Shown: positions 1-48,108, counted from the stretch's first letter. The stretch: 48,108 nt of DNA from an uncultured Methanosarcinales archaeon (GCA_964426715.1 CAYRRQ010000001.1:1-48108); one strand, 5' to 3'. Numbers and translations are program-made. The notes: generated by a model not told the origin, from the letters alone.

Positions 1-1683
1 AACCTCTTCCTCGTAGATGGTAAATATCGGGTATCTGCCTCCTCTCCATATTGATTTGTCCTCAAAGCTCTCAGTAATCTTGAACTCCTGGTCTGCAGCA
101 CTTATACAAGAAATCAGGGCGGCCTCATCCACGCCTGTTTCTGAAAGGCATGCCTCTGAATCCCCGTCTCCTAAAAAGCATGTTAAGTAGGAAAGGTACT
201 TGTCTGGCTGCTCCAATTGGATGCAGTACTGCCTGAGTTCCTCGTTAAGTTCTTTTTCACCGTGCATGGCATAATTACAGAACTTTACCTGAAAGTCTAT
301 CTTATCGCCTAACAACTCCACTACAGGTACGAATCCTTTTTCTATCTGGGTTCCGTACGGGCAGTGACTCATCACAAAGAGCTCTACTTCTGAGACTTCT
401 TTTTTCTCCATGCAAATCCATTCTCCCTTGCAGTCATCGTCGTCGCAGTCAACCATGCCGTCATCATTATCATCCACACCATTATCACAGATCTCTGCGA
501 AGGGCTCATAAGTGGCTCCTGTGGCTGCGTCTTTTATCTTGTATTTCTCACCTATCTGCTCAAAGGAATTTCTTACATCTTCTCTCTCCTGCCATATCTT
601 GGTGTTCTGTACTTCCTTGTCAAAGATGAAGGCAGGCACGACTTCTATGCCGTATTCCTCTACTAGCTGCTTTCCTTCCTCGCTGTTAACATCCACTGGT
701 CTGGGCTTGGCCCCCATGAATAATTGCTGGGTTACCTGGACTACGTTGGTAGTGTCGCATGCCTGGCCCTGGCAGTCAGCAGAGTTCAGGATAATGTAAT
801 CAACGCTCACCGGCTCCTCATAAGTGCAATAGGCATCCTGCTCGCCAGGGTTATTGCATATTCCTACCATTCCCTGCTCTTCTGTACAGTCAGCATCGCT
901 GCCGCACTCAGGAATATTCTCGCATGCCTCGTGCTCTACATAGTTGCAAATGGCTCTCTTGAATGAGATCGCGTCTCTCTGACCCTTGTATTGCACGTCC
1001 TCAATGTAGATGGTAGGGCTGGCAGTGGCTTCTCTAACCCTAGTCTGGCTTATGGAGTTTCTCAGAAGATTTATTCCCTCGTCGCTTTCCAGGCAGGCCC
1101 TGATTTCTTCCATGTCCATACCAATCTCCACGGCACACTCCGCCCAGTTAGTGTCCACGTTTGCATAGTCCTTGTTCTGGCACACTATGAACTCCATGTA
1201 CTTGTAATCCTCTGCATAATAACTCTTGGCGCAGAGCTGCACTATGGCTCCCTTGACTTCTTTTTCACCGTGAAGGCTCTGAAACTCACCCTCGCTGGTT
1301 TCCTGGATTATGTAGTTGAGCCTGAAATCAATAGCGTCTCCCATCTCCTCCAATACTGGCAGGAAGGCGTCTTCTACCTGGGTTCCGTAAGGACACTGGC
1401 TCATAACATAGAACTCTACTTTTACCTTGTCCTCATCACTTGTCCTGCCTTCTCCTCTAAGCACCAGGATTAAGATGAGTGCAATTATCACGATTATTAT
1501 TGCGCCTGATATTATTGGATAGAACTTGCCAGGCATAGTCAATTTCTTTTTAGCAGGCTCTTTGCTGGCTGATTCTTTCTTAACTTCATTAACCCGCTTC
1601 TTATCAGGAGCCTTCTTCTTAGCCTCGTATTTTGCTGTTTTTTCCTCTGACTGAACTTTCTTGTTTTTTCCCGATGTCTTCAA
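1..1683 (-). CDS. Membrane-anchored extracytoplasmic thiol-disulfide oxidoreductase-like protein with two tandem thioredoxin-fold (GILT/DsbA-like) modules; C-terminus runs off the left edge
   Basis: Absent from the ORF track because it is truncated. My translation of the minus strand, in the frame that ends at nt 1, stays open beyond nt 1690. It reads ..KKKLTMPGKFYPIISGAIIIVIIALILILVL (TM anchor). Two paralogous modules follow: VEFYVMSQCPYGTQVEDAFLPVLEEMGDAIDF..HGEKEV and VELFVMSHCPYGTQIEKGFVPVVELLGDKIDF..HGEKEL. Between them lie a third thioredoxin-like stretch (..VEEYGIEVVPAFIFD..) and a Cys/Asp motif, ICDNGVDDNDDGMVDCDDDDC. The start is uncertain. TTG 1683 is preceded by the SD-like GGGGGTG at 1690-1696 and would add a ~50-aa Lys-rich leader; ATG 1536 is the alternative. 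Confidence 0.6.
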   Translation of the reverse strand, partial: MKTSGKNKKVQSEEKTAKYEAKKKAPDKKRVNEVKKESASKEPAKKKLTMPGKFYPIISGAIIIVIIALILILVLRGEGRTSDEDKVKVEFYVMSQCPYGTQVEDAFLPVLEEMGDAIDFRLNYIIQETSEGEFQSLHGEKEVKGAIVQLCAKSYYAEDYKYMEFIVCQNKDYANVDTNWAECAVEIGMDMEEIRACLESDEGINLLRNSISQTRVREATASPTIYIEDVQYKGQRDAISFKRAICNYVEHEACENIPECGSDADCTEEQGMVGICNNPGEQDAYCTYEEPVSVDYIILNSADCQGQACDTTNVVQVTQQLFMGAKPRPVDVNSEEGKQLVEEYGIEVVPAFIFDKEVQNTKIWQEREDVRNSFEQIGEKYKIKDAATGATYEPFAEICDNGVDDNDDGMVDCDDDDCKGEWICMEKKEVSEVELFVMSHCPYGTQIEKGFVPVVELLGDKIDFQVKFCNYAMHGEKELNEELRQYCIQLEQPDKYLSYLTCFLGDGDSEACLSETGVDEAALISCISAADQEFKITESFEDKSIWRGGRYPIFTIYEEEV

Positions 1684-1801
1684 ATATAACACCCCCTTGA
1701 CTAACTTAAAGATTAACCTTCAGATTAACCATAAAAGACTTCTTATTATGAACGGGTTAGAAAGCTTATTTAAAAAAGTTTGCTTCTATAAGGCAGATTC
1801 C

Positions 1802-1822
1802 TGAATATTAGCGTCATTAATT
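1802..1822 (-). promoter_or_regulatory. 21-nt promoter-upstream box (minus-strand sense AATTAATGACGCTAATATTCA), copy 1
   Basis: Perfect reverse-complement match to 45348-45368. It lies 24 nt upstream (in gene sense) of the TATA TTTTTTAAATAAG (1765-1777) of the thioredoxin-like gene. Confidence 0.45.
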
Positions 1823-3521
1823 ACTCTGCTCCTGTCTTTCTCCTGCGCTTCTCTTTCCATGACAACACCAGAAGAATCATAATCAGAAGCACAACAGAGG
1901 CCCCTAACAAATAACCCAGGCCGGCAAGGCCCTCCTTGATTCCTGTGCTGAACAACAACGCCTTTCTCAGAACCTCTGAAGCGAGCACATATGGGTTGAA
2001 CTGAATCACGTTGGTAAGCCAGGGTGCCAGGCTTTCCAGGGGCACCACCAGGTTGGAGAGAAACAAGAAGACTGCTGCCAACACTATATCTGTCATAATA
2101 ACCCCTTCCTGTGTTGAGAACAAGTATCCTATGAGCATTCCGAGGAGTATAAAAAAGGTTATGGTAGCAGTCACGATTACCAGGCTCATCAGGGTGTTCT
2201 TGAACAAGTTGATGCTCAGAAAAAGGTTGGCAAGACCTAAGATGATTAACACCTGGAATAACAGGGTTATCAGGCTTGTCAGGAACGTGGTAAGCAGGAA
2301 GAGGCCGCGCCTTGGCGGACTTATCTGGTTCCTGAAAAAAGCCTTGGATTTCTTTTCAAATATTATTAGTGTGCTTGACAGGAGCAGGGCCACGAACATT
2401 ATCATTAGTACGAGCAGGAAGGGAAAGGTAAAGATGGCTTTTGAGTCCTCAGCTGTTATGGGCTCTATGCGGGTGTTGACAGGGCTTACAATGGTCTCTG
2501 CCCTAGTAATAGCTATGCCTTCCAGGGATTGCCTGGTCTGCTCCAGGCGGCTCTCAAGGTTTGAGATAAAAGCCTGCACTTCTACAAGCTTGTCTTTTGC
2601 AGATTCTATCCTGGACTGTGTGTTCTGATTAAGGGCTCTGCTCTGCTCCAGGTCCTCGCCCAGCTCTTCCAAAGACTTGCCAAGGTCAGACAAGGAGTTA
2701 TACAAGCCGGCAAGGTCGTCAGATGTAGAATTGTGCAGTTTCAGGGTGCTATTTATGAGCTCATCCACTTCTTCCTCAAGCTCTGCTGTCTCGTTCTCAT
2801 CCAGGCAGCCGCAGTCATCAATTAGTTCCAATAAGTCATTAGTTTGGTTGATTAAGAGCAGGCTCTGCTCCTGCATGTCTGCCAGGCTCTTATTCAGGGT
2901 TGTAACGTCTTCATCAACATCCAAAATATCAACTCCCATTTCGAGTTTCATGGACTCTGAATATTCCTCTGCCTTGCTCAGGTCAAGCAGCAACAGGTTC
3001 AGCAGGGGCTTTTTCTCCTCAAGCAATAAGAGCTCTGAGCTGACATCTTCCAAGGTCTTGTTAATGCTGGATAACAAGACTTGGGTCAGGGAGTAGCTTA
3101 CTTCTTCTGATTCTAATTCCAGGACTTCAGAAACAGAGTCTATAACCTTGTAAACCAGGTTCATTCTTGAATAATCCACCAGAAACCTTAAATCCTGTGC
3201 TTCCTCTGTAATTGCAAAGCCCTCTGGAAAGACCACACAGGTGTGTATTAGCCCGTCCTCTATCTTCTTAACACATGCCTGCTCGCTCTCAAAGGCATGA
3301 ACATAAAAATCCTGGTTTTGCAGGGCCTGCACAAACGACCTTGTGAGGTTGTTGTCCTCAGGAGAATAATAACCAATGCTCAACTCATAAGATGTCTTGG
3401 TGCTGAAAACCAGGCCCACCAGGAGGATTACTATGAGCGGCCCTAATAAGACTATGAAAGCAGAAGCCTTGGACCTGATTAAGAGCTTAAAATTCTTTTT
3501 TATGATGCTGAACAAACTCAT
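1821..3521 (-). CDS. ABC-2 type transporter permease with a large extracytoplasmic coiled-coil insert (YhgE/Pip-like topology)
   Basis: ORF track, 566 aa. It has one N-terminal TM helix, a ~330-aa Leu/Glu/Ser-rich coiled-coil-like domain, and a C-terminal bundle of about five hydrophobic helices. It overlaps the upstream ABC ATPase gene by 4 nt. Confidence 0.75.
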   Translation of the reverse strand: MSLFSIIKKNFKLLIRSKASAFIVLLGPLIVILLVGLVFSTKTSYELSIGYYSPEDNNLTRSFVQALQNQDFYVHAFESEQACVKKIEDGLIHTCVVFPEGFAITEEAQDLRFLVDYSRMNLVYKVIDSVSEVLELESEEVSYSLTQVLLSSINKTLEDVSSELLLLEEKKPLLNLLLLDLSKAEEYSESMKLEMGVDILDVDEDVTTLNKSLADMQEQSLLLINQTNDLLELIDDCGCLDENETAELEEEVDELINSTLKLHNSTSDDLAGLYNSLSDLGKSLEELGEDLEQSRALNQNTQSRIESAKDKLVEVQAFISNLESRLEQTRQSLEGIAITRAETIVSPVNTRIEPITAEDSKAIFTFPFLLVLMIMFVALLLSSTLIIFEKKSKAFFRNQISPPRRGLFLLTTFLTSLITLLFQVLIILGLANLFLSINLFKNTLMSLVIVTATITFFILLGMLIGYLFSTQEGVIMTDIVLAAVFLFLSNLVVPLESLAPWLTNVIQFNPYVLASEVLRKALLFSTGIKEGLAGLGYLLGASVVLLIMILLVLSWKEKRRRKTGAE

Positions 3522-4669
3522 GGTGTTTCACGCTCTTGCTTTTTCCTGGCAGAGGATTCTTGTCTTGTCCCATCTTCCTTATTTTCATCTTCTCTTCCAT
3601 CCCTTCCTCCTCTTTCTAGTCTTCCTCCCCTTCCTTCTCTTTCTTGTTTTTCTTCTCGTATTTTTTCTTCTTGTCTGCTCCTGCTCTTCTTATCGTCAGC
3701 AGTCATCTTAAGGAATAATTCATCCAGTCCTGGCCTGGAAACATGGATGTCAATCAGCTCCTCTCTCAGAGAGTCAAGCAAATGAAATAACTCGTGCAGT
3801 GCCCTCTGGGGCTCGTCAGAGTAGATTATTAGTTCTGAGCCCTTTATCCTTATGTCAAATACTTTGTTTGAGGGCTTTCTAAGAGCCTTTGCAATCTTGG
3901 AGTAGCTTCCAGGATAAGTCTGGATTCTTATCTGCTGGGAATCAGCGTACTTGGTCTTGAGCCGGGTCGGGCTTGCAACATCCAGTATCCTGCCTTCCTG
4001 GATAATGGCTATTCTTGAGCAAAAGGTCTCGACCTCTGACAAGTGGTGGCTGGCCAGGAGTATGGTAGTGCCTTTCTTGTTAATCTTTTTTACCAGGCTC
4101 CAGATATGCTCTCTCAGCAAAGGGTCAAGGTCTGCTGTGGGCTCGTCAAGTATCAGGATTTCTGGGTCGTGTATCAGGGCGCACGCAATATCTAGGCGCC
4201 TCTGCATGCCTCCTGACAGGTTGCCTGCAAGGACGTTCTCAGATTTTTTCAGGCTCATAAGCCTCATAAGTATTTCTGTGTTGGACTCAAGAGCTTCTCG
4301 TGGCAGTTTGTACAGGGAACCAAAGTATTTAAGGTTCTCCCTGACAGAGAGTTTCTTGTAGAATGAAGGTTCCTGGCTGGCAAAACCAAACAAGGTGCTT
4401 GCAAGCCTGGGATTCTTATAAACAGAAGCGTACAATGGCTTGTCAGGTTTTTTCTTCATAAAATAATCATACCTGAACTTAACATTTCCCTGCTCAGGTC
4501 TCAAATACCCCATGATATTCTTCAGCAGGGTAGTCTTGCCGCTGCCATTAGCGCCTACAAGCCCGAATACTTCTCCCTCCCCAACATCCAGATTGACTCG
4601 TCTGAGAACACGATTCCTTCCAAAACTCTTGCTTAAATGCTGGACTTTAAGAACCGGCTCCCTCTTCAT
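3518..4669 (-). CDS. ABC transporter ATP-binding protein (ABC-2/DrrA-like) with an Arg/Glu/Lys/Gly-rich C-terminal tail
   Basis: Walker A GANGSGKTT, signature LSGGMQRRLDIA and Walker B ILILDEPT are present. The last ~60 aa are low complexity (..QEEKIREEKQEREGRGGRLERGGRDGREDENKEDG..). A TATA-like TATTTAAAG at 4694-4702 lies ~27 nt upstream of the ATG. Confidence 0.95.
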   Translation of the reverse strand: MKREPVLKVQHLSKSFGRNRVLRRVNLDVGEGEVFGLVGANGSGKTTLLKNIMGYLRPEQGNVKFRYDYFMKKKPDKPLYASVYKNPRLASTLFGFASQEPSFYKKLSVRENLKYFGSLYKLPREALESNTEILMRLMSLKKSENVLAGNLSGGMQRRLDIACALIHDPEILILDEPTADLDPLLREHIWSLVKKINKKGTTILLASHHLSEVETFCSRIAIIQEGRILDVASPTRLKTKYADSQQIRIQTYPGSYSKIAKALRKPSNKVFDIRIKGSELIIYSDEPQRALHELFHLLDSLREELIDIHVSRPGLDELFLKMTADDKKSRSRQEEKIREEKQEREGRGGRLERGGRDGREDENKEDGTRQESSARKKQERETP

Positions 4670-4779
4670 AAGAATGACTGATAGGAGTAAAGGTATTTAA
4701 AGTTTGCTTTTGTTTAAGAAGCCTAAGCACAAATTTACAGTGCCAATCAAAACAATTATAAAAACCTCTTTGCTCCCTG

Positions 4780-5193
4780 ATGTTCATGAAGATAACCTTA
4801 CGCACCACCAAGAAGCAGGAACTGATTGACATAACTGAGCTTGTCAACAAGACTGTCAGGAAGAGCAGGGTGAAGAACGGCTTGTGCAATGTCTTTGTGA
4901 CTCATGCCACTGCTGCACTGATTATTAATGAGAATTACGACCCGAATATCTGCATTGATTTTCTTAAGGCAATTAACAAGGCGGTTCCTGAGCACGCAGG
5001 TTACCTGCATGACAAGGTTGATAACAACGCAGGGGCTCATATCAAAGCCGCAATATTAGGTCCTGGAGTCACAATCCCTGTAAGGGATAACCAGCTCAGG
5101 CTCGGAACATGGCAGTCAGTCATGCTCGTGGAGCTTGACGGCCCCATGGAAAGAAACATAGAGGTCAGACTCGTCCTATCTGACTATTCCTGA
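4780..5193 (+). CDS. yjbQ: YjbQ/UPF0047 family protein (secondary thiamine-phosphate synthase-like)
   Basis: Family-typical sequence: ..ELIDITELVNKTV..GLCNVFVTHATAALIINENYDPN..HIKAAILGPGVTIPV..LRLGTWQSVMLVELDGP..R. The TATA ATTATAAAAAC at 4755-4765 fits a leaderless start at the second ATG (4786). Confidence 0.85.
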   Translation: MFMKITLRTTKKQELIDITELVNKTVRKSRVKNGLCNVFVTHATAALIINENYDPNICIDFLKAINKAVPEHAGYLHDKVDNNAGAHIKAAILGPGVTIPVRDNQLRLGTWQSVMLVELDGPMERNIEVRLVLSDYS

Positions 5194-5702
5194 CAGATTC
5201 TCAGGCTTACCTCGACCTGACCGGGATTACGCGGGATTATTGAGAACCCAGATACCTGGTCGCTTCCAGGCTTGCACTGGTTAACAAAGCTTATGTCTGT
5301 GTTCTGCACACTCAGATTATAGTTTAAGCCCCACTCATCCAGGGTTCTGCTCAGCAGGGTATGTATGGTCTGGTTGGCTGCCTGGCAGCTGTTCAGGTCA
5401 TAGCAGTTGATTTGGTGGTAGTCTCTGGCGCAGTCAGCTATAAGTGAGGAGAGAGTGAGGTTATTGCACTCCGCTACATTAGTATTGGTCATGGCAATCA
5501 GGAAGTTGGTCGCTATTTCCTTGTCCATGTACCTCTTTTTTATGTCCTCGCGGGGATTGCCTATCTTGTAAACCATGAATATCATCATAGCTATGATTAC
5601 TATTACCACTATTACTGTGAGTCCTATCATTTCAAGTTGTGCTTTTTTCATGTTCTTCCTGTGTTTCATATTCTCAGATGCTTCTTTATTTTTCTTCTTC
5701 AT
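5184..5702 (-). CDS. Type IV pilin-like protein (class III signal peptide), otherwise unknown
   Basis: The N-terminus ..NMKKAQLEMIGLTVIVVIVIIAMMIF is a basic leader, then K-A-Q, then ~20 hydrophobic residues. The mature part has 6 Cys. ATGA overlap with the upstream gene. An alternative start is the ATG at 5651 (MKKAQ..). Confidence 0.6.
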   Translation of the reverse strand: MKKKNKEASENMKHRKNMKKAQLEMIGLTVIVVIVIIAMMIFMVYKIGNPREDIKKRYMDKEIATNFLIAMTNTNVAECNNLTLSSLIADCARDYHQINCYDLNSCQAANQTIHTLLSRTLDEWGLNYNLSVQNTDISFVNQCKPGSDQVSGFSIIPRNPGQVEVSLRICQE

Positions 5703-6226
5703 TCATAAAGTGTTATTTCCATGACTCCAAAAGCATAGGTGCGGGATAATGGGTTGTAGAGGTTTACAGGCACCCATATTATGTTCTGGTGGCTGGTACT
5801 ACCAGGGTTATTGTAGAGCCTCCAGTAATCCTTTTTATAGGTCTGGGTGTTAGAGGGATATACTTCTTTTACAATTATCTGGGAGTCTCCGAGCAGGTCG
5901 TAGTAATAATTAAAAGCTTGGCTGTCAGTGTGCCTGCTCTTATTGATAAAGTCGCTGAGCACGTTAAGCTTTATCCTGTCAAGGCACACGAACTGCTGGG
6001 CGCCTGAAGCAGAGCATTCTAGTTCTGGCCACGAACTCATCCTGTGAGCCAGTTCTATCACTTCTCTTGCTCTTTGTTCTCTCTGTTTTTCCTTTATAGT
6101 TCCCTCGTGAAACTTGGAGTAGATTACAAATCCGATTACTACGATTACAAGGATCAGGAAGATTACAAATATGGTTTCTGTTGTCTGCAGCTGGGCTTTG
6201 ATTCTTTTCATTTCTCTTTCATTCAT
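5699..6226 (-). CDS. Type IV pilin-like protein (class III signal peptide), otherwise unknown
   Basis: The N-terminus MNEREMKRIKAQLQTTETIFVIFLILVIVVIGFVIY follows the same leader/K-A-Q/hydrophobic-helix pattern as its neighbours. Confidence 0.6.
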   Translation of the reverse strand: MNEREMKRIKAQLQTTETIFVIFLILVIVVIGFVIYSKFHEGTIKEKQREQRAREVIELAHRMSSWPELECSASGAQQFVCLDRIKLNVLSDFINKSRHTDSQAFNYYYDLLGDSQIIVKEVYPSNTQTYKKDYWRLYNNPGSTSHQNIIWVPVNLYNPLSRTYAFGVMEITLYE

Positions 6227-6270
6227 TTCTCTTTTACGTGTCTTGCTTTACAATGATTCCTTAATATATC

Positions 6271-7362
6271 TTAATATATTAAAGGGCATTCTGTTTTGGT
6301 CATTAAATAATTGTTTAGTGATTTAAGATTATTAATAGCGATCAGGGCGGATTTGAAATTGACTATGTTGTCTGTGGGCTTTTCTTGTATGCCCTCTAAT
6401 TTTTTCATGCATTCCTTTGCTTCTTCATAATATTCTTTGCACGTATCCGGCACCTGCTTTGCATACATACTCATTCTCTCCTGGTACAACCTGCTCAGCA
6501 GACTGGTCCTTACAAAAACCTTTTTCAGGTTGCACTCATAGATTTTGTTGTTCCCGCTAATAACCGCGCCTAAAACTGTTGGCAAGTCTAAAAAAACAGA
6601 TTTTCCCTGGTACTCGAATTGTTCTTGTAGCGCATCGTATTCATAAAACCTTATTTCGCCCTGGGTCAGGGAGTCTCCTGATGAAATTATCAGGGCGGCG
6701 GCCTTGTCAGTGTTAAAGCCAGTGTTAAAATTAAGGAGTCTGCCCAGAACGTCGCTAGTGCCTTTATCAGTTTCCTGCATTACAAAGATTGTTTTGTCAT
6801 AATTCTTGTCAGGATAACCAGTAATGCTGCCGCTAATAATGTTCTTGGTGGTGTTGCCTGGCATGCTATTGTATATCAGGCTGAGCAATGACTGCGCCTC
6901 CAAGTCGTTGATTAAGAAGACGTATTCGACATCCTGATTAGTGATATATGTCAAGGATATTATTCTGAAGCCTGTGTTAACGTCTTTGTTCAGGATTAGG
7001 AGTCTCTGCCCGTCAAGAACAGGTGGTGAGAATAGGGCCTGATAATCATACCTTGCGTTGTAAGGTGAGCCCTCTACTGAGTAAGCCGAGTAGGACGTGT
7101 CAGTATCTGCGTCATAGCTGCTTTGAAAGGTTATCTTCTGATCAAACAACACGGTTTTCTGGGTTTGGTCAGCCGCACTGCTTACTCTGAGCAAGTCCTC
7201 TAATTCCTGGGTGCTCTTGGTCTTTTCCTCTTCATCCTGTTTGGCAGTTCTCTCGGTTATGAGACTGAAAAAAAATCCCAGGATTACAACTCCTGCTATT
7301 AATACGAACAACCAGTTGAACTGCATGGCAAAACCTTTTTTTGAAATTCTCGAAATTCTCAT
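6271..7362 (-). CDS. Type IV pilin-like protein (class III signal peptide), 363 aa, otherwise unknown
   Basis: The ORF track extends this to a GTG at 7392, inside the upstream gene. The ATG at 7362 gives MRISRISKKGFAMQFNWLFVLIAGVVILGFFF, a K-G-F cleavage-type motif plus a hydrophobic helix, and starts 5 nt after the upstream stop. Confidence 0.55.
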   Translation of the reverse strand: MRISRISKKGFAMQFNWLFVLIAGVVILGFFFSLITERTAKQDEEEKTKSTQELEDLLRVSSAADQTQKTVLFDQKITFQSSYDADTDTSYSAYSVEGSPYNARYDYQALFSPPVLDGQRLLILNKDVNTGFRIISLTYITNQDVEYVFLINDLEAQSLLSLIYNSMPGNTTKNIISGSITGYPDKNYDKTIFVMQETDKGTSDVLGRLLNFNTGFNTDKAAALIISSGDSLTQGEIRFYEYDALQEQFEYQGKSVFLDLPTVLGAVISGNNKIYECNLKKVFVRTSLLSRLYQERMSMYAKQVPDTCKEYYEEAKECMKKLEGIQEKPTDNIVNFKSALIAINNLKSLNNYLMTKTECPLIY

Positions 7363-7367
7363 TTCCT

Positions 7368-7916
7368 TCACTCGCTTAGCTCCTGCTCCCACCCAGATAT
7401 TATCATAGTTCTTCTGCCCGTTCCCTTGAACAAGAAATTGAACTCTCCACTCTTAGCAGAAAAGCACTTGAAAGGATAATCATTATCTGCTCCTCCTGTG
7501 CTTGACAAGGTGTTGCTCAATGAGACATCATCAGAATAAGCCACGGCTTCTGTGAATTCCCCTATAAAAAAGATGTTGGCAGTGCAGCTATCAACATTAC
7601 TGTAAATCACTTTATCCTCCTCTGGCAGGTTATTTAATCCTGGGCGCGGCTCTGCCTCGCAGTAATCAGAATCTGCAAAGCACACCTCTATTATTTCGCA
7701 CGGTGCTTCCATGACTTCCTGGTGCACGCTGCCCTTGTCAGTGTATTCCTCTATGAATCCGAGCAGATTATTTTCAAAGCTCACTCTCTGGTGTTCGCAA
7801 TTAGCACTTAGAATGCTGCTTATACCTTTATATCCAAAAACTGCTATCACCCCTATGACTAGGATGATTACTATGTAAGTAAAGGCCTGGCTTACTTGGG
7901 CTTTGTTCTGATACAT
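7368..7916 (-). CDS. Type IV pilin-like protein (class III signal peptide), Cys-containing, otherwise unknown
   Basis: The ATG at 7916, preceded by the SD-like GGGGACGGGTG, gives MYQNKAQVSQAFTYIVIILVIGVIAVFGY. The track start at 7922 is a GTG two codons upstream. Confidence 0.6.
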   Translation of the reverse strand: MYQNKAQVSQAFTYIVIILVIGVIAVFGYKGISSILSANCEHQRVSFENNLLGFIEEYTDKGSVHQEVMEAPCEIIEVCFADSDYCEAEPRPGLNNLPEEDKVIYSNVDSCTANIFFIGEFTEAVAYSDDVSLSNTLSSTGGADNDYPFKCFSAKSGEFNFLFKGTGRRTMIISGWEQELSE

Positions 7917-8036
7917 GCACACCCGTCCCCTCTCACTCTTTGCTCTTACGCTTCACTACTCTTTGCGCTTACTACTTTTTGCGCTTGCTCTTTGCTATCT
8001 TACTGGCTCTCTTACTTTTCGCTCTCTTACTTTTTG

Positions 8037-10043
8037 TTACTTTTTGCTTTCTTGCTTCTTATTTTTATCCTTGTCGCTTTTTATCAGGTCTTTCAATTTT
8101 TCAAAAGCAGGTGATGAAGTCTTTTGCAAGGCGGCTTGTTTCCCTTCTTCCTTATCTTTTTCCCTGGTTTTTTCCCGGGCTTTTTCTCCGGCCTTTTCTT
8201 TGCCTGGTTTCTTGCCTACAGAAGATAATGGTATGAATCCTTTTGCTGTCCTGCTCGGGGCTGGCTCCACAGGCGCCTTGACTTTGCCGGTTCCTGCTTG
8301 CTTTTCGCCTTTGCCAAACCTGTCAAACAATGCCCGTCTCTGGGATTTACCCCCAGAAGGCTCCCCGGGCCTGGTCTTGGCATAAACAAACCTTTTAGGC
8401 TTCTGACCCCGGCCTGTTCCCGGCCCTGTGATTCCCAACCTCATGGTTCCTGGCTTTTGCCCTGGTCCTGGCGGGTGGGTTCTGGCCTGACCTGGTAAGG
8501 GGCCTTTTCCTGTCCTGGCTGGACCAGCAAGACCTGCTTTTCTATAGTATACTAATAAGCCTGCGCTGCCAATCATTAATAACAAGCCCAATATTAGGAA
8601 TACTGTCTGAAAAGTATGCTTTTTCGCAGGTTCAGGGTCCTTGGGGTCTTCTGGGTCTGTGCTGTCCAGGTACTCGTCAAGATTAGAATAGCCGTCCCCG
8701 TCAAGGTCCTCATCAGCATCATAAGGGTCATTTGGGTCCAGGCCGTGGGCATTCTCCCACCAGTCAGGCATGCCATCACCGTCAGAGTCCTGTTCCTGGT
8801 CTGTTACGCATTTGCCTGCCACGCACATTAGTCCTTGTACACAGTCCTGGTCTGAGTTGCACTGCTCATTAACAGAGCATCCTGAAGCGCAGCTCCCGCC
8901 GCAGTCCACTCCAGTCTCATCCCCATTCTTAAAACCATCACTACAACTGGGAATCGCGCATGTGCCTGTGTCTGGGTTGCAAAAGCCTGTTGTGCAGTCA
9001 GAATCTATATTGCATTTTTGGCCCTGACTACAGGAGGGGCAATCACCTCCGCAATCCACGTCTGTTTCCAGGCCGTTGAGAGTGTTGTCTGTGCATGAAG
9101 CCTGGGCGCAAACATTGTTTTTACAGAAATATGCGCAGCAATCACTATCTTCTAAACAGGTGTTTCCCAGGGCGCAGCAGGGGCAGCTGCCACCACAGTC
9201 TGTATCTGTTTCATCACCGTTAAACTCGTCGTCATAACAGCTCTTATTATCATCTCCTGCGGCCTCACAATAAGTGGTGTCAAAATGGCAGTCATCCCTG
9301 CATCCCAGCGCGCCGCCAGTAAAGGCCTCAAAGTCTTTGCAATCATTAATTTCTCCAAAGTCATGGTAATCGCAGAGCTCTGCATCATTTAATTCATGGT
9401 CCCCGCAATAACCAGAAGCATTGCTCTGACAGTCGCTTGTGTCAAAAAAGCAGTCATCCCTGCAAGCTAGGGCGCCTCCTTCAAACACGCCTAATGAGTT
9501 GCATGTCTGTCCGTTAAGTTCATAACCATCGCATTCTTCGCCTGCGTCTATCACATTATTACCGCAGACTTCCAGCTTGCAATAAGCACTGCATCCGTCT
9601 CCGTCCTGGTTGTTGCCGTCATCGCATTCCTCGCTGCTGCTCTTCACACCATTACCGCAGCCCGCAGGAATAGGCACCTCTATCTCAAAGGTCTTGGTAT
9701 CGTTCCTGGTATTGCCCACATTATCAGCTACTTTAATAAAAAATGTGTACTCGCCTGTTTTTAGTTTGCTCCTAGGCTCGTATATAATGGTCTTGCCGCT
9801 GTTAAGCACTGTTTTGTCCATGCCATAAAAAAGGGATTGTTCGTCTTTGAGAGTTGCAGACACCACTTCTACTTCTTCAGGATAAGTAGCATTTATTATT
9901 ATGTCTGAACTATTAATAGTAACCCATGTCGCGGCCTGAACCCGTGCAGAAGAAACCATTAACAGGAATAGAGCAACAAATAATAGAATCGAGTTGAAAA
10001 GCATGGCAAACAATAATTTTTTTCTTTTCAAAATAAAAAACAC
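8037..10043 (-). CDS. Modular cysteine-rich surface protein, type I membrane topology with a Lys/Gly/Pro-rich cytoplasmic tail
   Basis: Signal peptide ..LLFVALFLLMVSSARVQA. Then a beta-sandwich-like segment, then CGNGVKSSSEECDDGNNQDGDGCSAYC (Myxococcus-type Cys-rich repeat), then 2x ..GGAL.CRDDC.FDT..C. Next come 3 tandem ~48-aa modules C.D...NG.ETD.DCGG.C..C..G..C..D.DC....C, and Asp-rich TSP3-like Ca-binding repeats (DSDGDGMPDWWE..DEDLDGDGYSNLDEYL). TM helix TVFLILGLLLMIGSAGLLVYY is followed by a ~185-aa K/G/P-rich tail. The start is ambiguous: GTG 10043 lies inside a GAGGTG, and TTG 10031 or the downstream ATG (M13) are alternatives. Confidence 0.8.
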   Translation of the reverse strand: MFFILKRKKLLFAMLFNSILLFVALFLLMVSSARVQAATWVTINSSDIIINATYPEEVEVVSATLKDEQSLFYGMDKTVLNSGKTIIYEPRSKLKTGEYTFFIKVADNVGNTRNDTKTFEIEVPIPAGCGNGVKSSSEECDDGNNQDGDGCSAYCKLEVCGNNVIDAGEECDGYELNGQTCNSLGVFEGGALACRDDCFFDTSDCQSNASGYCGDHELNDAELCDYHDFGEINDCKDFEAFTGGALGCRDDCHFDTTYCEAAGDDNKSCYDDEFNGDETDTDCGGSCPCCALGNTCLEDSDCCAYFCKNNVCAQASCTDNTLNGLETDVDCGGDCPSCSQGQKCNIDSDCTTGFCNPDTGTCAIPSCSDGFKNGDETGVDCGGSCASGCSVNEQCNSDQDCVQGLMCVAGKCVTDQEQDSDGDGMPDWWENAHGLDPNDPYDADEDLDGDGYSNLDEYLDSTDPEDPKDPEPAKKHTFQTVFLILGLLLMIGSAGLLVYYRKAGLAGPARTGKGPLPGQARTHPPGPGQKPGTMRLGITGPGTGRGQKPKRFVYAKTRPGEPSGGKSQRRALFDRFGKGEKQAGTGKVKAPVEPAPSRTAKGFIPLSSVGKKPGKEKAGEKAREKTREKDKEEGKQAALQKTSSPAFEKLKDLIKSDKDKNKKQESKK

Positions 10044-10137
10044 CTCTTTTTACTAATCTTATTCTCTTAATCTTTTTCTTAATTTATTTAATGAAAATTA
10101 TCAAACTTATTCTTAACCTAACTTATTTATTTACTCT

Positions 10138-13062
10138 TTAATCAGCAGCATAAACAGTGATTATCGGCTCTTCAGGCGGCTCTATGTCCAGGAGTATGCC
10201 CAGCAAAGTGTTCTGATACGTGTTCCCTGCAAAGTCCTCAGCATAAAAAACAACGTTGGTCAGCGTGTCGCTCCCAACATTTATCTGAAGCGTGAATTTT
10301 CCTGTGTCATCTGAGAAGCAGGGCGTCTGGCTGCTTGTTAACAAGCAGTTATTCACGCATGTAGTCTCGCCGGTATTAGTGTTCCTGGCACACACATACC
10401 TTGAATCAGTAGAGGTCTCACCCTTAACGGTGAGGTTCTGCTCATTAGTAGGGTACTCATCTGGCTCTGAGGGGGTGGTAATGTTTATAAAAGGCTTGTC
10501 TGCGTCCACGCTTATACTGAGGCTCTTAACCAACTCTAGGTTCTGGGCAGGGTCCTGGGTGTAGTAATAAACATGATAATCCCCTGACTCCTCAATCTCC
10601 TCTGAGTACACCTTCTCATCATTATCCGCCTCCTCTGTAGGATAGCAATAATCCTTGTCTATGCAGAAGAAAGTAGTGAGCTCATCAGAGGGATAATTAT
10701 CTAATGTGCTGAAACAAATCTCCAGCTCGGCGGGGTAAACCCCGAAGGTTGATGGGATAATCCTGGTTTCAGGATTAGAGAAATCTGCTTCGCACTCAAG
10801 ATCTCCTGGAAAGCAGTCCCTAACACGATTATTATCTTCATCTCTCTTGTTATCCGCATCCCTCCTGCAAATAGTATTCACAGAATCATAATAGCATTTA
10901 CCCAATCCCAGCTCATCATCACTGGGAACACTTAAATCATGAGTCCCTCCAACCCGCGCTCCCAAGTCATTGTACTGCGCGTCTACATACACTGATTGGC
11001 CACCAGTACAATCATCTGCATCAGAATAATCCATGCAAGTAGCAGTCGAGCTCTTAGTGCAGGGCTCAGAGCCACCCCCATAATAACATTCCCCAAACAA
11101 GTCGCAGGTCTGCGGAGAGCAGCCAGGGCTAAGCCAATTATACTCTGGCTCATCACAATACTCGCATTTTTGAAGTTCTTCTGCTACGGGCCTGCAAATG
11201 CCACCCAAAGAATGAGAATCTTCATCCAGCCACAACCACTCGCAGCCCTGGTTCTTATCGCAGGGGTCCGCTTTATCCTCGCAAGCCTCCTCTGACTTGT
11301 AATCATAGCAGGAAGTAATCTCAGCACAGTAATCAAAGGCACTGAACAAAGCCTGTGTGCGGTCAAGGTAACAACCAGTTACCACGTCTCTTCCAGTGCC
11401 GGGATAACAGTATTTCAAGATTTCTTCAGAGCCTTCTTTGACACCAATTCTCAAATCAAGGTAAGAGAACATACCGTACAAGCCATTGCATAAGTCGCAC
11501 ACCCCTTCTTCAGTACAGTTGGTCTGACCATTCACAGGACCCACGCAATACTCAGCGGGGTTGCAGTCCTCTATAATCTCAATATTATTATCCTCATCGC
11601 ACCGCGCCCTCTTATTATCCCAGCAGAACTCATCAGAGTGCGGCTCTAGGCAGTAATAATCACCTGTGCTCACGCACTGAATCTCTGATTCAGCAAATTC
11701 AAGGTCAGAACGCACATAATCAACCCTCACATAATAGCAGTATTCAGACGTCTCAGTTATGGACGTGTCAGAATAATTCATAAGACTCCTTGCAATGCTT
11801 CCAAGCTGGGAAAAACCATCATTTTCTGAAAGACAATCATTCTCAGATTCTTTTTTGCACTTAAAAACCGTGGAGCCCCCGATGCTGGGCTTACAAGAGT
11901 CTGGAAGCGTCCATGACAAGAATATTTTCTGGTTAGTATAATTAAACTCTGCACTGATCTCAGGTATCTTGGTAGTGTCAGTGCATTGCAGGTCTCCGCA
12001 CTGGCAGTCCTCGCATGGCGTGCCATCAGAGCACATCGTGTTAATCTCACAGTCCTCACCTGACTGAAGGATCAGGTCTCCACATTGCGCCAGGGTGTTG
12101 CAGTTGCAAGCCACGCAGTCATCTCCTGAGCAAAGACTGAGCTGGCCGTCAGCAGGGTCTTCTTCACAAGTCTCATAAGGATAAGTCACTATTCCGTCGC
12201 CGCACTCTGCAGAATAAACATTGCAGTCAGCATCTGTACTAACCGTGCACATATAAGGGCAGAGTCCGTTCTTCTGGCTTGCATCACAATAACAATCATT
12301 ATCATTAGAGGATGTACACGGTAAAATACACTTGTCATCATTATCTATGCAATACTCTTCTTCACACTCAGCATCATAAGAACAAAGAGCACAGTAATCA
12401 TCTTTCTCATCTGCATCTGACAAGTCATAAAGCGCCCATTTCCCTGCAGACGTACAATAAGCGTCCTCGTCAGTATCGCAATCACCAGGGCTGCATGAAC
12501 AGTCTAGGGAAAAATCAACATCCTCTCTGTCAGAATCCAAATCAAGTATTTTTCCTTTTTCTAAACAACCCGCCTTACTAATACCCAGGACGACCGTGCC
12601 CCCAGACACCTGATCTAAAACATAGTCTCCCTGACTATTAGTATAAGTAATAATGTCTGATCCTACAACAGCAACAGCCGCGCTTACCAAAGCACTCCCC
12701 TGCTTGTCAGTCACCGCTCCTGAAATAGTGTAGGTGTTTGCATCGCCACAAGAGCAGTCCTCCCCAAGACTAAGAGAATCCTCTTCTATAAATACCTCTG
12801 CGGAGGGGCAGGTATAATTAATCTTGATAACCCCGTCTGAGTCCAGGGAAGGACAGCAGCATCCCTGCACGCACGCAGAAAGGTCAGCGCAATCAGCAGC
12901 ATCATATTCTCCTGACGAACACTGACCATCATCATCTGATATGCATTCCTCCCCCGTAGCATTAACACAGCAGCCCGCACTTACCACGCCCGACATTAAG
13001 ATAAGCATCAAGACTACTATGAACAACACGCACAGTGTTACTAAAAAAACTTTTTTGTTCAC
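10138..13062 (-). CDS. Large secreted cysteine-rich protein (974 aa) with carboxypeptidase-regulatory-like, FN3-like and C-terminal Ig-like beta-sandwich segments
   Basis: GTG start with SD GGTGAGGT upstream. Signal peptide MNKKVFLVTLCVLFIVVLMLILMSGVVSA. YTISGAVTDKQGSALVSAAVAVVGSDIITYTNSQGDYVL is CarboxypepD_reg-like. ..KIFLSWTLPDS..YCYYVRVDY is FN3-like. Dozens of Cys occur throughout, and there is no C-terminal anchor. A TATA GATTTATATACC lies in the 156-nt upstream spacer. Confidence 0.8.
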   Translation of the reverse strand: MNKKVFLVTLCVLFIVVLMLILMSGVVSAGCCVNATGEECISDDDGQCSSGEYDAADCADLSACVQGCCCPSLDSDGVIKINYTCPSAEVFIEEDSLSLGEDCSCGDANTYTISGAVTDKQGSALVSAAVAVVGSDIITYTNSQGDYVLDQVSGGTVVLGISKAGCLEKGKILDLDSDREDVDFSLDCSCSPGDCDTDEDAYCTSAGKWALYDLSDADEKDDYCALCSYDAECEEEYCIDNDDKCILPCTSSNDNDCYCDASQKNGLCPYMCTVSTDADCNVYSAECGDGIVTYPYETCEEDPADGQLSLCSGDDCVACNCNTLAQCGDLILQSGEDCEINTMCSDGTPCEDCQCGDLQCTDTTKIPEISAEFNYTNQKIFLSWTLPDSCKPSIGGSTVFKCKKESENDCLSENDGFSQLGSIARSLMNYSDTSITETSEYCYYVRVDYVRSDLEFAESEIQCVSTGDYYCLEPHSDEFCWDNKRARCDEDNNIEIIEDCNPAEYCVGPVNGQTNCTEEGVCDLCNGLYGMFSYLDLRIGVKEGSEEILKYCYPGTGRDVVTGCYLDRTQALFSAFDYCAEITSCYDYKSEEACEDKADPCDKNQGCEWLWLDEDSHSLGGICRPVAEELQKCEYCDEPEYNWLSPGCSPQTCDLFGECYYGGGSEPCTKSSTATCMDYSDADDCTGGQSVYVDAQYNDLGARVGGTHDLSVPSDDELGLGKCYYDSVNTICRRDADNKRDEDNNRVRDCFPGDLECEADFSNPETRIIPSTFGVYPAELEICFSTLDNYPSDELTTFFCIDKDYCYPTEEADNDEKVYSEEIEESGDYHVYYYTQDPAQNLELVKSLSISVDADKPFINITTPSEPDEYPTNEQNLTVKGETSTDSRYVCARNTNTGETTCVNNCLLTSSQTPCFSDDTGKFTLQINVGSDTLTNVVFYAEDFAGNTYQNTLLGILLDIEPPEEPIITVYAAD

Positions 13063-13218
13063 TCAAACCTCACCTTCCCATTAAAAGACCTCTTCAGGCC
13101 AGGCCTCAGGTCTCTCATCAGGTCGCTCCCCGGTCATTCCTGATTTTACCCTAATCCTATGCCTTATTATCATAAAAATTTTTGTTTAAAGGTATATAAA
13201 TCTTTTTATTGAATTATG

Positions 13219-14904
13219 TTATGTGATTATGTATGCCGGCGGGTTTGCCTGGGACAGCTCATTGACATCATAACAAGAACCCCTGAACTGGCTGCTCTGG
13301 TTCTCAACCACCCAAAAACACCCGGGCATAGCATCCACGCACGCGGATTCGCCCAGAGCAGAGCAGGTAATCGGGCCAGGAGCCTCTGAATAATAAATAT
13401 TAGACACACAGTTATAGCACTCCGCGTCCTCAGACAAGGTACAAAACTTGCGCTGGCACTCGCTAAAACAAGGATTGCCTGCTAAAAAGCACCATTCATC
13501 ACAATCAGGTATGCTGCTATTTTCTGAGCAGTCAGCAACACAACTGTCTGTTGGCTGCCGGTCAAATCCGCGGTCAGTAATATTAACCCAAAATAGCTGG
13601 TAATCGAATAAGCCGCTGTCATCCAGCACCAGAAGCGTTATGTTATGCATTCCATAATCATACCTGCTAACATGCAATTCAAGCATGACCTGGTATTGCT
13701 GTTCAAGCCTGCCATCCTCCTCAGCTACACGAGGAGAAAAATAAGAAGACACATAATAGGTTATGCCTAAATCATCAGGGTCATATCCCTGCAAAGGAAT
13801 CTTAACCACATAAATGTCATCATCCAAGTCAAGGGTCTGGTTGCTAATACTGGCCAGCACAGGCCTCCTATTCTCAACAGCCGCCCTGATAGTCAGGGGC
13901 TTTCTGTTCACAACACTCTCCCTGTCAATCACCTGAATAATATTATCATGCCTTGCGGGCAGGGAAGCATCATGATTCTTATCTCTCATCTTAATAACAG
14001 ACAATCCTTCTCTCCAATATTCGGAAGCAACGTATTCCTTTAGCAGGTCAAAGTCATATCTCTGAGCATCCCTCCGGAGAATGTCGTACAAGAAGTTATA
14101 AGTCCTAGCCAGCGCGAGGTTCATGCTGGTCTGGTACTCGGTTATACGGGTTACTGGTTCGCCGCCCTCAAAAGCAATAGTCACAGGATACTGCACATTT
14201 ATTATGAGTTCTGAATCACGCATTACCAAGTCAACAACAGGCTCGGATTCTTCTCTTATGTCAGCCTCCATGTTCCTGGCAAAAGCAGAAAAATTAACAC
14301 AGCGCCCCAGACGGCTGGCAATATAATCCTCTATCTGCCTCTGAATGGTCAGGCCGAGCTGGTCGCCCTTTGCAAAAGGTTCACAGCTTGACTCCTTGGC
14401 AGAGTAGCACAGCTTGTTCAGACGGCTCTCTCCAAAAAAGCCGTCATAAGAAGATAAGAACCGGCATCCCTCAGTATTATAAGTGCTTACAAGCTGGTCA
14501 AGAGCAACAGAAGGATGCGGGTAAGCAGGGATTGAATAATCTATAACTGGGCACTCCTTGTTTTTTTTCAGGGCATAACTCACAAAGTAAGTTTTGTTCT
14601 CATAAGTGAAATTAAGATAGTCCCTGCCATGCTCCTGGGCCCGGAACGGAATGGTTCCTCCTTCAAAATCATAGATTACCCCGCCGTTAAAACCTATACT
14701 CTGCACAGCATCAGCAGTAAGTTGTTTCACGCAATCAGTTATATGATTCTTAATACTCCCTGTTTTTAACTCGTTAAGAACCCCTTCCAAGGTATTGGTT
14801 TTGGGACGGGCAGCTTCTTTAACCGCCAGGATTATTATTAAGAGTATAAATATTATTAAGCCCAGGATTACAAACATTGTTATCTGAGACCTTTTTCCCT
14901 TCAT
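13219..14904 (-). CDS. Large (561 aa) protein with a pilin-like class III signal peptide and a Cys-rich C-terminal region
   Basis: The N-terminus is MKGKRSQITMFVILGLIIFILLIIILAV. The C-terminal ~110 aa are Cys-dense (..CVADCSENSSIPDCDEWCFLAGNPCFSECQRKFC..). A strong SD GGGAGGAG lies 8 nt upstream of the ATG. Confidence 0.6.
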   Translation of the reverse strand: MKGKRSQITMFVILGLIIFILLIIILAVKEAARPKTNTLEGVLNELKTGSIKNHITDCVKQLTADAVQSIGFNGGVIYDFEGGTIPFRAQEHGRDYLNFTYENKTYFVSYALKKNKECPVIDYSIPAYPHPSVALDQLVSTYNTEGCRFLSSYDGFFGESRLNKLCYSAKESSCEPFAKGDQLGLTIQRQIEDYIASRLGRCVNFSAFARNMEADIREESEPVVDLVMRDSELIINVQYPVTIAFEGGEPVTRITEYQTSMNLALARTYNFLYDILRRDAQRYDFDLLKEYVASEYWREGLSVIKMRDKNHDASLPARHDNIIQVIDRESVVNRKPLTIRAAVENRRPVLASISNQTLDLDDDIYVVKIPLQGYDPDDLGITYYVSSYFSPRVAEEDGRLEQQYQVMLELHVSRYDYGMHNITLLVLDDSGLFDYQLFWVNITDRGFDRQPTDSCVADCSENSSIPDCDEWCFLAGNPCFSECQRKFCTLSEDAECYNCVSNIYYSEAPGPITCSALGESACVDAMPGCFWVVENQSSQFRGSCYDVNELSQANPPAYIIT

Positions 14905-15023
14905 GTTCCTAACTCCTCCCTCTTCTCATCTCACTTATCATCTGCCTTATCATCCACCTTAGTATCTGCCTTCTTCTCATCTACTATCCTCATCTGAACT
15001 TTATCTGAACTCCTCTGCTGAAC

Positions 15024-15950
15024 TCATCTGAACACCAGGCTGGCATAGCTCACACTATTAGTATAATCCCCGGTCACGTCTCCTGACGTATAGTACTGCT
15101 CTAACACAGGCCTGTTAAAACCAACTGTTTTCAGGAACAGGGCAATGGCCAGGAAGCCGCAGATAGTCGCCCCGGTCTCCCTGATATAATTCAAAAAGCC
15201 GTGGGCATCAACCTGCTTAATATAATCAATAGCTTTCATATCCAGCTCCCTGATCTTCTTGATCTTCTCCTCAACCAGGCCAGGATTCTGCTCTGAACGC
15301 CCTGAACCCTCTGAATATTCTGAATAATCCGAACTCCTGGAAAAAGGAGTAAAGCCATAATTAGGACCATAATGAATGAAATCTGAGCTCACAATAAAAC
15401 AAGCCTTTTTCCTGAGCTTCCCAAGAGCCTCTTTTAAGTCGTGGGAGGCCCTGTCCAGGTCTAGGTCATCGGATACGAGCAAGGGCAGGATCTTAATCTT
15501 CTCAGCCCTGGATTTAAGAGAGAACTGGAGGAACGGGAGCTGCACTTCCAGGCTGTGCTCCTGTGCATGAATGCTCTCATCAACACCTATACTCCCCTGT
15601 GACTTTACTTCCCTGGCAAGCTCCTGGTCAACACGCACCAAGCCAAGAGGAGTCTTAAAGGTCTGCACAGAAATGCCAGAGCAGTTGCTCTGGTGGTTAG
15701 GACCGAGCATGACAAATACATCTGGCAGAGGCGCCTCTGCCAAGGCCTTATAACTCCAGGCCGCAGCCATACCACTATAAACATAGCCTGCATGAGGCGC
15801 AATAATACCCTTAACCTGAAGCGCGTCTTTTCTTGGCTTCACAGGAAGCGCGCCAGGACCCAATTCATGAGCATAGCATGCTTCCAAAGCCCTGTTCAGG
15901 GCATTAACAGTGCCTGGATAAAACATGCCTGCATAAGCCGGTTCTCTCAT
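15024..15950 (-). CDS. MEMO1 family protein (AmmeMemoRadiSam system protein B)
   Basis: MREPAYAGMFYPG..IIAPHAGYVYSG..LGPNH..EHSLEVQLPFLQF..SSDFIHYG..TICG are all family-typical. The ATG at 15950 is preceded by the SD-like GGTGGT. The ORF track start at 15977 adds 9 unlikely residues. Confidence 0.85.
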   Translation of the reverse strand: MREPAYAGMFYPGTVNALNRALEACYAHELGPGALPVKPRKDALQVKGIIAPHAGYVYSGMAAAWSYKALAEAPLPDVFVMLGPNHQSNCSGISVQTFKTPLGLVRVDQELAREVKSQGSIGVDESIHAQEHSLEVQLPFLQFSLKSRAEKIKILPLLVSDDLDLDRASHDLKEALGKLRKKACFIVSSDFIHYGPNYGFTPFSRSSDYSEYSEGSGRSEQNPGLVEEKIKKIRELDMKAIDYIKQVDAHGFLNYIRETGATICGFLAIALFLKTVGFNRPVLEQYYTSGDVTGDYTNSVSYASLVFR

Positions 15951-15978
15951 AATTACCACCACAAAAAAATTATTCAAA

Positions 15979-18900
15979 TTATTCCTGCTCAGGAGTTCTT
16001 AGAAGGGTCAGGGCAGTCCAAACATCAGTTTCGTCTGAATCAGGATTCTTAATAAAAACATGGTTGTTGTCAAAAACAACTTCATCTCCCTCTAACCCGA
16101 GCACCAGGTGGCTAAGGTCAAGTGATGAAAAACCAGTATAATTAAAGGTAAAAAACTCGGACTTCTGCGCCAGGACCTGATCACAGCTCTCCTCTGACAC
16201 ACCAAACACCCTTTTACGGGTTCCCTGCCTTGCAGCATACACCTTGTTGAACAAACTCAATTTTTGCATATCCTCTTCTAACTGAGAAGGATTAGGGCAG
16301 AGCCACTTGAGCCAGTCAGGAAGCGCATCACAAATCTGTTCTCCCAACCCCAGGCTCAAACTAACCCTTTCATCACTGAAAACAACCATATTATAACCAT
16401 CATCATAATACAATTTAAGAAAATCATTATCCACACACTTCTCAAAATCATCAGTGTCTTCATCACAAGACGAGTCAAAGCTTATTCCAGAGTCAGGATA
16501 AGATAAATAAAAGCTCTGCTCAAGAGCAGTTATAAAATCATTATGGTCCTCATCATACAACGGCTGGTTAAGAGTCGTGCCAATAATCCTCTGGCCATCA
16601 AGGTTTAATACGCAGAAGTTATTGGACTCGCCAATATTCTGCTTGTTAACCAGGACTTCCTCAGCAGGACCGCACATCAAGACAAAATCATCATCACTAC
16701 CTGCTAATGATATCAGTTTCTCAGCCAGCAGCTTAGTCCTAGTAGTCCAGTTTCCGCTAATGCAAACAAAGTCTTCTATGACCTGGCCATCGCCTATGCA
16801 GCGCGGATTGGCTCCAGAACTCACATTATTATTCTGAGAAGCATCACCCGCAATATTATACAAGCACTGCGAATCCTGAGGGCAGGTACCTGCATAGCAA
16901 TTGTCAGGCGTGCGTTTAGCAGTAGCAAACACATTAACCCATTCCCCGTCAGAACACGCATATGCCAGGGTTTCATTAATTTTATAATAATCAGAAGAAG
17001 CACCCACGCACAAACCCTTATTAGGGTCCCAGCACTTATTAGGCTCACAGCAACTAGCATTCCTAGCATTATCAGAAACTGACTCTTCCTCCCTAAGATA
17101 ATCCATTAAGTCAGCAGGCACAACAGAATCATGCGAAAGAAGAGGGCCATAAGAATACGTCCAATTATTATCATAGCTGCAATACCAGAGGTCGCTGGTC
17201 GTATTAATATGCTTGCAATAAGCAACACGCTCAATAAGGGGCTCGCCGGTCTGAGTATCTTCTCCCCCACTACCCGGATTAGGCCAGTCCTCAACACTCA
17301 ACAAGCACTCAAGGGGAAGTACGCCATCCGCATCAGGAACACAAACAGGACTCTCATTAGGGTATTCTCTCTCAAGAGTAACCCCTTCAGCACTGGCAAA
17401 TCCGCAGCCATAAAAAGAACCATTGCTAACCAAGACATCAGAATATTCCACATCATTGTAAAAAAGGAAGTTGCTGTTATCCTGGGGCATACCCTTAAAA
17501 CAAGCCCCGGTCTGACTGCCAGGGTCATTATAAGACTCATTAAATAATGTGCTGGTATCGTCCTGCTCAGCACAGCAATAACTGCCCGTGCCTATAAATC
17601 CAGAATCCGCGCACTCATCTTGCAGAGACTCATTATCAAAATCAGTGCCCCAGCTGCCATTACCAAGACAGTAAAGCCGGCCATTCTCAAGCGCCATGTA
17701 TTCACCAGTATCATACTTTATTCCGCCGGTACCAATCTCTCCAGGGATGTCATCGCAGCCAGCATCGCCACAGCAAACATGAACCCTGGCCTCTACATCC
17801 CCGCCAAAACCGTCATCCGGAGTGTTAAGCGTTGCTGAGCACATATACTCATGGCCTTCAACAGTTCCCATGGGTTCATCACTGCCAGTAAAAACATAAT
17901 TCAAAGCAGTCAATTTCTCAATAGTATTCGAGTCTGAACTATTCACAGGAGGCCTGCAAAGATAAGCCATCCTGTAAGCACTGGAATAACCAAGATTAAA
18001 CAACCAGGTATTCTCATTAGCAACATTATCCAAGGAGACATCATGAGCGCCGAGAGCAATCGAAATTCTTCCTGGACAGGCAACCTCTACCATAGTATTC
18101 CAATAATTACTTCCGCCAGTAGTCCAGTTCCTTATAACTGCAGGGCAGTTCTTATAATTAAAAATCCCTCCGCCATCAGAGCCATGACCAATACTGCCAA
18201 CAGTCCCAATATTACCCGGCGCATCAACTATAGAGACAAAAGCAAAAACATCCCCGCTAGTCATATCTGACTCAAAACCAGTGCAAAGCAAATCTGTACC
18301 CCTCTCATATGCAAGTAAAACCTCCTCTGCATCAACCACGTGGCCGTCGCAGGGATTAGCATGAGGAGTATACCTGGTGCCGCCAACAGCATACTCTCCA
18401 GAACCGCAATAATAGCTTCCCTCACCTCTAAGAAAACCCTCAAAGTCATTACCTGCGTTTTCCTCAGGCAAACACATTTGGGGGTGGCCTGAATAAGCAG
18501 CCAGATACCCCTCCTGGTCGTCATGGTCAACACACCGCACATATTCTCCTTCGAGTTGCACAATAGGATAATTATCCCATTCCTCAGAGCAACTAGGAGC
18601 AATAAACACTTCTCCCTCAGTAGATTCCTCTCCAGTATGCCATTGATGGCCATCACACAAAGCAGTTATATGACAGAGCGAGGACTCTCCCTGCAAACTC
18701 GGTATTCTGCACTTATTATTACCGCAGCAGCCAATACCCTCAATAAAATCTGCACCAGGAGCAGCAGCTTCGCAAACAGCACTATCCTCATCAATCTGAC
18801 CTAAAAGAAACACAGAAGCCGAACCAGAAGAAGAATAACTCACACCATCAGTTGAACTTACCTCATATGGAAAAAAGGTTTCATAAAAACGAGCATCCTC

Positions 18901-19557
18901 ATCGTCAAAATCTGCCTTTGCAACACAGTTTTTATTCTCACAAAAAGGAGTTTGGCCAGAGCAAACCTTCTCAGTTACGCTACTTCCCTCTGTAAACCCG
19001 CAACCGCCACAGTTCAAAGGGTCAAAAGTAGTGTTAACACAGGCATGATTGTTTTTTATTTCTATTCCATCAGGATAAATATCATTGAAATCATAAGGAT
19101 AATCATCAAAATCCTGAGGTACAGGGCACCAAGCGCAGTCAGACACACCATTACAAGTATCTTTATCAGTTATGTCTTCGCAGATAGCCGTCTGACCTGG
19201 CGGACTAATAGGATTCTCACAATAAGTACTTGCATCAGCCCCCTCAGGAATGCAGTAATGAATTGTTGGATTTGAAGGATGCGGAGAAGAATACTCAGAT
19301 TCCACATCACAAGTAATGCATTTCATCCCCTCGCCACAAGTATATGTATTAAGTATGTCACAATAATAAATCTCCTCATATCCACAGCCCTCATAAGATT
19401 GATAATGTGTGTTATTAACACACCACGAAGGACAATCCCCTTTTGTATTTCCCAAGCACCAGGTACCAAGAGCAAAAACAGATATGCCTAATGAAGAGAA
19501 AAAAATCAGGATTATCATACCAACTAACATCCTTTTTTTATTTAACAGCCCACCCAT
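15979..19557 (-). CDS. Giant secreted cysteine-rich protein (1192 aa), no domain recognised
   Basis: N-terminal signal or anchor MGGLLNKKRMLVGMIILIFFSSLGISVFALG. Cys-rich throughout, with many N-x-S/T sequons. First gene of the co-oriented cluster, with a TATA at 19588-19599 upstream. Confidence 0.8.
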   Translation of the reverse strand: MGGLLNKKRMLVGMIILIFFSSLGISVFALGTWCLGNTKGDCPSWCVNNTHYQSYEGCGYEEIYYCDILNTYTCGEGMKCITCDVESEYSSPHPSNPTIHYCIPEGADASTYCENPISPPGQTAICEDITDKDTCNGVSDCAWCPVPQDFDDYPYDFNDIYPDGIEIKNNHACVNTTFDPLNCGGCGFTEGSSVTEKVCSGQTPFCENKNCVAKADFDDEDARFYETFFPYEVSSTDGVSYSSSGSASVFLLGQIDEDSAVCEAAAPGADFIEGIGCCGNNKCRIPSLQGESSLCHITALCDGHQWHTGEESTEGEVFIAPSCSEEWDNYPIVQLEGEYVRCVDHDDQEGYLAAYSGHPQMCLPEENAGNDFEGFLRGEGSYYCGSGEYAVGGTRYTPHANPCDGHVVDAEEVLLAYERGTDLLCTGFESDMTSGDVFAFVSIVDAPGNIGTVGSIGHGSDGGGIFNYKNCPAVIRNWTTGGSNYWNTMVEVACPGRISIALGAHDVSLDNVANENTWLFNLGYSSAYRMAYLCRPPVNSSDSNTIEKLTALNYVFTGSDEPMGTVEGHEYMCSATLNTPDDGFGGDVEARVHVCCGDAGCDDIPGEIGTGGIKYDTGEYMALENGRLYCLGNGSWGTDFDNESLQDECADSGFIGTGSYCCAEQDDTSTLFNESYNDPGSQTGACFKGMPQDNSNFLFYNDVEYSDVLVSNGSFYGCGFASAEGVTLEREYPNESPVCVPDADGVLPLECLLSVEDWPNPGSGGEDTQTGEPLIERVAYCKHINTTSDLWYCSYDNNWTYSYGPLLSHDSVVPADLMDYLREEESVSDNARNASCCEPNKCWDPNKGLCVGASSDYYKINETLAYACSDGEWVNVFATAKRTPDNCYAGTCPQDSQCLYNIAGDASQNNNVSSGANPRCIGDGQVIEDFVCISGNWTTRTKLLAEKLISLAGSDDDFVLMCGPAEEVLVNKQNIGESNNFCVLNLDGQRIIGTTLNQPLYDEDHNDFITALEQSFYLSYPDSGISFDSSCDEDTDDFEKCVDNDFLKLYYDDGYNMVVFSDERVSLSLGLGEQICDALPDWLKWLCPNPSQLEEDMQKLSLFNKVYAARQGTRKRVFGVSEESCDQVLAQKSEFFTFNYTGFSSLDLSHLVLGLEGDEVVFDNNHVFIKNPDSDETDVWTALTLLRTPEQE

Positions 19558-19618
19558 TTTTCTAATCAGAGAAATAATAAGAAGAGTATTTAAATTTAAC
19601 GATAATCATACGTCATTA

Positions 19619-19639
19619 TTGAAAATGTCTCTGTCTGTG
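19619..19639 (-). promoter_or_regulatory. 21-nt promoter-upstream box (minus-strand sense CACAGACAGAGACATTTTCAA), copy A
   Basis: Identical 21-mer at 22193-22213. It lies about 20-25 nt upstream of the TATA (19588-19599) of the 1192-aa surface-protein gene. Confidence 0.5.
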
Positions 19640-19898
19640 TCACTTTTTTGCTCATTCGCTTTGCTCACTTAAAAAATTGAATAAAAGCACGTCAGCACAA
19701 CATAAAGCTAAAACCCCAATTGGGTTGTACATAGTTCAGAGGATTGAACAAAGTGAACATCCTCCTTAACTTTTTTTGCTCCGCTCAAAAATCCCCGCTT
19801 TTTGGCGCAACAAAAAATTTGTTTCGCTTGAAAGTTTTGTTAAACCTTTGGTGGAGAAGGATATTTTCAACGAAACCAATAATCAAACTCGTAGAAAT

Positions 19899-20432
19899 TC
19901 ACAATAGCTTAATCATCCTTGCGTACCCATCCAGGTCCTTGGGCGCCCTCATCTCCAGGGGATGCGATGCAAGGCTTGCTGTGATTGTTTTTACTCTGTG
20001 CTTTCTGCAAAGCCGTGCATCCTGCATAATTCTTCCAAGGCTCTTGGCATCCAGTTTGTTTACTGGGAAGATTATGGTCTTGCCTTTTTCTTTTGCAAGC
20101 CGGCACATCACATAATCCAGGTCTGAGCGGCGCTGATGCATTGATTCCCTTTTACTATCATCTACCTGGTTTAGTAAGTAGTTTGTTTGGCTGTTTTCAA
20201 AAAAGTTTCTTTGCACAGGCCCTATTATCCTGTCAAATCCTTTCTTATACTTATTTATGCTACTTATGCCCTCAACATAGCAGGCGGTTTGAACAGTTAT
20301 GCTTGTCTTCTCAGGAATCCTTGGTTTTTGTGCATGGGTGTATAACAGGATGACTTGTTTAAAGCCTATTTTTTCTGCCTGCTCAAGAAGCTGCTCCTCA
20401 TTATCCCTGGGCAACAATATGTCTGTTCTCAT
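19899..20432 (-). CDS. RNase P protein component 3 (Rpp30/Rnp3)-like
   Basis: 177 aa. The C-terminal half, ..LDYVMCRLAKEKGKTIIFPVNKL..RKHRVKTITASLASHPLEMRAPKDLDGYARMIKL, matches the Rpp30 pattern (..SSgA.s..elR.P.dl..l...lG). The N-terminal part is short for the family. Confidence 0.55.
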   Translation of the reverse strand: MRTDILLPRDNEEQLLEQAEKIGFKQVILLYTHAQKPRIPEKTSITVQTACYVEGISSINKYKKGFDRIIGPVQRNFFENSQTNYLLNQVDDSKRESMHQRRSDLDYVMCRLAKEKGKTIIFPVNKLDAKSLGRIMQDARLCRKHRVKTITASLASHPLEMRAPKDLDGYARMIKLL

Positions 20433-20438
20433 ACAATA

Positions 20439-21317
20439 TTAGAACGAGGCGCTTCTTTTATACTTTTCTAATTCTCTGCCTATCTGCTTGTCAGTAAGCG
20501 CTATTAAGGGGCGCAAAACCCTGGCGCCTACTCCAACAGGATAATCCTGAATTTCGTCGAGCGTGTCTGGAACAACAAGGGCTTTTGCCTGTGCTTGTTC
20601 AAGAACCTTGTTCAGCTCATTTTTGTTTAGGTCACTTAAATTTTTTAGCTCATATGTTTTTATGCCCGCAGGATGATATGATTGCAGCAAAGCAAGATAT
20701 TTTTTCTGAGCCAAAGCATCAGTAATTGCAATGTCCAGGGAGCAGCCTCTTTTCATGACAAGGAGCCCGGCGAGCACAGCCGCCTCGCTGTTGAGCAGGA
20801 GCAGAGCTTTTCCCTGAGTTCCAACAGGCAGCCCTCCAGGCCCCTGTGTTTTAGATGTAAAGAACCATGCTTTGCCACCCAGGATTTCTATACATATGTC
20901 AAGGTCTGGTTCTTCCAAATCAACACTCATGCCGGTTTTGTCGACGAGGTGCTGGCCTACCTGGTTGTTAATCTCAGGCGAGGCAAGCGGGTAGTCTTTG
21001 TTTATCCTTTGAGTGCTTATTCTGAATGTCGTGGTTTTCTTGCTTTGCCCTGCTATTTTCAGGGCTTTTTGCTTGAGTTCTGAAAGCAGAGCGCCGGTTT
21101 CTTCAGCCTGGCTGTACGAACTAATGCCAAACACAGTTCTCAGACTGGCTTTTTTTTGTACATTCAAGAGTATTCTGCCTCTTAAAGCCTTTGTCTCAGC
21201 ATCCAGACCTTTGTTTTTTAGGCTGATTCTGATATTGCTGGCCAGTTTCCTTTCAAAACCCGGTCTGTTCTTTCCTTTTAAGCCGATTTCCGAGTATCTC
21301 ACGACGTAAAAAACCAT
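20439..21317 (-). CDS. ThiI-like THUMP-domain protein with a degenerate PP-loop
   Basis: The N-terminus VVRYSEIGLKGKNRPGFERKLASNI is ThiI-typical. The THUMP region follows. At the PP-loop position the sequence reads KALLLLNSEAAVLAGLLVMKRG instead of ..LlSGGiDSpVA..mmkRG. The C-terminal ..ALVVPDTLDE..VLRPLIALTDKQI aligns with ThiI ..alvTGEsLGQ..viRPLi..dK.eI. Confidence 0.65.
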   Translation of the reverse strand: MVFYVVRYSEIGLKGKNRPGFERKLASNIRISLKNKGLDAETKALRGRILLNVQKKASLRTVFGISSYSQAEETGALLSELKQKALKIAGQSKKTTTFRISTQRINKDYPLASPEINNQVGQHLVDKTGMSVDLEEPDLDICIEILGGKAWFFTSKTQGPGGLPVGTQGKALLLLNSEAAVLAGLLVMKRGCSLDIAITDALAQKKYLALLQSYHPAGIKTYELKNLSDLNKNELNKVLEQAQAKALVVPDTLDEIQDYPVGVGARVLRPLIALTDKQIGRELEKYKRSASF

Positions 21318-21378
21318 TTTTCTAGACCAAGAACTTCCTTGGCGTTTATAAATCTTTAAGAATTTTTAAGAAACCCAG

Positions 21379-21431
21379 GCATTAGTAATGCATTATAATG
21401 CATTATAATGCGCATTATAATGCATTATTTT
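21379..21431. promoter_or_regulatory. Array of five ~10-11-nt phased GCATTATAAT units forming overlapping palindromes ATAATGC(GC)ATTAT
   Basis: GCATTAGTAAT GCATTATAAT GCATTATAAT GC GCATTATAAT GCATTATTTT. It lies between the stop of the wHTH gene (21444) and the TATA (about 21343-21352) of the thiI-like gene. Confidence 0.6.
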
Positions 21432-21443
21432 GTTTTATTTATT

Positions 21444-22139
21444 TTACAGATTGTATAATTTTTTTACTTTGGCCTTGTGCTTGAGGCTGAACAGTTTAGA
21501 ACCATTAGGAAGACTGCTTTCATCAACCCAGCCCTTGGGCTTAAGCTGGTTCATATAGACGCGAACAGTGTTTATGCTCTTGCCTGTCTTGTCTGCTATC
21601 TGGGAGTATGAAAGCGGGCTCTCTGTGTTGAACAAAACTCTTACAAGCCATTGCTCAGGCATGCTTAAATCCTCAAATCCAAGGGTTGGCATTACATTAT
21701 TAACATTATCCTCATTACCCTCATTACCCTCATTATAACGGGCTTTTCCTTGTTTTTCACTAAGAAAAACCTCGACTTCCCTGATTATCTCGTCCTTAAC
21801 CTGCTTAACATCCTTTATGTTCCTTGCATATGCTTCTTGAAACAGCTTCAGAGATGTAGCGGTCAGATTATCAAACCTGTTCTCAAGATTCTCTTCAAGG
21901 CAATCAAGGTCTTTTTCAAGGCGGTTCACACTCTTGTTAAAATGTTTTATCCAGTCTGCTATTCTCTGATGATTAATAGTGGTTGACTGGCTCAAACCAG
22001 CGTGTTTCTCATGGAGCTCTTCCAATGCCTTTTTTTGAGAATAAAGGTCCTGCTTTATGCAACTAAAAGCAGAGGCTATGCCTGTGTTTATCTGCTTAAG
22101 CCTGTTCTTGTTCTTTAACCACCTAAACATCTTCCTCAA
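21444..22139 (-). CDS. Coiled-coil plus C-terminal winged-helix DNA-binding protein (putative transcription regulator)
   Basis: 231 aa. The N-terminal ~140 aa look like heptad-rich helices. The C-terminus, ..SPLSYSQIADKTGKSINTVRVYMNQLKPKGWVD.., resembles a MarR/ArsR-type wHTH. Confidence 0.55.
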   Translation of the reverse strand: MRKMFRWLKNKNRLKQINTGIASAFSCIKQDLYSQKKALEELHEKHAGLSQSTTINHQRIADWIKHFNKSVNRLEKDLDCLEENLENRFDNLTATSLKLFQEAYARNIKDVKQVKDEIIREVEVFLSEKQGKARYNEGNEGNEDNVNNVMPTLGFEDLSMPEQWLVRVLFNTESPLSYSQIADKTGKSINTVRVYMNQLKPKGWVDESSLPNGSKLFSLKHKAKVKKLYNL

Positions 22140-22192
22140 TAGTATTCTTCTTCAAACAGGTATATAAATGTTTTTAATGTTATGCGGCACCG

Positions 22193-22213
22193 TTGAAAAT
22201 GTCTCTGTCTGTG
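22193..22213 (-). promoter_or_regulatory. 21-nt promoter-upstream box (CACAGACAGAGACATTTTCAA), copy B
   Basis: Identical to 19619-19639. It lies about 20-25 nt upstream of the TATA (22161-22170) of the wHTH regulator gene. Confidence 0.5.
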
Positions 22214-22397
22214 CCTTCATTGCCTGAATGTAATGAGGGCAGGCCAGGCGAAACAAACCAAGTTCCTATGATTTATTTTTATAATTATAGGGTTTGGGTT
22301 TGATGAGTAGGAGATTTTCAACGCAGCCTAATGTTATGCTTCCAAGGCTTAAAAATCCAGTTTTGACGATGGAAAACCCTTGAAAACACAAAATAAG

Positions 22398-22420
22398 GTT
22401 CCAGTGGAAATAAGGGGGTG
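22398..22420 (+). promoter_or_regulatory. Canonical ORB-like box GTTCCAGTGGAAATAAGGGGGTG
   Basis: Dyad core TTCCAGTGGAA followed by a G-string. It is bracketed by the 8-bp inverted repeat ACACAAAA (22386-22393) / TTTTGTGT (22421-22428). Confidence 0.55.
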
Positions 22421-22482
22421 TTTTGTGTATACTGAAATGCTAATCCTTGTTTTTTAACAGGAATTAAAGGCGGAAAACCCGG

Positions 22483-22506
22483 TCTCCATAGGAAATCAAG
22501 GGGGTC
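22483..22506 (+). promoter_or_regulatory. Degenerate ORB-like box TCTCCATAGGAAATCAAGGGGGTC
   Basis: Same orientation as the 22398 box and 85 nt from it. Shares TCCA..GGAAAT.AAGGGGGT. Confidence 0.4.
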
Positions 22507-22555
22507 TATGTTTTTTGAAATGAGGTTTGACAAATCCATTTCAGAGTATAAAAGC

Positions 22556-22600
22556 ATTTATAAATAGAACCTGTTTTCCGCTTTATAAATGCTTTATAAA
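22556..22600 (+). promoter_or_regulatory. Three consecutive TATA-like boxes upstream of tbp
   Basis: CATTTATAAATAG (22555-22567), CTTTATAAAT (22581-22590) and CTTTATAAA (22592-22600). The ATG is at 22629. Confidence 0.5.
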
Positions 22601-22628
22601 GCTCTCGAACAAGGGAGAGGTGTATCAA

Positions 22629-23300
22629 ATGGCTAAAAAGAAAAAAAAGACTTCGACAAGAAAGTCTTCAAGAAGAAAGGTCTCGGCAAAAAAGGCCTCC
22701 TCAAGGAAAAAGAGTAAGACGATTCAAAAAAAGAAGAAAATCATTCCTAAGAAATCAGCTGCGAAGCCCAGGGACATAAAAGTAGTGAACATTGTTGTTT
22801 CTACCAGTCTGGAGCATGATATTCCTCTGGAGAAAATGGCTGCTACTCTGAGCAACACAGAATATAATCCTGAGCAATTCCCAGGACTAGTGATAAGGAT
22901 AAAAGAGCCTAAGACCTCAGCTCTTATTTTCAGTTCTGGCAAGGTGGTATGCACGGGCGCCAGAAGCATGGAGAAAGTGCATGAGAGCATTACCAAGATT
23001 ATTGCAAGCCTGAAAAAAATAAATGTAAACATTACTATAAAGCCTAAAATCAATATTCAGAACATTGTAGCCAGCGGCAACATAGGCATGGACCTTAATC
23101 TTAACACCCTTGCCATGAAGCTGGACAACACAGAGTACGAGCCTGAGCAATTCCCAGGACTGGTCTACAAGCTCATGGAGGCAAAAGCCACTTTCCTCTT
23201 ATTTAGCAATGGCAAGGTGGTATGCACAGGCACAAAATCAGAAGAAGAAGTGCACACCGCCCTAGACAAGCTGGTGGAAACCCTAGCACAAGTCAAGTAA
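22629..23300 (+). CDS. tbp: TATA-box binding protein with a ~50-aa Lys-rich N-terminal extension
   Basis: Two TBP repeats are present: ..NIVVSTSL..TEYNPEQFPGLVIRIKEPKTSALIFSSGKVVCTG and ..NIVASGNI..TEYEPEQFPGLVYKLMEAKATFLLFSNGKVVCTG. I place the start at ATG 22629, which has SD GGGAGAGGTG just upstream and TATA boxes at 22556-22600. The track start at 22527 lies upstream of the promoter. Confidence 0.93.
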   Translation: MAKKKKKTSTRKSSRRKVSAKKASSRKKSKTIQKKKKIIPKKSAAKPRDIKVVNIVVSTSLEHDIPLEKMAATLSNTEYNPEQFPGLVIRIKEPKTSALIFSSGKVVCTGARSMEKVHESITKIIASLKKINVNITIKPKINIQNIVASGNIGMDLNLNTLAMKLDNTEYEPEQFPGLVYKLMEAKATFLLFSNGKVVCTGTKSEEEVHTALDKLVETLAQVK

Positions 23301-23331
23301 ATTCAAGTAACGCACTCGCTCTTTTTCACAG

Positions 23332-25356
23332 GTGGTTGAGTTGGATGTAACAGAACAAATAACCCTGTTTCACAAATTTTTTGAAACCGAGTATTACTCA
23401 GAACTAGTCAAGCAGGTTAGGACGGGCAGGAAGTTTATCAAGATAGATTTTGCCACGCTCTCCAAGTTCAGCCCTGACCTGGCAGACGCGCTCCTAGAAA
23501 AGCCAGAGGAGATAATAAAAGCAGTAGAGCTCTCTGTTGACGGCTTTGATATTGAAGGAGACACCAAGAACTTCAAGGTAAGATTCCATAACCTGCCTGC
23601 CTCGCAAAGCGTGAGAATAAGGAATATCAGGAGCAGGGACTTAGGTAAGCTCATAGAGATAGAAGGCCTAGTAAGGCAGAAAAGCGATGTAAGGCCTCAG
23701 GTAACCAGCGCAAGGTTTGAATGCCCGGGCTGCGGCAACATTATTAACGTGCTGCAATTAGACACTAAGTTCAAGGAGCCCAGCAGGTGCAGTTGCGGCA
23801 GAAAAGGCAAGTTCAGGCTTATCTCAAAGGAGTTGGTGGACGCTCAGAAGCTGGTCCTAGAAGAAGCGCCTGAGGATTTGGAAGGGGGTGAGCAGCCCAA
23901 GAGGCTTAATGTTTTTCTTAAGAGCGATCTTGTAAGCCCTATGAGCGACAGGAAGACTAATCCTGGGAGCAAGATAAAGGTAGGCGGCATAATCAAAGAG
24001 GTTCCTATTGAGATAGGTGGGATTCGCACCACCCGCTTTGACTTGTTCAGCGACGCGAATCATATTGAGCCCATCCAGGAGGACTTCTATGAGCTGGAAA
24101 TTAGTGAGAAGGAAAAAAAAGAGATAGAAGACCTATCCAAGAAAAAGAATGTTTTTGAAAAACTAAGGGATTCCCTGGCGCCAAGCATATATGGTTATGA
24201 CCCGGTAAAAGAAGCCTTGCTGCTGCAAATGTTCGGGGGAGTAATAAAAAAGAGGGATAAAGGAGATGTTACCAGGGGAGACATTCACATACTCTTAATA
24301 GGCGACCCTGGTAGTGGCAAGTCGCAGTTATTAAAACGAATAAGCGTGGTTGCGCCTAAGAGCCGCTATGTCAGCGGAAAAGGCGCTACAGGCGCAGGCC
24401 TTACTGCCAGCGTGGTAAAGGACGAGTTCCTCAGGGGGTGGGCTCTGGAAGCAGGCGCCCTGGTACTCACTAACAAGGGAGTCTGCTGTATCGACGAGCT
24501 TGACAAGATGTCTCAGGAAGACCAGAGTGCTATGCATGAGGGTCTTGAGCAGCAAACCATTACTATCAGCAAGGCCAACATCCAGGCAACATTAAGAGCA
24601 GAGACCACTGTTCTGGCCGCTGCTAATCCCAAGTTCGGTCGCTTTGACCCATACGAGATTATAGCAAAGCAGATAGAGCTTCCTACTACCCTGATAAACC
24701 GGTTTGACCTTATTTTTCCAATGAGGGACCTGCCCAACAAGGAGCAGGACGAAAAGCTGGCCAATTTTATATTAAAGCTTCATCAGAGCGCTGAGAAAAA
24801 AGAGTCTGAGATAAGTTCTGAACTCATAAAAAAATATGTTTCATACGCCAGGAGGAACATCTTTCCAAAACTGACTGACACCGCAAGGGATGAGATACAG
24901 AAATTCTTTGTGAACATGCGAAACGCTGGCGGCCAGGACGAGGGTATGAAGACGATCCCTATAAGTGCCAGACAACTGGAAGCCCTTGTAAGGCTTAGCG
25001 AGGCGCGGGCCAGGGCAGAACTCAGGGACAAAGTGCTGAAAAAGGATGCTAAAAAGGCTGTGGAGCTCGTGCATTACTGCCTGTCCCAGATCGGTATGGA
25101 TCCTGAGACTGGAAAGATTGATATTGACAGGCTCACCACAGGAATCAGTGCTTCTGAGAGGAGCGACATCTCTATTGTAAAGGAGATTATTAATGAACTG
25201 GAAAAAGTGCTGGGAAAAACCATTCCTGTAGAGGATGTTGAAAGGGAAGCAGGCATTAAAGATGTGGACAGGGATAAGGTTCATGAAATACTTGATAAGC
25301 TTAAGCGCTCAGGAGACATCTTCAGCCCGAGGCACGGCGTTATATCAAGGATCTAG
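23332..25356 (+). CDS. mcm: MCM replicative helicase
   Basis: Zn finger CPGCGN..CSCG, Walker A GDPGSGKSQ, Walker B CCIDELDK, Arg finger NRFDLIF. GTG start. The 674-aa length fits an intein-free MCM. Confidence 0.97.
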   Translation: MVELDVTEQITLFHKFFETEYYSELVKQVRTGRKFIKIDFATLSKFSPDLADALLEKPEEIIKAVELSVDGFDIEGDTKNFKVRFHNLPASQSVRIRNIRSRDLGKLIEIEGLVRQKSDVRPQVTSARFECPGCGNIINVLQLDTKFKEPSRCSCGRKGKFRLISKELVDAQKLVLEEAPEDLEGGEQPKRLNVFLKSDLVSPMSDRKTNPGSKIKVGGIIKEVPIEIGGIRTTRFDLFSDANHIEPIQEDFYELEISEKEKKEIEDLSKKKNVFEKLRDSLAPSIYGYDPVKEALLLQMFGGVIKKRDKGDVTRGDIHILLIGDPGSGKSQLLKRISVVAPKSRYVSGKGATGAGLTASVVKDEFLRGWALEAGALVLTNKGVCCIDELDKMSQEDQSAMHEGLEQQTITISKANIQATLRAETTVLAAANPKFGRFDPYEIIAKQIELPTTLINRFDLIFPMRDLPNKEQDEKLANFILKLHQSAEKKESEISSELIKKYVSYARRNIFPKLTDTARDEIQKFFVNMRNAGGQDEGMKTIPISARQLEALVRLSEARARAELRDKVLKKDAKKAVELVHYCLSQIGMDPETGKIDIDRLTTGISASERSDISIVKEIINELEKVLGKTIPVEDVEREAGIKDVDRDKVHEILDKLKRSGDIFSPRHGVISRI

Positions 25357-25391
25357 AGCCAGCTTAGAAGTGTGTAGACACGTGATATTTC

Positions 25392-26012
25392 ATGGCAAGC
25401 ATAAAAAGAGAGACCGCGGTTATTTGTAGCATAAACACCTTGCTAGACGGAGAATTTGTGAGGACAGAAGGCTGGAAGCCCAGCTATTTCTCGACTAATA
25501 TTGGAGACGTGTCCAGGACTAATCTTATGGGTGTGATTGTGAGTAAGGAGCCCACTGGCAACTTGTACCTTGACGACGGCACGGGCAGAATCCTGCTGAG
25601 AAGCTTTGAAGAACAGGCTTTTGAAGACCTGAACATAGGTGATTTTGTAATGGTAGTTGGCAGGCCCCGTGTTTATAACGAGGAGAGATATGTTCTGCCT
25701 GAAATAATCAGCAAGCCAGGGCCTAGGTGGGGGGAGTACAGAAAGCTTCAGCTGAAAATGAGGAAGGCCAATACCAGGGCAAGGAGTCCTGAACAAAAAG
25801 ATAAGAAGATAAAGCTGGACCCGCCTGTTCAGAAAACTAATTATTATCAGAAAATCCTTGAGTTCATAAAAGACCTTGACAATGGCGGGGGCGCTGACAT
25901 TGAAGAAGTAAAAAAGAGGAGTGGTGCGCCTGACGCTGAGGGAGTAGTGAAGAAGCTTATAGAGGAAGGAGAGGTTTTTGAGCTCAGACCGGGCAAGCTA
26001 AAAATATTATAG
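25392..26012 (+). CDS. RPA32-like OB-fold protein with a C-terminal winged helix
   Basis: OB signature ..NLMGVIVSKEPTGNLYLDDGTGRILLRSF..GDFVMVVGRPRVY. The C-terminal ..ILEFIKDL..ADIEEVKKRSG..VVKKLIEEGEVFELRPGKLKIL is wH-like. It sits immediately downstream of mcm. Confidence 0.6.
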   Translation: MASIKRETAVICSINTLLDGEFVRTEGWKPSYFSTNIGDVSRTNLMGVIVSKEPTGNLYLDDGTGRILLRSFEEQAFEDLNIGDFVMVVGRPRVYNEERYVLPEIISKPGPRWGEYRKLQLKMRKANTRARSPEQKDKKIKLDPPVQKTNYYQKILEFIKDLDNGGGADIEEVKKRSGAPDAEGVVKKLIEEGEVFELRPGKLKIL

Positions 26013-26044
26013 TCATCTAGTTCTTAATTTCCTAATTCTTAATG

Positions 26045-26902
26045 TCAGAATATGACAGGCGTGACAAAGACTTCCAGGATTGCGGCGAGGAACAATATGC
26101 CCAGGCTTAGAAGCAACAAGTCTGCTGAGTCAAGGAGTATGTGCTCGAACTTGGTAGTGCCAAAATCATGCTTTATCACAGCAATCCCTATGATGCCTCC
26201 GGCTAAGCCGCCTACAAAATAAGCAAGTATCTCAGGTATGCCGTGAATAGAGTACCTGAACAAGCCCAGGCTTATTATCTGGAAGTAGTGAGCTATCTTG
26301 TCAAAGCCCACAAGCTGGGCAGCAACAGCCAGTTCTGAACGCACAAAATTACCTATAGCCGTACCTATCACAGAGGCGTTCCACATCAATATGAATATTG
26401 CTCCTGAGCCATAGATGAACGAGAATAATATGCAAAAAATAAGTACTTTTATGTTGTTAAGAAATATCTTGGAAAAATAAGAGAGGTTGGCATTAAAGCT
26501 GAAGTGCCCGGTTACCCTGCTGTTAATCGCATTTATAGTGGCGGTCTGGGACTGGAAAAGCGTGGTTACTGTTCCTGATGAGAGGAGAATGTACCAGAAA
26601 GCAAAAGCTAGGGTGGCTCCGATGAACAGGAAAATGAATGATTTCAGGGCTTTGCCGTGCTCCTTAAGCAGCCATTTCTCCTCCATACCCTCCATGTCCT
26701 TTTCCTCCTCCATTTTTATGGTGTTATAGATTAATGGAAGAGCGGCCATGGATGTGAGGAAGACCATTATCAGGCTTGCCTGGGACTTAAATATCCATAG
26801 GCTTAAGAAGATAGCTATAGAGCAGAAACCCGCGCCTATCAGGAGAAGCTTCACAGGTCTTTTCTCAGCACTAAAAGGAGATATTATTGATTCCAGGACC
26901 AT
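26045..26902 (-). CDS. SpoIIM/DUF95-like integral membrane protein
   Basis: Multi-pass membrane protein. ..FLNNIKVLIFCILFSFIYGSGAIFILMWNASVIGTAIG.. resembles the stage II sporulation protein M family core. Confidence 0.55.
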   Translation of the reverse strand: MVLESIISPFSAEKRPVKLLLIGAGFCSIAIFLSLWIFKSQASLIMVFLTSMAALPLIYNTIKMEEEKDMEGMEEKWLLKEHGKALKSFIFLFIGATLAFAFWYILLSSGTVTTLFQSQTATINAINSRVTGHFSFNANLSYFSKIFLNNIKVLIFCILFSFIYGSGAIFILMWNASVIGTAIGNFVRSELAVAAQLVGFDKIAHYFQIISLGLFRYSIHGIPEILAYFVGGLAGGIIGIAVIKHDFGTTKFEHILLDSADLLLLSLGILFLAAILEVFVTPVIF

Positions 26903-26943
26903 ATTTTTTTCTTCAGATTATGAGTATTTAAACCTTTTGGAAT

Positions 26944-27075
26944 GGGGATGCTGCAGAAGCCGTCGCCGCCATTATTTGCGTTGTCTACATTTTTTGTAGG
27001 TATGCAAAGGCGCGGCGGAGTTTTGCGAACGGTTTTTAAGCGAGCAAATCGTAGTAGGACTCTGCAGCAACACCC
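26944..27075 (+). ncRNA. Candidate structured ncRNA (~132 nt, three-way junction), class unknown
   Basis: A GC-rich block in an otherwise AT-rich intergenic region. The closing helix pairs GGGGATGCTGCAG (26944-26956) with CTGCAGCAACACCC (27062-27075). A long hairpin spans 26960-27018 (CCGTCGC/GCGGCGG, TTTGC/GCAAA, CTACA/TGTAG). A second hairpin is TTTGC..GCAAA (27022-27048). One U-G pair favours the plus strand. A TATA TATTTAAA (26925-32) lies about 20 nt upstream. Confidence 0.35.
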
Positions 27076-27153
27076 AATCATCACAAAAATTTATAAAAGA
27101 AAGTCTTTTTCCAAGGAAGAATTAAGAGATTAGAAAAATTCAAGAAACCCAAA

Positions 27154-27564
27154 ATGGCTGATTATGAATCATTATTAAAACGCGGAAAAAAGGCTTTGCC
27201 TGAGCGAGCAGAAGCAGATGCAAGGTTTATTATCCCTAAGATAAGGGGGCACGTACAGGGCAATAAGACGGTTCTGAGCAACTTTCTGCAGATAGCCAAG
27301 CATCTTGGCAGGAACCCGAAACACATGCTTAAATACGTCTTAAAAGAGCTTGCAACGCCAGGTGAGATTAAGAAGAACTTTATACTTCTGGGCACCAAGG
27401 TGCCTGCAAGCAGGATTAATGAGAAAATCCAGAAATACGCAGATACGTTCGTGATTTGCAGGGAGTGCGGCAAGCCTGATACCAACATGACCAAGGAGGG
27501 GAACATTTATTTTGTCAAGTGCCAGGCCTGCGGGGCCAGGTATTCTGTTTATTCAAAGATATAA
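27154..27564 (+). CDS. Translation initiation factor aIF2 beta subunit
   Basis: YESLLKRG..RFIIPK..GNKTVLSNF..IAKHLGRNPKHMLKYVLKELATPG.., and a C-terminal zinc ribbon CRECGKPDT..KCQACG. A TATA TTTATAAAA lies about 60 nt upstream. Confidence 0.93.
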   Translation: MADYESLLKRGKKALPERAEADARFIIPKIRGHVQGNKTVLSNFLQIAKHLGRNPKHMLKYVLKELATPGEIKKNFILLGTKVPASRINEKIQKYADTFVICRECGKPDTNMTKEGNIYFVKCQACGARYSVYSKI

Positions 27565-27630
27565 TCTTATCCTTTTCATAATGTTCTAAAAACGATTTAT
27601 TTATAAACAAGAAATAATTAAATAAGACCT

Positions 27631-30600
27631 ATGAGCTTAATAAAAAGCTTCACGCAAATCTCTAAAACAGACACTTTGATTGCAGGCGGAAAAGGCGCTT
27701 CACTCGGAGAGATGACTCAGGCAGGAATTCCTGTTCCAAAAGGTTTTGTGATTCTCTCTAATGCTTTTGATAAATTTATTAAAAAAACAGATCTTAATGT
27801 TGAAATAGACGCGGCATTGGACGAGGTTAATATTAACGAAGTTCATACTGTTGAAAACGCTTCTGAAAAAATAAAGGCAATGATTCTTTCTAAAGAGATG
27901 CCAGAAGATATTAAAAAAGAGGTTTTGAAGAATTACAAAAAGTTAGATGCTAAATTTGTTGCGGTTCGTTCCTCTGCAACATCAGAAGACTCCGCGTCTG
28001 CTGCCTGGGCAGGGCAATTAGAAACCTATCTTAACACAACAAAAGAAAACTTATTGGAAAATGTAAAGAAATGCTGGGCTTCTTTGTTTACTCCCAGAGC
28101 TATTTTTTACAGGTTTGAAAAGAAACTAAGCAAGGAGAAGATTTCTGTTGCTGTCGTCGTGCAGAAAATGATTGATAGCGAAGAATCAGGAATTGCCTTT
28201 TCAGTTCATCCAGTTACACAAGATGAAAACCAAATAATTATTGAAGCAGGTTTTGGTTTAGGAGAATCTATTGTTTCCGGCTCAATAACTCCAGATAGTT
28301 ATGTTATTGATAAGCAGGGATTTAATATCTTGGACATAAATATAACCGAACAGACAAAAGCATTATACAAAAAATCTAAAGGCGGAAACGAATGGAAAGA
28401 ACTAGCAGGAAAAGGTAAAAAACAAGTCTTAAACGAAAAAGAAATTATTGAATTATCTAAACTTATTGTAAAAATTGAAACCCACTATGGTTTCCCTTGT
28501 GATATAGAGTGGGCAAAAGAAAAAGGCAAATTCTATATTGTGCAGAGCAGACCAATCACTACAATAAAAGTTAAAAAAATAAAAGCATTTGATATTCAAC
28601 AGAGAATAATAACGCCAAAGAACTTGTCCGTTTTTGAAATTGATGAAAATAGCAATTATTTTTCTGTGGTGGCAAGGAAATCTGTTTTATTATTAAGATG
28701 TTGTCTTCCTTGGGGATATTGTGATAATGAAAGATACATAAAATTATTTGGTTTTCCGACACCACACAAACCTTTTTATGATAGCCGGAGAGGAATCTTT
28801 GTTGATAGAAATGCAATTGCAGTTGAAAAAAAAGAGATTTTATCACAAATAGAAAAAAAATCTGATTACCTAAAAACAATCGCAGATAAACTCCAAGATG
28901 ACGGGGATAAACTTTGGAAGCAAAGTTTAAAGATTAAAAAAACAGATTTAAACAAAAAAACTGATGAGGAATTAAAAGAGTTAGCTAGAAAAGGAATAGA
29001 GGATATAGTTAATTTATGTGCATATTTATTATTCCCATTATCCTTACAGGGATATTTTGAGGAATCAATAAAAAAATGGATATCTCAAAAGATTAAAGAC
29101 CAAAAGCTAAAAGATGAATATTTTAAAGTTTTAACAACCCCCTCTAAACAGAATTTTGGATATTTTGAACAAGTTGCCATTCTTAAATTAGCGACACTTT
29201 ATAGTGAAAATAAAAAGATTGAAAGTGATATAGAAAAATATCTTTTTGATTTTGACACACTTGGAGTTAAATATGGTATTGGTGAATTATGGAATACAAA
29301 AGAGGTTGCGGAAAGAATAAAGTATTTAGCGGGACAATCTCCTAAAAAAAGACTAAACCACATTTTATCAATACCGAAGCAGGCAGACGATAAGGTGGAA
29401 GCCTTGCTTAAAAAATTAAATGCTGATCAAAATTTTAAAAAATTTATCGCAACAACTCGTTTATACATATATTTGAGAACATATAGAACAGATATTATTT
29501 CGGGAGCTTTTGCAAATATGTTTCCTTTATTTGAAGAAATTGGGAAAAGAAACGCACTTAATTTGAAATCAGTTATTGAATGTTTACCAAATGAAATAAC
29601 TAGTTTTGAATTTCCTAATAAAAAAACAATTACAGAAAGAGCAAAAACAAATATACTAAGAGGTATTGATGGTAATTTGTATGTCGCTTTTGGCGAAAAA
29701 GCCATCAAGATTCATAAAAAATTGTTAAAAAAGGTCAACCAAAAAATTACCAAGACAAAAACAAAAATTACAGAAAACAAAGAAATAAAGGGTGTTATTG
29801 CGAATAAAGGTATTGTTAAAGGATTTGTTAAAATTGTTTTGGACAATACTGAATTAAAAAAAGTAAATGAAGGTGATATTTTAGTTTCTTCAATGACTAC
29901 CCCCGATTTTGTTCCAGCTATGGAAAAGGCTTCAGCATTCATAACTGATGAAGGAGGAATTTTGTGTCATGCAGCGATTGTATCAAGAGAAATGAAGAAA
30001 CCATGTATTATAGGTACAGGAAATGCAACTTCAATCTTAAAGGACGGCGACTTAGTAGAAGTTGATGCCGAAAAAGGAGTTGTAAAAATTCTGAATAAAA
30101 AAACAAAGCAGGACAAGGTACAAAACAGACCTATTAAAACTTCAGATAAAAAATCCTTTTCTAATGAAGTAATAAATAAATTTAAGGATTATTTTAAATA
30201 TAAAGAAATTACGAAACAGGAAGGTTCCTTATCTCCATTGGTTTGGGAAACTTTGGCATCTTCTATAAAAATTCCGCTCTATAAGAAATATTATCCCAAA
30301 ATAGATTTTGGTCCAATTATTTTTATGAATAAGGAGAATAAAGGAATTGGTTTTTTTAACTTTAATTCCTATTTGGCATGTGCTGAAGATGGCCTAAAAA
30401 GATATTTGTCTGGAAGACTTGAGGAGTTCAACGATATGAAGAAATTGAGAAATAGAATAACTGAAATGTATAAAAATTATTCGCCAGAGGCTTTATCTAA
30501 ATTGAATGGTAAAGAATTAATAAATATAACAAAAGAGATATTTCTTATACTACAAGAAGCACAAATCATCACATTATTTTGTGAAGCCTTAGATGACAAA

Positions 30601-31587
30601 GTCGTTAAAAAATATTTTGATAGATTTAATAAAAGTCAAAAAATCTCATTAGAAGAGTTTTTTAATATTGCTTCTTTAGTTTTTTTTAACTCATTTTTTG
30701 GTCAATTAGATTTGGCATTAATAGAATTTGATAAAAAAAATCTTTATAAAACTCAATGGGCATTTTCAGATTATATGGGAACTCCAAATGTAGAGGACAT
30801 CCAAAATAAGGTTAAACAACTAATAAAAGAAAAGGGCGGAATAAGCAAAGTAATTGAAGAAAGAAAAGAATTAGAAAAAGAAGTTTCTGAAAATAAAGAA
30901 AAAATATCCAAATTTAAAACAAAACTAAATTCTGACCTGAGAAAATTATTTGAATTTATACAAGAAACAATTAAACTTAGAGATTTAAGAAAAAGGGCTT
31001 TTTTTAATTGTATTGCCTTATTATCGAATTCTGTTAGAGAGCTATTAAAAAGAAAGGAAGTTGATAAAAACTTATTCTATTATGTAATTTTTTCAGATTT
31101 AAAGAAAGATTTGTATTTGAAAGAAAATTATATTGAGATTCTAAAGAAAAGAAAAGAGGGAAATTTATATTACTTTGATGAAAAATATTTCCAAGAATTA
31201 AATGTAGATTATGAAAATACAAAAAAAGAAATTTTTGGTTTTATGGACAGAAAGAATGGCAAAGAAATTAAAGGAGTCATAGCACAAAAAGGTTTCGTTC
31301 AAGGAAAAGCAAAGATAATATTAGACCAAATCCAATTTAAAGAATTTAATGAGGGAGATGTTCTAATTACTTCTATGACAAGACCTGAATTTGTCCCTTT
31401 AATGAAACAGGCAAGGGCAATAATCACAGATGAAGGGGGATTAACCTGTCACGCGGCCATAGTTTCCAGAGAGTTAAAAATTCCGTGCATAATCGGCACT
31501 AAAAATGCCACGCGGATACTTAACGACGGCGACTTAGTAGAAGTTGATGCGAACAAGGGTATTGTTAAGATTCTAAAGAGAAAATAA
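27631..31587 (+). CDS. PEP synthase/PPDK-family phosphotransferase without a PEP/pyruvate TIM-barrel domain: N-terminal ATP-grasp (PPDK_N) followed by two copies of [helical region + PEP-utilising swivel His domain]
   Basis: The N-terminus ..IAGGKGASLGEMTQAGIPVPKGFV.. to ..CDIEWAKEKGKFYIVQSRPIT is PPDK_N-like. Swivel domains occur at about aa 717-822 (..ITDEGGILCHAAIVSREMKKPCIIG..) and aa 1211-1318 (..ITDEGGLTCHAAIVSRELKIPCIIG..). Confidence 0.8.
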   Translation: MSLIKSFTQISKTDTLIAGGKGASLGEMTQAGIPVPKGFVILSNAFDKFIKKTDLNVEIDAALDEVNINEVHTVENASEKIKAMILSKEMPEDIKKEVLKNYKKLDAKFVAVRSSATSEDSASAAWAGQLETYLNTTKENLLENVKKCWASLFTPRAIFYRFEKKLSKEKISVAVVVQKMIDSEESGIAFSVHPVTQDENQIIIEAGFGLGESIVSGSITPDSYVIDKQGFNILDINITEQTKALYKKSKGGNEWKELAGKGKKQVLNEKEIIELSKLIVKIETHYGFPCDIEWAKEKGKFYIVQSRPITTIKVKKIKAFDIQQRIITPKNLSVFEIDENSNYFSVVARKSVLLLRCCLPWGYCDNERYIKLFGFPTPHKPFYDSRRGIFVDRNAIAVEKKEILSQIEKKSDYLKTIADKLQDDGDKLWKQSLKIKKTDLNKKTDEELKELARKGIEDIVNLCAYLLFPLSLQGYFEESIKKWISQKIKDQKLKDEYFKVLTTPSKQNFGYFEQVAILKLATLYSENKKIESDIEKYLFDFDTLGVKYGIGELWNTKEVAERIKYLAGQSPKKRLNHILSIPKQADDKVEALLKKLNADQNFKKFIATTRLYIYLRTYRTDIISGAFANMFPLFEEIGKRNALNLKSVIECLPNEITSFEFPNKKTITERAKTNILRGIDGNLYVAFGEKAIKIHKKLLKKVNQKITKTKTKITENKEIKGVIANKGIVKGFVKIVLDNTELKKVNEGDILVSSMTTPDFVPAMEKASAFITDEGGILCHAAIVSREMKKPCIIGTGNATSILKDGDLVEVDAEKGVVKILNKKTKQDKVQNRPIKTSDKKSFSNEVINKFKDYFKYKEITKQEGSLSPLVWETLASSIKIPLYKKYYPKIDFGPIIFMNKENKGIGFFNFNSYLACAEDGLKRYLSGRLEEFNDMKKLRNRITEMYKNYSPEALSKLNGKELINITKEIFLILQEAQIITLFCEALDDKVVKKYFDRFNKSQKISLEEFFNIASLVFFNSFFGQLDLALIEFDKKNLYKTQWAFSDYMGTPNVEDIQNKVKQLIKEKGGISKVIEERKELEKEVSENKEKISKFKTKLNSDLRKLFEFIQETIKLRDLRKRAFFNCIALLSNSVRELLKRKEVDKNLFYYVIFSDLKKDLYLKENYIEILKKRKEGNLYYFDEKYFQELNVDYENTKKEIFGFMDRKNGKEIKGVIAQKGFVQGKAKIILDQIQFKEFNEGDVLITSMTRPEFVPLMKQARAIITDEGGLTCHAAIVSRELKIPCIIGTKNATRILNDGDLVEVDANKGIVKILKRK

Positions 31588-31694
31588 AAGGCTCAAAAAA
31601 ACAAGGCATAGAATTCCTTAATCTTTTTAAATAGAGTGTTCCATTCTAGGCAAATATTTTTTAAACTACTGCAATTTACCTTCATAATATTCTC

Positions 31695-31973
31695 ATGAAA
31701 AGAATCAGCTTTATATTTAAGGGAAGGGTGCAAGGTGTTTCTTATAGGTGGATTGTGATTAACAAGGCGCGTGGGCTCGGCCTGAAAGGCTTTGTAAAGA
31801 ACCTTGCCAACAGCTCTGTGAGGGTTGTAGCTGAGGGCGACGAAGACAAAATTAAGCAGTTATTATCTTTTTGCAGGGAAAATCCCGGTCATTCTCGTGT
31901 TGACAACGTCGAGGTTGAAGAGGAGGAAACGATTTCTGTTCCTGAGTATGATGATTTCAAGGTTGAGTTTTAA
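31695..31973 (+). CDS. acyP: Acylphosphatase
   Basis: ..FKGRVQGVSYRWIVINKARGLGLKGFVKNLANSSVRVVAEGDEDKI..; 92 aa, typical of the family. Confidence 0.9.
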   Translation: MKRISFIFKGRVQGVSYRWIVINKARGLGLKGFVKNLANSSVRVVAEGDEDKIKQLLSFCRENPGHSRVDNVEVEEEETISVPEYDDFKVEF

Positions 31974-32031
31974 TATTGGTCTCTTCTTAAATTCTTTTCC
32001 TGAATAAGCACCCAGATCGTTATTTAGTTAT

Positions 32032-35000
32032 TTAAGGCGTTGTAAGCCATGCGCCCAGTGCTTCTTGTTTTTCTTTGTCCCTGCCAAAAACACCTTCTAC
32101 TCTCTGGTTTAATAATTCCAGGGTTTGCTTCATATACACGGGCACGTTGTATTTCTCTGCGAGCCGCTGGCTCAGCTCCAGGTATTTTACTACGAATCCT
32201 TCCGAAACAGTAAATATTATTTTTCCGCCACACACCGTACACTTGCCTGCGAGGGGAGGTCTGCGATACTTCTGGTTGCAGTCCACGCACCTGAATTCCT
32301 GCTGCGAGAACTTTCTGAGGTTACCTTTGGTGTCTTTCATAAAGTGCTTGTCTATGACTAGCCTGGCCACGTCTGATGTATTGACTGCTCTTATCTTTTC
32401 TGCAAGTTCCATCTGGCCTTTTAGCTTGTCTTCCATGCTTGGCAGGGTCTTGTAAGCCGAGCACAGCACGCCTGTGTGTATGTCCTTGGTATCGTGTGTG
32501 AAGCCTGTGCCTTGGTATTGTTGTGGTGTTCCCAGGACGTCGCCTACTTTTCTTACTTTGACTTCCCAAGGCATTTTGTGCTCTTTGCAGGCCTGGTAGA
32601 ATTCCAAGGGATATTTCCAGGCTATGTCCATGTTAAATACCATGTCGTCCACTTCTGATGGGTTAAGCAAGTATGTCAGTACCAGGGGCGCGTCCATTGT
32701 GCTGCCCCGGCTGCTGGGCAGGTATTCTTTTGAAAAGTTAAGAAAGGCATCCATGAGGAGCAATAAGCAGCCTTCGTCTCCGTCGCAGTCCCTTCTCATG
32801 GCCGCGTGCACATAGGGGTGTGCTACAAATCCCTGGCTCTGAGAGAACCCTATGGCCCTGCACAGTATACCTGCGGATGTGTGTGGGGCTAAGCCGATTA
32901 TGAGCTGGCCTATCAGGTCTTGCTTGGTCTTAAGATTATAATATGGTTTCATGCCATAAAACTTCTCAAGCAATTCGTCTATGAAACAGGCTGTTCTGAA
33001 AAGAATCTCGTCTGCGGCTTCTTCTGGCGAGTCCTTGCAGCAGGGAAGTAGGATGTCCTGGGGTTTTAACTCAAGTATCTGGGATTCTGATACGAGTTCT
33101 TTGTCGTGGATGTCGTGGGTGTATCCTAATTCTTTTAGTTTCTCTAAGCTGGTGCTTGTTTCCTTGGGCTTGAAATGAGTAAGGGGTATTTCTGAGCAGT
33201 CATACCTTATGGTTCCGTCCTTGTTAACGCACAGCTTGTGCTTGGCGCGCAGAATTCCTTTGACCAGGTGCTCTGGTACGTGGTCCTTGTTACTGGTGCC
33301 TCTCACCCCTTTTATAAGGTCTGGGAAGATATTGGTGCCGAGTTTTTTTAGGAGGGGTGGAAAGACTTTTCTTATGTCTAATGTCACTGTCTTGTACGCT
33401 GCGGGTTCATGAGGGCAGTCTTTGACCAGTCCGCATTCCTTGCAAAAGCGCATTTTTTCTGCTGGCCTGTCGCACACCTCACATACATTAAACACGGTTT
33501 CCCTCTTGCACCTCTTACAGTAATGAGGCGCGAACTCTGCGGTTATCTGGCCTTTTTCAAGGGCTGCCTGGAATGACCTGAACTTGCCTCCTTCTGAGCC
33601 TACCGGGAATAGTACGTGCGGACTGCCTGTCATCTTTCTCATCTTAGCTTTTTCTGGCCTTCCCATTCTTGCGCCTATGAATGTGCCGCACTTATCCCTG
33701 ATCTCAGCCAGGCTTACCTGGTTTATGATATGCAACGAAGAGATGTCGGGATTTAGGGTGTCGGGATTCGAGGTGCTGGCATCCGGGTTGGTTTTCAGAC
33801 GGGTTATTTCTTGTCTGAGCTCTTTAAGTTCCTTTACATCAGTGTTCTTTAAGCCTATGTTGGCAAGAAGGGCGTGGGCGGCTTCGTTCTTAATAATTAT
33901 GTTCTCTGCAACCTCATCTTGGACGGCTTCATGGGTTTGGCTGGGATAGTGCGGGGCGGCTTGGTCTGGATTGTTTTTTTCAAGGCGGTGGGGCAGTCCG
34001 ATTAGTTCAAGGCTTCTCTTGTGCTCTGAATTAGGAAGTATTATCCTGGTTTCCTGGTTGTCCTGCTCTGTTTTCATGATTTTTATCTCTGCTTTTTCAG
34101 CCAGCCATTCAAGCAGTTCCAGGAGGCGTCTGGGTTTAATTGAGTTCCAGTAAAAAATGTGTTGTGGATGAAGAGGTATTTTAAGTCTTTTACTTATTTG
34201 AAGGGCTGCTTTACAAGAGATTTTGGTTGTCAATGGCTTGTTAAAGAGCACGCTTAGTTTTTCCTCACTGATATCAATCAGCTCTGCGATTTTTTCTATG
34301 TCAAACGTGCCGAACAGCTTGGTGGCTGCTCTTTCTGCTTCAAGCACCCATTCCTCAGGCACATATCCTGCTGGCACCAGGGGGTGGGCGCGGTCTAGGA
34401 AGTCCCCGTAGTTTATGAGCACGTCTCCAAGATATAGTATCTCCCTGATTTGGCTTCTTAAATGTCCTGCCTGGTCTGGGTCTTCGAGATAAGCAACCGC
34501 GTTGTTTTTCAGCTTCACAATCGGGCCGTCAATCGTATCGCATGATGTGAACGCAGCAGCCTTGCCTGGGCGTTCTACTTTTAGCTGGGTGGCTATTGCT
34601 ACGAAGTCGTTGAGAACCTGCATTGTCGCGGGGTGTATGCTCTGAGCTGAGAAGCCTGACATTCTTGAGCGTCCGTATCTGAGCCTGAAGGCGCCGTTGG
34701 CTAGGGGGTGACCGAGCACAGGTCTTCCAGCGACAAGGTCTGAAATATAGGTGTAATCTGGTTTTATATTGAACTGTTCTTGTTTTCCTGTTGGGGCTTG
34801 ACCCCCTACCTTCTCGTTAATTTGTTCTTTGCCTGTCTTTTTGTCTGCTTTCTTGGTCTGGGCTTTTATCTGGGCTTCCCTTGCGCGGGCACGCTTTTGT
34901 ATTTTCAGGAATTCTTCTAAAAAAGACCAGTGCCCCATCCCCATGTCTATCCCCCATTTGTTCAGCTTGGCCCATAGCTTAGATGCTTTTAAGGGGAGGC

Positions 35001-35778
35001 CTGCACTGTAAACCAGGCAGTAACCACTCCGAATTCTGTTGGTGTTTATTCTGGGCAGGTCTTTAAGGTTAACATTTGATATCTCATATTTCTCTGAGGG
35101 GTCTCCTGATATCTCTACAGGAACATGAGCGACCAGGTACTCAGATTCTTGTCTTGAAGGATAATACTGTAGATTGGTAACCCATTCATGATAGTCTGTG
35201 AGTTCTGCATGACATCTCTTTATCTCTTTTTGTGTGGGGTCGTATTCTACATAACCTGATTTTTTTCTAACATAGTCTGCTATGAGCACGCACACACTGG
35301 CCGCTGTGCCCCCTGCAGCTCTTATGGGGCCTGAGAAGTAGAGGCAGAAGTATTCTCCTCTACCGTCCTTCCTGGGTCTTAATTCGAGCTTGGTAAAACC
35401 TTCTAAGGGAGCAGACACCGCTCCCATAGTCACATAAGCGAACCCTGTGCGTATTCCTGCTTCCATGGCTTCCTGCTTGTTTTTGAACTTGCAGAATTTT
35501 TCCTTAGATATCTCCAAGGCTATTTCAAAGGCCACCCTCCAGTCAAGCACGCCATACTTTTTTTCCAACTCACCTATTCTCTTAATTGCCCCTGAGTCTT
35601 GTATCTGGGGCGCTACCGCACTGATAAGCCCTATTACTCTTTCTGCAAGGTTCTTTGCCAGCACAACCTCTGGTTTCTTGCTCGGATCATATCCTTTGCT
35701 CCTGGCCCTGGAAGCTACCTTGTAGGCGTCAAAGGTTTCTTCTTCGAGTTTCTTAAAGTATTTTCTCATATTTCTCAT
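32032..35778 (-). CDS. polC: DNA polymerase II (PolD) large subunit DP2
   Basis: The N-terminus ..YFKKLEEETFDAYKVASRARSKGYDPSKKPEV..LAERV.. is DP2-typical. Zn-finger Cys clusters CKRCKRETVFNVCEVCD..CKECG and CVDCNQKY..CTVCGGKI are present. The 1248-aa length fits an intein-free DP2. Confidence 0.97.
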   Translation of the reverse strand: MRNMRKYFKKLEEETFDAYKVASRARSKGYDPSKKPEVVLAKNLAERVIGLISAVAPQIQDSGAIKRIGELEKKYGVLDWRVAFEIALEISKEKFCKFKNKQEAMEAGIRTGFAYVTMGAVSAPLEGFTKLELRPRKDGRGEYFCLYFSGPIRAAGGTAASVCVLIADYVRKKSGYVEYDPTQKEIKRCHAELTDYHEWVTNLQYYPSRQESEYLVAHVPVEISGDPSEKYEISNVNLKDLPRINTNRIRSGYCLVYSAGLPLKASKLWAKLNKWGIDMGMGHWSFLEEFLKIQKRARAREAQIKAQTKKADKKTGKEQINEKVGGQAPTGKQEQFNIKPDYTYISDLVAGRPVLGHPLANGAFRLRYGRSRMSGFSAQSIHPATMQVLNDFVAIATQLKVERPGKAAAFTSCDTIDGPIVKLKNNAVAYLEDPDQAGHLRSQIREILYLGDVLINYGDFLDRAHPLVPAGYVPEEWVLEAERAATKLFGTFDIEKIAELIDISEEKLSVLFNKPLTTKISCKAALQISKRLKIPLHPQHIFYWNSIKPRRLLELLEWLAEKAEIKIMKTEQDNQETRIILPNSEHKRSLELIGLPHRLEKNNPDQAAPHYPSQTHEAVQDEVAENIIIKNEAAHALLANIGLKNTDVKELKELRQEITRLKTNPDASTSNPDTLNPDISSLHIINQVSLAEIRDKCGTFIGARMGRPEKAKMRKMTGSPHVLFPVGSEGGKFRSFQAALEKGQITAEFAPHYCKRCKRETVFNVCEVCDRPAEKMRFCKECGLVKDCPHEPAAYKTVTLDIRKVFPPLLKKLGTNIFPDLIKGVRGTSNKDHVPEHLVKGILRAKHKLCVNKDGTIRYDCSEIPLTHFKPKETSTSLEKLKELGYTHDIHDKELVSESQILELKPQDILLPCCKDSPEEAADEILFRTACFIDELLEKFYGMKPYYNLKTKQDLIGQLIIGLAPHTSAGILCRAIGFSQSQGFVAHPYVHAAMRRDCDGDEGCLLLLMDAFLNFSKEYLPSSRGSTMDAPLVLTYLLNPSEVDDMVFNMDIAWKYPLEFYQACKEHKMPWEVKVRKVGDVLGTPQQYQGTGFTHDTKDIHTGVLCSAYKTLPSMEDKLKGQMELAEKIRAVNTSDVARLVIDKHFMKDTKGNLRKFSQQEFRCVDCNQKYRRPPLAGKCTVCGGKIIFTVSEGFVVKYLELSQRLAEKYNVPVYMKQTLELLNQRVEGVFGRDKEKQEALGAWLTTP

Positions 35779-35893
35779 CTTATCTATTAAATTACCTATT
35801 ACCTCATCTCTTAACTTCTCCTATTGCCTCCTCTTTACTATATTCATTTACCCTGTTTTCATTTACTCTCTTCATATTGTTGAAGTTTAATTG

Positions 35894-37480
35894 CTATGTT
35901 TTGTTTTTCTGCTTGAAAAAATTGATTATTTTCACTTCTCTTGTCTTCAGGTTTATCACAGGTACTTTTCCTGGCTGGGGCTGCAAGCCCCTTTTCTCCA
36001 TGTCCTCAGTTATATCTGACCAGCAAGAGCAGTTAATCATGGTTGTTTTCTTGTAATTATCCACACTCACCCGGTGGATGTGTCCTGTTATAAAAAAGTC
36101 TGGGGGGTGGGTTATGATTAAGGGGTCTGCTTCGGGGTCTGGGACGTACAGGTTGGAGGTATGTGTGGGTGCGAGGTGTCTTCGCTGCAACAGGAACTTC
36201 ATAAGCAGGTCTGGTCTTTTCTGTCCTCCTGCTGAGCGTATCCTCTCAACATTATCAGCATAATATATTAATGAATAGCCGTGATAAAGCAGGATGTCAA
36301 ACCCTTCAAATCCTTGTTCTGGCTTTGCACCGATGTTGATGAGTGAGGGGTTGCTGAGCATGGTTATGTTAGGTAGTTGCTTGAGACTCGCCGCATACTT
36401 GTGGTTTATGGGAGGTTGGGGTTCTGATATTCTTCCTATATCGTGATTACCGGGGCAAATAAGTATGTTTATGTTAGGAGGTATTTGTTTAAGATATTCT
36501 GCTATTGCATCGTACTGCTCCTTTATATCTTTTATAAGAAGGTCTTTTTCCTGCCCCGGGTAAATTCCAACTCCTTCAACCAAGTCGCCGATTATTATGA
36601 GATATTTGATTTTCTCAGCGATTTCTTTTTGCTGCAGGTTGCCTTTTTTGCTGTTTATCCATTGTATGAAGTCCTTAAATTCGTTTTCCAGAAAGGTGTT
36701 TGAGCCCAGATGAGGGTCTCCTAGGAGGGCAAGGTATTCTTTTTCAGGTCCTTTTTTCAGGTATTGTGTGTTTGGTATATCTGGGATGGTTAGTTTGTCT
36801 GCAAAGATTATGTCTCCTGCCACCACACCCTCCACACCTATTGTTTCGTCGAGTACAGTATCCCTGGCCAGGGAGTATGCGTCTTTCTTATTATTATTTA
36901 TTAAAACATTTATCTGGCCTGTTGGGTCTTCAAGGGCCAGGATTATGTTTTTGTTCTTGGTTGTTCTTTTATCAAGCACCATACCTATTATTTGCACTTT
37001 TTCCCGGCCTACTTTGTTTTTTAACCTGTTAATGCTGATGTTGTCTTTTAACCCCTGCCTCTGCCTTAGCATGTTGGAAAGTGCAGAAAATCTTTTGTTA
37101 AAGTGCGCGACAAAGTCATCTATATTTATTTTTCCTGGCTTCTTGTCATATGAGAAAAGAATTTTTATGCCTGTTTCTTGTAAGCCTGGTCCGGGCTTTT
37201 GCAGTCCTTTTATTTCTTTTATTTCTTCTTTTTCTCCACCTATCTTCCCTTCTCGTGTCTTTTCTTCTTGTACCCCCTCATCTACTGTTTTTTGTTCTTG
37301 TTTTTCTGTCTCCTGGCCGGGCAGCAGACCTTTTTCCTGCAGGAACGTCTTGTCTATGACAATGTTTTTTCCCAGGGTTTGTGGTGGGAGCTCGGAAAGT
37401 CTTTCAAGGAGGGCTTGGTCTTTAAGGATTTCTGGGCTTATTAATATTCCTTTTTTTATAAGAGATTTTGCAAGGCTCAT
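35894..37480 (-). CDS. polB: DNA polymerase II (PolD) small subunit DP1 (Mre11-like exonuclease)
   Basis: Phosphoesterase motifs GDPHLGS, IIGDLVEGVGIYPGQ, CPGNHD and GHIH, plus an OB-like middle part. An N-terminal Glu/Lys-rich linker is present. Confidence 0.93.
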   Translation of the reverse strand: MSLAKSLIKKGILISPEILKDQALLERLSELPPQTLGKNIVIDKTFLQEKGLLPGQETEKQEQKTVDEGVQEEKTREGKIGGEKEEIKEIKGLQKPGPGLQETGIKILFSYDKKPGKINIDDFVAHFNKRFSALSNMLRQRQGLKDNISINRLKNKVGREKVQIIGMVLDKRTTKNKNIILALEDPTGQINVLINNNKKDAYSLARDTVLDETIGVEGVVAGDIIFADKLTIPDIPNTQYLKKGPEKEYLALLGDPHLGSNTFLENEFKDFIQWINSKKGNLQQKEIAEKIKYLIIIGDLVEGVGIYPGQEKDLLIKDIKEQYDAIAEYLKQIPPNINILICPGNHDIGRISEPQPPINHKYAASLKQLPNITMLSNPSLINIGAKPEQGFEGFDILLYHGYSLIYYADNVERIRSAGGQKRPDLLMKFLLQRRHLAPTHTSNLYVPDPEADPLIITHPPDFFITGHIHRVSVDNYKKTTMINCSCWSDITEDMEKRGLQPQPGKVPVINLKTREVKIINFFKQKNKT

Positions 37481-37532
37481 TTTGAAGTTTGAATCTGGAA
37501 TGTAAAAAAAAGAGGGGGTGCTGTTTGTGTTG

Positions 37533-38759
37533 TTAGTTAAAGAGGTCTTCTTCTAGTAGTTTTTTTATTTTTAGTTCTATAGAACTTGGAAGGATTATGC
37601 TTATCTCCCTTGTTCTGCCAAACCTCCCTTTTGAAATGACTTTGGCATTTATTATTCCGAGCATGTCCAGTTCTCCAATAATATCTGACACTCTTCTCTG
37701 GGTCAGAGGTCTCAGGCCTGTTCTGTTGCATAGCTCCATGTAAGTGCTGTACACATCCCCTGTTTGGATGTGATTGTTTCTTATTTTCTTGTCAGATTTG
37801 TTGTTTAGTATTATGGAGTAGAGTGTGGCTTGGAATTGCTTGGGTTGGTTCTTGATTATTTCGAGTACACGGTCCCTTTCAATTATGTCCTCGGCCTGGT
37901 CTAAATGGGCCATGGTTATTTTTTTCACGTCGTTTCTTTCTGCCAGCTCACCCGCTACGCGCAGGAGTTCCAGGGCTCGCCGGGCATCACCATGTTCCCT
38001 AGCCGCATAAGCCGCGCATTTTTGTATGACACCTTCTCCTAAGACGCCTAGCTTAAATGCTTCTTCAGAGCGTTGTGTTAGTATGTCTTTGAGTTGGACG
38101 GCGTTGTATGGGGGGAATATTACTTCTTCTTCACTAAGCGAACTTTTCACTCTAGGGTCTAGGTTGTTGGCGAAAACCAGGCTGTTACTTATCCCTATTA
38201 TGTTGGTCTGGGTATTTTTTAGTTCTGAGTTTATTCTGATTAGGTTGTAGATTAGTTCATCTCCGGTCTTATTCACTAACTGGTCTATTTCATCAAGTAT
38301 GAGTAGCACTGTTTTTTTCTCTTGGTCGAGGGCTTTAAAGAATAGGTTGTAGACCTCGTCTGTGGGCAGGCCGGTAACGGGTATTTGTTTTCCGAATTCC
38401 CTTGTGAGCTGTGCTATTAATCTGTATTCTGTGTCGGCTACTTTTTTGAGTTTGCAGTTGACATATATTATTTTTAAGGGAATTTTCTTATTGTCAGAAA
38501 TGGTCTGCATCTGTTCTGTGAGGTATTTGACTGAGAGGGTTTTGCCTGTTCCTGTTTTGCCGTAGATAAATACATTGGAGGGTTTTTCCTGGCGTAGTGC
38601 GGGTGATAAGATGTTTGCGATCTGGGTTACTTGCTTGTCTCTGTGTTTTATTTCCTTAGGGACATAGGTTGATTGCAGTGCTCTTTTGTTTTTGAACAAG
38701 GACTCTTTTTTTAGGAATTGCTCAAATATGTTATTCAGTTCTTTTTTCACTAACCCCAC
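37533..38759 (-). CDS. cdc6: Orc1/Cdc6 replication initiator
   Basis: Walker A GKTGTGKT, Walker B LLILDEID, a C-terminal winged helix, and a GTG start. It sits next to an AT-rich repeat region carrying ORB-like boxes. Confidence 0.95.
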   Translation of the reverse strand: MGLVKKELNNIFEQFLKKESLFKNKRALQSTYVPKEIKHRDKQVTQIANILSPALRQEKPSNVFIYGKTGTGKTLSVKYLTEQMQTISDNKKIPLKIIYVNCKLKKVADTEYRLIAQLTREFGKQIPVTGLPTDEVYNLFFKALDQEKKTVLLILDEIDQLVNKTGDELIYNLIRINSELKNTQTNIIGISNSLVFANNLDPRVKSSLSEEEVIFPPYNAVQLKDILTQRSEEAFKLGVLGEGVIQKCAAYAAREHGDARRALELLRVAGELAERNDVKKITMAHLDQAEDIIERDRVLEIIKNQPKQFQATLYSIILNNKSDKKIRNNHIQTGDVYSTYMELCNRTGLRPLTQRRVSDIIGELDMLGIINAKVISKGRFGRTREISIILPSSIELKIKKLLEEDLFN

Positions 38760-38853
38760 CTTTGTTTAATTTCTGTGATAAGAAATTATTCTTGTTTCTT
38801 TGGTTTTGTCTTGGTTTTTTGTAATAAGGAATTTGGCTTTCTCCTCGAGAAAA

Positions 38854-38874
38854 TTTCCAGAAGAAACAAAGGTT
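38854..38874 (+). promoter_or_regulatory. ORB-like box TTTCCAGAAGAAACAAAGGTT
   Basis: Shares TTTCCAGAAGAAAC.AAAGG with the box at 39544-39569. It abuts the cdc6 TATA (TTTATAAAC on the minus strand, 38871-38879). A weaker same-orientation copy, TTTCAGGAAGAAATTTTGGTT, lies near 38988-39009. Confidence 0.5.
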
Positions 38875-39171
38875 TATAAAGTTTCTTTTCCTGTAGAATA
38901 TATTATTTAATATATATGGACTTAAAATATATTTATAACTAAATATGAGTGGGATTAGAGTGTGACGCCATGATTTCGTGTGGAGTTTTTTTCAGGAAGA
39001 AATTTTGGTTTTTGATGAATTCTTAATTCTTTTGGTGGACTTCCAATTTATTTAGTGGATGTCTAATTAGTGTTAATTTTTTTATTGAAAAATTATGAAA
39101 AAAGAGTGAATTTAATTTAAAAATCATCTGAACTTGTCTGAAGCCTAAATTAAATCACTATATTGAAAAGA

Positions 39172-39460
39172 ATTAAAATAAATAAAATAAATAAATAAAT
39201 AAAATAAATAAAATAAAATAAATAAAATAAAATAAATAAAATAAAATAAATAAAATAAGTAATAATAAAAATAATAACAATAAAAAAAACAAGATCCATA
39301 ATAAAAATAATAACAATAAAAAAAACAAGATCCATAATAAAAATAATGAATTAAATTTATTTAACAAAGAAAACAAAATACATAATAAGACACAAGATAA
39401 AAAATATGATGATAAAAATAAAAAATATGATGATAAAAATAAAAAATATAATAAAAATAA
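39172..39460. repeat. AT-only repeat tract (candidate DNA unwinding element)
   Basis: (AAATA/AAAATA)n from about 39172-39258. A perfect 36-nt tandem repeat, AATAAAAATAATAACAATAAAAAAAACAAGATCCAT, at 39264-39299 and 39300-39335, plus a partial third copy. A ~21-nt repeat GATAAAAATAAAAAATATGAT spans 39396-39460. Confidence 0.85.
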
Positions 39461-39543
39461 TAAAAACAAAAATAATCAAGACCAAAAATAACAAAATAAC
39501 AGAAAAATAAAGAAAAAACAAACCCATCGCTCTAAATCTTCAC

Positions 39544-39569
39544 TTTCCAGAAGAAACCAAAGGGTGGGT
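39544..39569 (+). promoter_or_regulatory. ORB-like box TTTCCAGAAGAAACCAAAGGGTGGGT
   Basis: TTCCAG..GAAAC plus a downstream G-string, resembling the archaeal ORB consensus (TTCCAGTGGAAA..GGGG). It lies on the far side of the AT tract from the first box. Confidence 0.55.
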
Positions 39570-39770
39570 ACATATTTTTTAATTATTATCTTATTTTCAA
39601 TTAAATTTAAATCCATGATTTCTTCAAACACCCAAATAACACAATTAACCACTAAACAATAGTGTCAAAACCGAAAGTTTTTTAAATAAAAACCCTTTCT
39701 CGTTCTTACTGCGTAATAGTTATTTGTGTTGTAGTTATGGATAGAAACAAAAAATTAAAGTGATAAAAAA

Positions 39771-40559
39771 ATGATTGTACAAGACGCATTTTTAAAGAAA
39801 ATAAAACAATTTGGACTAAACAGCTACGAAGCAAAGATATGGACAGCACTCCTTTCAAGAGGGGTGAGCACAGCTGGGGAGCTAAGCGACATTGCAAACG
39901 TGCCAAGAAGCCGAAGCTATGATGTTCTTGAAAGCCTTGAGAAGAAAGGATTTATAATGATGAAAATCGGCAAACCCCTAAAATACATCGCTATACCCCC
40001 AGAAGAAGTCTTAGAACGAGTAAAGAAACGAATAAAAAGCGACGCAGAAAAAGAATCAAATGACTTGGACAAGATAAAAAAATCAGATATTCTCAAAGAC
40101 CTGAATGTTCTACACACCCAAGGAATAGAAACAACAGACCCTACAGAACTAACTGTATTGATAAAAGGAAGAAAACAAATCTATAATCACCTAAATATGA
40201 TGATAAAAAACGCCCAAAAATCAATAATTCTCATGACAACACCCCAAGGCCTAAAAAGAAAATACATAGACTTATATGACTCCTTAGAAAAAGCAAATAA
40301 AAAAGGCGTAGAAATAAAAATATTTACACCAACCAAGCAACAAGACAACCAAATCCTGAAAGAATTACAAGCAATAGCAGAAATCAGCGATACACAAGGG
40401 CACAAAGGAAGATTCTGCCTCATAGATAACAAAGAACTGGCATTCATGCTCTTAGACGACGCCAACACACACCCTGATTATGACCTTGCTGTGTGGGTAA
40501 ACACACCCCTCTTTGCAAATATCCTGGCAAAGGCAGTTACAGCATATCATTCAAGGTAA
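39771..40559 (+). CDS. TrmB family transcriptional regulator
   Basis: The N-terminal HTH ..FGLNSYEAKIWTALLSRGVSTAGELSDIANVPRSRSYDVLESLEKKGFI.. is TrmB-typical, and a TrmB_C-like C-terminal domain follows. Confidence 0.85.
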   Translation: MIVQDAFLKKIKQFGLNSYEAKIWTALLSRGVSTAGELSDIANVPRSRSYDVLESLEKKGFIMMKIGKPLKYIAIPPEEVLERVKKRIKSDAEKESNDLDKIKKSDILKDLNVLHTQGIETTDPTELTVLIKGRKQIYNHLNMMIKNAQKSIILMTTPQGLKRKYIDLYDSLEKANKKGVEIKIFTPTKQQDNQILKELQAIAEISDTQGHKGRFCLIDNKELAFMLLDDANTHPDYDLAVWVNTPLFANILAKAVTAYHSR

Positions 40560-40657
40560 AAGAGAGCGCATAATAACTTTTTATTATAACTTATCATAAC
40601 TCAAATTATGAATCATATCATAATATAAACGCATATTCACTCACCTCTTTTTCCCAG

Positions 40658-40685
40658 GAAGACCTCATTTTTTCTTGAGGTCTTC
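40658..40685 (+). terminator. Perfect 10-bp hairpin GAAGACCTCA-N8-TGAGGTCTTC downstream of trmB
   Basis: The inverted repeat is seen directly, with a T-rich loop (TTTTTTCT), about 100 nt after the trmB stop. Its function as a terminator is inferred only. Confidence 0.3.
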
Positions 40686-40770
40686 TATGGGTTTAAGAAA
40701 TTCTAGAATGCTAGCATAAAAAACAACATTTATTAAATAAAAAACACCACCCCCATCAAAAGGTGGTGTT

Positions 40771-41487
40771 ATGAAGTCATTGTTAAAGAAAATAAGTAGT
40801 AAAATCAAAGGTGCACAAAAAGGAAAAACCCTTTTCTACCCCGGCTGCCTGACACAATATAAGTTAAGGCAAATCAACAACAACTACAAGGCCCTGTTCT
40901 CAGACATAGGAATAAACTTCACAACCCTGCCAGAACTAAAATGCTGCGGCTCACCCCTTCTCAATGCAGGATACAGAGAGGATTTTGAACAACTAAAAAA
41001 ACATAATCAAAGGATTTTGGAAAAAAACAATATCAAAAGAATAATAACCAACTGCCCCCACTGCTACCAGGTCTTTAAAAAAGAATATAATATAGATAAA
41101 ATACTTCACACCACCCAGGTACTTGCAGATAACAAGCACAAACTAGTTGCGGGCGAGCACAAGGAAGCAGCGTACCACGACCCATGCATACTTGCAAGAA
41201 ACAACAATATGAATATAATAAATGAGCCCAGGATAGTTCTTAGACGGGTCGGCTTCAGCATAAAAGAACCTGTTCAGACTAGGAAAAACACGTTTTGCTG
41301 CGGAGCAGGGGGAGGATTAAAACAAAACTCACCCAGCACAGCAAACAAAATAGCAAAAGAGCGGCTAAGCCAGTTACAACACAACCAAATCATTGTCAGC
41401 TGCCCTTATTGCTACGCGCACCTGAATGAGAATAAGAACAAGAATCAGGAAATAAGGGAGCTCAGCCAGGTTTTGACAAGAGAATAA
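40771..41487 (+). CDS. CCG-domain (2x) Fe-S oxidoreductase subunit, like the GlcF/HdrB/LutA C-terminal half
   Basis: Two cysteine-rich CCG units: YPGC..LKCCGSPL..NCPHCY and HDPC..FCCGAGGG..SCPYCY. Confidence 0.8.
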   Translation: MKSLLKKISSKIKGAQKGKTLFYPGCLTQYKLRQINNNYKALFSDIGINFTTLPELKCCGSPLLNAGYREDFEQLKKHNQRILEKNNIKRIITNCPHCYQVFKKEYNIDKILHTTQVLADNKHKLVAGEHKEAAYHDPCILARNNNMNIINEPRIVLRRVGFSIKEPVQTRKNTFCCGAGGGLKQNSPSTANKIAKERLSQLQHNQIIVSCPYCYAHLNENKNKNQEIRELSQVLTRE

Positions 41488-41519
41488 AAACTCCAAGAAA
41501 CGAGGAATAAGAAAAAGAC

Positions 41520-42695
41520 ATGAAAAAGAAACTAAGTAATCTTTTTGGCGCAGAAAATGTTTCAGACAAAGAAACAGACTTGGAAGCATACACCTATTGT
41601 GCCTCAGACAAAATCCAGAAGCCGTCACTCATAGTCTGGCCTCGCAGCACTGAGGATGTGAGAAAAACAATTCTGCGCGCCAACCAAACCAGGAACCCCT
41701 TAATCATAAGGGGAAAGGGCACGAGCAAAACAAACAGTTGCACAGGAGAAGACCGCATAATAATCTCATCTGAAAGACTTAACAAAATTACTAGGATAAA
41801 CCTCCAAAAAAACTTTGTGGAGTTAGAGCCTGGAGTAACCCTTGCAGAGCTTAACCAAAAACTTCAGAGGATAAACAGGGCGCTGCCACTCACCCCCCTG
41901 AGCCACGCCCAGAGTGTGGGCGGCATGATAGCTTTGAATACGCCGGGCATTGAGAGCCTAAGAATGGGGAAGGCCCAGGACCTGGTAGAGGAACTGGAGT
42001 TTGTTGACGGAACAGGAAAACAATACGCTGTTAAAGATAAGGATAAGATGATGCCTATAACAGAAGGCATGGCTGGTTTCATAACCCGGGCCAGGATGAA
42101 AATATCTGAGCCGCCAACTCTTTCCTGCGACCTACTTTGCTTTGAAAACATCTCAGACATGCTGAAAAAAGTGCGTGCCTTAACCAAGAACATAGAAACA
42201 TACTTCTTAAAATTCATAGACAAGAAAACCTCCTATGACCTGGGATTTGGGAACAATTACACTATAATAGCAGCATATACAAGCCTCATAGGCGCGACCA
42301 GGAAGAGGGAAGAAGTAATAAAAATAATAAAAAAAGCACGTTCAATTCACAAGAAGATAAGAGAGCGGGGATATTATTATGTTCTGGACCCGAGGGTAAG
42401 CTTGGAAAAAACCTATGACTTAATAAGCTGGTGCGAGGAGAAAAACCTGCGCTTACAAGGAGACGTCGGAACAGGAAACTTTTATGCTTATATTCACAAG
42501 CAAGACCAAAAATTACTGCCTGTTTTCAGGTCTTTTATAAGAAGAATAAATGGTAGGCTCGGCACTGCCTTTGGTTATGGCAGACTCAACAAAGACTTTG
42601 TGAACCCTGTAAAGAAAAAGAAACTGATGAAAATAAAAGAGGAATATGATTATAACAACACCCTGAACCCGGGAATAATAATAAGCTACAGATAA
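41520..42695 (+). CDS. FAD-binding (FAD_binding_4) oxidase, GlcD/D-lactate dehydrogenase-like, short form
   Basis: ..PSLIVWPRSTEDVRKTILRANQTRNPLIIRGKGTS..VELEPGVTLAELNQKL..SVGGMIALNTPG.. At 391 aa it is shorter than typical GlcD. Confidence 0.7.
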   Translation: MKKKLSNLFGAENVSDKETDLEAYTYCASDKIQKPSLIVWPRSTEDVRKTILRANQTRNPLIIRGKGTSKTNSCTGEDRIIISSERLNKITRINLQKNFVELEPGVTLAELNQKLQRINRALPLTPLSHAQSVGGMIALNTPGIESLRMGKAQDLVEELEFVDGTGKQYAVKDKDKMMPITEGMAGFITRARMKISEPPTLSCDLLCFENISDMLKKVRALTKNIETYFLKFIDKKTSYDLGFGNNYTIIAAYTSLIGATRKREEVIKIIKKARSIHKKIRERGYYYVLDPRVSLEKTYDLISWCEEKNLRLQGDVGTGNFYAYIHKQDQKLLPVFRSFIRRINGRLGTAFGYGRLNKDFVNPVKKKKLMKIKEEYDYNNTLNPGIIISYR

Positions 42696-42699
42696 GAAA

Positions 42700-43092
42700 A
42701 TGACAAAAAACAATTTCAAGAACGAAAAAATAGCGCCAGCCCAGGACATAAATCAGTGCAACTTGTGCGGTGATTGCAATACAAACTGTCCTGTAGTCAG
42801 GGTTCTAGAAAAAGAAACAAGGGGGGCAAGACACAAAGCCTTTCTTGCCAGGAAAAAAGATTATAAAGAGGCATTCTGGCTTTGCACGCTGTGCGGTGCG
42901 TGCATACAGGATTGCCCTGCGAACATAGATATTGATTGCCTGGGAATAAGAGAGGAACTGGTAAAAAAAGGAAATCAAACCAAGGCCAACCAGAAGATGA
43001 GGGATAATATCAAGCTTTATGGCAACCCCTTTGGCAGGCTTGCAGGCGGCAAAAAGGCAGGCGACAAGGAGACAAAAGAATATTACACTTAA
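42700..43092 (+). CDS. 2x[4Fe-4S] ferredoxin-type protein (like the GlcF N-terminal half)
   Basis: Two cluster motifs, CNLCGDCNTNCP and CTLCGACIQDCP. Confidence 0.8.
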   Translation: MTKNNFKNEKIAPAQDINQCNLCGDCNTNCPVVRVLEKETRGARHKAFLARKKDYKEAFWLCTLCGACIQDCPANIDIDCLGIREELVKKGNQTKANQKMRDNIKLYGNPFGRLAGGKKAGDKETKEYYT

Positions 43093-43180
43093 AACACTCC
43101 TCTTAGAACACAAATACAAATGTTTTTGGCATCTATACATAAAATCATAACATAATCACACTTAAAATTAGGTAAGAACG

Positions 43181-43888
43181 ATGAGTAATAAAGACCAGCA
43201 ATTAAAAAAGAGAAGTCAGACTAGGATTCAAGTCAGGATAAAAGTGATCGGCACGTCCCATATTTCTCCAAACTCAATAAAAGAGCTTGAAAGCACGTTC
43301 AGGGATTATGACCCGGGCATCGTGGCTGTGGAGCTTGACAAGAACAGGCTATACGCGCTCCTGCATAATAAGAAGCCTGATTACTCCCCCCGCTTGATAC
43401 GCAGCCTCGGAATTAAAGGGTACTTGTTCGCGCTCATAGGAAGCATAATACAGCAGAAATTAGGGCGTATCATAGGTGCCCGGCCCGGCGCAGACATGCT
43501 TAGAGCAGTACAACTCGCAAGAGACCAGCACAAAAGAATAGCTTTGGTGGATAGGGATATTAGAATAACCCTTTCAAGGCTGTCCAGGGCAATAACCCTG
43601 AAGGAGAAAACCAACTTCTTAATTGATTTGTTCAGAGTCCCGTTTTCTAAAAAGATGAAGATAAATCTGTCAAGCGTTCCAGAAGGAAGAATTATAGAGA
43701 ACTCCCTTGGAATGCTTAAGAAAAGATACCCTGGCCTCTATAGGGTTCTGGTAGATGAGAGGAACAGGATTATGGTATTGAAACTAAGAACAATCATGGA
43801 AAATTATCCAGAACAAAAAATCCTGGTAGTTGTGGGTGCGGGCCATAAGAGGTACTTGGAGAAGAAATTAAGCAAAAAAGGTGTGTGA
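43181..43888 (+). CDS. TraB/PrgY (Tiki-like) family protein
   Basis: ..IKVIGTSHISPNSIKELESTF..PGIVAVELDKNR.. and the C-terminal ..VVVGAGHKRYL are typical of the TraB family. Confidence 0.75.
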   Translation: MSNKDQQLKKRSQTRIQVRIKVIGTSHISPNSIKELESTFRDYDPGIVAVELDKNRLYALLHNKKPDYSPRLIRSLGIKGYLFALIGSIIQQKLGRIIGARPGADMLRAVQLARDQHKRIALVDRDIRITLSRLSRAITLKEKTNFLIDLFRVPFSKKMKINLSSVPEGRIIENSLGMLKKRYPGLYRVLVDERNRIMVLKLRTIMENYPEQKILVVVGAGHKRYLEKKLSKKGV

Positions 43889-43928
43889 AAAGAAACCTAT
43901 ATAAATAACAAAAAACAAGGACGAGTAT

Positions 43929-44672
43929 ATGCACGAACTCCTTACGCGATACAATAAGAGGTTGAGATTTGAAAAAAAAGAGATGAGCCACATACTAATA
44001 ACCTCATTAATCACGGCGTTCATCCTGAGCTTTAAACTCATTGACACAGGCCAGGGATATGTTGTGAACCTGATCGTGCTGGTCATTATCGCCGCAACAT
44101 CTTTTTTCATGCACTTTGGAGCCCAGAAAATAATCGGCTTAAGTCTGGGGTATGAATCCAAATACAAGCATTGGCTGAACGGAATGCTCATAAGCATAAT
44201 AATCTGCTTTTTCTCTTACGGCTACATTCCCCTGTTCTTCACAGGCTCGTTATGGCACGAGCACATCTCCAAGCTAAGAGTGGATGTGTTTCGCGGAGGA
44301 GTAAAGCACAAGGACCTGGGCTACATAGCCTTTGCAGGACCCATAACCAATATCGTTCTTGTGGGGTTAATAGCGCCCATCTACCTAGCAACCAAGAGCC
44401 CTTTGATTTATGCAATAATAATAGTCAACTTATTAATCGCGGTTTACTCACTGCTGCCAATACCGACCTTTGAGAAGTTAAGGCAGTTTAAAGGAGGGAC
44501 TACCGGCCTCTACCTCTTTATAGCCTCGAGATGGATTTGGGTGCTCGCCTTTGTAAGCATACTCGCATATGCGGCACTAATACTCTTATTCAATTTTTTC
44601 TCATACATAATTGCTGTGTTAATAGGCGCAGTAATTACCATAATATATTATTTGAACTATGAGGAAGCGTAA
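43929..44672 (+). CDS. Site-2 protease (peptidase M50)-like membrane protein with degenerate catalytic motifs
   Basis: Multi-pass membrane protein. The HExxH position reads FMHFGAQK. The second motif, ..VNLLIAVYSLLPIPTFEK.., aligns with N..l..fNLLPi.PLDG but lacks the Asp. Confidence 0.5.
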   Translation: MHELLTRYNKRLRFEKKEMSHILITSLITAFILSFKLIDTGQGYVVNLIVLVIIAATSFFMHFGAQKIIGLSLGYESKYKHWLNGMLISIIICFFSYGYIPLFFTGSLWHEHISKLRVDVFRGGVKHKDLGYIAFAGPITNIVLVGLIAPIYLATKSPLIYAIIIVNLLIAVYSLLPIPTFEKLRQFKGGTTGLYLFIASRWIWVLAFVSILAYAALILLFNFFSYIIAVLIGAVITIIYYLNYEEA

Positions 44673-44860
44673 AAGAGTAAGAGCGAACGGGTTGCTAACC
44701 GGTTTTATTATATTTATTGTTTTTTCTAGATCTTGTTTTCTATGTTTTCTGGGTTTTGAGCCGGGCTTTCGTCGAAAAAAACCAAAACATTTAATAATAC
44801 CAACCTCTTACATGTGTAAGAACAATAAAAAAACCTTTTAAGTTAAGGGGGTGAACTTTA

Positions 44861-45115
44861 ATGGCACAAGTTGTAGCAAAAGTAGGTGTTAAAAAGGAGC
44901 CGGGATACCTTTACTTTGTGGACAAGAAAGGAAACGTCTCCAAGGCTAAGATGGCCAGGGGAAGAAAGAAATCCAAGGCCAAACCAAAACTTGTTGCAAA
45001 GGTAGGTGTTAAAAAGCAAAAAGGATACCTTTACTTTGTGGACAAGAAAGGAAACGTCTCAATGGCTAAGATGGCCAGGGGCGGAAAAAAGAAGCGCAAG
45101 AAAAAGAAGAGATAA
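44861..45115 (+). CDS. Small (84 aa) highly basic protein made of two near-identical 40-aa repeats
   Basis: VAKVGVKKEPGYLYFVDKKGNVSKAKMARG and VAKVGVKKQKGYLYFVDKKGNVSMAKMARG, with a K/R tail. Strong SD GGGGGTGA upstream and an oligo-T tract downstream. Confidence 0.7.
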   Translation: MAQVVAKVGVKKEPGYLYFVDKKGNVSKAKMARGRKKSKAKPKLVAKVGVKKQKGYLYFVDKKGNVSMAKMARGGKKKRKKKKR

Positions 45116-45128
45116 GCCTTTAAAATAA

Positions 45129-45155
45129 TTCTTTTTTATTTTTTTTCTTTGTTTT
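45129..45155 (+). terminator. Oligo-T tracts (archaeal-type terminator) after the small basic protein gene
   Basis: TTCTTTTTTATTTTTTTTCTTTGTTTT begins 14 nt after the stop codon. Confidence 0.5.
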
Positions 45156-45347
45156 AGTTTCTTTATTCTTATTTATTCTTATTCCAAGACTAGCGAACTC
45201 TTATTTCCGGCTTTGTCCTGAATGCGCTCGCATCTCCTATGCTCACTCTGCGTCAGTTCGCTTCGAAAAAATTAGGATGATAAAAATAAAAACAAGACTT
45301 TTTTTCCTCCTCAGAGCTTCTCACGAGGAAGCCCGGCTCAGATCATA

Positions 45348-45368
45348 AATTAATGACGCTAATATTCA
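45348..45368 (+). promoter_or_regulatory. 21-nt promoter-upstream box AATTAATGACGCTAATATTCA, copy 2
   Basis: Lies 25 nt upstream of the hef TATA TTTATAAAT (45394-45402). It has the same orientation relative to its gene as copy 1. Confidence 0.45.
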
Positions 45369-45451
45369 TGACCACGTCTTTGTTTCCCAACCATTTATAA
45401 ATCCGGGCACATTCCCAGAGGCAAGACACGATTCAAAACAAGAGAAGAAAA

Positions 45452-47734
45452 ATGCTAAGAGGATTTAAACCCAGGCTTTACCAACAGACTATTTTGAATA
45501 CTGCTGTGCGCAATAACACTCTTGTGGTGCTTCCTACAGGCCTGGGAAAAACCAACATCGCAGTAATGCTCGCAGCCAACAGGCTGGTCAGTTATCCTGA
45601 CAGCAAGATACTCATTGTCGCGCCCACCAAGCCTCTCTGCGACCAGCACCTGGAAACAGTAAAAAAACATCTTGAAATAAGAGAAGACCAGGCTCAGCTC
45701 TTCACAGGCAGGGTTAAGCCTTCAAAAAGAGCAGATTTATGGAAGAAAAGCAGGGTAATAGTAAGCACCCCGCAGGGGTTGGAAAACGACATAATAAGCA
45801 ATAAGGTTTCATTAAAACAAGTCTCCTTGCTAATAGTGGATGAAGCCCACAGGGCGGTCGGGGACTATGCATATGTGTTTATAGCAAGGCAATACCTGAA
45901 AAAAGCAGAGCACCCGCGCATCCTGGGCCTCACAGCCTCTCCGGGCGCAGACCAGGAAAAGATAAGAGAAGTCTGTCAGAACCTGTTTGTCGAGGAAATA
46001 GAAATACGCTCTTATGACGCGCCTGATGTAACGCCTTATATAAAAGAGATAGATGTGCAATGGTTAAAAATTGATTTGCCACCTGACTTCTCCGTTGTAA
46101 GAAACCACTTAAAACAAGCCTTTGATAAAAAGCTTAACGCAATAAAAAAATGGGGTTATATGTACGGTAAGATCTCAAACTACAGCAAGACGGCCCTGTT
46201 AGAGCTTCAGAGAGCCATGTATGCTAGGATGGCGCAGGGAGAAAAAGAGTACGGCATAATGAAGAGCGTCAGTCTCCTGGCTGAAGCCCTGAAACTACAG
46301 CACGCACTTGAGCTTATAGAAACCCAGGGCTTAAGCCCTTTGCTTGAATACTTTAAGAAGCTGGAAGAAGAATCAGGCAGGACCAAGGTAAAGGCTGTGA
46401 AGAACCTGGTGAAAGACCTGGACTTCTGCTCAGCCTACACCCTGACCAGGAAGCTGGTAAGCCGGGGCAGGGAGCACCCTAAGATTGGAGAGCTGAAAAA
46501 AATCCTGCTAAAAGAAATCAAGGACAAGAAAGATATTAAGATAATTATTTTCAACCAGTACAGGGATTCGTCGAGCAAGATAAAAGAAGTGCTTGACAGC
46601 CTGGAAATCAAATCAGAGATTTTTGTGGGTCAGGCCAAGAAGAAGAACACGGGGCTGAGTCAGAAGCAACAAAAAAAGGTGCTTGACAGGTTCAGGAAAG
46701 CAGAGTTCAACTGCTTAATCGCGACGAGTGTAGCAGAAGAAGGACTTGACATACCTGAAGTGGACTTGGTAGTATTTTATGAGCCAATACCCTCTGCAAT
46801 CCGCACAGTTCAGAGGCGGGGTAGGACAGGCAGACAGGAAAAAGGAAGGGTAATAGTGCTCATAACCAGGAATACCAGGGATGAAGGCAACCTCTGGGCG
46901 TCTGTGCACAAGGAAAAAAGAATGCACAGGGTAATCAATGAGTTAAAGCAAAAAATAAGACTGGAAAGACCAGCTTATTCAGGTCAGACAAGTCAACCAG
47001 GTCAATCTGGAGAACAGGGAATAGACCGAACAGGAAGGGAGGGGGGTTTTGAGCGGCAGACCCAACTCTCAGAAAAAAGGATTCCGGACTCAGAACTCGT
47101 CATATTCGCTGATTACAGGGAGAAAGGTTTAGGCATAATAAAACAGCTCTCAGACCAGGGAATAAAGGTTGAGCTGAGCAGGCTCGAAGTCGCAGACTAT
47201 CTTCTAAGCGACAGAGTGGCGGTTGAGTACAAGACAGTCAAAGACTTTGCAGATTCAATCATTGACGGCAGACTTCTCTCCCAGCTTAGCAACCTAAAAA
47301 AATATGAGCGGCCCCTGATTGTAATCCAGGGAGAAGAAGATATTTACTCCCAGAGAAAAATACATCCTAATGCCATACGAGGCGCACTCTCGACCATACT
47401 GGTAAGCTACGGCATACCCATAATCCAGACCCGCAACACAAGAGAAACCGCAGGGCTCTTCCTGATAATTGCCCGTAGAGAAGCAGACCCGTCTAAAAAG
47501 GATTTTGCTCCGCACACAGCCAAACCCCTTGCAGACGCCGAGGTCCAGGAGTACATAGTGGGTGCATTCCCAGGCGTAGGACCTGTTCTGGCAAAGCCAC
47601 TGCTCAAAGAATTCAAGAGTATAAAAAACTTTGTCAACGCCTCGGAGGATGAGCTGAAAAAGGTCAAGCTTATCGGAGAAAAAAAAGCCCACAGAATAAG
47701 GGAAATAGCAGACAAGAAGTATGAGAAGAAATAA
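45452..47734 (+). CDS. hef: Hef (helicase-associated endonuclease for fork-structured DNA; FANCM/XPF-like)
   Basis: SF2 helicase motifs LPTGLGKT, DEAH and QRRGRTGR. C-terminal ERCC4 nuclease ..VADYLLSDRVAVEYKTVKDF.. and HhH ..FPGVGPVLAKPLL.. A TATA TTTATAAAT at 45394-45402 lies upstream. Confidence 0.9.
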   Translation: MLRGFKPRLYQQTILNTAVRNNTLVVLPTGLGKTNIAVMLAANRLVSYPDSKILIVAPTKPLCDQHLETVKKHLEIREDQAQLFTGRVKPSKRADLWKKSRVIVSTPQGLENDIISNKVSLKQVSLLIVDEAHRAVGDYAYVFIARQYLKKAEHPRILGLTASPGADQEKIREVCQNLFVEEIEIRSYDAPDVTPYIKEIDVQWLKIDLPPDFSVVRNHLKQAFDKKLNAIKKWGYMYGKISNYSKTALLELQRAMYARMAQGEKEYGIMKSVSLLAEALKLQHALELIETQGLSPLLEYFKKLEEESGRTKVKAVKNLVKDLDFCSAYTLTRKLVSRGREHPKIGELKKILLKEIKDKKDIKIIIFNQYRDSSSKIKEVLDSLEIKSEIFVGQAKKKNTGLSQKQQKKVLDRFRKAEFNCLIATSVAEEGLDIPEVDLVVFYEPIPSAIRTVQRRGRTGRQEKGRVIVLITRNTRDEGNLWASVHKEKRMHRVINELKQKIRLERPAYSGQTSQPGQSGEQGIDRTGREGGFERQTQLSEKRIPDSELVIFADYREKGLGIIKQLSDQGIKVELSRLEVADYLLSDRVAVEYKTVKDFADSIIDGRLLSQLSNLKKYERPLIVIQGEEDIYSQRKIHPNAIRGALSTILVSYGIPIIQTRNTRETAGLFLIIARREADPSKKDFAPHTAKPLADAEVQEYIVGAFPGVGPVLAKPLLKEFKSIKNFVNASEDELKKVKLIGEKKAHRIREIADKKYEKK

Positions 47735-47812
47735 TTAAGCAAAGGAATAAACAAGAGGATTAAACAAAAAGATTAAGCGAAAGGATTAAGCAAAAGCCAG
47801 GAACCATAGGAA

Positions 47813-48108
47813 TCATTCCTCTTCTAAATCTTCATCTTCATTACCCGATTCATCAGACTCCTCAGATTCCTCTTCTGAATCCTCCAGGTCGCTCACAAGA
47901 AGAATCTCCGTGCTCCTGATGCCCTCAATTATCTGAAGCTTATTCTGGATAAAGCTTTTAAGGTCAGCGCGGGTCCTGATCTCTACCTCAGCAATAATAT
48001 CAAACCGGCCATACACCTCGTGCACCTCAACAACTTCTTCAAACCCACTGAGCTTTGTACTCGCAAGCCTCATCTTTCCATGCACAGTGTTAATCAGGGT
48101 ATAGGCTT
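47813..48108 (-). CDS. Lrp/AsnC ligand-binding (RAM) domain protein with an acidic C-terminal tail; N-terminus off the right edge
   Basis: The frame stays open to the window end: ..AYTLINTVHGKMRLASTKLSGFEEVVEVHEVYGRFDIIAEVEIRTRADLKSFIQNKLQIIEGIRSTEILLV, followed by DLEDSEEESEESDESGNEDEDLEEE. Confidence 0.7.
   Translation of the reverse strand, partial: AYTLINTVHGKMRLASTKLSGFEEVVEVHEVYGRFDIIAEVEIRTRADLKSFIQNKLQIIEGIRSTEILLVSDLEDSEEESEESDESGNEDEDLEEE

Follow-up and report, generated by a model that had tools for sequence, protein, structure and literature searches.

A seven-gene block in a 48,108-nt stretch of DNA (hereafter the window) is read here as the accessory module, composed of minor pilins and adhesins, of a type-IV-filament-like surface apparatus that is specific to Woesearchaeota and related Nanoarchaeota, and we put the probability of this reading at roughly 0.55. 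The module is undescribed, as Pfam, NCBIfam, PDB sequence and literature searches recovered no described system.

The block lies within nine consecutive ORFs, all on the minus strand and spanning 5184-19557 (Table 1), and every one of them was found where the first-pass annotation had placed it. The spacing between neighbors ranges from a 4-nt overlap to 156 nt, within the limit of 160 nt given there, and its three giant secreted Cys-rich proteins of 668, 974 and 1192 aa contain 42, 82 and 66 Cys, respectively. The g561 product has 19 Cys, mostly near the C-terminus. A TATA-like TTTAAA is located 37 nt upstream of the g1192 start. The window is archaeal because it encodes TBP, MCM, PolD DP1/DP2, Orc1/Cdc6 and aIF2-beta; Hef is its last gene (45452-47734), and Rfam and tRNA scans of the window found no RNA genes. 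Unusual composition in the window is confined to 28-32 kb and 38-40 kb, outside the block.

Table 1. Genes of the block and its downstream neighbors, in window positions.
Feature	Position	Strand	Product and remarks
ORF block	5184-19557	-	nine ORFs
g172	5184-5702	-	172 aa
g175	5699-6226	-	175 aa; start overlaps g172 gene by 4 nt
g363	6271-7362/7392	-	363/373 aa
g182	7368-7916/7922	-	182/184 aa
g668	8037-10043	-	668 aa
g974	10138-13062	-	974 aa
g561	13219-14904	-	561 aa
MEMO / AmmeMemoRadiSam protein B homolog	15024-15977	-	317 aa
g1192	15979-19557	-	1192 aa
ABC-2 transporter	1821..4669	-	ATPase 3518-4669, permease 1821-3521; Pfam ABC_tran and ABC2_membrane_3
GILT/DsbA-like membrane-anchored protein	1..1719	-	cut by window start; two thioredoxin-fold domains, CPYG motifs

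The first-pass annotation had proposed conservation of the gene order in relatives as a check, and an identical order is present in about 30 Woesearchaeota/Nanoarchaeota contigs at 30-57% identity; each of the nine ORFs has orthologs that are 30-60% identical. A more distant relative (L017) retains g561-g974-g668 followed by the four small genes and lacks both MEMO and the 1192-aa protein, so the nine-gene unit originally proposed does not hold. The conserved unit is seven genes, g561, g974, g668, g182, g363, g175 and g172, and g1192 is a clade-specific accessory. The MEMO assignment itself was confirmed: the 317-aa protein is cytoplasmic, with hits to Pfam Memo at E 1.8e-59 and to AmmeMemoRadiSam system protein B (TIGR04336) at E 1.7e-66. 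In the window clade, its gene is flanked by g1192 and g561. We rejected an AmmeMemoRadiSam system, since protein B stands alone in the window with no ORF for AMMECR1 (protein A) or the radical SAM partner, and we rejected MEMO as a functional core member since L017 is missing it; MEMO is a neighbor specific to the window clade, outside the core module.

On the other side of the block, the ABC-2 transporter comes after g172, either directly or with YjbQ intervening, at L017 and at every window-clade locus with enough downstream flank; it is not within the flanks examined at the sister-lineage supercluster loci described below. We take this ABC-2 type transporter to be an exporter, and its functional link to the module is unproven. 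The neighboring GILT/DsbA-like protein matches Pfam GILT (E 1.4e-16), Thioredoxin_4 and DSBA, and at least 12 loci have a 657-aa ortholog downstream of their ABC permease. It is possibly an extracytoplasmic thiol-disulfide enzyme, and linking it to the module is speculative.

The pilin-like character of the module comes from the N-termini. The products of g172, g175, g363, g182 and g561 start with [K/R]-[G/A/S]-[Q/F] followed by ~20 hydrophobic residues, as the first-pass annotation had correctly quoted, and a six-frame scan of the window located [KR][GAS][QF] plus a hydrophobic stretch at a real ORF start in these five genes only; the remaining seven hits lie antisense or out of frame, or fall in membrane segments inside SpoIIM. 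Across 111 distinct orthologous N-termini from the five families, position -2 is K/R (rarely N or Q), position -1 is only G/A/S (twice T), and position +1 is Q, with F in most g363 and E in three g175 sequences. The leaders upstream of the motif vary freely in length and sequence among the orthologs. Each family's motif is kept in orthologs from about 30 other contigs, and therefore the pattern is far beyond chance. The -1/+1 pattern looks as it does at a prepilin-peptidase site, and its retention in all 111 N-termini supports, at the level of sequence, the earlier assignment of class III (prepilin-type) signal peptides with a putative cleavage position. Within the window clade, -1 is mostly Ala or Ser. 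None of the five proteins has Glu at +5, where Methanococcus and bacterial pilins carry it; this residue is at +3 in g172 and at +6 in g175, and g182, g363 and g561 have none. When the families were compared with each other by hhalign, similarity was confined to the N-terminus, so that the five pilin-like proteins are not detectable paralogs. Pfam and NCBIfam scans of the nine proteins yielded domain hits in g668 and g974 and the Memo match, and nothing else. None of the nine proteins and 24 family members matched the Pfam pilin families Class_IIIsignal, Pilin_N or N_methyl, and profiles of all five pilin-like families searched against PDB sequences retrieved nothing meaningful.

Four of the five genes form a run, g182-g363-g175-g172, whose order is fixed at every locus and which immediately follows the genes of two large Cys-rich proteins exported by Sec. 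The run always opens with g182, whose N-terminus is K-A-Q-V-S-Q-A-F-T-Y; its 20 orthologous N-termini have A, G or S at -1 and Q at +1. The large member, g363, begins with K-G-F-x-x-Q-F-N-W and has no acidic residue nearby; its -1 residue is G (21) or A (2) in 23 orthologous N-termini, and +1 is F in the window clade and Q in sister lineages. The third, g175 (K-A-Q-L-Q-x-x-E-T), belongs to a family of 71 clusters, of which every named member is from Woesearchaeota or Nanoarchaeota. It is the one small protein of the four that was modeled, and the AlphaFold2 model (57 sequences, pLDDT 87.4) contains a helix at 3-64, then two short helices and, at 115-174, an antiparallel sheet of four strands, with an alpha-1 of ~53 residues after the putative cut. 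g175 models as a pilin-type fold with a long helix and a sheet. The first-pass annotation had suggested a test for an N-terminal helix plus beta-sheet pilin fold; the helix and the sheet are present in the model, but Foldseek of the g175 model against the PDB returned no pilin and no significant match (best E 0.03). The last gene is always g172, with K-A-Q-L-E-M-I-G leading into a hydrophobic helix, A, G or S at -1, and Q at +1 in 25 of 25 distinct orthologous N-termini. When 24 family members were scanned, the only hits were weak, sub-threshold ones of four members of the g172 family to Pfam DUF7288 (best E 1.1e-4).

The large proteins carry adhesin-like domains, namely Ig-like and CarboxypepD_reg domains, TSP3 calcium-binding repeats and Cys-rich repeats. 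The most conserved of them is g974, a secreted, acidic protein with a CarboxypepD_reg domain (Pfam CarbopepD_reg_2, E 1.4e-8) and no membrane anchor, whose orthologs share 37-49% identity with it, along almost its entire length where the ortholog is complete; every complete ortholog has 78-82 Cys. Its family comprises 327 clusters at 50% identity, mostly of 1200-3500 aa, and the named members are all from Woesearchaeota or Nanoarchaeota. The g668 product is a type I membrane protein with a Sec-type signal, an Ig-like domain, Cys-rich repeats and TSP3 calcium-binding repeats (matches to Big_13, Y_Y_Y, DUF4215/myxo_disulf_rpt and TSP3_bac in Pfam/NCBIfam); after a transmembrane segment (478-500), its cytoplasmic tail is basic and 168 aa long. 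Its orthologs range from 455 to 2705 aa, and six of ten orthologous ORFs examined have the C-terminal transmembrane segment and basic tail, three of the four exceptions stopping at a contig edge. The g1192 product is secreted, with 66 Cys, 16 N-glycosylation sequons and no match in Pfam and NCBIfam; its C-terminal ~460 aa are conserved and its N-terminal part is variable, and in some relatives orthologs of 1303-1905 aa align only at query positions ~730-1192. The g561 product combines both themes, as it starts with K/R-[S/A]-Q-I-T and a helix (Q7 and T9 are nearly invariant in a 26-sequence alignment); a globular region and cadherin-like Ig domains come next, and the C-terminal domain is Cys-rich. 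The AlphaFold2 model of g561 (pLDDT 69) has a helix at 4-32 and beta-sandwich domains, and Foldseek aligned part of the model, with a low overall TM-score, to cadherins and to the cadherin-like modules of SraP (E 3.4e-5). From sequence and model, g561 looks like a modular pilin-like protein. Its family is small, with 37 clusters and only nine GTDB species genomes that carry it.

The core without g561 recurs in sister lineages. Five loci (L016, L040, L041, L042 and L043) have the order g974-like, g668-like, g182, g363, g175, g172; HMMs confirmed all six genes in L040 and L041 and all but the g974-like gene in L016, and L042 and L043 were assigned by gene sizes and order, L042 also by N-terminal sequences. 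There, one or two short genes directly follow the six-gene block; their major-pilin-like products have 78-104 aa and are of the 'KGQGISINxIIIAAIALLVL' type, whose family numbers at least 495 clusters across DPANN archaea. The contiguous stretch in the sister lineages also takes in some ten additional pilin-like genes and a fusion of a pilin-like protein with a peptidoglycan hydrolase. All five loci end in a gene with an SLT, NlpC/P60 or 3D domain, and where the N-terminus of this terminal hydrolase was read, it is pilin-like (K-A-Q in L016 and L042, R-K-G-V in L041). An SLT-domain protein is the last gene of a pilin-like cluster in L016, L042 and L044, and the L016 and L042 clusters also contain orthologs of the window module. 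The window has neither a short major pilin nor a peptidoglycan hydrolase gene.

A bolder reading of these loci, which we offer tentatively, is that the window represents one part ('module A', the large adhesins and four minor pilins) of a two-module, ~20-gene apparatus of Woesearchaeota and Pacearchaeota in which nearly all proteins are pilin-like, the other part ('module B') being the short major pilins and the pilin-like peptidoglycan hydrolase (SLT, NlpC/P60 or 3D). The joint filament might attach to bacterial cells and breach their walls, serving as an organelle for cross-domain parasitism, and the window clade, in which g561, g1192 and MEMO replace module B at this locus, might be a variant retargeted to a different partner. 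When we compared g561 and g1192 with 12 module B families by hhalign, neither had a counterpart.

Our preferred reading, an accessory module of a type-IV-filament-like apparatus, needs machinery encoded elsewhere. No window ORF of at least 120 aa significantly matched T2SSE, T2SSF or Peptidase_A24, which agrees with the first-pass annotation that the window has no ATPase, platform protein or prepilin peptidase, and none of the three was found in up to 10 kb of flank at about 35 related loci. The annotation had regarded this as an anomaly, a view we do not share because pilin genes of archaea are often encoded apart from the ATPase and platform genes (PMC3875500; bioRxiv 10.64898/2026.04.22.720090). 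In the accessory-module reading, a prepilin peptidase encoded elsewhere would cleave the five proteins after the small residue, and g182, g363, g175 and g172 would form an initiation or tip complex comparable to GspH-I-J-K or FimU-PilV-W-X, with g363 in the role of the large, GspK-like subunit. This complex would be inserted into a short filament by an ArlI/PilB-type ATPase and a platform protein, again encoded elsewhere. The tip of the filament, or its membrane base, would hold the large acidic, disulfide-rich, calcium-binding proteins, with g974 and g1192 soluble and g668 membrane-anchored, and g561 would itself be a modular pilin with cadherin-like domains. The tip-complex arrangement and the binding of the large proteins are pure conjecture on our part. 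The assembly may mediate attachment to a partner cell or surface, and host attachment by the putative appendage is plausible.

It is doubtful, in our estimate, that the five N-termini are instead uncleaved signal anchors, in which case membrane-tethered scaffolds would hold the Cys-rich proteins in an envelope layer (a surface coat or S-layer accessory) with no filament and no type IV machinery. Machinery genes are near none of the ~35 loci, and according to the preprint 10.1101/2020.05.14.094862, DPANN genomes lack type IV pilus components; however, FlaI/FlaJ/FlaK homologs were reported in most Woesearchaeota MAGs (PMC5994134, PMC11606122, PMC9723730), and the locus bears on a conflict in the literature over whether DPANN archaea use type IV filaments. 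Neither Foldseek nor Pfam gave a pilin match, yet the 53-residue alpha-1 and the sheet in the g175 model are typical of pilins. The missing +5 Glu and the transmembrane anchor that g668 has of its own would also suit plain anchors, but such anchors have no need for G/A/S at -1 and Q at +1, which recur in five unrelated families and 111 sequences, and the sister-lineage module adjoins the short Flp-sized proteins of the large family described above.

We think it unlikely that the four small proteins build a short type II secretion-like pseudopilus that pushes or threads the large proteins, once exported by Sec, across the S-layer, and not an adhesive pilus. Four pilin-like proteins, one of them large, right after large secreted proteins do recall GspH-I-J-K, and g974 and g1192 both lack an anchor; archaea, though, have no outer membrane, secretin-like or machinery genes are not linked to the block, and its junction with major-pilin-like genes in the sister lineages is a better fit to a real filament. 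Finally, a horizontally acquired surface island or an ORF-calling artifact has next to no chance of being correct, as we found no evidence in its support, all nine ORFs have orthologs, and synteny and ORF conservation refute it. The word 'island' in the first-pass annotation should thus be dropped: GC within the block is 0.42-0.48, the same as in the flanks, and the same housekeeping genes flank the block in every relative (HTH-THUMP-p30 upstream, YjbQ/ABC downstream), implying that the block is vertically inherited.

To our knowledge, no Woesearchaeote has been grown, and therefore gene-level leads are all there is. For the question of how DPANN archaea recognize and hold their partners, the locus provides a conserved, lineage-wide candidate set: four invariantly ordered pilin-like proteins, one modular pilin, and two or three disulfide-rich surface proteins of very large size. 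The sister-lineage loci link the candidates physically to large murein-hydrolase proteins that were flagged earlier as signs of bacterial hosts, and this link makes the attachment idea testable.

Comparison with described systems agrees with the statement of the first-pass annotation that the archaellum, Epd and bindosome loci do not match, and homology assigned the proteins to no other system. An archaellum locus was rejected, as neither the nine proteins nor the other window ORFs match an archaellin or Arl family. The bindosome resembles the module in having class III signal peptides on non-filament proteins and in the adjoining ABC transporter, but it was rejected since the nine proteins contain no substrate-binding-protein domain and the adjoining transporter is of the ABC-2 type (ABC2_membrane_3). 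Type IV filaments (TFF) are recognized by class III signals, which the five proteins carry as predicted from sequence, by a fold in which a long N-terminal alpha-helix packs on an antiparallel beta-sheet, for which the g175 model has the helix and the sheet but no PDB pilin match, by a prepilin peptidase of family A24, and by an ATPase and a platform protein encoded with the pilins; all three of these machinery proteins are absent from the 48-kb window and from up to 10 kb of flank at the related loci.

The Epd pili of Methanococcus maripaludis are among the closest described systems. Gln at +1 is a hallmark of Methanococcus EppA substrates, and pilin genes there occur at four or more loci (PMC3875500); TFF system 1 has been reported in some DPANN archaea (bioRxiv 10.64898/2026.04.22.720090). 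Like the Epd pili, the module has class III signal peptides with a basic -2, a small -1 and Gln at +1, as well as several minor pilins of 130-300 aa and pilin genes scattered among a number of loci, apart from some of the machinery genes (PMC3875500). Unlike them, it has no detected similarity to DUF361/Class_IIIsignal (PF04021), mostly Ala/Ser at -1 in the window clade and no +5 Glu (Gly -1 and Glu +5 in Epd pili), and no EppA, ATPase or platform gene in the locus; conversely, Epd loci contain no large Cys-rich proteins. We therefore rejected assignment to Epd or TFF system 1 on the lack of a PF04021 match, of EppA in the locus and of +5 Glu, despite the shared +1 Gln.

The large lytic-transglycosylase proteins of Woesearchaeota/Pacearchaeota (fam00969, PMC8204110; PMC9723730) are of the same kind as those that end the L016, L042 and L044 clusters, and neither paper mentions pili, pilus or pilin. 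PilB of Streptococcus sanguinis is described as a modular pilin directly involved in adhesion (PMC8179133), and g561 appears similar in adding adhesin-like (cadherin-like Ig) domains to a pilin-type N-terminus. The added domains of g561 are unrelated to those of PilB, and g561 is archaeal.

A further parallel is with bacterial minor-pilin sets. Both FimU-PilVWX-PilY1 of type IVa pili and the type II secretion set GspH-I-J-K have four pilin-like proteins in a fixed order, one of which is roughly double the others in size and has no acidic N-terminal residue. Bacterial minor pilins are co-encoded with a large Sec-exported non-pilin adhesin, and the operon can sit apart from the motor genes. The module differs from these sets in its archaeal host, in the lack of homology detected by PDB profile searches, and, compared with PilY1, in having two or three large proteins that are Cys-rich and not beta-propellers. 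It shares with them the fixed four-gene order, the large member without the acidic residue, and the Sec-exported large proteins.

The nine minus-strand genes between 19557 and 5184 contain what is best read as a pilin and adhesin module related to type IV filaments and confined to Woesearchaeota and related Nanoarchaeota. The pattern is real and came out stronger than the first-pass annotation had reported. All nine ORFs lie where that annotation placed them, separated by anything from a 4-nt overlap to 156 nt, and the N-termini it quoted for the five pilin-like proteins (g561, g182, g363, g175 and g172, named by length in amino acids) are correct. The three large proteins are indeed cysteine-rich, with 42 (g668), 82 (g974) and 66 (g1192) cysteines, g561 has 19 further cysteines concentrated near its C-terminus, and the 317-aa protein is clearly homologous to Memo / AmmeMemoRadiSam protein B. 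In a six-frame scan of the window, [KR][GAS][QF] followed by a hydrophobic stretch opens a real ORF solely in the five reported genes. The window is archaeal by the genes it encodes (TBP, MCM, PolD DP1/DP2, Orc1/Cdc6, an RNase P p30-like protein and aIF2-beta).

The N-terminal motif was surveyed in 111 distinct orthologous N-termini. Nearly all of them have K or R at position -2. The leaders before the motif vary freely in length and sequence, and the motif and the helix after it are the best conserved stretch of the N-terminal regions. No similarity among the five families was detected outside this shared N-terminus. Read most simply, the sequences point to a single peptidase that recognises all five. 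We are fairly confident that the five are class III signal-peptide, pilin-like proteins. That they are uncleaved anchors forming an envelope scaffold seems unlikely beside such conserved cleavage-type motifs.

Residues flanking the putative cut in orthologues of the five pilin-like proteins
Family	n	-1	+1	Reading
g182	20	A 14, G 4, S 2	Q in all	three read by eye as [K/R]-A-Q, the regex pick being wrong
g363	23	G 21, A 2	F 18, Q 4, V 1	
g175	27	A 21, G 3, S 2	Q 24, E 3	window sequence mis-picked by regex; reads K-A-Q
g172	25	A 19, G 4, S 2	Q 25	
g561	16	S 8, A 5, T 2, G 1	Q 16	

The AlphaFold2 model of g175 (57-sequence alignment, pLDDT 87.4) contains a single helix spanning residues 3-64, which reaches ~53 residues past the putative cut and is followed by two short helices and an antiparallel sheet of four strands; as modeled this is the classical pilin topology. 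The pilin fold expected by the first-pass annotation thus appears as a helix-plus-sheet model but not as a PDB match, the best Foldseek hit being non-significant (E 0.03). Because no Pfam pilin family matched either, membership in the fold is suggestive, short of proof; four g172-family members gave sub-threshold matches to DUF7288. In the g561 model (pLDDT 69) an N-terminal helix leads into a poorly predicted region, after which come beta-sandwich domains and a Cys-rich helical end. By Foldseek the sandwiches match cadherin-like modules of the staphylococcal adhesin SraP and cadherins, with the matches covering only part of the model. From the helix and these matches, g561 looks like a modular pilin carrying an added adhesin part. 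A pseudopilus for secretion or display, as another employment of such pilin-type proteins, is improbable.

The pilin and adhesin module recurs in relatives. Homologues of g561 form 37 clusters, all unnamed or 'hypothetical', those named being Candidatus Woesearchaeota, and only nine species-level genomes of a GTDB-based collection carry the gene, all Woesearchaeota/Nanoarchaeia MAGs, some under older labels. Across the neighbourhoods of these homologues and 21 further metagenome contigs we found a single order, bearing out the expected synteny: HTH - THUMP - p30 upstream, then g1192 - Memo - g561 - g974 - g668 - g182 - g363 - g175 - g172, then YjbQ (not always present) - ABC ATPase - ABC-2 permease. 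The four small proteins are 30-57% identical to their counterparts in the window and g974 about 37-49%, and the block's GC (0.42-0.48) equals that of its flanks, implying a vertically inherited, selected block; the 'island' of the first-pass annotation, or an artefact, can therefore be practically discounted. The more distant locus L017 (g175 40% identical) reads p30 - g561-like - g974-like - g668-like - four small genes - ABC and has neither g1192 nor Memo, so the core is seven genes, not a nine-gene unit including Memo, and these two are additions of the closer relatives that make up the window clade. In that clade Memo is probably co-transcribed with g1192 under either start, though outside the conserved core. 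The only clear TATA-like element near a start codon lies 37 nt upstream of g1192; further ones lie 128-138 nt upstream of g974.

Positions of further features in the window
Position	Strand	Feature	Reading
1-1719	-	cut by window start; membrane-anchored, two GILT/DsbA-like thioredoxin-fold domains, CPYG motif in each	could be an extracytoplasmic thiol-disulfide enzyme serving Cys-rich surface proteins
1821-4669	-	ABC-2 transporter directly downstream of the pilin module; ATPase with charged C-terminal extension, permease with large extracellular coiled-coil region	
7917-8036		spacer upstream of g182; purine-rich, internally repetitive, without TATA-like box	
14905-15023		spacer upstream of g561; purine-rich, internally repetitive, without TATA-like box	
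15977-15981		g1192 stop to Memo start; 1 nt with TTG start, 28 nt if Met at residue 10 is the start	
27631-31587	+	1318-aa ORF, PPDK_N and two PEP-utilizers mobile domains, without PEP-utilizers_C; GC about 30% vs about 45% in the remaining window; architecture and composition unusual	may be foreign DNA
38760-39770		~1-kb spacer between orc1/cdc6 and TrmB regulator; GC near 0.3; A/T-rich tandem repeats	probably a replication origin
38854 and 39544		17-nt direct repeat TTTCCAGAAGAAAC[A/C]AA in this spacer	

The g175 family also led to a distant relative, L016, with two short ORFs (80 and 88 aa when counted from the Met closest to the motif) starting MNRKGQGISIN-IIIAAIA; as queries these gave at least 495 clusters of 78-118 aa in Nanoarchaeota, Woesearchaeota and 'DPANN group' MAGs. 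L016 shares one architecture with loci L040, L041, L042 and L043: giant g974-family (about 2000-2500 aa where complete) and g668-family proteins, then g182, g363, g175 and g172, followed by some four pilin-like genes and one or two short pilins, roughly seven further proteins with an N-terminal K-G-Q or K-K-G, and a last protein of 750-1400 aa with a hydrolase domain in L016, L041, L042 and L043. HMMs confirmed the four small genes and a g668-like gene in L016, L040 and L041 and a g974-like gene in L040 and L041; L042 and L043 were assigned by gene sizes and order, L042 also by N-terminal sequences. L044 has the second half alone, from short pilins through an SLT protein, adjoining unrelated genes, which shows the halves to be separable modules; the window has 'module A' without 'module B'. 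The last protein carries a peptidoglycan-hydrolase domain in five of these six loci (SLT in L016, L042 and L044, NlpC/P60 in L041, 3D in L043), and its N-terminus, where read, is pilin-like (K-A-Q in L016 and L042, R-K-G-V in L041); that of L040 starts K-G-Q and has no recognised hydrolase domain. The six clusters are runs of about 10-17 consecutive genes, nearly all with K-G-Q, K-A-Q or K-K-G and a hydrophobic helix, and include one or two major-pilin-like short genes (78-104 aa); an RPA-like OB-fold gene comes next in L040, L042, L043 and L044. Large SLT proteins of these archaea had already been seen as pointing to bacterial hosts or prey (PMC8204110; PMC9723730), with no mention of pili or pilins in either paper.

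Among the large secreted proteins, g668 is the variable member (orthologues of 455 to 2705 aa). A C-terminal transmembrane segment and basic tail occur in 6 of 10 orthologous ORFs examined, three of the other four stopping at a contig edge, and the sequences identify g668 as a predicted type I membrane protein. Every complete g974 orthologue has 78-82 cysteines; clustering at 50% identity gives the family 327 clusters, most of them of 1200-3500 aa, whose named members are all Woesearchaeota or Nanoarchaeota with 'carboxypeptidase regulatory-like domain-containing protein' as sole annotation. In several relatives g1192 aligns over its C-terminal ~460 residues only. The ABC-2 transporter is kept downstream in L017 and at all window-clade loci whose downstream flank is long enough, and was not found within the flanks of the sister-lineage superclusters; a 657-aa orthologue of the thioredoxin-fold protein follows the permease in at least 12 related loci.

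No secretion ATPase, platform protein or A24 peptidase matched among window ORFs of 120 aa or more, and none was found within up to 10 kb of flank at roughly 35 loci. The literature on type IV machinery in these archaea is mixed: a preprint states that type IV pilus components are missing from DPANN genomes (10.1101/2020.05.14.094862), according to a 2026 census, some DPANN archaea have system 1, Aap-like and 4A loci, and pilin genes frequently lie at separate loci (bioRxiv 10.64898/2026.04.22.720090), and most Woesearchaeota MAGs are reported by three genome studies to carry homologues of flaI, flaJ and flaK (PMC9723730, PMC5994134, PMC11606122). The absence of machinery noted by the first-pass annotation therefore holds for the window but loses its weight, as a machinery-free window is in itself no anomaly.

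The core interpretation, undescribed pilin-like proteins with adhesin-like giants, stands on the motif conservation, one pilin-type model and a literature search that found no paper describing this module. In the full model, which we hold at a probability of about 0.55, a prepilin peptidase encoded elsewhere would process the five proteins, and the four small ones would form an initiation or tip complex like bacterial GspH-I-J-K or FimU-PilV-W-X, with g363 as the large member without the acidic N-terminal residue. Together with g561, this complex would present or retain the acidic, calcium-binding, disulfide-rich proteins, and the whole assembly would mediate attachment. Besides the motifs and the pilin-type model of g175, this is supported by the way the four small genes keep their order behind two large secreted proteins, and by their linkage in sister lineages to genes for major-pilin-like proteins and hydrolase-pilins; attachment to a host as the biological role is held less firmly. 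The module offers a good starting point for studying the attachment of these uncultured archaea to their partners. In Methanococcus maripaludis, pilin genes occupy four or more chromosomal locations, and the EppA-cut pilins have 5-13-residue leaders ending in Gly and conserved Gln at +1 and Glu at +5 (PMC3875500); the proteins here lack the Glu at +5 but have the Gln at +1 in common with them.
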